In this document: positions 1 through 22,039 of the stretch, one piece after another | Numbering within the stretch: the first letter of the stretch is position 1 | Layout of the letters: the number at the start of each line of letters is the position of its first letter | Source of the DNA: a virus | Taxonomy: Duplodnaviria; Heunggongvirae; Uroviricota; Caudoviricetes | DNA: 22,039 bases | IMG/VR virus record: IMGVR_UViG_2609459792_000005 | Reading direction: 5' to 3' (one strand) | Translations under genes and position numbers: made by a program | The notes under the pieces: model-generated | Database searches by the model: none | Told to the model about the DNA's origin: nothing | What the model saw: the letters and a program-made list of their open reading frames with translations, nothing else

Positions 1-1141
1 CATCCGGCATCACCACATTACTGCGGTTATAGGTCCACACCTTATCCGACGGTCGGTCCTGCACGAACGTCAGCGTCTGCCCGTTCCATACCGGCATACA
101 GCGCATCGCAGAGCAGAAATCACTGAGCACATCCCACGCCTTGCGCTGTGTGGTCAGGTACGCATTACAGGTGATGCGCGGCTCCGTGCCGCCAAAACCG
201 TCCGGCACCGACTGATCGCAATGCTGGCCGATGACATACAGCGCCCATTTGTCCACATCCGCCGCACCAAGACGTTTCCCCATGCCGTAGCGCGGATGGG
301 TCAGCATATCCCACAGACACCAGGCCATGTTGTTGCTGTATGCTGGCTTAAACGTTCCGTCCCAGATACCGCTGTATTGCCGCGTCTGCGGGTTATAGTT
401 CGACGGCACCTGCAGAATGCGCCCGCGCAGATGATAATTACGGCTCACCTGCTGGCTGCCGAACTGCTCCGAGTCCACCTGCACGCCGACCAGTGCCGTG
501 TTCGGGTAGCACTGTTTCACATCGATGATTTCGGTGTATGACGACCAGAGCGTTTTGTTCTGCAGCTGGTCTGTGGTGCTGTCCGGCGTCATCCTGCGCA
601 TCCGGATATTAAACGGGCGCGGCGGCAGGTTATCCACCACCACCGAGGCCAGATACTGTGAAGTGGTTTTACCCTTAATGGTGATGTCTTTTTCCGTCAC
701 CCAGCCACCGTTACGTTGTATCTGAACCAGCAGGCGGACTTCCGACGGATTCCGGTCACCCTTTGAGGTGGTTTCCACCAGTGCCTGCACGCCGAAAGTA
801 AAACGCAGACGGTCAATGTTTGCCGACGTGATGGTCCGGGTGATCGGCGTGTCGTATTTCACTTCCGTACCCAGCACCGTCTCGGAGCCGGAGGATTCAA
901 ATCCCTCCGGCGGAGTCTGCTCCTGCTCACCAGCCCGGAACACCACCGTGACACCGGCGATGTTGGTATTCCCCTCACTGTCCAGCACCGGCGTACTGTT
1001 CAGCAGCACGCTTTTTAATCCATCCACCGGACCTTCAATCGGCCCTTCACTGATGGCATCAATCACACTCAGCAACTGCGTGGATTTCAGGTTGTCCTTC
1101 GCTTCGCGCGGGGTATGCCCCTTACTGCTGCCTTTACCCAT
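1..1141 (-). CDS. J: Tail tip / host-specificity protein J, N-terminal ~380 codons; gene continues beyond the left edge of the window
   Basis: ATG at 1141-1139 with GGAG-type RBS about 10 nt upstream; translation starts MGKGSSKGHTPREAKDNLKS, recognised as the lambda gpJ N-terminus; first codons translated directly, the rest of the frame read less rigorously and assumed open to position 1; absent from ORF track because it is edge-truncated; follows I after a 60-bp gap. Confidence 0.8.
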   Translation of the reverse strand, partial: MGKGSSKGHTPREAKDNLKSTQLLSVIDAISEGPIEGPVDGLKSVLLNSTPVLDSEGNTNIAGVTVVFRAGEQEQTPPEGFESSGSETVLGTEVKYDTPITRTITSANIDRLRFTFGVQALVETTSKGDRNPSEVRLLVQIQRNGGWVTEKDITIKGKTTSQYLASVVVDNLPPRPFNIRMRRMTPDSTTDQLQNKTLWSSYTEIIDVKQCYPNTALVGVQVDSEQFGSQQVSRNYHLRGRILQVPSNYNPQTRQYSGIWDGTFKPAYSNNMAWCLWDMLTHPRYGMGKRLGAADVDKWALYVIGQHCDQSVPDGFGGTEPRITCNAYLTTQRKAWDVLSDFCSAMRCMPVWNGQTLTFVQDRPSDKVWTYNRSNVVMPD

Positions 1142-1201
1142 TCGTCACGCTCCATAAACGACAAAACCGCCCGCAGGCGATTTCACATAAAATGTTTTGC
1201 A

Positions 1202-1873
1202 TCAGCGACCAATCACCACAACCTGACCACCATCCCCTTCGTCTGCCGTGCTGATCTCCTGAGAAACCACCCGTGACCCCACGCGCATTTCACCGTACAG
1301 AACAGGCAGAACATTGCCCTGGGCAACCATGTTATCCAGTGAGGAGAAATAGGTGTTCTGCTTACCGTTATCCGTTGTCTGTGTACGGGGAGTTCTGGCT
1401 TTCGGTGCCAGCATCTGCGCCACACCACCAAGTACCATACTGGCACCGAGAGAAAACAGGATACCGGTCATACCACCGGCCCCAATGGCTGCCCCCCATG
1501 CTGCAAGGGTGGCTCCGGCAGTAAAGAATGATCCGGCAATGGCGGCAGCCCCCAGAACAATCTGGAATACGCCACCTGACTTGGCCCCGGCGACTCTGGG
1601 AACAATATGAATCACAGCGCCATCAGGCAGAGTCTCATGTAACTGCGCCGTTAACCCGGACGTGCTGACGTCCCGCCCGGCAATCCGTACCTGATACCAG
1701 CCGTCGCTCAGTTTCTGACGAAACACCGGGAGCTGTGTGGCCAGTGCGCGGATAGCTTCAGCCCCCGTTTTCACACGAAGGTCGATGCGGCGGCCAAATC
1801 GTTGCAAATCCCCGTAAAGGCAGATGCGCGCCATGCCCGGTGACGCCAGAGGGAGTGTGTGCGTCGCTGCCAT
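1202..1873 (-). CDS. I: Tail tip assembly protein I
   Basis: 223 aa ORF, same length as lambda gpI as recalled; starts MAATHTLPLASPGMARICLYGD; Gly/Ala-rich hydrophobic middle; overlaps K 3' end by 103 nt; position K-I-J. Confidence 0.85.
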   Translation of the reverse strand: MAATHTLPLASPGMARICLYGDLQRFGRRIDLRVKTGAEAIRALATQLPVFRQKLSDGWYQVRIAGRDVSTSGLTAQLHETLPDGAVIHIVPRVAGAKSGGVFQIVLGAAAIAGSFFTAGATLAAWGAAIGAGGMTGILFSLGASMVLGGVAQMLAPKARTPRTQTTDNGKQNTYFSSLDNMVAQGNVLPVLYGEMRVGSRVVSQEISTADEGDGGQVVVIGR

Positions 1874-2514
1874 TTGTCGGTATACCTCTCTCGTTTACTC
1901 AGTTGTTCAGGAATATGGTGCAGCAGCTCGCCGTCACCACAGTAAATGGCAGCATGATTCGGCACCGATGAACCAAAACAACACAGCAGCACATCGCCCG
2001 GTTGTGCTGATGACAACGGCACCTGATACAGCCCTGTGGCCTCCAGATTATCCAGATAGAGATTCTGACCGTGACGCCACCAGTCATCCTCGCGATGAAA
2101 ATCCGGCATCTCAATCCCCGCCAGATGGTAAGCATCCCGGAACAGCGTGTAACAGTCCGTCACCCCGTGCTCAAAGCGCCGCCCGGTGAGATGCGGCACA
2201 CAGCGGAACTTATGAATCGTCCCCCGGCAGACCAGCCACCACGGCAAATCACTCTGCACCTGCAGCCGCCGGTCGGCCTCACTCAGCCTGGGCAGACCAC
2301 CGGGGTGGCTGTGGACCAGCGCCACAATCTCACCCTGCATTTCTGCCTGCAGCCAGTCCTCCGGCGACATACGGAAATACGCCTCCGGCTCACCGGAGAT
2401 ATTCACGCAGGGGAAATATCTTTCCCCCTCCGGCGTGCTTACCACGAAGCCGCACGACTCCGCTGGCGCACATCGCCGGGCGTGCGCCAGAATCGCTGAT
2501 TCTGTCTGTGTCAT
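1771..2514 (-). CDS. K: Tail tip assembly protein K (JAB/MPN metalloprotease-like plus NlpC/P60-like domains); long form 247 aa, alternative internal start at 2370 gives 199 aa
   Basis: ORF starts 5 nt after the L stop; JAMM signature HSHPGGLPRLSEAD (HxH-x7-S-x2-D) with an upstream ESCGFVV motif about 49 residues before it; C-terminal Cys/His region; internal ATG at 2370 has a GGAGG RBS. Confidence 0.75.
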   Translation of the reverse strand: MTQTESAILAHARRCAPAESCGFVVSTPEGERYFPCVNISGEPEAYFRMSPEDWLQAEMQGEIVALVHSHPGGLPRLSEADRRLQVQSDLPWWLVCRGTIHKFRCVPHLTGRRFEHGVTDCYTLFRDAYHLAGIEMPDFHREDDWWRHGQNLYLDNLEATGLYQVPLSSAQPGDVLLCCFGSSVPNHAAIYCGDGELLHHIPEQLSKRERYTDKWQRRTHSLWRHRAWRASAFTGICNDLAAASTFV

Positions 2515-2519
2515 GGGAT

Positions 2520-3218
2520 TTACTGCGAAAGTTTGTTAATGGAAAGGAAGCCGCCAAAGTTGCCGACGTTATTGCGAAACTTACAGCCACTCAGGCATTT
2601 GCTGCATTTATCCTTCGTGATATCGGACGTTGTCTGGTCATATTCATCCGCGACCGCCGGACCGTGATAACCGCACTCATCGCCGCGATAGGTCCAGGTG
2701 CAGGTGTTGGCCAGCATGATACGTCCCGGAAAAACAGCGCCATCTGTTTCCGTCGGCGTGGACAGTACAAAGGAGGCACTCACCGCGCTCAGTTCGCTGC
2801 ACTGCTCGATGCGCCAGCGGCTGATCACCTCCTGCTCCGGATCGGCGTCACTGTTTCCGTTGACGAAGTTCACCGCATCCAGAAAACGGGCATAAACCTT
2901 ACGCCTGACCACCGTTCCGCCGACCAGACTCTGCAGATCTTCCGCCATCCCGGTGACCATGCCATACAGGTTAGAAACCGTCAGCGTGGGGCGCGTACTG
3001 GTGCCTTTGCCATTCAGTTCGAAACCACTCCCCTGAATGGGATACGCCTGATACTGTCGCCCCTGCCAGGTGACCGGCTCACCTTTTTCGTTCTGCTCAT
3101 TACAGAAAAAATAACGTTCTCCACCGACCTCTGTCAGGTCGATTTCCCATAGCACCACGCTGGCCGACTGCTCCGCACGGGTGCATTCATTCAGTGTTTC
3201 CTGCCGGATATCCTGCAT
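2520..3218 (-). CDS. L: Minor tail protein L
   Basis: 232 aa, same length as lambda gpL as recalled; ATG overlaps the M stop (ATGA); C-terminal cysteine cluster (CTWTYRGDECGYHG ... CSKCLSGC); position M-L-K. Confidence 0.9.
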   Translation of the reverse strand: MQDIRQETLNECTRAEQSASVVLWEIDLTEVGGERYFFCNEQNEKGEPVTWQGRQYQAYPIQGSGFELNGKGTSTRPTLTVSNLYGMVTGMAEDLQSLVGGTVVRRKVYARFLDAVNFVNGNSDADPEQEVISRWRIEQCSELSAVSASFVLSTPTETDGAVFPGRIMLANTCTWTYRGDECGYHGPAVADEYDQTTSDITKDKCSKCLSGCKFRNNVGNFGGFLSINKLSQ

Positions 3219-3547
3219 CAGTTCACCACCTGTTCAAACTCTGCGCTGAACTCAACACGCAACATACTGACCCGCGACGACCATTTTGCGCAGGTCACCT
3301 TTATCTGCCGCCACTCATAAGGCGGCGTCCACAGAAAGGCTTTCCAGCCCCCGTGCTCTTCCAGAAACGACTCCAGTACCGTGGCCTCCTCACGGGGGAC
3401 AGAAAGCGTCACGCTGTACGTTTTCAGGTTGGCATTCAGCCCGGCAGGCGCTCGCTGAGAATAGCCATCACCAAAGCGCACCTTTCTTACAGAAGGGACC
3501 GAAGCCACATCCATACCGGGTTTCACTTTCCAGCGGAAGGTCTTCAT
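3218..3547 (-). CDS. M: Minor tail protein M
   Basis: 109 aa, same length as lambda gpM as recalled; start overlaps the H stop by 4 nt; position H-M-L. Confidence 0.9.
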   Translation of the reverse strand: MKTFRWKVKPGMDVASVPSVRKVRFGDGYSQRAPAGLNANLKTYSVTLSVPREEATVLESFLEEHGGWKAFLWTPPYEWRQIKVTCAKWSSRVSMLRVEFSAEFEQVVN

Positions 3548-6123
3548 CGTCCACCTCCGGAGAACAGGCCACCATCACGCATCTGTGTCTGAATTTCATC
3601 ACGGGCACCCTTGCGGGCCATGTCATACACCGCCTTCAGAGCAGCCGGACCTATCTGCCCGTTCGTGCCGTCGTTGTTAATCACCACATGGTTATTCTGC
3701 TCAAACGTCCCGGACGCCTGCGACCGGCTGTCTGCCATGCTGCCCGGTGTACCGACATAACCGCCGGTGGCATAGCCGCGCATCAGCCGGTAAAGATTCC
3801 CCACGCCAATCCGGCTGGTTGCCTCCTTCGTGAAGACAAACTCACCACGGTGAACAATCCCCGCTGGCTCATATTTGCCGCCGGTTCCCGTAAATCCTCC
3901 GGTTGCAAAATGGAATTTCGCCGCAGCGGCCTGAATGGCTGTACCGCCTGACGCGGATGCGCCGCCACCAACAGCCCCGCCAATGGCGCTGCCGATACTC
4001 CCGACAATCCCCACCATTGCCTGCTTAAGCAGAATTTCTGTCATCATGGACAGCACGGAACGGGTGAAGCTGCGCCAGTTCTGCTCACTGCCGGTCAGCA
4101 TCGCCGCCATATTCTGTGCAATACCATCAAAGGTCTGCGTGGCTGCACTTTTTACCTGCGACATACTGTCCGTGGCGCTCTCTTCCCACTCACTCCAGCC
4201 GGACTTCAGGCCTGCCATCCAGTTCCCGCGAAGCTGGTCTTCAGCCGCCCAGGTCTTTTTCTGCTCTGACATGACGTTATTCAGCGCCAGCGGATTATCG
4301 CCATACTGTTCCTTCAGGCGCTGTTCCGTGGCTTCCCGTTCTGCCTGCCGGTCAGTCAGCCCCCGGCTTTTCGCATCAATGGCGGCCCATTTTGCCCGTT
4401 GCTGCTGTGCGAATTTATCCGCCTGCTGCGCCAGCGCGTTCAGGCGCTCCTGATACGTAACCTTGTCGCCAAGTGCAGCCAGCTGGCGTTTGTACTCCAG
4501 CGTCTCATCTTTATGCGCCAGCAGGGATTTCTCCTGTGCAGACAGCTGGCGACGTTGCGCCGCCTCCTCCAGTACCGCGAACTGACTCTCCGCCTTCCAC
4601 AAATCCCGGCGCTGCTGGCTGATTTTCTCATTCGCTCCGGCATGCTTCTCCAGCGTCCGGAGTTCTGCCTGAAGCGTCAGCAGGGCAGCATGAGCACTGT
4701 CTTCCTGACGATCGCCCGCAGACACCTTCACGCCGGACTGTTTCGGCTTTTTCAGCGTCGCTTCATAATCCTTTTTCGCCGCCGCCATCAGCGTGTTGTA
4801 ATCCGCCTGCAGGATTTTCCCGTCTTTCAGTGCCTTGTTCAGTTCTTCCTGACGGGCGGTATATTTCTCCAGCGGCGTCTGCAGCCGTTCGTAAGCCTTC
4901 TGCGCCTCTTCGGTATATTTCAGCCGTGATGCCTCAGACTCGGCCCAGTCCTTTGCTGCCATCTCTCTGGCCTTTTCAAGATCGGCCTGCAACGTGGCGG
5001 CTGAAAGCCCAAGTTGCGCATTCGCTCTGTCCTCCCATGCTCCCCGGAGATTGGCAAGAAATGCTGAGGTTTTACCGCGCCGGTGGCTCCGGCTCTGATA
5101 CCACTGCCATTTTTTGTCCGCCTCATCAAAAGCCTTTTCTGCTTTCTCCAGCATTCCCTGGGCAGTGTCCGGGCGACCAATATCCAGCACCGAATCCCAC
5201 ATGGATTTGAATGCCCGTGCTGTCCTGTCTGCCCAGGTCTCCAGCGTGCCCATGTTCTCTTTCAGGCGGCGGGTCTGGTCATCAAACCCTTTCGTTGCGG
5301 CCTCGTTCGCCGCCTGCAATGCCCCGGCTTCATCTCCGGAACGCTGCAACTGAGCAACATACGCAATCTGCTCCGCCGTCACGTTATGGAACTGACGTGC
5401 CATCGCTGTCAGTCCCGACGTCGGGTCTGTGGTCAGCTTCCCGAAGGCTTCAGCGACCTTGTCCACCTCCACGCCGGATGCAGAGGAGAAACGCGCCACA
5501 CTCTGGCTGATCGCCTCAAACTGCTCACCACCACGCACACCGGCATTCACCAGCGCCGTCAGTGACTCGCTGGTCTGGTTAAACGTCAGCCCTGCCGCCT
5601 GCCCGGCTCTGGACAGGACCAGCATACGATCTGCCGTCAGTCCCGCCTGATTGCCGGAAAGGACCAGCGTTTTGTTGAAATCGGACAGGGTTGAGTTGCC
5701 CTGATACCAGGCATACGCCAGCGCACCGGTCGCCACCGCCAGCGAGGTGGCCCCCACCATCGGCAGGGTGATCGCACCGGCAAGCCCCCTGAACATGGGG
5801 ATCATCCCGCCGAAGGAGTCCTTAACCTGACCCCCCTGTTGCAGCAGGATCAGCCACGGGCTTTGCCCGCCTGCAAGCTGCGTGGCCACGTCGGTGAACT
5901 GTGCAGGCAGCATACGCATGGCGGCTTTATACTGCCCGACGGAAATCCCCGCTTTCTGTGCAGCCAGCGCCTGTCGGCTCAGCGACTGTTCAACGACTGC
6001 CGCTGTTTTTTTCGCATCAGTTTCCGTACCGGAAAAATGACGCCTGACTCTGGCCATCTGCTCGTCAAATCTGGCCGCATCCAGACTTAAATCAACGACC
6101 AGATCGCCTACCGGTTCAGCCAT
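3544..6123 (-). CDS. H: Tail tape measure protein H
   Basis: 859 aa ORF (lambda gpH recalled as 853 aa); long predicted coiled-coil/alpha-helical region; glycine-rich hydrophobic segment near C-terminus (GGAVGGGASASGG); immediately downstream of G/T. Confidence 0.9.
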   Translation of the reverse strand: MAEPVGDLVVDLSLDAARFDEQMARVRRHFSGTETDAKKTAAVVEQSLSRQALAAQKAGISVGQYKAAMRMLPAQFTDVATQLAGGQSPWLILLQQGGQVKDSFGGMIPMFRGLAGAITLPMVGATSLAVATGALAYAWYQGNSTLSDFNKTLVLSGNQAGLTADRMLVLSRAGQAAGLTFNQTSESLTALVNAGVRGGEQFEAISQSVARFSSASGVEVDKVAEAFGKLTTDPTSGLTAMARQFHNVTAEQIAYVAQLQRSGDEAGALQAANEAATKGFDDQTRRLKENMGTLETWADRTARAFKSMWDSVLDIGRPDTAQGMLEKAEKAFDEADKKWQWYQSRSHRRGKTSAFLANLRGAWEDRANAQLGLSAATLQADLEKAREMAAKDWAESEASRLKYTEEAQKAYERLQTPLEKYTARQEELNKALKDGKILQADYNTLMAAAKKDYEATLKKPKQSGVKVSAGDRQEDSAHAALLTLQAELRTLEKHAGANEKISQQRRDLWKAESQFAVLEEAAQRRQLSAQEKSLLAHKDETLEYKRQLAALGDKVTYQERLNALAQQADKFAQQQRAKWAAIDAKSRGLTDRQAEREATEQRLKEQYGDNPLALNNVMSEQKKTWAAEDQLRGNWMAGLKSGWSEWEESATDSMSQVKSAATQTFDGIAQNMAAMLTGSEQNWRSFTRSVLSMMTEILLKQAMVGIVGSIGSAIGGAVGGGASASGGTAIQAAAAKFHFATGGFTGTGGKYEPAGIVHRGEFVFTKEATSRIGVGNLYRLMRGYATGGYVGTPGSMADSRSQASGTFEQNNHVVINNDGTNGQIGPAALKAVYDMARKGARDEIQTQMRDGGLFSGGGR

Positions 6124-6550
6124 ACCGGACTCCTCCTGCGATCCCTTCTGATACTGTCATCAGCATTACGTCATCCTCCGTCATGTCCGCCACATCCGGG
6201 GAAGTAGGGATAACTTCATTCCCGTCCGGGCCAAAGCGGACACCTCCGGCAAGCCCTGCCGCTTTCTGCATCAGCACATCATCTTCAGGCTCTTCGTCAG
6301 CCTCACGCCGGTTCAGCAAACTGAAATCCAGCGGATGCATATCCGGATCGCTGAAAAACAGGCTGAGCACGGTGTACGTCAGCCCGGAAAAGTGCATATC
6401 CAGCAGAACATCATGAAAATAATGGGTACTGTAAAAGCGGTGCCAGTCGGCATACTCCGTGGATGACATCCCGGCAAGCATGGCACGCCAGTCGGGTCGC
6501 CCCATCTCACGCGCCAGTTTCAGGGCAAAACTCAGCTCACCGTCGAACAC
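6116..6550 (-). CDS. T: Tail assembly chaperone T-frame segment, expected to be expressed only as the G-T fusion after a -1 frameshift
   Basis: Open frame in the -1 frame relative to G, beginning inside the slippery heptamer; the track start is a GTG that is probably not an initiation codon; 435 nt as for lambda T. Confidence 0.8.
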   Translation of the reverse strand: MFDGELSFALKLAREMGRPDWRAMLAGMSSTEYADWHRFYSTHYFHDVLLDMHFSGLTYTVLSLFFSDPDMHPLDFSLLNRREADEEPEDDVLMQKAAGLAGGVRFGPDGNEVIPTSPDVADMTEDDVMLMTVSEGIAGGVRYG

Positions 6551-6954
6551 TTTCCCGCAGAAACAGGCTCTGCGGGCCCGGCGTCCTCTGTCTGTTCAGG
6601 GGCATTATTCACCACAAACTCATACATACCAGACAGCCGGTACACCACGTTTTCAGCATGAGAAATTGCCTCCGTGGGCCAGGTGGTAAGCACTTCCTGC
6701 TCAATCTGTTTAACGGCTTCATTCATGGACGGCATCTGCGTCTTCTGCGGATGGTTATGCCACAGGGACATCGCCACCAGAAACGCGCCGGTTCTGATGG
6801 CGTCTTCCACAGTAAACTTCCGGTTGCTGTCTGACTCCGCCTGTTCTGCCTGCCGTTTCATCAGGGCGAGATGCTCAATACGCTGCAGGGCTGACAGTTC
6901 AGAAAGCGTGACGGTCACACCGTTATGTTCAAATGATTCGGTTTTCAGGAACAT
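6532..6954 (-). CDS. G: Tail assembly chaperone G
   Basis: 140 aa as for lambda gpG as recalled; ends ...SAGKCSTVS with the slippery site 6 codons before the stop. Confidence 0.9.
   Translation of the reverse strand: MFLKTESFEHNGVTVTLSELSALQRIEHLALMKRQAEQAESDSNRKFTVEDAIRTGAFLVAMSLWHNHPQKTQMPSMNEAVKQIEQEVLTTWPTEAISHAENVVYRLSGMYEFVVNNAPEQTEDAGPAEPVSAGKCSTVS
6550..6556 (-). promoter_or_regulatory. Programmed -1 ribosomal frameshift slippery heptamer G GGA AAG for G-T fusion
   Basis: Minus-strand GGGAAAG (plus strand CTTTCCC at 6550-6556); GGA and AAG are in the G frame (codons 134-135); after a -1 slip the reading continues GGG AAA GTG TTC GAC ... which is the T frame. Confidence 0.85.
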
Positions 6955-6969
6955 CGCTGACTCTCCGGA

Positions 6970-7710
6970 TTAACTGGCGGTGACGTTGATTTCTGCAACC
7001 GCAGCAAACTCACCATTACCGGATACAACCGGAATGTTGACCTTGCCTGCAGCAACACCTTTCACGGTGATGGTCATACCACTGACCGACACGGTGGCTT
7101 TTGTTTTATCCGCAGACACCGCACGGAAGCTCTTGTCGGTTGCGCCCTCCGGCTGGAATGCCACGGTCAGCGTGGTGCTCTGCCCTTTCACTACGGAAGC
7201 ACTGGCGGGTGTCACCGTCATGCCGGTTGTCGCCGTCACCGTGCTGCGATCTTCTGCCATCGACGGACGTCCCACATTGGTGACTTTCACCGTGCGGGTG
7301 ATCACTTCCTTCGCCGTCACCGCCTTACCGATACTGCTGACCCAGCCGCGGAACACATCGACCGTGCCGTTCGGGAAGCGGATTTTATAGGCACGGGTAT
7401 CGCCTTCATTAAACCACGCCAGCAGCGCCTGCTGCCCCTGCTCTCCGGGCATCCACGCCAGCGTGAAGCTGGTATCTCCGGCAGATTTCTGCCCCTGCCC
7501 GGTCGCAGTCCAGTCTGCATCTTCATCATCGAGATAGCTGTCGTCATAGGACTCAGCGGTCAGTTCGCCGGGCGTCAGGTCTTTAACTTTTGCCAGACGC
7601 GACCAGTCAACGTCTGAAAGCGGATTCGCATAAGGGTCACCGCTCCCCTTATAAACCCACAGGGTGGTCCCGGCACCTTTCACCGGCATTACAGGATTTG
7701 GTACAGGCAT
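6970..7710 (-). CDS. V: Major tail tube protein V with C-terminal Ig-like domain
   Basis: Track ORF is 256 aa from an upstream start; ATG at 7710 with GAGGA RBS gives 246 aa starting [12 protein letters not shown], matching lambda gpV length as recalled; C-terminal Ig-like repeat region. Confidence 0.9.
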
Positions 7711-7717
7711 AGCGTCC

Positions 7718-8113
7718 TCACATTTCATAGGTAATGACATACGTCAGATCGGCTGAACTCCACAGGCCCGCATCATCGTCGCGCCGGTAGTCATAGCCGC
7801 TGGCCACCATACTGGTGATCAAATCTGACAGTGCCGGGATATCGCTCATCACCGGATAAATCCGGGACTCCATCCACGCATCCAGCTCTGAATCCGGCAC
7901 CTGAGCAGGCAGGAAAACTTCGATATGCAGCTCCGCCTGCCAGGTATCGCTGTCCAGCTCTTCGCCCGTGTATTCAGCGCCGGTGAGATAAACGGCAACT
8001 GCCGGAAAATCCGCCTCATCAAAAACAGCGGGGCGACCATCAAAAAGCGTCGCCCCGGTGTCATGCTTCTCCAGTGCATCCAGTACGGCTGCACGGAGTT
8101 CAGTATGTTTCAT
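7718..8113 (-). CDS. U: Tail terminator protein U
   Basis: 131 aa as for lambda gpU as recalled; position Z-U-V; start overlaps Z stop. Confidence 0.85.
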
Positions 8114-8688
8114 CGCTTTATTACCATTCTCAGTTGATGCTGCAGCGCATAGCCCAGCTCTTTCGGAAGACGTTCACGCCGTATCCGTTCAATATTCTGT
8201 TTAAACGCCGTGGTAAGCGGCACCGCCATCGGGATTTTCACCACATCAATGGGGTAACGGTTTTTCCCGGCCACACGCTGCATGACATGCCACCGGCCAT
8301 TTTTCAGTTGCTGAATAAACGCGCCGGGAATACGACGGTTTCCCACCACAAGCACGCTGCCGCCACCTTTCAGGGATGAACGCTGCCCCTTTTTACGACG
8401 TCTGCGGCGGGAAAGGACAACCCGCGCGTTACCCAGCTTGATTACGGGCAAATCCCCCCGGTTAACCCTGATTCTGGCCTGCGGATTTTTGATCGTGGCC
8501 CTTTTCAGCCTGGCCCTTTCCTTTACCAGTTTCCGGCGTACCTTTGTCTCACGGGCAACCTGTGCCACCGACTGCGATATCGCGGATGAAGCAACGCGGT
8601 TAATGGCCATTGCGGCGGCACCGGGCACCGCCGTTCTGCTGATACGGCTGAGGTTTTCAACGGCCTGCTCAAGACCTTTTATGGCCAT
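8110..8688 (-). CDS. Z: Tail completion protein Z
   Basis: 192 aa as for lambda gpZ as recalled; basic Arg/Lys-rich stretch; position FII-Z-U. Confidence 0.85.
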   Translation of the reverse strand: MAIKGLEQAVENLSRISRTAVPGAAAMAINRVASSAISQSVAQVARETKVRRKLVKERARLKRATIKNPQARIRVNRGDLPVIKLGNARVVLSRRRRRKKGQRSSLKGGGSVLVVGNRRIPGAFIQQLKNGRWHVMQRVAGKNRYPIDVVKIPMAVPLTTAFKQNIERIRRERLPKELGYALQHQLRMVIKR

Positions 8689-8699
8689 ACATCCCCCTT

Positions 8700-9053
8700 T
8701 CAGCGGCGACGGTTAACGGCAGGCGGTACGCCCCGCCCAAGCCAGAGATGACAGCTTCCGCCATCATCCGGCGAAATCCGGTCTATCCAGAAGTTTTCCT
8801 CACCGATGGTCAGCGTGTCGCCGCGCCGCAGCTGCCGCACATCATCAGTCCGGACAAACAGGGACGGGCTGGAGCCTTCAACGCGCACGCCCTGTCCGGC
8901 ATAGCTGATATTTTCAGGGTCATCAAAAACACCACGTATCACAGCACCGGACTGCTCACCGGATGTCATGGTGGCTGACGTTCCCATGTACCCGCGTATC
9001 GTTTCATCGGCGCAGGCAATGGCAGCATCGAACAGGTTATCGAAATCAGCCAC
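8700..9053 (-). CDS. FII: Head-tail connector protein FII
   Basis: 117 aa as for lambda gpFII as recalled; position FI-FII-Z. Confidence 0.85.
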   Translation of the reverse strand: MADFDNLFDAAIACADETIRGYMGTSATMTSGEQSGAVIRGVFDDPENISYAGQGVRVEGSSPSLFVRTDDVRQLRRGDTLTIGEENFWIDRISPDDGGSCHLWLGRGVPPAVNRRR

Positions 9054-9064
9054 AGCGCCTCCCG

Positions 9065-9460
9065 TTATTGCATTCTGGCCAGGCCGCGCTCTGTCATTTC
9101 AGCTGCCACACCGGCAGAGACACGGAACGCCGTTCCCGGCAGCACAAATGCCACAGCCTCATCCCGCGTGGCGTGAAGTGCATCAGTATGCAGCGTCACC
9201 AGTGCCACAACCGTGACCAGATCAGCCGTATCAGTCACGGTATCCGGCTGCGCTGATACAACCTCATTTTCATGTCCGGTCAGCACATTTTCCGGGCTGA
9301 GAGGGGTATCCTGATCGGCAGTGTCGCCCGTGTCATCAAGCTCTTCTTCCAGCTCTGCCACACGGAGCGCCAGTTCTTCTTTCGTCCCCGTCAGGCTGAT
9401 ATCACGGTTCAGTTGTTCACCCAGCGAGCGGAGACGGGCAATCAGTTCATCTTTCGTCAT
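9065..9460 (-). CDS. FI: DNA packaging accessory protein FI
   Basis: Track ORF starts further upstream inside a hairpin; ATG at 9460 has a strong GGAGGAG RBS and gives 131 aa starting MTKDELIARLRSLGEQLNRD, close to lambda gpFI; position E-FI-FII. Confidence 0.8.
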   Translation of the reverse strand: MTKDELIARLRSLGEQLNRDISLTGTKEELALRVAELEEELDDTGDTADQDTPLSPENVLTGHENEVVSAQPDTVTDTADLVTVVALVTLHTDALHATRDEAVAFVLPGTAFRVSAGVAAEMTERGLARMQ

Positions 9461-9501
9461 GGACTCCTCCACAGAGAAACAATGGCCCCGAAGGGCCATG
9501 A

Positions 9502-10527
9502 TTACGCCAGTTGTACGGACACGAACGCATCAGGGTCAGCCAGCAGCATCAGCGGTGCTGACTGAATCATGGTGAACTCACGCGCCGGATCGCCGGTGGT
9601 CACCCAGTTTTTCGGGTAGCGGGCAGAGGCGTTAATACCTTCGCGCTGTGCGTCCGCATCCTGAATGCAGCCATAGGTGCGCAGACCGCGTGCCTGAGTG
9701 TTCCCCAGCACCATCGTGTTGTCCGGCAGGAAGTTCTTTTTGACGTCGTTTTCCACGTACTGTCCGGAATACACGACGATCGCCGTATCGCCATACATCC
9801 CCTTATAGGACACCGCTTCGCCCAGGTCTTTTACCGCTGTCTCCAGCTCGGAATTAGAGCCGCGACGGGTATCCAGCTTCTCCCTGACGGCTTTGAAGGA
9901 ACGGAACAGCGCCCAGCCTTTCGGGTCAAACACGATGATATTCACCACGCCGCTGGCGTTCAGCGCGTAGGCTTCGATATCGTCGGTCGGGTCATACGTG
10001 GACTTGTCACGCTTGCTCCACTCCGTGCCGCCGGACTGCGTGATATTGTTCGCCGCACTGCGGCCCATATCCACCTCAACCGGATCGAAGGCTTCACCGG
10101 TCATGGTGTATTTGCCCTTGAGCACGGCAGAAACTGCCTGCATCTCTTCGACCTGAGCAATGGCCAGCTCTTCGTCACGCATGTTCTGCATGATGATGCG
10201 ACGGCGGCGGTAAGCCGGGTCCGCCAGATTCTGCGGATCTTCATCCGGCAGGCGACGCAGGGTCATCTGCGGATTCACCTCATGCTTGGGTTTGACATAT
10301 CCCGGCGTAAATTCAGAGGTGGAGCCGCCACGGGAACGGATAACCTCACCGGAAACAATCGGCGAAACGTACAGCGCCATGTTTACCAGTCCCGGAATTT
10401 GTGAGAGATAGACTTTCTCCGTAGTGAAGGGATAGCTCTCACGGAAAAAGAGACGCAGAAACAGCGGATCAAACTTAAATTTCTGCTCATTTGCCGCCAG
10501 CAGCTGGGCGGTTGTGTACATCGACAT
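9502..10527 (-). CDS. E: Major capsid protein E
   Basis: Protein from ATG at 10527 starts MSMYTTAQLLAANEQKFKFDPLFLRLFF and is 341 aa as for lambda gpE; the track ORF uses an upstream GTG. Confidence 0.9.
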   Translation of the reverse strand: MSMYTTAQLLAANEQKFKFDPLFLRLFFRESYPFTTEKVYLSQIPGLVNMALYVSPIVSGEVIRSRGGSTSEFTPGYVKPKHEVNPQMTLRRLPDEDPQNLADPAYRRRRIIMQNMRDEELAIAQVEEMQAVSAVLKGKYTMTGEAFDPVEVDMGRSAANNITQSGGTEWSKRDKSTYDPTDDIEAYALNASGVVNIIVFDPKGWALFRSFKAVREKLDTRRGSNSELETAVKDLGEAVSYKGMYGDTAIVVYSGQYVENDVKKNFLPDNTMVLGNTQARGLRTYGCIQDADAQREGINASARYPKNWVTTGDPAREFTMIQSAPLMLLADPDAFVSVQLA

Positions 10528-10582
10528 AAAAAAATCCCGTAAAAAAAGCCGCACAGGCGGCCTTTAGTGATGAAGGGTAAAG

Positions 10583-10915
10583 TTAAACGATGCTGATTGC
10601 CGTTCCGGCAAACGCGGTCCGTTTTTTCGTCTCGTCGCTGGCAGCCTCCGGCCAGAGCACATCCTCATAACGGAACGTGCCGGACTTGTAGAACGTCAGT
10701 GTGGTGCTGGTCTGGTCAGCAGCAACCGCAAGAATGCCAACGGCAGCACCGTCGGTGGTGCCATCCCACGCAACCAGCTTACGGGTGGATGTGTCCAGCA
10801 TCAGCGGGGTCATTGCAGGCGCTTTCGCACTCAATCCGCCGGGCGCGGTTGCGGTATGAGCCGGGTCACTATTGCCCAGCGGCTGGTAATGGGTAAAGGT
10901 TTCTTTGCTCGTCAT
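10583..10915 (-). CDS. D: Head decoration protein D
   Basis: From ATG at 10915 the protein starts [12 protein letters not shown] and is 110 aa as for lambda gpD; the track ORF has 2 extra N-terminal residues. Confidence 0.9.
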
Positions 10916-10924
10916 AAACATCCC

Positions 10925-11530
10925 TTACACTGGTGTGTTCAGCAAATCGTTAACGGCATCAGATGCCGGGTTACCTGCAGCCAGCGGTGCCGGTGCCCCC
11001 TGCATCAGACGATCCAGCGCAGTGTCACTGCGCGCCTGTGCACTCTGTGGTGCAGCTGCCAGAATGCGGCGGGCCGTTTCCACGGTCATACCGGGGGTTT
11101 CTGCCAGCACGCGGGCCTGTTCTTCGCGTCCGTGAGCCTCCTCACAGTTGAGGATCCCCATAATGCGGCTGTTTTCTGCCGCAACCGCAGCGGTGATCTG
11201 CGCGTTCACGTCCGGCTGCGCCGCGCTGGCGTTTTCGCCCTCCGTCGCTGGCACTACGTCAGTAACGTCAGCCTGCGAAGCAGTGGCTGAAACAGTTGTT
11301 GATTGAGTCTCTTTGGTCATTCGCCCTCCTGAGAGACGGGATTTACGTGCATCCAGTGCATCACGCATAACGGTGATCGCATCGGTGCTGTTGACAAGTT
11401 CATCAGCCAGTCCGGCATCAATGGCCTCCTGACCGCTGTACACTGCAGCCTCGGTATCCAGCACAGCCTGCACGGACAGGCCGGTATATGCCGACACCTT
11501 CTGTGCAAACATCCGGCGGGTTGCATCCAT
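10925..11530 (-). CDS. Nu3: Scaffolding protein Nu3, in-frame internal start within C
   Basis: In-frame ATG at 11530-11528 gives 201 aa starting MDATRRMFAQKVSAY, co-terminal with C, as in lambda C/Nu3 nesting. Confidence 0.7.
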   Translation of the reverse strand: MDATRRMFAQKVSAYTGLSVQAVLDTEAAVYSGQEAIDAGLADELVNSTDAITVMRDALDARKSRLSGGRMTKETQSTTVSATASQADVTDVVPATEGENASAAQPDVNAQITAAVAAENSRIMGILNCEEAHGREEQARVLAETPGMTVETARRILAAAPQSAQARSDTALDRLMQGAPAPLAAGNPASDAVNDLLNTPV

Positions 11531-12224
11531 CCGGGACTGCAATGTTTCCCGGACATCATCCGGTAGATGGCTGTAGGGGTTGCCATCCACCTTATGGCTG
11601 CCGCTGTAAATCAGCGTGATTTCCACGCCCTGTTTCTCCAGTGCAGCGCCGTAATTACTGTGAGCCATCATGACGCCGATGGAGCCTGTCCGGGCGGTCT
11701 GCGTGACCAGACGCCGGGAGGCGGCGCTGGCAAGCAACTGACCTGCACTGCAGTTCATGTCGTTGGCCAGCGCCCATACCGGCTTTATGTCACGCACACG
11801 GGCGATGATGTCAGCGCAGTCAAATGCCCCTGCCACCATCCCGCCTGGCGTATCCATATCGAGCAGAATGCCGTCCACCATCGGGTCGCTGGCAGCCTGT
11901 TGCAGACGGGCGATAATGCCGTTGTAACCGGTCATCCCCGAATACGGCTGCAGCGCTCGCGTCCGACTGACCAGCGTGCCGGACACCGGCAGCACGGCGA
12001 TGCCTTTCATGACCTGATAACTGCGGGCCTGTCGTGGTCCGTCATCATCAACGGATAACGCCAGCGCCGCGGGTGCCTCTCCGGCAGTCAGGCTGTCGCC
12101 GGATACCGCATCCGTCAGGCGGCTGATCCCAAGCTGGCCTGCAAGCGCACAAAAGAAAACCCGCGCATAGGCGGGTTCAAGCATCAGCGGCTCATTAAAG
12201 GCCATACTGGCAATATGCGGGAGA

Positions 12225-12244
<20 letters not shown>
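10925..12244 (-). CDS. C: Capsid assembly protease C (ClpP/S49-like serine protease)
   Basis: GTG start at 12244-12242 preceded by AGGAGG gives 439 aa (lambda gpC length as recalled); overlaps B 3' end by 20 nt; the track ORF extends to an upstream start inside B. Confidence 0.85.
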
Positions 12245-15925
<3,681 letters not shown>

Positions 15926-15951
<26 letters not shown>

Positions 15952-16471
15952 TCAGCAACCCCGGTATCAGTTCATCCAGCGCGGCTGCTTTGTTCATGGC
16001 TTTGATGATATCCCGTTTCAGGAAATCAACATGTCGGTTTTCCAGTTCCGGAAAACGCCGCTGCACCGACAGGGGGATCCCGTCGAGAATACTGGCAATT
16101 TCACCTGCGATCCGCGACAGCACGAAAGTACAGAATGCGGTTTCCACCACTTCAGCTGAGTCTCTGGCATTCTTCAGTTCCTGTGCGTCGGCCTGCGCAC
16201 GCGTAAGTCGATGGCGTTCGTACTCAATAGTCCCTGGCTGGAGATCTGCCTCGCTGGCCTGGCGCAGTTCTTCAACCTCCCGGCGCAGCTTTTCGTTCTC
16301 AATTTCAGCATCCCTTTCGGCATACCATTTTATAACGGCGGCAGAGTCATAAAGCACCTCATTACCCTTGCCACCGCCTCGCAGAACGGGCATTCCCTGT
16401 TCCTGCCAGTTCTGAATGGTACGGATACTCGCACCGAAAATGTCAGCCAGCTGCTTTTTGTTGACTTCCAT
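15926..16471 (-). CDS. Nu1: Terminase small subunit Nu1
   Basis: 181 aa as for lambda gpNu1 as recalled; starts MEVNKKQLADIFGASIRTIQNWQEQGMPV (helix-turn-helix); begins just inside cosB. Confidence 0.9.
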
Positions 16472-16489
16472 TGTTCATTCCACGGCCAA

Positions 16490-16615
16490 AAACAGAGAAA
16501 GGAAACGACAAAGGCCCAAAAGCTCGTTTTCAGCACCTGTCGTTTCCTTTCTTTTCAGGGGGTATTTTAAATAAAAACATTAAGTTACAACGAAGAAGAA
16601 CGGAAATGCCTTAAA
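16490..16615. promoter_or_regulatory. cosB: terminase small-subunit binding sites R1 (16496-16510), R2 (16538-16552, inverted), R3 (16591-16610) and AT-rich IHF-type site I1 (about 16559-16582)
   Basis: Three copies of the GTTTCC-containing motif (tgtcgtttcctttct and its inverse agaaaggaaacgaca, plus ggcatttccgttcttcttcg in reverse complement) arranged as in lambda cosB as recalled. Confidence 0.65.
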
Positions 16616-16648
16616 CCGGAAAATTTTCATAAATAGCGAAAACCCGCG

Positions 16649-16660
16649 AGGTCGCCGCCC
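16649..16660. other. cosN cohesive-end sequence, intact and joined
   Basis: Plus-strand aggtcgccgccc is the reverse complement of the lambda 12-nt cohesive end GGGCGGCGACCT; flanking bases also match the lambda ends as recalled. Confidence 0.8.
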
Positions 16661-16859
16661 CGTAACCTGTCGGATCGCCGGAAAGGACCCGCAAAATGAT
16701 AATAATTATCATCTGCATGTCACAACGTGCATCTACGCCATCAAACCACGTCAAATAATCAATTATGACGCAGGTATCATATTAATTGATCTGCATCAAC
16801 TTAACGTAAAAACAACTTCAGACAATACAAATCAGCGACACTGAATACGGGACAACCTC

Positions 16860-17093
16860 ATGTCAACGAAGAACAGAACCCGCAGAACAACAACCCGCAA
16901 CATCCGCTTTCCTAACCAAATGATTGAACAAATTAACATCGCTCTTGATCAAAAAGGGTCCGGGAATTTCTCAGCCTGGGTCATTGAAGCCTGCCGCCGG
17001 AGACTGTGCTCAGAAAAAAGAGTTTCTCCTGAAGCAAACAAAGAAAAGAGTGACATTACTGAATTGCTCAGAAAACAGATCAGACCAGATTGA
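16860..17093 (+). CDS. Small ribbon-helix-helix (Arc/Mnt/CopG-like) putative DNA-binding protein with Arg-rich N-terminus
   Basis: 77 aa ORF; segment IRFPNQMIEQINIALDQKGSGNFSAWVIEACRRRL fits the RHH pattern (beta-strand R-F-P, helix A, G-x-S/N turn, helix B), compare Arc NLRWPREVLDLVRKVAEENGRSVNSEIYQRVMESF recalled from memory; weak RBS; strand opposite to the late operon. Confidence 0.5.
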   Translation: MSTKNRTRRTTTRNIRFPNQMIEQINIALDQKGSGNFSAWVIEACRRRLCSEKRVSPEANKEKSDITELLRKQIRPD

Positions 17094-17149
17094 AGCAATT
17101 TAGATAATCGTGCAGACTACACCCCTCATATCACATGGAAGGTACTACA

Positions 17150-17560
17150 ATGGCTCAGGTTGCCATTTTTAAACAAATATTCGATAAAGTGCGAAATAAT
17201 TTAAACTATCACTGGTTTTATTCTGAACTAAAACGTCACAATGTCTCACATTACATTTACTATTTAGCCACAGAGAATATTCATCTTGTTCTTGAAAACG
17301 ATAATACGGTTTTAATAAAAGGACAGGGTAAGGTTGTAAATGTAAGATTTTCAAAAAATAAATGCCTTATAGAAGCCACCTTAAAAGGATTCAAATCAGG
17401 AGAGTTATCATTTTACGAATACAGGAAAAATCTTGCTACAGCAGGGGTTTTCAGATGGATTACAAATATCCACGAAAACAAAAGGTATTACTATACCTTT
17501 GATAATTCATTACTCTTTACTGAGAACATTCAGAACACTACACAAATATTTCCGCACTAA
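17150..17560 (+). CDS. Hypothetical protein, probably YbcV/DUF1398-family (prophage protein of unknown function)
   Basis: ORF 17135-17560 in track; second ATG at 17150 has a GGAAGG RBS 9 nt upstream and gives 136 aa starting [14 protein letters not shown]; AT-rich composition; 42-57 bp downstream of the RHH gene on the same strand; family assignment is from memory and uncertain. Confidence 0.55.
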
Positions 17561-17818
17561 ATCATAACGTCCGGTTTCTTCCGTGCCAGAACCGGCCTCG
17601 CTGGCATGATGAAATATGTGTACCCGGTAACCCCGGTGTGCATCGTTTTTGATTATTCCCACACACTCGCGCAGAAGGAGTTCCCCGTCGGGCTACGGTC
17701 TCTGTTAATACGGGAATACGGCGACGATACAGCGCATGATGTGTCAGGCTTGAATACCTTTATCCTTTAAAAGGGATATCAGTTAAGTTATCCCGTGTAG
17801 GGTATAAGCCATTATCAA

Positions 17819-17844
17819 AGCCACTCTGTAGGAAGTGGCTTTTG
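17819..17844 (+). terminator. Putative rho-independent terminator for the plus-strand RHH/DUF1398 unit
   Basis: Stem agccact / agtggct with 8-nt loop followed by TTTTG. Confidence 0.35.
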
Positions 17845-17855
17845 TAATGGCAATA

Positions 17856-17878
17856 AAAAGCCCCGCGAATGCGAGGCT
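17856..17878 (-). terminator. Putative rho-independent terminator downstream of Rz (minus strand)
   Basis: GC-rich imperfect stem (gcctcgc att cgcgggg c on minus strand) followed by TTTTTATTG. Confidence 0.3.
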
Positions 17879-18081
17879 AAATCCTGGTATTTGTAATGAC
17901 TGGCTCTTATCTCAACGCAGCCCCTTACCGCGCGCAAAATGCTCAATATCAAGCATCAGCAATGAGATGTTTAATCTGGATTCACTCCAGAAGTGAGCAC
18001 CACCCTGTCTACAGAGCCAGATGTGAAGGATGATGAGTAAAATTATCGCTATCATCGAAGGCATTGCGTCCTGATGTATTC

Positions 18082-18531
18082 CTAAAGCGTTCTCAGTGCT
18101 GTTTGGTCGCGGATAATTCCGTCCCGGATACCGAGAACGTTTCGTCCAGCAACTGGAGAGAGTTCGACGGTGGCATCATTGCCCATGCCGGAGGCGCTGG
18201 AGGTTTCGGCTGAGGATGGCACAGGGCATTTTCCTTTGACGAGCACCCGACCACCATTATCAAGCTTGCGCCGAAGAGCATCATTTTCAGCTTTCGCATC
18301 AGCTAACTCCTTCGTGTATTTATCATCGAGTGCATCAGCATCACGCTGGCGCTGCTGCATGTCAGTAATGGTGGCGTTCGCCTTCTCCAGTTCACTGGCC
18401 TTGTTATCGCGCTGTTCTTTGTAGGCGATTGCATTATCACGGTAATGATTAACAGCCCATGACAGGCAGACGATGATGCAGATAACCAGAGCGGAGATAA
18501 TCGCGGTTACCCTGCTCATTGTTGCCCCCAC
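18082..18531 (-). CDS. Rz: Inner-membrane spanin subunit Rz (i-spanin)
   Basis: 149 aa; N-terminal TM segment ([16 protein letters not shown]) then coiled-coil-like charged region; follows the endolysin with a 16-nt overlap; contains the embedded Rz1 frame. Confidence 0.85.
18093..18299 (-). CDS. Rz1: Outer-membrane lipoprotein spanin subunit Rz1 (o-spanin), embedded in the +1 frame of Rz
   Basis: 68 aa; signal peptide with lipobox VVGC; proline-rich mature region ([16 protein letters not shown]); wholly inside Rz. Confidence 0.8.
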
Positions 18532-19013
18532 AAACAGACCTCACGCTCAATCTCACGACGAGTCATCAGGCCTTTCCATTGCTTACCGCCAGCGTATGCC
18601 CAGCGACGTAGCTGGTCACATGCGCCCTTGATATCGCCCTGGTTTATTTTGCGAAGAAGAGTAGATGTTCTGAAATTGCCTGCGCCCACGTTATAGACGA
18701 ACGAGTAAAGAGCGCCGCGCGTTGTTTCCGGTATATCGACTTTGATGTACGGGTTAATTTGTCTGGCTACCGTGGCAAGGTCTTTATTCAGGAGGGCTTT
18801 GCATTCTGCTTCGGTATACGTTTTACCGAGCATGATGTCTTTTCCTGTATGCCCGTGACATACAGTCCATACACCAACAATATCTTTGTATGGTATGTAG
18901 CTGACACCTTCCAGACCATCGTTACCACTTGGGCCAGTGATTAACACTGATGCTATAGCAATTGCTCCGCCACCAATAGCAGCAGCAACGACTTTTCGTA
19001 ATGATGGAGGCAT
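18516..19013 (-). CDS. R: SAR (signal-anchor-release) endolysin, phage 21 R-type lysozyme
   Basis: 165 aa; Gly/Ala-rich weakly hydrophobic N-terminal SAR segment ([18 protein letters not shown]) followed by T4-lysozyme-like catalytic region ([20 protein letters not shown]); recognised as close to phage 21 R. Confidence 0.9.
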
Positions 19014-19228
19014 TATTCACCTCTCGCAGCCTTGCGCTTATCTTCTTTAATCTTGAAATAAAGGTTTGTCAGGTACGTCAGCAGGCCAAATACCAGACTA
19101 CCCAGCACACCGATTGCAGCCCACTGTGACGGAGTTACTCTATCGAGCAACTGTAAAAACCAGTAGCCAGCACTGCCTGCGGAGGTGCCGTAGGCAATGC
19201 CTGTTGAAATTTTGTCCATGGATTTCAT
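19013..19228 (-). CDS. S: Pinholin, phage 21 S-type, dual-start motif (Met1 at 19228, Met4 at 19219)
   Basis: Protein [31 protein letters not shown]... 71 aa, two TM segments, charged C-terminus; strong GGAGGTGAGG RBS immediately upstream of ATG 19228; the track ORF extends 19 codons further upstream (to 19285) with no RBS. Confidence 0.85.
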
Positions 19229-19327
19229 AGCCTCACCTCCGCACGGAACGGATGGCATAGTTATTATGTGTAGGCTTTCAGACACATCAATCAGAGCCTT
19301 AATTGATATATATGCTGGAGACGATGC

Positions 19328-19354
19328 AATATAAAAAGCTCGCCGTAGCGAGCT
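19328..19354 (-). terminator. Putative rho-independent terminator after the lipoprotein genes, upstream of S
   Basis: Perfect 7-bp stem agctcgc/gcgagct with 4-nt loop (19337-19354) followed on the minus strand by TTTTAT. Confidence 0.4.
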
Positions 19355-19479
19355 AATAAAATGTATTTCTCTGATATTATGTTTATTTGTATTAGCTCAG
19401 ACTTGACATCACAGGTTTCGTATATAGAACATCATCAAATCTGTCAGTTTGCTATGAATGAGATATAGTAATTGAAGAG

Positions 19480-19875
19480 CTAACCTCGCATGTCAAAGCC
19501 AGATTTCTGAAAATCTCTGTAGACTTCCGGATTGTTGAAGGCCGGAAATTTGGCTTTATGAGCTGCGGACTTTATCGCTTCGCAATAGGCTTTATCACCG
19601 TTACTGGTAGATATTTTTAACGCCGTGCCATCCTGAGAGAATTCCATATGCAACCTGCATTTTTTCCCTTTCCAGTTATGCGGCTCATCAAGTTTGGCAT
19701 TAATTGCAGCTCTGATTCCCCGCGCTTGCGCCCCCCATTCATCCTGATCATCCCAGCGTCCTGAACTGCAACTACCTGTAGCAGTAGTTTTGTGGCAATC
19801 TGAAGGGTGTAAAGGTGTGCATCCCGCAACAAAACCGACCCAAAAAGTCAACATAACGATTTTCTTTAATCCCAC
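19480..19875 (-). CDS. Lipoprotein with C-terminal TolA domain-III-like fold (paralog 2)
   Basis: 131 aa; GTG start with GAGGAG RBS 6 nt upstream; signal peptide plus lipobox VAGC; C-terminal region RGIRAAINAKL...WKGKKCRLHMEFSQDGTALKISTSNGDKAYCEAIKSAAHKAKFPAFNNPEVYRDFQ shares the conserved skeleton of the upstream paralog and of TolA domain III. Confidence 0.75.
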   Translation of the reverse strand: MGLKKIVMLTFWVGFVAGCTPLHPSDCHKTTATGSCSSGRWDDQDEWGAQARGIRAAINAKLDEPHNWKGKKCRLHMEFSQDGTALKISTSNGDKAYCEAIKSAAHKAKFPAFNNPEVYRDFQKSGFDMRG

Positions 19876-20025
19876 TTCTTGCTCCTCAATCCATTAAAAT
19901 CTCAGCAATAGTAGTTGTTACGTCCGCCACTGGCTCAGAGCTGACTATCCGCTAAATTTAGCTCAGTGCCGTAGCTGTGTCAGAACAAACCTAAGCCGAA
20001 ACCGTTTATTACAAAACAATAAATA

Positions 20026-20454
20026 TCAGGGTTTAAAATCCAGCACCCCATTTTGAAATACTTTATATACTTCCGGCGAAGGGGGGGCAGGTATATCAGC
20101 ATTCTTTATCGCATTCATCGCTTCACGACATAAATCGAGGTCTCCACTTTCTCTTTTAACCTCCAGTAGAAGGCCATTCGGGGCCATATGCATTCTCAGT
20201 GTACACTCTTTTCCTGAATACTTACTCGCATCCCCGAACTGTTTTTCGATGGCGCTCTTGATTTGATGGGCATACAGACGGATATCCTCACTAACATCAG
20301 AAGTACGTTCAGATGAACTCACATACTGTGTCTCTATTGCTTTATCGGAGTAATATGATGTACGGTCATGATAATTTGTCGATACAGCATCAGTGCACCC
20401 GATAATAATCCCACTAATAATCAACGTAAGAATTGATGCGCTACGAAAACCCAT
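20026..20454 (-). CDS. Lipoprotein with C-terminal TolA domain-III-like domain (paralog 1)
   Basis: 142 aa; ATG with GAGGA RBS; signal peptide plus lipobox IIGC; C-terminus YAHQIKSAIEKQFGDASKYSGKECTLRMHMAPNGLLLEVKRESGDLDLCREAMNAIKNADIPAPPSPEVYKVFQNGVLDFKP aligns closely with the recalled E. coli TolA C-terminus (YAGQIKSAIESKFYDASSYAGKTCTLRIKLAPDGMLLDIKPEGGDPALCQAALAAAKLAKIPKPPSQAVYEVFKNAPLDFKP). Confidence 0.8.
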   Translation of the reverse strand: MGFRSASILTLIISGIIIGCTDAVSTNYHDRTSYYSDKAIETQYVSSSERTSDVSEDIRLYAHQIKSAIEKQFGDASKYSGKECTLRMHMAPNGLLLEVKRESGDLDLCREAMNAIKNADIPAPPSPEVYKVFQNGVLDFKP

Positions 20455-20483
20455 TTTTCCTCACATATGTCATATAGTAAAGG

Positions 20484-20513
20484 ATTATATATACCGTTGT
20501 TTTGGACGCTCAA
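20484..20513 (-). promoter_or_regulatory. Candidate sigma70 promoter for the TolA-like lipoprotein genes
   Basis: Minus-strand TTGAGC (plus 20508-20513), 18-bp spacer, TATAAT (plus 20484-20489), about 30 nt upstream of the ATG at 20454. Confidence 0.25.
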
Positions 20514-21043
20514 ACAGCGAATCAGATCAAATAAAACGCACATTTGTTAACATTTACACAAAGTCTGCGTGGGATATTCTGAAAGAATATCCATAATGTG
20601 GAGAGAATCTATTGAAGTGCATGGTGCCGGGTGCCTCCCGGTGAACAAAATGTTCGTGATACCTGTCGGCGACAGAAAAGGTTAATGGTATCACCCCACC
20701 GCACAGGGGGATTCACCATGCAGGAGTTTTCTTAGCAAACTCACTGCGCGCCCGGCAACTCCCAACCACATAAAATGCGGAGTTTGTGGTATTTATGCAT
20801 ATAACTCGCAGGAATTATCTTAAAAAACTGATGTCGATCCGGATTAAAAAGAAGCAGGTCATCATCAGATGACTGGAAAAAAGGAAAAAAAAAATACTCA
20901 TCATACAGTTTTGATTGCAGGGATGAGCCTGCTATGCACAATATGCAGAATATAAGCAAGATAAAAATATGCAGGCATATTATTTCGGATTTTGTTATTA
21001 ACACAACCTTTTTAATAATCATTTGGCATACAATAAACCAGTC

Positions 21044-21070
21044 CAAAAAGAACCGCCTAAACAGGCGGTT
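21044..21070 (-). terminator. Putative rho-independent terminator (minus strand) in AT-rich region
   Basis: Stem aaccgcc/ggcggtt with 6-nt loop (21051-21070) followed on the minus strand by CTTTTTGG. Confidence 0.4.
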
Positions 21071-21339
21071 GGTCAATACAAAGGATGCTTCGTCTTTATT
21101 ATAGTAATCTGAGGCGTCGGGTGTCTTGTATCAGACAACATATTGTCCCGCTAAACAGCGAATTACAAACCACCCTGCAATGATCTCTCATCTCATTTTA
21201 TATGAGTTGACGACATCAGGATAACGCATCATCAGCCCCTGCCAAGAAATATCAAAACTCCCGCCAGCAATGTGTTATCACAATATTGTAAAAAAAACAC
21301 AGCACCGAAACTATAACTGGTCTCTGTTATAATTTGGAG

Positions 21340-21418
21340 CAGAAAGACCAGTTGCCCAACTAGCAGCATTCTCCCCTGCTTTCCTGACGTAAAAAAACCG
21401 CATTAAGCGGTTTTTTTA
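21340..21418 (+). ncRNA. Candidate short plus-strand transcript (about 75-80 nt) between an extended -10 promoter and the bidirectional terminator
   Basis: Extended -10 TGtTATAAT at 21325-21333 (weak -35); the terminator ends about 85 nt downstream; no ORF; inverted repeat aactggtc (21314-21321) / gaccagtt (21346-21353) brackets the -10. Confidence 0.2.
21391..21417. terminator. Bidirectional rho-independent terminator
   Basis: A7 - aaccgc - attaa - gcggtt - T7: a 6-bp stem flanked by A7 on one side and T7 on the other, so it reads as a terminator on both strands. Confidence 0.55.
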
Positions 21419-21563
21419 CGATGTCCATGTCTGCAATCCGCCTCGCGATACAGCTGTGCGAAGCATAGCAAAATTGAAGCAGTTTATACGTAAGAAATCA
21501 AGCCATTTTCTCAGCAAATGATTCACGCATGGGAATATATAGGGCATACTCAGCAACAGCTAA

Positions 21564-22039
<476 letters not shown>

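Follow-up and report, generated by a model that had tools for sequence, protein, structure and literature searches.

The window, by which we mean the whole 22,039-nt stretch of viral DNA analysed here, carries a lambda-like late operon on its minus strand with 97–98% identity to lambda, 2H10, Turner and related phages, and all features given below lie on that strand. Genes M, L, K and I lie next to one another, which agrees with the L-K-I-J order expected around a lambda gpK orthologue. Gene L (2520..3218) ends in a TAA stop at 2520..2522, five nucleotides (ATCCC) follow, and the next ATG, at 2512..2514, opens a frame of 247 codons plus TGA (1771..2514) with a predicted product of 28.2 kDa. 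Downstream, gene I (1202..1873), which encodes a protein with a ubiquitin-like (Ubl) domain that is the reported K substrate, overlaps the 3′ end of K in a different frame. The K protein matches phrog_30 'minor tail protein' at E = 2e-163 and its exact sequence was found on 320 contigs; from sequence and gene order, we identify it as the orthologue of lambda gpK, the tail tip assembly protein K.

The same frame contains a second, internal ATG at 2368..2370 (Met49), equivalent to lambda position 14276, which is the start used in the legacy 199-aa annotation of K. The initial annotation of the window had proposed that K begins instead at the first ATG, immediately after L, and the features it drew on were all found at the locus: the listed open-reading frame runs from the ATG at 2514 past the internal ATG at 2370, the first ATG follows the L stop by 5 nt, and NC_001416 does give lambda K as 14276..14875 (199 aa), as the initial annotation stated. 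The gap of about 148 bp after L that it considered unusual is 148 nt in NC_001416, and would be 149 nt in the window if K started at Met49, in an operon where the other tail-gene junctions all overlap or nearly touch (H/M overlap by 4 nt, M/L by 1 nt). The two candidate starts differ in their upstream sequence. No Shine-Dalgarno sequence was detected before the first ATG, where the best anti-SD duplex is +0.7 kcal/mol, whilst the internal ATG is preceded at 10–11 nt by GGAGG (2382..2386, 11 nt upstream in the window) with an anti-SD duplex of −9.5 kcal/mol. At issue are the 48 N-terminal codons (2371..2514) which the 199-aa annotation lacks.

These codons complete a protease domain. The 247-aa protein matches the Pfam profile Prok-JAB (PF14464) over residues 3–104 (2203..2508) with 55.2 bits against a cut-off of 25 bits, covering profile positions 3–112 of 114; the 199-aa form matches positions 63–112 only, at 26 bits, and residues 1–48 alone match at positions 3–41. 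The JAMM motif is present in full, as E-x48-H-S-H-x7-S-x2-D, with the ESCG sequence beginning at Glu19 (codon GAG, 2458..2460) and the zinc-binding part, His68-Ser69-His70-x7-Ser78-x2-Asp81, at 2272..2313 (HSH at residues 68–70, SEAD at 78–81). Both the spacing of about 49 residues between ESCG and HSH and the loss of the glutamate from the short form, which the initial annotation had put forward, are confirmed, as Glu19 falls within residues 1–48. With this motif, the full-length profile match and a predicted MPN fold, K can be assigned on sequence and model to the JAMM/MPN+ metalloproteases. K resembles the halobacterial-type desampylases but falls outside their NCBIfam equivalog NF041370, against which it scores 31.6 bits where the cut-off is 130. 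The C-terminal domain, residues 111–224 (1843..2184), matches the NlpC/P60 profile (PF00877) over all of its positions (1–105 of 105) with 49.3 bits against a cut-off of 23 bits, and carries the Cys-His-His residues of a C40 papain-like peptidase at Cys121 (2152–2154), His187 (1954–1956) and His199 (1918–1920); its sequence places it in the NlpC/P60 (C40) family.

To assess conservation we used alignments of 14 and 55 homologues, the larger reaching down to 26% identity, together with 87 close loci comprising 80 IMG/VR contigs and phage and E. coli records. The lengths given to homologues by gene callers were excluded as evidence, as the callers are biased, and tblastn and DNA-level analyses were used in their place. 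Ten residues are invariant in all 55 homologues: E19 (also invariant in the set of 14), G22 and N38 in the disputed segment, H68, H70, S78 and D81 in the remainder of the JAMM motif, and C121, H187 and H199 in the NlpC/P60 domain; Ser occupies position 69 in 54 of them and Thr in the remaining one. Met49 is far less constrained, the position being occupied by Met in 25 homologues, Leu in 17, Ile in 11 and Pro in two. With the 247-aa protein as tblastn query, which is independent of annotation, coverage was at least 80% in 1,720 of 1,752 phage records, and alignments began at query residues 1–8 even at 27–40% identity, a group made up of T1-like, phi80, HK639, Klebsiella, Burkholderia, Ralstonia, Rhizobium, Vibrio, Moraxella and Pseudomonas phages. 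In distant representatives the alignment begins at their own residues 4–15, and in the distant phage loci we examined the K homologue is 237–260 aa long and starts 0–40 nt past the L stop.

At the DNA level, the first ATG is present in all 87 close loci, with homologue starts lying within a few residues of it, and the 247-codon frame is intact in every one of the 87; the stops in close relatives that the initial annotation had named as evidence against the long form are absent. Codons 1–48 contain 23 synonymous and nine non-synonymous segregating sites across these loci, where 24% synonymous would be expected without selection (P = 2e-8), and in this they are not different from the rest of K (90 synonymous, 62 non-synonymous). 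This pattern shows purifying selection on codons 1–48 and, with Glu19 invariant in 55 of 55 sequences, the conservation anticipated for the upstream codons was borne out.

An AlphaFold model of K built on the 55-sequence alignment (pLDDT 93.6, pTM 0.86) places residues 1–48 at pLDDT 96–97 as a helix (3–15) and two strands (21–27 and 30–36) of the JAMM fold. The top PDB match in Foldseek was 5lda_A, Pyrococcus furiosus JAMM1 bound to SAMP2, at 2.5 Å rmsd over 107 columns with a TM-score of 0.67 normalised to the target; other top matches for this domain were 5ld9 and 2kks, followed by Rpn11, CSN5 and AMSH, whilst the C-terminal domain matched MepS/Spr, LytE and Acd33800. A profile search of PDB sequences aligned the glutamate of the K family with the motif glutamate of 2kcq, 2kks and 5lda. 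In the model, residues 1–48 belong with high confidence to the JAMM core, and a K of 199 aa would start partway through this compact domain with the catalytic glutamate missing. Profile matches, conservation, selection and predicted fold all favour the 247-aa K over the 199-aa form, as first proposed for the window, and a long K that is conserved, selected and structurally complete is supported by both the alignments and the model.

The opposite reading, that the 199-aa protein is the sole real product and the upstream 48 codons are an untranslated spacer which is open by chance, agrees with the reference annotation and with the distribution of Shine-Dalgarno sequences, good at the internal ATG and missing at the first. 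A spacer, however, would not be expected to show the synonymous excess of codons 1–48 or invariant Glu19, Gly22 and Asn38 across distant phages, the full-length profile and fold matches need residues 1–48, and K in distant phages starts close behind the L stop. We find this reading scarcely credible, and in our view the conservation data already refute it.

How the long form is initiated must then be explained without a ribosome-binding site of its own. Because the first ATG has no Shine-Dalgarno sequence, we infer that translation of K most likely relies on coupling to L termination, 5 nt upstream. The strong GGAGG further downstream leaves room for a second product, and some internal initiation at Met49, giving a minor 199-aa protein, may occur. 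The stronger proposal, that both forms are made, 247 aa from the coupled start and 199 aa from GGAGG-driven initiation at Met49, and that the shorter has a role of its own, draws on the −9.5 kcal/mol duplex at 10–11 nt, and on the retention of both the internal ATG and the GGAGG, each in 86 of 87 close loci. Nested in-frame starts are also known elsewhere in lambda, in C/Nu3 and S107/S105. The retention within the lambda clade is nevertheless uninformative on internal initiation, because the GGAGG is spelled by the codons CCG-GAG-G of Pro43-Glu44-Ala45 and the Pro-Glu codons also constrain these bases; Pro43 is nearly invariant. Stx1 phage L005, at 87% identity, retains GGAGG but has ATT (Ile) at the position of the internal ATG, and such conservation of GGAGG without the ATG in relatives of about 87% identity suggests that the sequence reflects the Pro43-Glu44 codons and not an initiation signal. 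In Salmonella and Citrobacter relatives with Pro-Thr at residues 43–44, the protein sequence implies that no GGAGG can be encoded at that spot. Position 49 is merely hydrophobic across the family, and the short form would start inside a compact domain. We therefore regard production of both forms, with a distinct role for the shorter, as unlikely. Such a 199-aa protein would keep an intact NlpC/P60 domain and JAMM profile positions 63–112 only, without the elements that bear Glu19. By analogy with C/Nu3 and S107/S105, one could picture two isoforms, a 28-kDa JAMM plus NlpC/P60 protein and one of 23 kDa with NlpC/P60 alone that acts separately in tail-tip assembly, for example to regulate or cap the longer protein; this specific version appears slightly less probable again. 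The long product initiated by coupling to L is the reading we favour.

If the long frame is conserved so widely, the 199-aa annotation of lambda itself requires a cause, and we located one in the reference sequence. Extended upstream in frame, the annotated lambda K meets a stop after only six codons. Alignment of the L-K junction shows GAGCCGGAGGC-TATTTCCGTATG in the reference, against GAGCCGGAGGCGTATTTCCGTATG in the window, Lambda imm21, DE3 and phage 21; NC_001416/J02459 is without one G, at 2380 in the window, between reference positions 14266 and 14267 and 10 nt before the internal ATG. In its deposited form the reference contains a 76-aa open-reading frame from 14133, left without annotation, which corresponds to the N-terminus of K for its first 45 residues and is out of frame thereafter. 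Adding the G restores a 247-aa protein whose residues 49–247 are identical to annotated K. The upstream frame is closed in the lambda reference because this one G is missing, whereas it is open in the window and in the other lambda-like sequences examined. The 199-aa annotation thus goes back to the loss of a single nucleotide from the reference sequence, and a badly chosen start is not the whole cause; the internal ATG, preceded by a good GGAGG, would have been taken as the start once the frame above it appeared closed.

With the G in place, window K and lambda K are the same gene, lying between L and I with the same JAB plus NlpC/P60 architecture. They differ at five of 247 residues (W76R, N148H, A169S, Y237C and V241A in the window relative to lambda), none of which is in residues 1–48, at 97% DNA identity. 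The lambda entries NP_040598, AAA96551 and TIPK_LAMBD, in contrast, hold the 199-aa truncation where the window frame gives 247 aa.

We then followed the missing G through the databases with a 70-nt query spanning the site, run against phage records and E. coli genomes. The shorter, G-less version was matched at 100% in only four of 122 phage records, J02459, NC_001416, OR474059 and OR974322. The first two are one and the same sequence. OR474059, labelled 'UNVERIFIED', matches the reference at 100% for its first 24.5 kb; beyond that, its engineered insert aside, it departs from the reference only by the textbook cI857, ind1 and Sam7 markers and a further difference of 1 nt. OR974322 is presented as an isolate from a chicken swab but has the exact coordinates and annotation of the reference, and we infer that it is a reference-guided consensus. 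The G is present in KT232076, LC730321, PV340536, the imm21, imm434 and h434 hybrids, DE3, DN1 and O276, as well as in the lambda prophage of the K-12 strain J53, and in a search of 5,426 complete E. coli genomes the shorter version was found at none of 7,209 matching places (3,926 genomes). Among the 15 sites at which LC730321 departs from the reference is the additional G at 14266/14267. The breseq example output for lambda reportedly lists '14,266 +G, intergenic (+139/-10) L/K', which would fit this difference. We also considered that the G is truly missing from some lambda stocks, and rejected this since the other records with the shorter version are derived from the reference.

The site lies in a G/C-rich run (GGAGGCG), and such runs were prone to compression on the sequencing gels of the 1980s. 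Because the G-less version is absent elsewhere, we consider a 1982 sequencing error in this run the most likely origin of the missing G. If the cI857 S7 stock used for the 1982 sequence did carry a frameshift here, this would mean that tails assemble with a 199-aa K and that the JAMM domain is dispensable; the shorter version does stand in four database records, and the internal ATG with its Shine-Dalgarno sequence could rescue expression of the C-terminal part. Two of those four records are the same sequence, however, and OR474059 and OR974322 look derived from the reference, while every independently sequenced lambda derivative that we checked has the G and the run is of the kind liable to gel compression. 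A genuine frameshift therefore seems distinctly improbable to us, and a sequencing error is the source of the short annotation that we favour.

The consequences of the gap are spread unevenly across current resources. K is annotated with 247 aa by PGAP in the J53 prophage (WP_000194780.1), in the 2025 lambda record PV340536 and in phage 21 (OL657228), and with 199 aa in NC_001416, J02459 and the UniProt entry TIPK_LAMBD. DE3 and Lambda imm21, both newer submissions, have the G, yet their K is annotated with 199 aa, and KT232076 uses a third start that gives a gene of 636 nt. The exact 247-aa lambda sequence is present on at least 1,000 contigs, with names such as 'Predicted metal-dependent protease of the PAD1/JAB1 superfamily', and about 11,000 database sequences fall into 199-aa clusters. 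A 2020 structural review took gpK as '199 residues in total' and reported the C-terminal peptidase alone (PMC7291167), and our literature search turned up no erratum dealing with either the start of K or the missing base.

The long form itself is already known. Lambda K was among the JAMM proteins listed in 2003 (PMC300881), and in 2006 Iyer, Burroughs and Aravind described the JAB plus NlpC/P60 architecture of 'TAPK', linked it to the ubiquitin-like N-terminal domain of the product of the next gene, 'TAPI' (gpI), and predicted that the JAB domain frees the Ubl domain by cutting at the conserved glycine at its C-terminus (PMC1779556). Cleavage of the gpI Ubl domain by gpK was presented in a 2025 conference talk, which we cite second-hand from a meeting summary (PMC12908700). 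In lambda virions analysed by cryo-EM and mass spectrometry, gpI was found, with only residues 135–223 resolved, and gpK was absent (PMC10721106).

Taken with these reports, our results favour, with a probability of about 0.88, a K that is a 247-aa two-domain peptidase, translated from a start coupled to L, whose JAMM domain would cut gpI, the 199-aa form being an artefact of the reference. The motif, the predicted fold and the conservation in this account come from the window, the catalysis and the substrate from the literature. K(1–247) would be made by coupled translation following L. Residues 3–104 are predicted to form a complete JAMM/MPN+ zinc metalloprotease in which Glu19 acts as general base, His68, His70 and Asp81 as zinc ligands and Ser78 completes the motif, and residues 111–224 a NlpC/P60 cysteine peptidase with Cys121, His187 and His199. 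During assembly of the tail tip, the JAMM domain, acting much as a deubiquitinase, would strip the N-terminal Ubl domain from gpI. The cut would probably follow the terminal Gly-Gly of the Ubl domain and take place when gpI is already docked in the forming tip, and K would depart after cleavage.

Known enzymes offer partial parallels to both halves. P. furiosus JAMM1 (5lda), 2kcq and 2kks share the E-xn-H-S-H-x7-S-x2-D motif with K, and the predicted K model shares the fold of 5lda over ~107 residues at the rmsd given above; 5lda is bound to a ubiquitin-like protein, and the reported substrate of K, gpI, carries a Ubl domain. Sequence identity of K to these JAMM desampylases and Ubl-processing peptidases (5lda, 2kcq, 2kks) is just 22–26%, however, and unlike the prokaryotic desampylases K is fused to a NlpC/P60 domain, its reported substrate being a linear fusion of Ubl and structural domains rather than an isopeptide conjugate. 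Similarly, the C-terminal domain has its Cys-His-His residues and fold in common with E. coli MepS/Spr and B. subtilis LytE, but these are secreted cell-wall hydrolases, whereas gpK has no reported cell-wall role and is absent from virions (PMC10721106).

The result is a correction of a reference sequence and its annotation, with the cause traced to one missing base, and not new biology, as the two-domain architecture was set out in 2006 (PMC1779556) and most newer annotations use 247 aa. It matters as lambda is the reference phage, and NP_040598 and TIPK_LAMBD still show K with half of its protease domain missing. The remedy in the reference is to add a G after 14266 and to place the K start at 14133. 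Until then, a K cloned from the reference annotation would carry an inactive JAMM domain into studies of tail assembly and gpI processing.

Within the K tail-assembly protein, codon 76 (window 2287..2289, minus strand), one of the x7 positions that separate His70 from Ser78 in the JAMM motif, is TGG (Trp) in 86 of the 87 close loci, lambda included, and AGG (Arg) in the window. Across the wider family Leu, Gln, Tyr, Arg, Ile and Trp are all found here, and since the position differs so among family members, the Trp to Arg change is probably tolerated in the K of the window.

The lambda reference as deposited (NC_001416, which lacks one G between 14266 and 14267) contains an unannotated 76-aa ORF at 14133..14363, residues 1–45 of which are the true K N-terminus. 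Two PHROGs families match the same end of the protein, phrog_7305 (76 positions, unknown function) at K residues 1–75 and phrog_2635 (135 positions, 'tail protein') at residues 1–132, which suggests that the annotation of some phage genomes treats split or truncated pieces of K as genes in their own right.

Between NC_001416 and LC730321, an independently obtained lambda sequence of 48,503 bp, there are 15 differences: 12 substitutions, the additional G at 14266/14267, a 1-nt deletion at 138 and an additional C at 20833, the last of which lies near the known stf/orf-401 frameshift. Some of the other differences may be further reference errors or strain differences. Several public phage records seem to be wrongly named: MW057783 (48,361 bp), deposited as 'Campylobacter phage CJLB-4', is in essence lambda, and the K homologues of 'Campylobacter phage A113' and 'A14b' resemble those of T1-like coliphages. 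A further such record, the chicken-swab isolate OR974322 ('Escherichia phage Lambda isolate P6/2022/SA'), combines the coordinates of the reference with its unique missing G, the pattern expected if lambda control DNA had been assembled into a consensus guided by the reference.

The window opens with the start of J and continues with I, K, L, M, H, T/G, V, U, Z and the head genes as far as A and nu1 (15926..16471), as assigned from ORF sizes only. In the region ~15926..19013 nu1 is followed by ORFs that, by their position past cos, would fit lysis-region genes; from ORF sizes we infer an order as expected for a prophage or circularly permuted contig, not a virion-ended genome.

Records disagree on the start of gene I (window 1774..1873, minus strand), downstream of K. 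The lambda reference uses the ATG at 1873, giving 223 aa, whereas the PGAP annotation of the lambda lysogen J53 and the 2025 lambda record PV340536 use the GTG at 1774, which overlaps the K stop and gives 190 aa. Among 12 gpI homologues the conserved first strand of the ubiquitin-like (Ubl) domain, xIxLYGxLGxRFGR, begins 1–5 residues after the N-terminus and aligns with Met14 of the 223-aa form (ATG at 1834), residues 1–13 of which are not conserved. As this strand aligns with Met14, the 190-aa form would cut into the Ubl domain.

Near residues 90–101 (223-aa numbering), gpI homologues have in common a conserved P-x-x-x-G-x-K-x-G-G segment, IVPRVAGAKSGG in the window, directly followed by a hydrophobic Gly/Ala-rich stretch. 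In virions gpI is resolved from residue 135 onward only (PMC10721106). The segment resembles the Gly-Gly terminus of ubiquitin-type proteins and is the likely, predicted site at which the JAMM domain of K would cut gpI.

What the first reader, a model, noticed from the sequence alone, without database searches (positions are those of the whole stretch)
16860..17560. cos-proximal two-gene cassette: ribbon-helix-helix protein plus YbcV/DUF1398-like protein, opposite to the late operon
Between Rz and cos (a known hotspot for accessory cargo) sit two co-oriented plus-strand ORFs, AT-rich relative to the flanking phage genes. The first (77 aa) has an Arg-rich N-terminus and a convincing RHH motif, so is probably a DNA-binding regulator. 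The second (136 aa from the RBS-supported start) has no function I can assign. The pairing resembles a small regulator-effector or antitoxin-toxin-like unit. The RHH gene lies within about 200 bp of cosN, in sequence nearly identical to the lambda right end as I recall it, so the ORF may be widely conserved yet unannotated.
Basis: partly seen in the sequence, partly recalled or inferred. Interest (0 to 1): 0.6.

Follow-up and report, generated by a model that had tools for sequence, protein, structure and literature searches.

The report
Known prophage gene pair ynfO–ydfO
The two genes next to the phage's DNA-packaging site are the catalogued but uncharacterised E. coli prophage genes ynfO (small DNA-binding-like protein) and ydfO (DUF1398), found in phage lambda and about 70% of complete E. 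coli genomes, and they do not look like a toxin–antitoxin pair.

Summary
Two co-oriented plus-strand ORFs (16860-17093, 77 aa; 17150-17560, 136 aa) lie between cosN (16649-16660) and Rz (18082-18531), antisense to the late operon. ORF2 is AT-rich (GC 0.32-0.35 against 0.52-0.55 in the flanks).

It is not new. ORF1 is 96% identical to E. coli K-12 YnfO (Pfam DUF3950, NCBIfam YlcI/YnfO). ORF2 is 76% identical to K-12 YdfO (DUF1398, NMR structure 2HH8). K-12 Qin has the same layout (nohA, ynfO, ydfO). DLP12 and lambda carry the ylcI ... ybcV version, split by ybcW. The region matches 3802 of 5426 complete E. coli genomes, and PGAP annotates both genes in the listed hits.

Both ORFs are under purifying selection. 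The ribbon-helix-helix (RHH) call fits the sequence register and helix topology but did not reach significance.

The toxin-antitoxin reading is disfavoured:
- The DUF3950 gene occurs alone in over 100 Stx and lambdoid phages and in P4-like and PICI-like satellites.
- Its C-terminal tail is a recombination junction.
- A YdfO structure was solved from a single-chain entry.

Best reading: an independent small regulator at the lysis/packaging junction, with silenced, stress-inducible accessory cargo behind it. The function of both proteins remains unknown.

The parts
16649..16660 (-). cosN cohesive-end sequence GGGCGGCGACCT. It marks the genome end: the right end of the lambda map lies to its right in window coordinates.
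   Evidence: Unique exact match, 0 expected by chance.
16661..16859 (.). cos-to-ORF1 intergenic region. It is very highly conserved among lambdoid phages and holds candidate regulatory repeats: palindrome ATGATAAT/ATTATCAT at 16696-16712; ATCTGCAT at 16711-16718 and 16789-16796; inverted repeat ATCAATTA/TAATTGAT at 16758-16765 and 16783-16790. GGGTCCT at 16684-16690 (-) matches what I recall as cosQ.
   Evidence: Repeats. Mean column identity 93% across 5 lambdoid copies. The GGGTCCT match is within chance expectation, so its identification as cosQ rests on memory and position only. No plus-strand sigma-70 consensus site was found.
16860..17093 (+). ORF1, the ynfO orthologue (77 aa, pI 10.5). 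It is a DUF3950 / YlcI-YnfO family protein and probably has an RHH-like DNA-binding fold. The conserved domain is codons 1-54 (16860-17021). The C-terminal tail (17022-17093) is variable and coincides with a recombination junction.
   Evidence: Pfam PF13132 at 74.8 bits (cut-off 25); NCBIfam NF041551 at 35.7 bits (cut-off 30). 96% identical to K-12 YnfO. dN/dS 0.04 against the Stx2-phage copy. Homology to lambda breaks at 17022-17077. AF2 topology.
17150..17560 (+). ORF2, a ydfO/ybcV homologue (136 aa; an alternative upstream ATG at 17135 gives 141 aa). It is a DUF1398 family protein, soluble, with no transmembrane segment, and AT-rich.
   Evidence: Pfam PF07166 at 147 bits. PDB 2HH8 'hypothetical protein YdfO' E 1.4e-69. 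76% identical to K-12 YdfO. dN/dS 0.21-0.37. Maximum Kyte-Doolittle 19-residue window 0.39. GC 0.32-0.35.
17606..17770 (+). Possible third co-oriented small ORF (54 aa). It travels with ORF2 but its coding status is uncertain.
   Evidence: Found at +456 from the ydfO start in nearly all IMG/VR loci with the same ydfO allele. Annotated as hypothetical in phages Kati and ev099 but not by PGAP. No family hit. dN/dS about 0.5 on very few changes.
17859..17878 (-). Terminator-like GC-rich hairpin with a T-run on the minus strand, downstream of Rz and the 50-aa ORF. It marks the inner edge of the variable cargo region.
   Evidence: Consensus scan. This is a pattern match only.
17912..18064 (-). 50-aa ORF with a hydrophobic N-terminus, immediately downstream of Rz. 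It belongs to the late-strand side and is not part of the cassette.
   Evidence: PGAP hypothetical protein WP_001139678.1 in a 99.9%-identical E. coli prophage. Maximum Kyte-Doolittle window 2.07 at residue 1. No family hit.

Best explanation
The cassette is the lambdoid-prophage gene pair ynfO-ydfO, as found in K-12 Qin. Its paralogous form is ylcI ... ybcV in DLP12 and in lambda itself.

Shown: both are genuine, selected protein genes. They sit at the lysis/packaging junction and are read antisense to the late transcript.

Inferred mechanism: YnfO is a small, basic, dimeric ribbon-helix-helix-type DNA-binding protein. It acts as a self-contained transcriptional regulator on the roughly 200-bp region between its own start and the divergent operon or cos. 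Whatever cargo lies behind it is expressed or controlled with it. In this window the cargo is the AT-rich, horizontally acquired DUF1398 gene, and perhaps a 54-aa ORF. YdfO is a soluble cytoplasmic accessory ('moron') protein. It is normally silenced as AT-rich foreign DNA and is switched on under particular stresses. Its biochemical activity is unknown.

The two proteins are neighbours by modular recombination. They are not an obligate interacting pair.
For: Identity:
- Family hits and 96% / 76% identity to K-12 YnfO / YdfO.
- The same gene order, nohA(-) ynfO(+) ydfO(+), in MG1655.
- Matches in 3802 of 5426 complete E. coli genomes, with both genes annotated in the listed hits.

Real genes: dN/dS 0.04 for ORF1 and 0.21-0.37 for ORF2. 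Diverged DUF3950 members across Enterobacterales keep the pattern K-x-IRFP-x2-L-x3-I ... NFSAWV-x2-AC.

DNA-binding regulator reading:
- Arg/Thr-rich N-arm, then IRFP, then two helices.
- The same register as the Arc and Mnt beta-strand/helix A.
- A weak PHROG HicB-like hit.

Independent module:
- The RHH domain is in 155 phage records and DUF1398 in 43.
- In Stx2a_WGPS8 the DUF3950 gene is alone, 41 bp divergent from HNH-TerS-TerL.
- In Klebsiella, Proteus, Salmonella and Dickeya satellites it is a solo gene about 200 bp divergent from the small-ORF/primase operon, with repeated GTGT..ACAC palindromes in between.

Modular junction: homology with lambda breaks inside the ORF1 tail, where lambda has 614 bp including ybcW.

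Cargo-like nature of ydfO:
- GC 0.32-0.35.
- ybcV/ybcW rise more than 1000-fold when T4 MotB, which alters H-NS-dependent repression, is expressed (PMC7827196).
- ydfO is induced about 100-fold by an ionic liquid (PMC4077768).
- ybcV mRNA is 10-fold lower in a pdhR mutant (PMC7660256).
- ydfO appears only in the TraDIS-specific 'essential' list (PMC5821084).

Co-transcription is possible here: there is no significant RNA structure or terminator between ORF1 and ORF2.
Against: - No experiment links YnfO to DNA binding or to ydfO expression.
- No plus-strand sigma-70 consensus promoter was found upstream of ORF1, and ORF1 has only a weak Shine-Dalgarno.
- The cos-ORF1 intergenic DNA is too conserved for footprinting. 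Its conservation could instead reflect packaging constraints.
- The activity of YdfO is entirely unknown. The AF2 model was too poor (pLDDT 50) for a fold search.
Confidence: 0.5

Rival explanations
1. Packaging-linked factor. The DUF3950 protein acts at the cos/terminase junction. It might bind DNA near cos, or work with or against the small terminase subunit, for example in packaging specificity, interference with related phages, or satellite redirection. On this reading ydfO is unrelated cargo.
For: The gene keeps the same position and orientation next to two unrelated packaging modules: lambda Nu1/A with cos (this window) and HNH-TerS-TerL of Stx phages. Satellites encode complete 120-129-aa proteins that fuse DUF3950 to a Terminase_2 N-terminal domain. 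That domain is 66% identical to residues 2-54 of the Stx2-phage TerS. Precedents for small proteins that target TerS are PICI Rpp (PMC6739421) and Listeria TerI (bioRxiv 10.1101/2025.02.27.640495).
Against: In P4-like and PICI-like satellites the solo gene sits beside the replication/early operon, not beside packaging genes. The gene is antisense to late transcription, so it is unlikely to be made together with terminase. From my own knowledge, lambda packaging in vitro needs only terminase, IHF and proheads. Rpp is a winged helix-turn-helix protein, not a DUF3950 member. The lysis/packaging junction is also simply the usual slot for accessory genes.
Confidence: 0.2
2. Type II toxin-antitoxin-like unit. 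YnfO is an RHH antitoxin and autorepressor, and YdfO is its toxin or effector.
For: A small basic RHH-like gene lies first, with a larger gene 56 nt downstream on the same strand and no terminator between them. The weak structural matches are mostly to RHH antitoxins. The Qin-type C-terminal tail is seen only where ydfO is adjacent. ydfO is depleted of transposon insertions (PMC5821084).
Against: DUF3950 occurs without DUF1398 in more than 100 phage records and in all satellite contexts examined. Lambda and DLP12 separate the two genes by about 0.6 kb with an opposite-strand gene. The tail is a recombination junction with no sign of selection. PDB entry 2HH8 contains a single YdfO chain, which I take to mean it was produced on its own. 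A paper reports, second-hand, that YdfO overexpression is protective rather than toxic (PMC4077768). PADLOC and Pfam give no toxin or defence family.
Confidence: 0.07
3. First-injected counter-defence cassette. The lambda right end enters the cell first (from my own knowledge). A promoter at the extreme right end reading inward could therefore express YnfO and YdfO before the rest of the genome arrives, to counter host defences.
For: Geometry only. ORF1 starts 199 nt from the cohesive end and reads inward.
Against: No promoter was identified. There is no similarity to known anti-defence or defence proteins. In Stx phages the gene is separated from the packaging site by HNH. The same gene is kept in cryptic prophages and in satellites, away from any genome end.
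Confidence: 0.05
4. ORF1 is not a gene. On this reading its conservation reflects a cis-acting DNA element next to cos.
For: The DNA from cos through codon 54 is 93-96% conserved among lambdoids. The Shine-Dalgarno is weak. The ORF is unannotated in the lambda reference records.
Against: There are 15 synonymous against 3 non-synonymous changes relative to the Stx-phage copy. A diverged protein family down to about 40% identity exists across Enterobacterales, with protein-like conservation, in contexts that lack cos.
Confidence: 0.03

Closest known systems
E. coli K-12 Qin prophage ynfO (b4533) - ydfO (b1549)
   Same: Same gene order and orientation next to the Nu1 homologue nohA, with a 56-57-nt spacer. 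YnfO is 96% identical and YdfO 76% identical.
   Different: The window carries a different ydfO allele, one that is 100% identical in 80 IMG/VR contigs. It sits in an apparently intact lambda-like late region rather than a decayed prophage. In K-12 the two genes share a reading frame; here they do not.
Lambda right end and DLP12: ylcI - ybcW - ybcV - bor
   Same: The same cos-proximal DUF3950 N-domain (95% DNA identity up to window 17022) and a DUF1398 gene on the same strand (76% aa identity).
   Different: Lambda and DLP12 have about 614 bp, including the opposite-strand ybcW, inserted between the two genes, a different RHH tail, and bor downstream. The window has none of these.
Arc/Mnt/CopG ribbon-helix-helix repressors
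   Same: Small size, a basic N-arm, an alternating beta-strand motif (IRF) followed by a Pro helix cap, two helices, and a gene divergent from the operon it might control.
   Different: No significant profile or structure match. The dimeric beta-ribbon and DNA binding are untested. The glycine turn is not conserved across the family.
Type II toxin-antitoxin modules with RHH antitoxins (ParD, RelB, MazE6/7, KacA)
   Different: No strict co-occurrence, no conserved partner-binding tail, and the downstream protein is not known to be toxic.
Phage 'morons' such as lambda bor and lom
   Same: An AT-rich insert between the lysis and packaging modules, opposite to the late operon. Expression is decoupled from the late genes according to the literature.
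   Different: No own promoter or terminator could be identified here. Published data suggest silencing plus stress induction rather than constitutive expression in lysogens.

Membership tests
DUF3950 / YlcI-YnfO family (Pfam PF13132, NCBIfam NF041551) | Score above the curated cut-offs of both models | tested here: met
   PF13132 at 74.8 bits (cut-off 25); NF041551 at 35.7 bits (cut-off 30).
DUF3950 / YlcI-YnfO family (Pfam PF13132, NCBIfam NF041551) | Orthology to the named K-12 genes, in sequence and in context | tested here: met
   96% identity to YnfO over 77 of 77 residues. The same nohA-ynfO-ydfO layout.
DUF1398 (Pfam PF07166; YdfO/YbcV) | Score above the Pfam gathering threshold over the whole domain | tested here: met
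   147 bits (cut-off 22), profile positions 1-119 of 119.
DUF1398 (Pfam PF07166; YdfO/YbcV) | Close similarity to the solved family member | tested here: met
   2HH8 YdfO, E 1.4e-69 over residues 1-140.
Ribbon-helix-helix (Arc/MetJ/CopG) superfamily | N-terminal beta-strand followed by two helices joined by a tight turn | tested here: inconclusive
   The AF2 monomer gives helices 19-32 and 34-54 with a one-residue turn. Residues 1-18 are coil, as might be expected if the strand forms only in a dimer. pLDDT is 83-86 in the helices and 70 overall.
Ribbon-helix-helix (Arc/MetJ/CopG) superfamily | Significant sequence-profile similarity to established RHH families | tested here: not met
   No Pfam RHH family at E<=10 for 14 diverse members. 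hhalign against Arc and Mnt finds the correct register but only 1-7% probability. PDB profile search is empty. The only hint is PHROG HicB-like at E 0.007.
Ribbon-helix-helix (Arc/MetJ/CopG) superfamily | Significant structural similarity to solved RHH proteins | tested here: inconclusive
Ribbon-helix-helix (Arc/MetJ/CopG) superfamily | Homodimer with an antiparallel beta-ribbon inserted in the DNA major groove | not testable with these tools
   Only monomer prediction was available. This needs AF-multimer, a crystal or NMR structure, or EMSA.
Type II toxin-antitoxin system | Strict co-occurrence and adjacency of the two genes | tested here: not met
   155 phage records encode the RHH domain against 43 with DUF1398. 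The gene is solo in Stx phages and satellites. It is separated from DUF1398 by ybcW in lambda and DLP12.
Type II toxin-antitoxin system | The antitoxin carries a conserved toxin-binding region that tracks the toxin | tested here: not met
   The tail after residue 54 differs between arrangements and coincides with a homology breakpoint. No selection signal could be measured in the tail.
Type II toxin-antitoxin system | The downstream protein is toxic when made alone and is neutralised by the upstream one | not testable with these tools
   Indirect evidence only. The YdfO structure 2HH8 is a single-chain entry. There is a second-hand report that overexpression increases oxidative-stress resistance (PMC4077768), which I could not find in the main text of the cited source.
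Phage moron (accessory gene unit) | Base composition distinct from neighbouring phage genes, and insertion between functional modules | tested here: met
   GC 0.32-0.35 against 0.52-0.55. The unit lies between Rz and cos/Nu1. The cargo between ydfO and Rz varies across contigs.
Phage moron (accessory gene unit) | Own promoter and terminator | tested here: inconclusive
   No plus-strand consensus promoter or terminator was found. Consensus scans are insensitive in AT-rich DNA.
Known anti-phage defence systems (PADLOC) | Match to a defence-system protein model | tested here: not met
   There is no hit for ORF1 or orf54. ORF2 gives only Csx23 at E 0.025 and 12.6 bits.

The most novel reading that the evidence does not exclude
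The DUF3950 protein is not just a local regulator. On this reading it is a conserved DNA-binding factor of the lysis/packaging junction that is functionally tied to the small terminase subunit or the packaging site. The support is its fixed position beside two unrelated terminase modules, and satellite proteins that fuse it to a copy of the helper phage's TerS DNA-binding domain. It could set or subvert packaging specificity, which would make it a new player in phage-satellite and phage-phage conflict.
Probability: 0.15. Interest if true: 0.6.

Novelty: already known. Interest (0 to 1): 0.2.

Why it matters
As found, it matters little. The pair is the catalogued y-gene pair ynfO-ydfO (ylcI/ybcV in DLP12 and lambda), with Pfam families and a solved structure.

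What remains open is function. A 2024 y-ome survey still lists both genes as uncharacterised (PMC11551758). Yet they are present in lambda and match about 70% of complete E. coli genomes.

The comparative picture here is testable. The regulator is an independent module, the toxin-antitoxin reading is unlikely, and there is a recurring link to the terminase junction and to satellite TerS-domain fusions. This points to cheap experiments in the best-studied phage there is.

Tried and rejected
- The AF2 model of ORF2 from an 18-sequence alignment had pLDDT 50, too poor for a fold search, so no remote-fold inference for DUF1398 was possible.
- The afdb50 library was unavailable.
- Profile searches of ORF1 against PDB sequences and against Pfam RHH families were empty.
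- Rfam found nothing credible in 16400-18200.
- The consensus scan found no plus-strand promoter or terminator for the cassette.
- Phylogenetic footprinting of the cos-ORF1 intergenic region failed because the copies are 93-100% identical.
- The lambda ribosome-profiling paper (Liu et al. 2013, PNAS) is not held, so translation of the lambda ORF could not be checked.
- The statement that YdfO overexpression protects against oxidative stress could not be found in the main text of its cited source.
- Apparent DUF3950+DUF1398 'fusion' proteins (P0134, P0130) were rejected as Rosetta-stone evidence. They read the ynfO TGA stop as Trp on short Logan/ENA contigs.
- The apparent spread of both families to Gram-positive and environmental genomes was rejected as lambda DNA contamination.
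- PICI Rpp was considered as a homologue of DUF3950 and rejected. It is a winged helix-turn-helix protein.
Full report
**What is there.** The window is a lambda-like late region drawn in reverse. Terminase large subunit (14026-15951) and Nu1 (15926-16471) lie on the minus strand. The unique cohesive-end sequence GGGCGGCGACCT is at 16649-16660. Rz, Rz1 and R lie at 18082-19013 on the minus strand. ORF1 runs 16860-17093 (77 aa, pI 10.5). ORF2 runs 17135-17560, with an internal ATG at 17150 preceded by GGAAGG that gives 136 aa. ORF1 starts 199 nt from the cohesive end. GC drops to 0.32-0.35 over ORF2, against 0.52-0.55 in the flanking phage genes; ORF1 is 0.42-0.44.

**Identity.**
- ORF1 matches Pfam DUF3950 (74.8 bits, cut-off 25) and NCBIfam 'YlcI/YnfO family protein' (35.7 bits, cut-off 30).
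- ORF2 matches Pfam DUF1398 over the full model (147 bits) and the NMR structure 2HH8, 'hypothetical protein YdfO', at E 1.4e-69.
- In MG1655 the Qin prophage has nohA(-), ynfO(+, 77 aa) and ydfO(+, 136 aa) in the same layout. ORF1 is 96% identical to YnfO and ORF2 is 76% identical to YdfO.
- DLP12 carries the paralogous arrangement rzpD-borD-ybcV-ybcW-ylcI-nohD, and lambda has the same.
- Megablast of 16700-17600 finds the region in 3802 of 5426 complete E. coli genomes, 2653 of them over at least 80% of the query. Both genes are named by PGAP in the listed hits.
- A 2024 survey still lists ynfO and ydfO as uncharacterised (PMC11551758).

The thing is therefore already catalogued, but of unknown function. 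NC_001416, DE3, HK629 and HK630 show no feature under the match.

**Are they real genes?** Yes. The ORF1 N-domain differs from the Stx2-phage copy by 15 synonymous and 3 non-synonymous changes (dN/dS 0.04). ORF2 against the lambda, Qin-like and DLP12-like copies gives dN/dS 0.21-0.37. An exhaustive HMMER search of 1.84 billion cluster representatives finds only 112 DUF3950 representatives. The named members are Enterobacterales, plus Pasteurella. Members down to about 40% identity keep the pattern K-x-IRFP-x2-L-x3-I ... NFSAWV-x2-AC. Hits attributed to Staphylococcus, Bacillus, Streptomyces, Flavobacterium and others sit on contigs of about 3.5 kb or 48.5 kb that are lambda DNA. These are contamination, not distribution.

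**Is ORF1 a ribbon-helix-helix protein?** It is plausible but not proven.
- AF2 (pLDDT 70 overall, 83-86 in the core) gives coil 1-18, helix 19-32, a one-residue turn, helix 34-54 and a low-confidence tail helix.
- hhalign of two family alignments against Arc and Mnt always places IRFP on LRWP and FRMP, which is the strand plus helix-A cap. Probabilities are only 1-7%.
- Foldseek, a PDB profile search and a permissive Pfam scan of 14 diverse members give no RHH hit. A PHROG HicB-like match has E 0.007.

I put the RHH fold at about 0.7.

**Are the two genes a functional pair?** The comparative evidence says the RHH gene is an independent module.
1. tblastn over 50,697 phage records finds the RHH domain in 155 records but DUF1398 in only 43, all lambda-like.
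2. In Stx2a_WGPS8 the DUF3950 gene is alone, 41 bp divergent from HNH-TerS-TerL. The next genes are on the other strand.
3. In Klebsiella, Proteus, Salmonella and Dickeya, DUF3950 is a solo gene in P4-like or PICI-like satellites. It lies about 200 bp divergent from the small-ORF/primase operon and close to alpA and int, with no DUF1398 nearby. That intergenic region holds three or four GTGT..ACAC-type palindromes, which are candidate operators.
4. Against lambda and DLP12, homology runs to window 17022 (codon 54 of ORF1) and resumes at 17077. Lambda has 614 bp there, including ybcW on the other strand. The variable C-terminal tail of ORF1 is therefore a recombination junction, and it carries no measurable selection signal.
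5. In IMG/VR contigs with the identical ydfO allele, the RHH gene sits at -290/-291 wherever upstream sequence is present, and the 54-aa ORF at +456 in nearly all of them. This holds even when the adjacent Nu1 is only 37-57% identical. The distance to Rz varies from about 1.2 to 2.4 kb. The truly variable cargo slot therefore lies between the cassette and Rz. It holds bor in lambda, KilA-N in ev099 and an IS1 in one E. coli strain.

**Toxin-antitoxin reading.** Adjacency, order and size fit, and no RNA structure separates the genes. Against it, co-occurrence is not strict and no conserved partner-binding tail exists. PADLOC and Pfam give no toxin or defence family. YdfO was solved as a single-chain PDB entry. 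One paper states, second-hand, that its overexpression is protective (PMC4077768); I could not find this in the main text of the cited source. I give this reading about 0.07.

**What the literature says about expression.**
- ydfO is induced about 100-fold by an imidazolium ionic liquid, in a growth-phase-dependent way (PMC4077768).
- PdhR SELEX sites lie at ybcV/ybcW and in ydfO, and ybcV and ybcW mRNAs fall about 10-fold in a pdhR mutant (PMC7660256).
- ybcV and ybcW rise more than 1000-fold when T4 MotB, which alters H-NS-dependent repression, is expressed (PMC7827196).
- ydfO changes on DicC overexpression (bioRxiv 10.1101/2024.09.21.614188).
- ydfO is 'essential' only by TraDIS (PMC5821084).

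Taken with the AT-richness, this looks like xenogeneically silenced, conditionally expressed accessory cargo. YdfO has no hydrophobic segment (maximum Kyte-Doolittle window 0.39). The legacy labels 'putative envelope protein' (lambda) and 'head protein' (PHROG 413) have no support here.

**Best explanation.** YnfO is a small RHH-type DNA-binding regulator acting on the roughly 200-bp region between its start and the divergent operon or cos. YdfO, and perhaps the 54-aa ORF, is AT-rich accessory cargo placed behind it by modular recombination. That cargo is silenced in the prophage and induced under stress. Identity and gene reality are shown. DNA binding, autoregulation and any control of ydfO are inferred. 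Weak points are the absence of a recognisable plus-strand promoter, the weak Shine-Dalgarno of ORF1, and an intergenic region too conserved to footprint.

**A lead outside the brief.** The DUF3950 gene keeps the same place and orientation beside two unrelated packaging modules. Satellites (L139-L142) encode complete 120-129-aa proteins in which DUF3950 is fused to a Terminase_2 N-terminal domain. That domain is 66% identical to residues 2-54 of the Stx2-phage TerS. This resembles in principle the TerS-targeting strategies of PICI Rpp, which is a wHTH protein and not homologous, and Listeria TerI. It keeps alive a packaging-linked role for DUF3950, at about 0.15-0.2.

**Verdict.** This is a correct observation of an already known, already annotated gene pair. 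The RHH idea is reasonable, the toxin-antitoxin idea is unlikely, and function is still open. Interest is low.

Noticed in passing
L139:4001-4363, L140:4001-4363, L141:1447-1809, L142:4001-4390: Integrase/AlpA/primase satellites encode complete 120-129-aa proteins that fuse a DUF3950 domain to a Terminase_2 (TerS) N-terminal DNA-binding domain. That domain is 66% identical to residues 2-54 of an Stx2-phage TerS. In L139-L141 a second, solo DUF3950 gene lies just upstream. This may be a packaging-redirection or interference factor.
   Followed up: partly
L047-L058, about 3780-4000 (intergenic region upstream of the DUF3950 gene): In P4-like and PICI-like satellites of Klebsiella, Proteus, Salmonella and Dickeya, the solo DUF3950 gene is divergent from the small-ORF/primase operon. 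The roughly 200-bp spacer carries 3-4 copies of a GTGT-N4-6-ACAC-type palindrome (for example AAGGTGTTTAAACAC), one of them next to a TTGACG -35-like hexamer for the leftward operon. These are candidate operators.
   Followed up: partly
Protein hits; loci L011-L046: Many DUF3950 and DUF1398 hits are attributed to Staphylococcus, Bacillus, Streptomyces, Flavobacterium, Cohnella and others. They sit on contigs of about 3.4-3.6 kb or about 48.5 kb that are lambda right-end DNA. From memory, these are most likely the 3.6-kb lambda control amplicon used in nanopore sequencing, or spiked lambda DNA. 'Campylobacter phage CJLB-4' (48,361 bp) also carries the lambda versions of both genes.
   Followed up: partly
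P0134 and P0130; L144:4257-4958: Hundreds of Logan/ENA gene calls merge ynfO and ydfO into one 233-aa protein by reading the ynfO TGA stop as Trp. In K-12 Qin the two genes share a frame (291 nt apart), so this is possible there. In the window they are 290 nt apart and out of frame. It is probably a genetic-code artefact of gene calling, not a real fusion.
   Followed up: partly
window 17606-17770 (+): A 54-aa ORF lies 46 nt after ydfO. It is found at the same offset in nearly all IMG/VR contigs with this ydfO allele and is annotated in phages Kati and ev099, but not by PGAP. It has no family hit, and dN/dS is about 0.5 on few changes. Its coding status is unresolved.
   Followed up: partly
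window 17912-18064 (-) and 17859-17878 (-): A 50-aa ORF with a strongly hydrophobic N-terminus lies directly downstream of Rz (PGAP hypothetical WP_001139678.1). It is followed by a GC-rich hairpin plus T-run on the same strand. It may be a small membrane peptide at the end of the lysis cassette.
   Followed up: partly
window 17560-18082; loci L059-L138: The distance from ydfO to Rz varies from about 1.2 to 2.4 kb among contigs that share the identical ydfO allele. The segment holds different cargo elsewhere: bor in lambda, KilA-N in ev099, IS1 in E. coli ECCTRSRTH03. The variable hotspot is this segment, not the ynfO-ydfO block.
   Followed up: partly
window 17150-17560; lambda complement 47048-47452: DUF1398 proteins are labelled 'head protein' (PHROG 413, copied into RefSeq phage records) or 'putative envelope protein' (lambda lambdap78). 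The protein has no hydrophobic segment, and nothing seen here supports either label.
   Followed up: partly
L147:4435-5109 (-), L148:3634-4608 (-), L050:3631-4467 (-): In some satellite records a long ORF on the opposite strand is annotated across the DUF3950 frame. In Pasteurella phage Pmp7 it is called 'transcriptional repressor'. In near-identical elements (L051, L052) that ORF is only 58 aa, while the DUF3950 ORF is conserved. The long ORF is probably a miscall.
   Followed up: no
window 16696-16723 (-): A promoter-like site on the minus strand (GTGACA-16 nt-TATCAT, 10 of 12 matches) points toward cos and Nu1. Its -10 lies inside the palindrome 16696-16712. The hexamers are weaker in lambda. 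This is a consensus match only.
   Followed up: no

Follow-up and report, generated by a model that had tools for sequence, protein, structure and literature searches.

Positions 19327-20513 of the window (the whole 22,039-nt stretch of DNA analysed here) probably represent a two-gene moron in the Q-to-S interval of a lambdoid prophage, which would be expressed from its own candidate sigma-70 promoter while the prophage is repressed and would be terminated by a hairpin. The late operon, on the minus strand, follows a lambda-type order in which the Q-like gene is followed by a pair of lipoprotein genes, S, R, Rz/Rz1, Nu1, A, the portal gene and onward. The pair lies in the Q-S interval, in the same orientation and directly before S, and the initial annotation was right to place it inside the late operon. 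It had also proposed a sigma70 promoter about 30 nt before the first lipoprotein gene and a perfect 7-bp hairpin with a U-rich tail between the second gene and S, and both sites were found where it had put them. S itself (19013-19228, minus strand) encodes a holin of the phage 21 type with the dual start MKSMDK (Pfam Phage_holin_2_1, 4.5e-35). The Q-like antiterminator gene (DUF1133/phrog_753) is represented by a remnant, its last 64 nt (21499-21563, minus strand), severed by an IS5 insertion. The end of this IS5-family element (21564-22039, minus strand) carries the repeat CTTATTCGCACCTTCC, which we take to be the IS5 inverted repeat, the target TTAG and the C-terminus of a DDE transposase (Pfam DDE_Tnp_1); its junction with the Q-like gene was defined against the intact locus L002.

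Both gene products are, as judged from their sequences, lipoproteins that are predicted to be bound to the outer membrane and to carry the C-terminal domain (domain III) of TolA. Gene 1 (20026-20454, minus strand) encodes 142 amino acids comprising a signal peptide with the lipobox IIGC, a linker and TolA domain III (Pfam TolA_C, 2.4e-23; phrog_5772), while gene 2 (19480-19875, minus strand), read from a GTG start behind GAGGAG, encodes 131 amino acids with the lipobox VAGC, a Cys-rich linker and a divergent TolA domain III (Pfam TolA_C, 1.3e-14). The lipobox cysteines are Cys20 and Cys19, respectively, and Thr occupies position +2 in both. TolA_C (PF06519) scores were 82.6 bits for gene 1 and 54.6 bits for gene 2, against a cut-off of 25. 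Among solved structures, gene 1 matched PDB TolA 1s62 at 5e-28, with 52 of 88 residues (59%) identical to E. coli TolA 334-421, and gene 2 matched PDB TolA at 5e-9, with 27 of 79 residues (34%) identical; going by this identity to solved structures, the fold of both is that of TolA domain III. In the alignment gene 1 retains the alpha-2 helix and the beta-3 strand LDFKP of TolA, and these two elements form the binding sites of g3p, colicin N and TolB (PMC4339652). Both proteins scored below the 213-bit cut-off of the full-length TolA profile PRK09510 (107.8 and 53.7 bits), and with TIGR02794 (cut-off 59.45 bits) gene 1 was above (75.6) and gene 2 below (47.2). Only the last ~80-100 positions of either profile were matched, indicating that TolA domains I and II are absent. 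None of the PADLOC defence models matched. A literature search for TolA-like proteins of phages or plasmids, for the corresponding RefSeq accessions and for a decoy of TolA returned nothing relevant, and it yielded neither transcript or phenotype reports for the pair nor a functional study of either lipoprotein.

The candidate sigma-70 promoter (20484-20513, minus strand) consists of the -35 hexamer TTGAGC (20513-20508; 4/6 matches), an 18-bp spacer and the -10 hexamer TATAAT (20489-20484), and agrees with the consensus at 10 of 12 positions, although the incomplete -35 and the spacer length speak against it. The end of the -10 is separated by 29 nt from the gene 1 ATG at 20454, with the ribosome-binding site GAGGA in front of it; this spacing predicts a transcription start near A 20478 and a 5' UTR of ~24 nt. 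In a simple position-weight scan over both strands of the window the site ranked first of 44,008 positions. A second, weaker promoter-like site, CTGACA-17-TAAATT (19951-19983, minus strand; score 10.96), lies between gene 1 and gene 2, where it is overlapped by the palindrome GCTAAATTTAGC; no terminator-like site was seen between the two genes. The sequence of the candidate promoter gave no match in the part of the Shigella flexneri M90T start-site map supplements that was compared. The site was also considered as the late promoter pR' of the Q21 type and rejected. Promoters of that type lie directly after the Q gene and carry the Q-binding repeat TGAGCA twice between -35 and -10. The candidate promoter lies ~1 kb from the Q-like gene and bears no likeness to the Q21 binding element or its Q-binding repeats. 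Moreover, the same block is found behind a PF03589-type Q in mEp460, with tRNA genes in between, and behind a DUF1133-type Q in strain ECCHD184; since these are two unrelated Q types, the promoter of the block is not pR'.

Other alleles of the cassette bear on whether this promoter works at all. In the 91% allele (P0007, listed on 49 contigs) the -10 reads TGTAAT in the four loci read (L101-L104), whereby the key A at -11 is gone and the weight-matrix score falls from 12.8 to 7.5. At the corresponding place, no promoter of equal quality precedes the 65-66% alleles or the plasmid copies, and the search for strong promoters before diverged gene 1 and gene 2 alleles had a mixed to negative outcome. 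These results would suit a cassette without a working promoter of its own, the genes being made only from the Q-dependent late transcript, as would their place in the late operon immediately before S and the presence of S with the cassette in every near-identical locus compared. The hairpin would then be one more Q-sensitive terminator guarding S, and the lipoproteins could, for example, titrate TolB or Pal in lytic growth, leading to a weaker outer membrane and easier lysis or release; a block of the TolA-TolB contact does produce the full tol phenotype with outer-membrane destabilisation (PMC4339652). We nevertheless regard late-only expression as unlikely. No promoter-like site in the 22 kb scores higher, and its placement is good. 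Close relatives of gene 2 reside on conjugative plasmids and, in other genera, on chromosomes; in both settings the 4 kb around them contain no lysis genes of the S/R/Rz type. In addition, one would expect a terminator directly behind the cargo if the DNA upstream is transcribed in the lysogen.

That terminator-like hairpin (19327-19354, minus strand) has the form AGCTCGC-TACG-GCGAGCT (19354-19337), followed by the T-rich tail TTTTTATATT (19336-19327); the start codon of S lies ~100 nt further downstream. Its folding energy is -13 kcal/mol (z = -3.3), and one of 200 shuffles (0.5%) was equally stable. On the plus strand the flank of the hairpin is an A-rich stretch, and the terminator is thus predicted to be effective on minus-strand transcripts only. 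Its form and its position just before the lethal holin gene make it a credible candidate for an intrinsic terminator. Across 80 loci the hairpin shows three changes, of which one is compatible with G-U pairing, another is disruptive and the third falls in the loop. Neither selection on the promoter hexamers nor compensatory change in the hairpin could be demonstrated across these loci, because the copies are at least 99% identical and vary too little.

The two signals might also be fortuitous motifs in AT-rich intergenic DNA and the genes decaying tolA fragments. RefSeq indeed labels gene 1 'tolA, incomplete, missing N-terminus', a pseudogene call, and a consensus promoter scan of the AT-rich region was mildly enriched overall, with 14 sites against 9.0 +/- 3.0 expected (17500-22039). 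However, both reading frames are intact and have lipobox signal peptides and good ribosome-binding sites, the pair is at least 99% conserved across more than 750 genomes, and short lipoproteins with a TolA domain form a diverse family that includes both genes, a lipobox being present in 47 of 66 short TolA-domain-III representatives. The promoter score was reached by 24 of 2000 dinucleotide shuffles (1.2%) of the 150-nt upstream stretch and, as given above, the hairpin energy was likewise seldom equalled, so that a chance origin appears very improbable.

An STnc100-family RNA element (20565-20751, minus strand) lies directly upstream of the candidate promoter, its end 52 nt from the -35. It matches Rfam RF02076 over the full model length at 86.6 bits, far above the gathering score of 47, yet it ends in an AT-rich hairpin, GGAUAUUC/GAAUAUCC, and the positions that form the U-tail of the consensus are deleted. 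With the terminator tail lost, the element could also feed transcription into the lipoprotein genes. We therefore weighed a reading in which the element has its own promoter and a decayed terminator and its transcript runs on into the lipoprotein genes, the structured RNA serving as a 5' leader and the TTGAGC/TATAAT match being secondary or incidental. The proximity of the element to the -35 accords with this, as does its continued linkage to gene 1 in the 91% allele. RT-qPCR on vesicle preparations has also revealed STnc100 transcripts in E. coli (PMC12370729). In contrast, neither consensus nor position-weight scans revealed a convincing promoter upstream of 20751. Canonical STnc100 copies elsewhere lie downstream of cargo genes and have strong terminators at their end, resembling 3' modules of the preceding cassette rather than the leader of the next one. 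Such read-through thus seems quite unlikely to be the main source of the transcript. A further RNA, sRNA-17 of E. coli K1 RS218 from an mEp460-like prophage (PMC7719688), was considered and discarded, its probe sequence being absent from the window and from 104 loci.

Expression from the cassette's own promoter remains the reading that we prefer, and for it we infer, rather than demonstrate, a mechanism as a whole. Host sigma-70 RNA polymerase would initiate near 20478 at TTGAGC-18-TATAAT in the repressed prophage, and both genes would be carried on one mRNA of ~1.15 kb ending at the hairpin (19354-19327). Termination there would prevent expression of the holin gene S; in lytic growth, polymerase that has been modified by Q and arrives from upstream would read past the hairpin into S, R and Rz. 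Two strong hairpins stand between the Q-like gene and the cassette (21415-21390 and 21070-21051), and transcription from upstream that is unmodified should therefore not arrive at the cassette. As the Q-like gene of the present prophage is split by IS5, the cassette's own promoter may be the main remaining route of expression here.

The distribution of the cassette supports its accessory status in the Q-S interval. Of 5426 complete E. coli genomes, 4750 have S-type holin genes and 757-773 (~14%) have the cassette. The pair is absent from most prophages with a related S, and homology to cassette-free prophages ends 10-40 nt upstream of S. In phage 21 the Q-to-S gap measures ~370 nt and contains pR', a terminator and two tRNA genes. 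The borders of the shared block were compared among 80-odd loci. The upstream border falls at 20645, a mosaic breakpoint inside the STnc100-family RNA, or farther upstream, e.g. at 21563, while the downstream border falls at the S/R junction (19012-19026) or at 18272; in none of these loci does a border coincide with the promoter or the hairpin. A 37-nt match in strain E41, taken at first for the 3' edge of the cassette, is really an IS1-associated deletion and is uninformative on that edge. The two genes are also separable. Gene 1 occurs without gene 2 in other phages, and gene 2 relatives (proteins ~88% identical) are found just after the relaxase gene on ~600 plasmids. The initial annotation had described a self-contained moron built on a lipoprotein pair as the unit. 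On these comparisons the accessory nature of the DNA holds, but 'self-contained' goes too far and the two genes need not occur together. Recurrent STnc100-family elements at the cassette borders may be a route by which cargo is shuffled in the Q-S interval, and in L097, L102 and L105 a copy of this family lies on the downstream side of the gene 1 homolog.

The annotation's point that local GC content is low was correct relative to the structural genes (0.416 in 19328-20513 vs 0.572 in 1202-16471). It does not apply as a trait peculiar to the pair, however, as GC is 0.41 also in 16472-18081 and in 20514-21563. S and R have 0.48-0.49, and S, R and Rz together 0.48-0.53. Since the flanking accessory DNA is equally low in GC, the low value marks the whole accessory and lysis region rather than the pair alone.

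The moron concept reportedly arose from a comparison of HK97 with HK022, and lambda bor and lom are lambdoid examples. The present cassette resembles such morons in adding genes between neighbours that are adjacent in related phages, in its candidate sigma-70-like promoter and terminator-like hairpin, in its lower GC and in encoding envelope lipoproteins unconnected with virion assembly. In contrast to them, the mobile block here includes S and half of the upstream RNA element, the cassette is assembled from two genes that can occur apart, and its expression in the prophage is a prediction from sequence. The cassette also shares its hot spot, from the Q/pR'/tRNA region to S, and its late-operon orientation with the stx operon of Stx-type phages. 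There, stx2B is followed 75 nt downstream by an STnc100-family element (PMC12370729), just as such elements come after the gene 1 homologs named above. The cargo here is a TolA-domain lipoprotein pair rather than a toxin, however, and the present STnc100 copy lies upstream, its terminator tail lost, with a short separate hairpin closing the cassette.

With regard to the products, the nearest relative is E. coli TolA domain III (PDB 1s62, 1tol, 3qdp), of which gene 1 keeps both cysteines besides alpha-2 and beta-3. Unlike TolA, both proteins lack domains I and II and have a lipoprotein signal peptide in place of the inner-membrane anchor, and the domain therefore cannot be energised by TolQR. 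Phage 21 encodes a protein with a TonB C-terminal domain (CPT_21_73), likewise a lambdoid accessory gene restricted to the C-terminal periplasmic domain of an energy-transducing protein of the host envelope. By analogy this likeness suggests a similar decoy logic, although the domain is that of TonB rather than TolA and the gene lies beyond the lysis genes and bor. Cor of phi80 and N15 and Llp of T5 are receptor-blocking exclusion lipoproteins, small proteins of the outer membrane that are encoded by phages and guard the cell against further infection; Llp is described in bioRxiv 10.64898/2026.03.26.714494. Llp and Cor have no sequence relation to the present lipoproteins and block the FhuA receptor, whereas the present proteins imitate a periplasmic domain of the host and would instead titrate ligands on their way in.

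We tentatively suggest, from domain identity and thus more weakly than for the transcriptional layout, that the products might be decoys of TolA domain III. Their targets would be ligands that dock on TolA through beta-strand addition (group A colicin translocation domains, g3p of filamentous phages, or TolB), and by capturing them the products would shield the lysogen, or the host of a plasmid, from import that depends on Tol. It is possible, though doubtful at present, that lambdoid prophages and I-complex conjugative plasmids in general carry outer-membrane lipoproteins that are stand-alone TolA domain III decoys, and that these constitute an undescribed form of Tol-directed exclusion or immunity. 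If so, the decoys would seize the TolA-binding strands of group A colicins or filamentous-phage g3p ahead of the real TolA, and having two divergent copies, at 59% and 34% identity to TolA, would allow a broader set of ligands to be caught.

The regulatory layout is textbook moron architecture in the best-known lambdoid cargo slot, and its confirmation would add little. The greater interest lies in the cargo, a putatively lipid-anchored lone TolA domain III present in about one in seven complete E. coli genomes and with a relative on hundreds of plasmids. If the proteins are decoys, they would offer prophages and plasmids a simple means of protecting their hosts against Tol-dependent colicins and pilus-specific filamentous phages.

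The window covers a late region of lambda type, with all relevant genes encoded by the minus strand. Genes for tail, head, portal and terminase proteins (tape measure, capsid E, protease, portal, gpA and Nu1, the last at 15926-16471 (-)) are separated by a low-GC accessory stretch (16472-18081) from the lysis genes, namely Rz/Rz1 (18082-18531, -), the lysozyme gene R (18516-19013, -) and S, whose holin product is of the phage 21 type and has the dual start MKSMDK (19013-19228, -). Upstream of S lie two lipoprotein genes, gene 2 (19480-19875, -; 131 aa) and gene 1 (20026-20454, -; 142 aa), then an STnc100-family RNA (20565-20751, -; 86.6 bits in Rfam, gathering score 47), a ~750-nt stretch with hairpins at 21070-21051 and 21415-21390 (-), and the last 64 nt of a Q-like antiterminator gene (DUF1133/phrog_753, -), which is split at a TTAG target, 64 nt ahead of its stop codon, by an IS5-family element (21499-22039 for gene end and element together). 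This insertion was found in none of the related loci reaching that point, and with Q split, late-gene activation in the window's prophage may be impaired. Between Rz and Nu1, two opposite-strand genes of very low GC (16860-17560, +), a 77-aa ORF and a DUF1398 protein labelled 'head protein' in PHROGs, resemble a further accessory insertion, and Rz is followed by a terminator-like hairpin (17878-17859, -).

The domain identity of both lipoproteins is established. Each matched Pfam TolA_C (2.4e-23 for the gene 1 product, 1.3e-14 for that of gene 2) and covered just the final ~80-100 positions of full-length TolA models, and both fall in one PHROG, where no function is annotated. Against solved structures, the gene 1 product aligned with E. 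coli TolA 334-421 (5e-28, 52/88 identical) and the gene 2 product with TolA at 5e-9 (27/79 identical). Both carry signal peptides ending in a lipobox (IIGC and VAGC, respectively) with Thr at +2, which in lipoprotein sorting predicts an outer-membrane location. In the gene 1 product helix alpha-2 is retained, as is the C-terminal strand LDFKP; in TolA, g3p, colicin N and TolB bind the strand at residues 415-420 by beta-strand addition, according to a mutational study (PMC4339652). In a related locus with an intact Q-like gene (L002 7191-7997, corresponding to 19480-20286 of the window), the RefSeq annotation makes gene 1 a truncated tolA pseudogene, 'missing N-terminus', and has gene 2 begin at a later, internal ATG. 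Both calls are disfavoured by the intact lipobox ORFs, their good ribosome-binding sites and their conservation, and thus the annotation probably masks a real protein family. Short TolA-domain proteins are numerous, and since 47 of 66 representatives at 50% identity have a lipobox, the architecture is that of a family and not a one-off. Phage 21 itself (L111 414-740) has a 'TonB C-terminal domain protein' gene past its lysis genes and bor, which, like the pair, is a phage-encoded copy of the periplasmic tip alone of a host energy-transducing protein.

The initial annotation had proposed that the pair forms a self-contained moron (19328-20513) with its own promoter and terminator, and the observations behind it were confirmed with one caveat. 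A promoter-like site, TTGAGC-18-TATAAT (20513-20484, -), lies exactly as described, ending 29 nt before the ATG of gene 1, which is preceded by a GAGGA ribosome-binding site. When all window positions on both strands were scored with a simple matrix of published hexamer frequencies, this site ranked first of 44,008; in 2000 dinucleotide shuffles of the 150-nt stretch preceding gene 1, its score was attained only 24 times. The perfect 7-bp hairpin between gene 2 and S is likewise present (19354-19327, -; AGCTCGC-TACG-GCGAGCT, tail TTTTTATATT), with a folding energy of -13 kcal/mol (z = -3.3). The caveat concerns GC content, which at 0.416 is indeed below that of the structural genes (0.572); however, adjoining accessory DNA is equally low, S and R being intermediate (0.48-0.49), and the low GC is therefore regional. 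Among near-identical copies, differences were too few for selection on the hexamers or hairpin covariation to show. In a 91% identical allele of gene 1 (L101-L104) the STnc100 element and the -35 are kept and the -10 reads TGTAAT, lowering the matrix score from 12.8 to 7.5, and no site of comparable strength was found in more distant alleles or the plasmid copy. That these are chance motifs on decaying tolA fragments is unlikely, both reading frames being intact. The gap before gene 2 holds a second promoter-like site (CTGACA-17-TAAATT, 19951-19983, -), whose -10 is contained in a palindrome that is perfect over 12 bp (GCTAAATTTAGC) and could be an operator; plasmid copies share part of this stretch (CTGACA..ACTGAG).

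The candidate promoter was also considered as the late promoter. This was rejected, since it showed no likeness to Q21 binding repeats and the block lies downstream of two Q types. In mEp460 it follows a Q of the PF03589 type, with tRNA genes in between, and in strain ECCHD184 and many IMG/VR contigs a DUF1133-type Q. Two strong hairpins separate the Q-like gene from the cassette, and an unmodified polymerase coming from upstream should stop short of the pair. A less likely rival reading is that the pair is expressed only late and helps to weaken the outer membrane at lysis; the well-placed promoter-like site speaks against it. The two terminator-like hairpins are AACCGCC...GGCGGTT followed by CTTTTT (in 21040-21130, -) and AAAAAAACCGC-TTAAT-GCGGTTTTTTT (21390-21415, -; -19.7 kcal/mol). 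The stretch from Q to STnc100 also has a promoter-like site, AAGACA-18-TATAAT.

The cassette is accessory. A 1.33-kb query stretch was found with 99% identity or more in 786 E. coli records, occurred at 80% query coverage or more in 773 of 5426 complete E. coli genomes, and was present in phage mEp460_ev081, whereas S-type holin genes occur in 4750 of these genomes. In pair-free prophages and phages homology ends 10-40 nt upstream of the S start, and the phage 21 Q-S distance is only ~370 nt, in which the detailed annotation of the record places pR' with its terminator plus two tRNA genes. The pair is thus extra DNA in the classical lambdoid cargo slot.

Self-containment, on the other hand, did not hold. 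Across 80 IMG/VR loci and others, shared blocks never ended at the promoter or hairpin; they ended upstream at 20645, within the STnc100 element, or ran on to the IS5 interruption, and their downstream limit was the S/R junction (19012-19026) or position 18272 in Rz. S moves together with the pair. The genes are also separable. Gene 1 alleles of 91%, 66% and 65% identity are found in different Q-S settings that lack gene 2, beside tRNA, AraC-type, methylase or esterase genes. In one chimeric allele the 5' half and upstream region differ, while everything from the 3' half on, through gene 2 and the hairpin to S, is identical. Gene 2 relatives (~88% identical) reside on some 600 plasmids. On a conjugative plasmid of the IncK2/Z type the relaxase gene ends 68 nt upstream of such a relative, and on pO157-like plasmids a nikB remnant adjoins it (loci L110 4965-5396 and L003 4003-4434); TolA-domain relatives overall were found in 917 plasmid records, 488 predicted conjugative. 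Chromosomal gene 2 relatives (70-89%) occur in Enterobacter, Klebsiella, Citrobacter, Kluyvera and Leclercia, and the 4 kb around them contain no lysis genes of the S/R/Rz type. In one IMG/VR contig (L062, ~4500-5700) an IS5-like element sits between the genes (window-equivalent 19948-19955), and the pair can thus be divided by insertion.

The STnc100 element supplies a further rival, expression by read-through from it. The window's match is full-length, but its terminal hairpin is AT-rich and lacks the consensus U-tail, and therefore any transcript from it would run on into gene 1. Downstream of the gene 1 homologues of L097, L102 and L105, by contrast, the copies are canonical, having a GC-rich hairpin and a U-tail, and L102 has two of them in tandem; elements were located at L102 3704-3877, 4599-4803 and 4854-5061, L105 3786-3995 and L001 5444-5634. 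One copy lies 75 nt downstream of stx2B (PMC12370729), and a preprint reports such elements as frequent in prophage flanks (10.64898/2026.05.13.724894). Their recurrence at cargo-gene borders of the Q-S interval, with mosaic breakpoint 20645 inside the window's copy, suggests that they may be spacer/terminator units between cassettes and likely recombination points.

The moron reading is reasonable and partly supported, but needs restating: the cargo is composite, made up of two TolA-domain lipoprotein genes that can be separated, and lies in the Q-S hot spot with a good candidate promoter and terminator. Host polymerase would initiate near 20478 and produce one ~1.15-kb mRNA spanning both genes, as the gap between them has no terminator-like site in the window scan. 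The transcript would end at the 19354-19327 hairpin, shielding the lethal holin gene, and Q-modified polymerase would read through it in lytic growth. More tentatively, the products may act as TolA-domain-III decoys, and the plasmid site beside a relaxase gene would, speculatively, fit protection against pilus-specific filamentous phages. While the kind of feature is ordinary, its interest lies in this putative function of the cargo.

Follow-up and report, generated by a model that had tools for sequence, protein, structure and literature searches.

Group A colicins and filamentous phages of the Ff and CTXphi types share TolA domain III (TolAIII) as their entry point. When the g3p protein of a filamentous phage is expressed by the host, it occupies TolA and confers superinfection immunity and colicin tolerance. 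Another receptor, FhuA, is blocked by the phage lipoproteins Llp of T5 and Cor of phi80, N15 and HK022, which results in superinfection exclusion. Fusions of a signal sequence to TolAIII have reportedly been engineered by Levengood-Freyermuth in 1993 and by Wan and Baneyx in 1998, and in the 1993 work of Levengood-Freyermuth et al. the periplasmic domain is said to have made cells colicin-tolerant. Periplasmic TolAIII alone also makes E. coli leaky, and it is used as a tool (PMC6195910). According to Ridley and Lakey, the TolA helix and C-terminal strand bind g3p-N1, ColN and TolB by strand addition, with KD values of ~1 uM for ColN, ~12 uM for g3p and ~40 uM for TolB; the TolB site is beta3 of TolA, and its blocking leads to the full tol phenotype (PMC4339652).

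Here we describe two adjacent prophage genes, the products of which, P1 and P2, carry a genuine TolA domain III. Both share the fold of this domain in E. coli TolA (residues ~334-421; 1TOL, 2X9A, 3QDP/3QDR and 1S62), and P1 is further like it in having the same cysteine pair, a C-terminal edge strand that also reads LDFKP, and most of the first helix. Unlike TolA, they have neither the inner-membrane anchor nor domain II and no coupling to the proton-motive force, are predicted to be lipid-tethered from the outer membrane, and have their genes on prophages, plasmids and islands. Engineered periplasmic TolAIII is, like P1 and P2, a free domain, and its phenotype is the one that would be predicted both if P1 and P2 act as decoys for TolA ligands and if they sabotage Tol-Pal. 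However, the engineered protein is artificial, soluble and over-expressed, whereas P1 and P2 are predicted to be lipid-anchored, are diverged, and are presumably far less strongly expressed. As small predicted outer-membrane lipoproteins encoded by phage accessory genes they resemble Llp and Cor, but while the latter bind and inactivate FhuA, P1 and P2 copy a (co)receptor domain and would bind the invader. Expression of g3p mirrors this idea: there a ligand saturates the receptor, while here the ligand would be sequestered by a spare copy of the receptor domain, the underlying g3p-N1/TolAIII interaction being the same.

TolA domain III in two prophage lipoproteins

In the window, that is the whole stretch of 22,039 nucleotides under analysis, the two open reading frames named in a preliminary description of this DNA were found exactly where it had placed them, both on the minus strand. 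P1 (20026..20454) is a lipoprotein of 142 aa with a TolA domain III closely mimicking that of TolA. P2 (19480..19875) is a lipoprotein of 131 aa with a diverged TolA domain III, and it belongs to a mobile single-gene family. Profile searches with PF06519 (cut-off 25) gave 82.6 bits (E 2.4e-23) for P1 and 54.6 bits (E 1.3e-14) for P2.

The signal peptide and lipobox of P1 (codons 1-20; 20395..20454, minus strand) read MGFRSASILTLIISGIIIG up to the lipobox cysteine (IIG-C), with Thr at +2. A tether of codons 21-54 follows (20293..20394, minus strand), which is rich in S, T, Y and D, disordered (AlphaFold2 pLDDT <50) and fast-evolving, with a dN/dS of 0.59 versus 0.24 in the domain. The TolAIII domain itself (codons 55-142; 20029..20292, minus strand) is modelled with pLDDT >90. 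It is identical to E. coli TolA 334-421 at 52 of 88 positions without gaps (59%), which bears out the earlier estimate of about one half, and it matches PDB TolAIII chains in phmmer at E 5e-28 and, as the top PDB match in Foldseek, E. coli TolAIII 2x9a_B at an rmsd of 0.6 A. The Cys84-Cys109 pair, the equivalents of D418 and K420 and the terminal LDFKP are all retained, and 18 of the 26 residues of the ligand-binding elements are as in TolA (11/16 in the helix and 7/10 in the C-terminal strand).

P2 begins with a GTG codon. Two observations back this start: a Shine-Dalgarno sequence, GAGGAG, precedes it by 6 nt, and DNA homology to other contexts sets in ~35 nt before the GTG; PGAP places the start at a later ATG. 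The signal peptide and lipobox (codons 1-19; 19819..19875, minus strand) read (GTG)MGLKKIVMLTFWVGFVAG up to the lipobox cysteine (VAG-C), again with Thr at +2. The homologue alignment then defines a conserved N-terminal segment (19747..19818, minus strand), which starts as C-TPLHPSDCHKTTATGSCSSGRWDD and contains two extra cysteines, Cys27 and Cys36. It is near-invariant across genera and carries a Cys/Trp-acidic motif. The P2 motif SSGRWDDQDEW may resemble colicin TolB boxes, from which its spacing differs by one residue. AlphaFold2 leaves this segment or tether disordered and of low confidence, and models the TolAIII-fold domain (codons 44-131 with the Cys73-Cys98 pair; 19483..19746, minus strand) with pLDDT >90. 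The domain shares 27 of 88 residues with E. coli TolA 334-421, likewise without gaps (31%), and matches PDB TolAIII chains at E 5e-9 (phmmer) and E. coli TolAIII 3qdp, the top PDB match of Foldseek, at 1.2 A. No viral structure in BFVD matched the P2 model significantly. Only 6 of the 26 residues of its ligand-binding elements are as in TolA.

For both proteins the best Foldseek matches are E. coli TolAIII, with a target-normalised TM of 0.85-0.94, and the models superpose on it at an rmsd of 0.6-1.6 A; the secondary structure of the domains, H-H-E-E-H-H-E, agrees with the alpha/beta fold of the TolA C-terminal domain, whose sheet has three strands and leaves the C-terminal strand as an open edge. 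The cysteine pair C363/C388 of TolA corresponds to invariant columns in both proteins, C84/C109 in P1 and C73/C98 in P2. The C-terminal TolA domain III proposed in the preliminary description is thus confirmed, as PF06519, phmmer and AlphaFold/Foldseek all match. The same is true of its lipoprotein signal peptides with the lipoboxes IIGC and VAGC. Both proteins have a K/R n-region, a hydrophobic h-region and the pattern [LVI][ASTVI][GAS]C with the cysteine at position 19-20, and this cysteine is invariant in diverged homologues; in P1 variants of 65-91% identity it is kept despite unrelated signal-peptide DNA. Position +2 is T, S, A or G in both families, and no Asp at +2 was seen in any P1 or P2 homologue, nor in 54 short lipobox-bearing representatives of the wider family described below. 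Since Thr at +2 predicts sorting to the outer membrane, we infer that P1 and P2 are probably lipoproteins of that membrane.

Neither protein is a TolA in the full sense. In place of domain I there is a signal peptide with predicted cleavage at Cys20 (P1) or Cys19 (P2), and instead of the ~250-residue helical domain II there is a disordered tether of 24-34 residues. Matches to the NCBIfam TolA model span only model positions 265-387. Both proteins fall below the cut-off of NF007065 (213), with 107.8 bits for P1 and 53.7 for P2, while TIGR02794 (cut-off 59.45) scores 75.6 for P1, over the C-terminal third only, and 47.2, below the cut-off, for P2. Moreover, the genes lie outside the tolQRA-tolB-pal cluster, between the Q-position gene of the prophage and the holin. 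Because TolA domains I and II are absent, P1 and P2 lack the means of coupling to TolQR and of transmitting force, and binding is all they can do.

The locus and the origin of the pair

The gene order is Q-position gene, P1, P2 and then a complete lysis cassette. This consists of the holin, an endolysin whose N-terminus is hydrophobic, and Rz with Rz1 embedded in it. The Q-position gene of this prophage carries an IS5-family insertion; in relatives such as mEp460_ev081 and the prophage of NZ_CP033250 it is intact. A spanin role for P1 or P2 was ruled out, as Rz and Rz1 are already present. The holin is of the essD type (19013..19228, minus strand) according to the PGAP annotation of a 98% identical stretch of NZ_CP033250, which corresponds to window positions 18272-21563, and its start moves to 19285 if an upstream GTG is used. 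With the stop of P2 at 19480, the pair is, as had been described, immediately upstream of the holin with either start. In the annotation of mEp460_ev081 the holin bears the label 'tail fiber protein'.

An STnc100-family structured RNA lies upstream of P1 (20565..20751, minus strand; Rfam RF02076, 86.6 bits with a gathering score of 47). A sigma-70 promoter-like site, TTGAGC-18-TATAAT (20484..20513, minus strand), matches the consensus at 10 of 12 positions, ends ~30 nt 5' of the P1 ATG and falls inside a block conserved with other phages. A weaker promoter-like site (9/12; 19955..19983, minus strand) occupies the 150-bp spacer between P1 and P2. Both sites come from a consensus scan only, in which 11 matches were found versus 6.5 expected in shuffles. 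The gap that separates the stop of P2 from the start of the holin holds a hairpin resembling an intrinsic terminator, AGCUCGC-UACG-GCGAGCU followed by UUUUUAUAUU (19328..19354, minus strand); its predicted stability of -13 kcal/mol (z -3.4) was equalled in 0 of 200 shuffles.

The P1-P2 region has a GC content of 39-46%, which is lower than the 55-60% of the structural genes. Window positions 19012-20742 form a mosaic block shared with mEp460_ev081 and other loci. In 34 IMG/VR loci the order P1-P2-holin is found, combined with two endolysin types, and the other 4 IMG/VR loci with an identical P1 end before the holin or P2. The P1-P2 block was present in only 1 of 50,697 phage records. The pair has moron-like mosaic boundaries and shows presence/absence among related phages.

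How did the two genes come to lie side by side? The preliminary description had rightly noted that P1 and P2 are less alike than P1 and TolA (28-29% identity versus 59%), but it ascribed the pair to an old tandem duplication, and the identities, a nearest-neighbour comparison and the independent contexts speak against this origin. P1 is nearer to TolA than to P2, each gene is solitary elsewhere, and the DNA that P2 shares between its contexts is confined to the ORF plus ~35 nt. Judged from these sequence comparisons, the tandem is more plausibly explained by separate acquisition of two cargo genes ('morons') by a lambdoid prophage of E. coli.

Relatives and existing annotation

P1 is present in 898 of 5426 complete E. 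coli genomes, in 782 of which it is at least 99% identical; blastn with its DNA hit only these 898 genomes and gave no match to chromosomal tolA. Variants of P1 also occur singly in EHEC-type prophages. P1 variants lie 3.2-3.6 kb from the holin, with several other cargo genes between. The 157-aa alleles P0009-P0017 diverge precisely at a G7/C7 homopolymer (20081..20087, codons Ala123-Pro125), which is thus a frameshift-allele site.

P2 was found in 1269 of the 5426 genomes, including 536 plasmid places. Its family comprises 368 clusters across Enterobacterales and is patchy yet widespread, with 30 species representatives in Enterobacteriaceae, Yersiniaceae and Erwiniaceae. In the chromosomes of Enterobacter, Serratia, Citrobacter and Klebsiella it is a solitary gene far from lysis genes; it also occurs on pO157-type plasmids, where one copy adjoins psiB/hok leading-region genes. 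A dN/dS of 0.04-0.12 indicates strong purifying selection on this family.

More generally, short lipoproteins consisting of TolAIII only are a large and diverse family. Among the best matches listed, at least 54 of 77 short (100-170 aa) representatives have a lipobox. A third homologue search, with an alignment as query, yielded nothing that the first two had not. Some 370 plasmids, mostly Klebsiella ColRNAI plasmids of 10-12 kb, encode a TolAIII lipoprotein together with a secreted TonB C-terminal domain, the two genes overlapping. In the one Klebsiella plasmid examined this pair adjoins a cloacin/E3-type bacteriocin operon, and the plasmid pair is a mimic of each of two import hubs, TolA and TonB. 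A possible identity of these proteins with genes K and L of CloDF13 was dropped, as a Klebsiella bacteriocin paper reports that the TolA gene, like a so-called TolB-family gene, is absent from CloDF13 itself.

Identification of the domain in P1 and P2 is not new, since PGAP ('cell envelope integrity TolA C-terminal domain-containing protein') and RAST already name it. Both are full-length members of PHROG 5772 (E 1e-62 to 7e-65), which is labelled 'unknown function'. PGAP flags P1 as a pseudogene ('tolA, incomplete, missing N-terminus'), a label that arises because the TIGR02794 cut-off is exceeded while only the C-terminus of the model is covered. PADLOC models matched neither protein, and scans of PHROG, Pfam, NCBIfam and PADLOC revealed no similarity to Llp or Cor, returning TolA/TonB-type families or nothing. 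A full-text literature search found no functional study of proteins of this type and no experiment or expression data for P1 or P2, in agreement with the earlier remark that no characterised counterpart was known. One apparent exception, a 32-fold induced prophage 'TolA' of EDL933 in a ciprofloxacin transcriptome, was rejected, because the supplement annotates EDL933_2012 as 'tail fiber protein'.

A possible decoy function and its alternatives

The reading that we favour, although we give it a little less than an even chance, is that P1 and P2 act as outer-membrane decoys for TolA ligands and so would render the lysogen tolerant. On a tether of 34 residues in P1 or 24 in P2, a TolA domain III that stands by itself would be held in the outer part of the periplasm, where its open edge strand and first helix could capture TolA-binding epitopes via beta-strand addition. 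Such epitopes might be presented by the colicins that depend on Tol (N, A, E1 and K), in their translocation domains, and by filamentous phages of the Ff type, in g3p-N1. Invaders would be captured before reaching the energised inner-membrane TolA, and the tolerance would arise because the captured ligands are kept from it. As the KD values of ColN and g3p are below that of TolB, a moderate level of decoy would favour invaders over TolB. The promoter-like site upstream of P1 and the terminator-like hairpin before the holin might permit expression in the lysogen without the lysis genes, with late-promoter read-through adding expression on induction. The occurrence of both genes as autonomous single-gene units in non-lysis contexts argues that they are host-protective rather than lysis accessories. 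A parallel in favour of decoys is seen in the plasmid pairs of a TolAIII lipoprotein and a secreted TonB C-terminal domain.

The decoy idea suits P1, whose ligand face suggests a close mimic of the E. coli protein, better than P2: P2 keeps only those 6 of 26 ligand-binding residues, and the selection on it is strongly purifying, whereas a decoy in an arms race would be expected to diversify. Given its diverged binding face and its conserved extra N-terminal motif, P2 probably has a different, conserved ligand. Further points weigh against decoys in general, among them the lack of a match to PADLOC models. Free periplasmic TolAIII destabilises the outer membrane, which may mean a cost or a different purpose; the location in a late operon means that the main expression could be lytic; and the promoters are consensus matches only.

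The peculiarities of P2 lead to an alternative which we find somewhat unlikely, namely that P1 and P2, or at least P2, are envelope lipoproteins with a conserved partner of their own and no TolA mimicry, the TolA/TonB-type fold being a generic module for beta-strand augmentation. A protein of the host envelope could then be the partner, or else an invader of another class, and the prophage site would simply be that of a mobile accessory gene among others. Besides the diverged face of P2, the strong constraint on its whole mature protein, the near-invariance of its N-terminal segment and the patchy but wide spread of its family over 30 species representatives are in line with this, as is the high diversity of the short TolAIII-only lipoproteins, with a lipobox in at least 54 of the 77 representatives listed. 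On the other hand, no candidate partner was found, P1 clearly retains the TolA ligand face, and the pairing with a TonB C-terminal domain beside a bacteriocin operon, in one plasmid, points to import hubs.

Position invites another explanation, a lytic one, which we regard as unlikely. TolAIII tethered to the outer membrane, and made mainly from the late transcript, would sequester either the N-terminus of TolB or Pal and thereby prevent dissociation of TolB-Pal, which would weaken the outer membrane; the resulting increase in vesiculation and leakiness might aid the spanins and the release of virions. P1 and P2 do lie directly before holin-endolysin-Rz/Rz1 in the late operon, and the order P1-P2-holin constitutes one mosaic block in 34 viral loci. 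Over-expressed periplasmic TolAIII makes the outer membrane leaky (PMC6195910), and blocking of the TolB site on TolA beta3 gives the full tol phenotype (PMC4339652). However, the affinity of TolA for TolB is weak (~40 uM), the lysis cassette is already complete, and a terminator-like hairpin divides P2 from the holin. Several cargo genes separate P1 variants from the holin, and P2 homologues are strongly conserved and solitary, far from lysis genes, which is hard to fit with a harmful activity.

Finally, it is very improbable that P1 and P2 are decaying tolA fragments, because, despite the PGAP flag on P1, the frameshift in some P1 alleles at the C7 tract and the IS5-family insertion in the Q-position gene, selection and architecture contradict it: each ORF is complete and possesses a start, a Shine-Dalgarno sequence, a signal peptide and a lipobox of its own, dN/dS stays well under 1 at a dS of 0.5-1.1, P1 is at least 99% identical in 782 genomes and its DNA has no blastn match to chromosomal tolA. 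Both genes are intact and under purifying selection.

Returning to the decoy reading, one may ask whether it extends beyond this prophage. It is possible, though on balance doubtful, that mobile elements of Enterobacterales carry a previously unrecognised class of defence, made up of lipid-anchored or secreted receptor decoys of the TolAIII or TonB C-terminal type. Such decoys would act in the periplasm against colicins and against phages of the filamentous or Ton-dependent kind, catching them ahead of the energised machinery; the receptor would be mimicked rather than blocked. With the same reserve, P1 might be a decoy specific to E. coli TolA, and P2 a decoy for a different, widely shared epitope of invaders.

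Stand-alone TolAIII lipoproteins are found in 16-23% of the complete genomes of E. coli, and their carriers include plasmids of the pO157 type from O157:H7 and other STEC. If they are protective, superinfection exclusion and bacteriocin tolerance would have a new mode, based on receptor decoys, the performance of colicin- and phage-based antimicrobials against clinical strains would be affected, and the recurrent annotation of such genes as tolA pseudogenes would be explained as an error. If they weaken Tol-Pal instead, they may have a bearing on vesicle production and on the release of toxin by lysogens.

TolA domain III in two prophage lipoproteins

Two genes on the minus strand lie exactly where the preliminary description had placed them: P1, encoding a lipoprotein of 142 amino acids (20026-20454), and P2, encoding one of 131 amino acids from a GTG start (19480-19875). 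The C-terminal ~88 residues of both products are TolA domain III (TolAIII), and this domain is a member of PF06519 (E-values of 2.4e-23 for P1 and 1.3e-14 for P2). The resemblance, previously noticed by eye, was significant for both proteins in profile and structure searches alike. Phmmer against PDB TolAIII chains gave E-values of 5e-28 (P1) and 5e-9 (P2); the AlphaFold2 models (pLDDT >90 over the domains, <50 in the tethers) had E. coli TolAIII as their best PDB match (rmsd 0.6-1.6 Å for P1, 1.2-1.3 Å for P2), and both TolAIII cysteines are conserved in P1 and P2. In ungapped comparison with E. coli TolA 334-421, P2 is identical at 27 of 88 positions and P1 at 52 (59%), in agreement with the earlier estimate of about half for P1. 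Neither protein is TolA, as both fail on the anchor, domain II, operon context and full-length equivalog score. The domain call itself is not new, since existing public annotations identify the domain by name, and the family has an entry, PHROG 5772, marked 'unknown function'; new here are the architecture, the context and the proposed function.

As had also been proposed, both proteins carry lipoprotein-type signal peptides (...IIG/C-T in P1, ...VAG/C-T in P2), and the lipobox Cys is invariant in homologues, being kept even in P1 variants with unrelated signal-peptide DNA. Asp at position +2 was seen in no homologue, and P1 and P2 are therefore predicted from sequence to be sorted to the outer membrane. 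The GTG of P2 has a Shine-Dalgarno sequence (GAGGAG) 6 nt upstream, and homology among different P2 genomic contexts starts ~35 nt upstream of it; the later ATG used by PGAP would delete the basic n-region. Residues 20-43 of P2 (19747-19818; mature N-terminus C-TPLHPSDCHKTTATGSCSSGRWDDQDEWG) are almost invariant across genera. Two extra cysteines and a motif that is acidic and includes Trp occur in this N-terminus, for which AlphaFold gives no confident structure.

Ligand-binding face and proposed function

P1 and P2 have the ligand-binding tip of TolA without its inner-membrane anchor and long helical domain II, so that, judging by this architecture, they could not be energised by TolQR and would only be able to bind. 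In TolAIII, g3p-N1 (~12 µM for g3p), colicin N (~1 µM) and the TolB N-terminus (~40 µM) are bound by beta-strand addition at the same two elements, residues 334-349, which form the first helix, and residues 412-420, which form the C-terminal strand; Pro at D418 or K420 abolishes binding, and colicin A uses the opposite edge strand (Ridley & Lakey, PMC4339652). P1 is identical to TolAIII at 11/16 positions of the helix and 7/10 of the strand, including the D, the K and the terminal LDFKP, which is above its 59% average. The corresponding values for P2 are 4/16 and 2/10.

We tentatively favour the reading that P1 and P2 are receptor decoys that make the cell tolerant of Tol-dependent colicins and of Ff-type phages. 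A disordered tether of 34 residues, reaching from the outer membrane, would put the P1 domain at the periplasmic entry point of colicin translocation domains and g3p. Free periplasmic TolAIII reportedly gave colicin tolerance in work of Levengood-Freyermuth et al. in 1993. In size, location and status as phage cargo, P1 and P2 are like the exclusion lipoproteins Llp and Cor, but they are unrelated to them in sequence and would copy a receptor, not block it; the proposed action would be the mirror of g3p-mediated immunity.

It is possible, if rather doubtful, that the proteins instead serve a distinct conserved partner, and this applies to P2 especially. Its binding face is diverged and the gene is under strong purifying selection (dN/dS 0.04-0.12 at dS 0.5-1.1, for the window gene against pO157 plasmid, Enterobacter, Serratia, Citrobacter and Klebsiella oxytoca homologues), and these features, along with the near-invariant Cys/Trp-acidic segment at its N-terminus, are unlike those of an arms-race decoy.

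Gene layout beside the lysis cassette

The window belongs to an E. coli prophage of the lambdoid (Rac/mEp460) type. Around P1 and P2, a stretch of 1.4 kb matches many E. coli chromosomes at 100% identity and phage mEp460_ev081 at 99.9%. Beyond P2 on the minus strand come, in transcriptional order, genes for a holin of the essD type (19013-19228), an endolysin (18516-19013) whose hydrophobic N-terminal segment is like that of signal-anchor-release endolysins, Rz (18082-18531) and, inside Rz in another reading frame, a Pro-rich Rz1-type lipoprotein with lipobox VVG/C (18093-18299). The lysis cassette is thus complete without P1 and P2. The P1-P2-holin block is common to phages that differ upstream (Q-position gene) and downstream (two unrelated endolysins), and GC content is 39-46% in the P1/P2 region versus 55-60% in structural genes. 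By consensus match only, promoter-like sites are present ahead of P1 (TTGAGC-18-TATAAT, ending ~30 nt from its ATG) and, in weaker form, in the spacer between P1 and P2. A terminator-like hairpin with a U-run stands between the P2 stop and the holin (-13 kcal/mol, z -3.4; 0/200 shuffles equally stable). This resembles the classic layout of a moron, an autonomous phage cargo unit. In a lysogen, P1 and P2 could be transcribed from their putative own promoter and the lysis genes would not be reached; the antiterminated late transcript would read through the terminator.

The late-operon position might also suggest sabotage of Tol-Pal during lytic growth, with titration of TolB weakening the outer membrane and producing vesicles, and making E. 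coli leaky with free periplasmic TolAIII is an established approach (PMC6195910). We consider this unlikely, as the lysis cassette is already complete, the terminator-like hairpin precedes the holin, and homologues on chromosomes and plasmids look constitutive.

Other elements were observed nearby. About 600 bp upstream of P1, the segment 21043-21127 (-) contains a putative promoter (AAGACA-18-TATAAT, 10/12) and, within ~30 nt, a strong hairpin terminator (AACCGCCTGTTTAGGCGGTT plus a T-run), making it a candidate late promoter and terminator (pR'/tR'-like). By comparison with the IS-free prophage in NZ_CP033250, an IS5-family (ISKpn26-like) element, which begins at 21561 and occupies 21561-22039, interrupts a DUF1133 gene in the Q (late regulator) position, leaving ~21 codons of its 3' end in the window. 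It is possible that this prophage can no longer activate its late genes, and P1 and P2 would then rely on a promoter of their own. A strong match to the Rfam sRNA family STnc100 (20565-20751 (-); 86.6 bits, gathering score 47) ends ~110 nt upstream of the P1 start; its terminal hairpin, unlike that of the family model, has no U-run. Late regions of EHEC-type prophages contain STnc100 copies or fragments (L057 4608-4749; L062 4548-4691, 6534-6564, 6780-6912 and 7037-7160), which follow P1 variants or stand between other cargo genes. STnc100 may be a repeated structured element that flanks morons, as a boundary sequence, a processing site or a leader RNA. A gene on the opposite strand (17135-17560 (+)), in an island of 34-43% GC that lies between Rz and the small terminase gene, encodes a DUF1398 protein (PF07166, E 3e-43) and is likely to be another piece of cargo; in a related EHEC-type locus (L014), a member of this family comes after the lysis genes.

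Origin, integrity and spread of the genes

The tandem had been described as an old duplication. P1 and P2 are indeed, as stated there, much less alike (28-29% identity) than P1 and E. coli TolAIII (59%), but a duplication does not fit: when compared with 148 cluster representatives, P1 had E. coli TolAIII as its nearest neighbour outside the family and P2 fell in a separate group, and each gene is also found alone. EHEC-type prophages carry P1 variants (65-74% identical) with no P2; these variants lie downstream of the Q antiterminator, and in those loci where an essD-type holin was found it follows after another 3.2-3.6 kb. The P2 family (368 clusters at 90% identity) has members in three families of Enterobacterales (30 species representatives) and is solitary in differing chromosomal sites of Enterobacter, Serratia, Citrobacter and Klebsiella; it was also seen at the edge of a prophage remnant, adjoining umuDC, yedK and btuE. 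A copy ~88% identical lies on a pO157-type plasmid of E. coli O157:H7, NZ_CP038429.1 (L004 4815-5246), between the psiB/psiA/hok leading-region genes and toxB, and such copies occupy 536 plasmid places in complete E. coli genomes. Homology between P2 contexts is limited to the ORF plus ~35 nt. Of 5426 complete E. coli genomes, 898 have P1, 1269 have P2 and ~780 have the tandem pair. Because P1 is closer to TolAIII and each gene has its own single-gene contexts, the best reading of the tandem is that two cargo genes have come to lie next to each other. P1 was found in only one of 50,697 deposited phage genomes, and the P2 model had no significant match among predicted viral structures.

PGAP labels part of P1 in NZ_CP033250.1 (L002 20727-20987, window 20026-20286) a 261-bp 'tolA' pseudogene, 'incomplete, missing N-terminus'. 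As P1 passes the TIGR02794 cut-off but aligns only to the C-terminal third of the model, this call, like the later ATG of P2, looks like an artefact of applying full-length TolA models to a short lipoprotein. That P1 and P2 are pseudogenes, a possibility considered in the preliminary description, is highly improbable given the dN/dS of P2, that of P1 against a 66%-identical variant (0.24 in the domain, 0.59 in the tether), and blastn, in which P1 DNA did not match chromosomal tolA and found any match in only the 898 genomes. P1 contains a homopolymer G7 (C7 on the coding strand; 20081-20087, codons Ala123-Pro125), and a minority of database alleles (157 aa, P0009-P0017), mostly from read-level assemblies, are frameshifted exactly at this tract and lose the C-terminal strand; either sequencing error or on/off variation by slipped-strand events could account for them.

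When 1.84 billion cluster representatives were searched with a profile, 584 proteins were returned at E <=1e-3, and 77 of the best 148 of these are 100-170 aa long. A lipobox is present in at least 54 of the 77 short representatives, never with Asp at +2, and others have ordinary Sec signal peptides. Relatives of P1 are carried by 1300 plasmid records. On ~370 plasmids, most of them mobilizable Klebsiella ColRNAI plasmids of 10-12 kb, a TolAIII lipoprotein gene has an ATGA overlap with one that encodes a secreted TonB C-terminal domain (PF03544, E 9e-11), and in the one plasmid examined, Klebsiella pneumoniae NZ_CP028788.2, this pair (L003 4908-5641) adjoins a cloacin/colicin-E3-type bacteriocin operon. 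It is this pairing of TolA and TonB tips on bacteriocin plasmids, together with the solitary, conserved, non-lysis contexts, that makes us prefer receptor decoys over a lysis-accessory role; in NZ_CP028788.2, a single bacteriocin plasmid bears a mimic of each envelope import hub.
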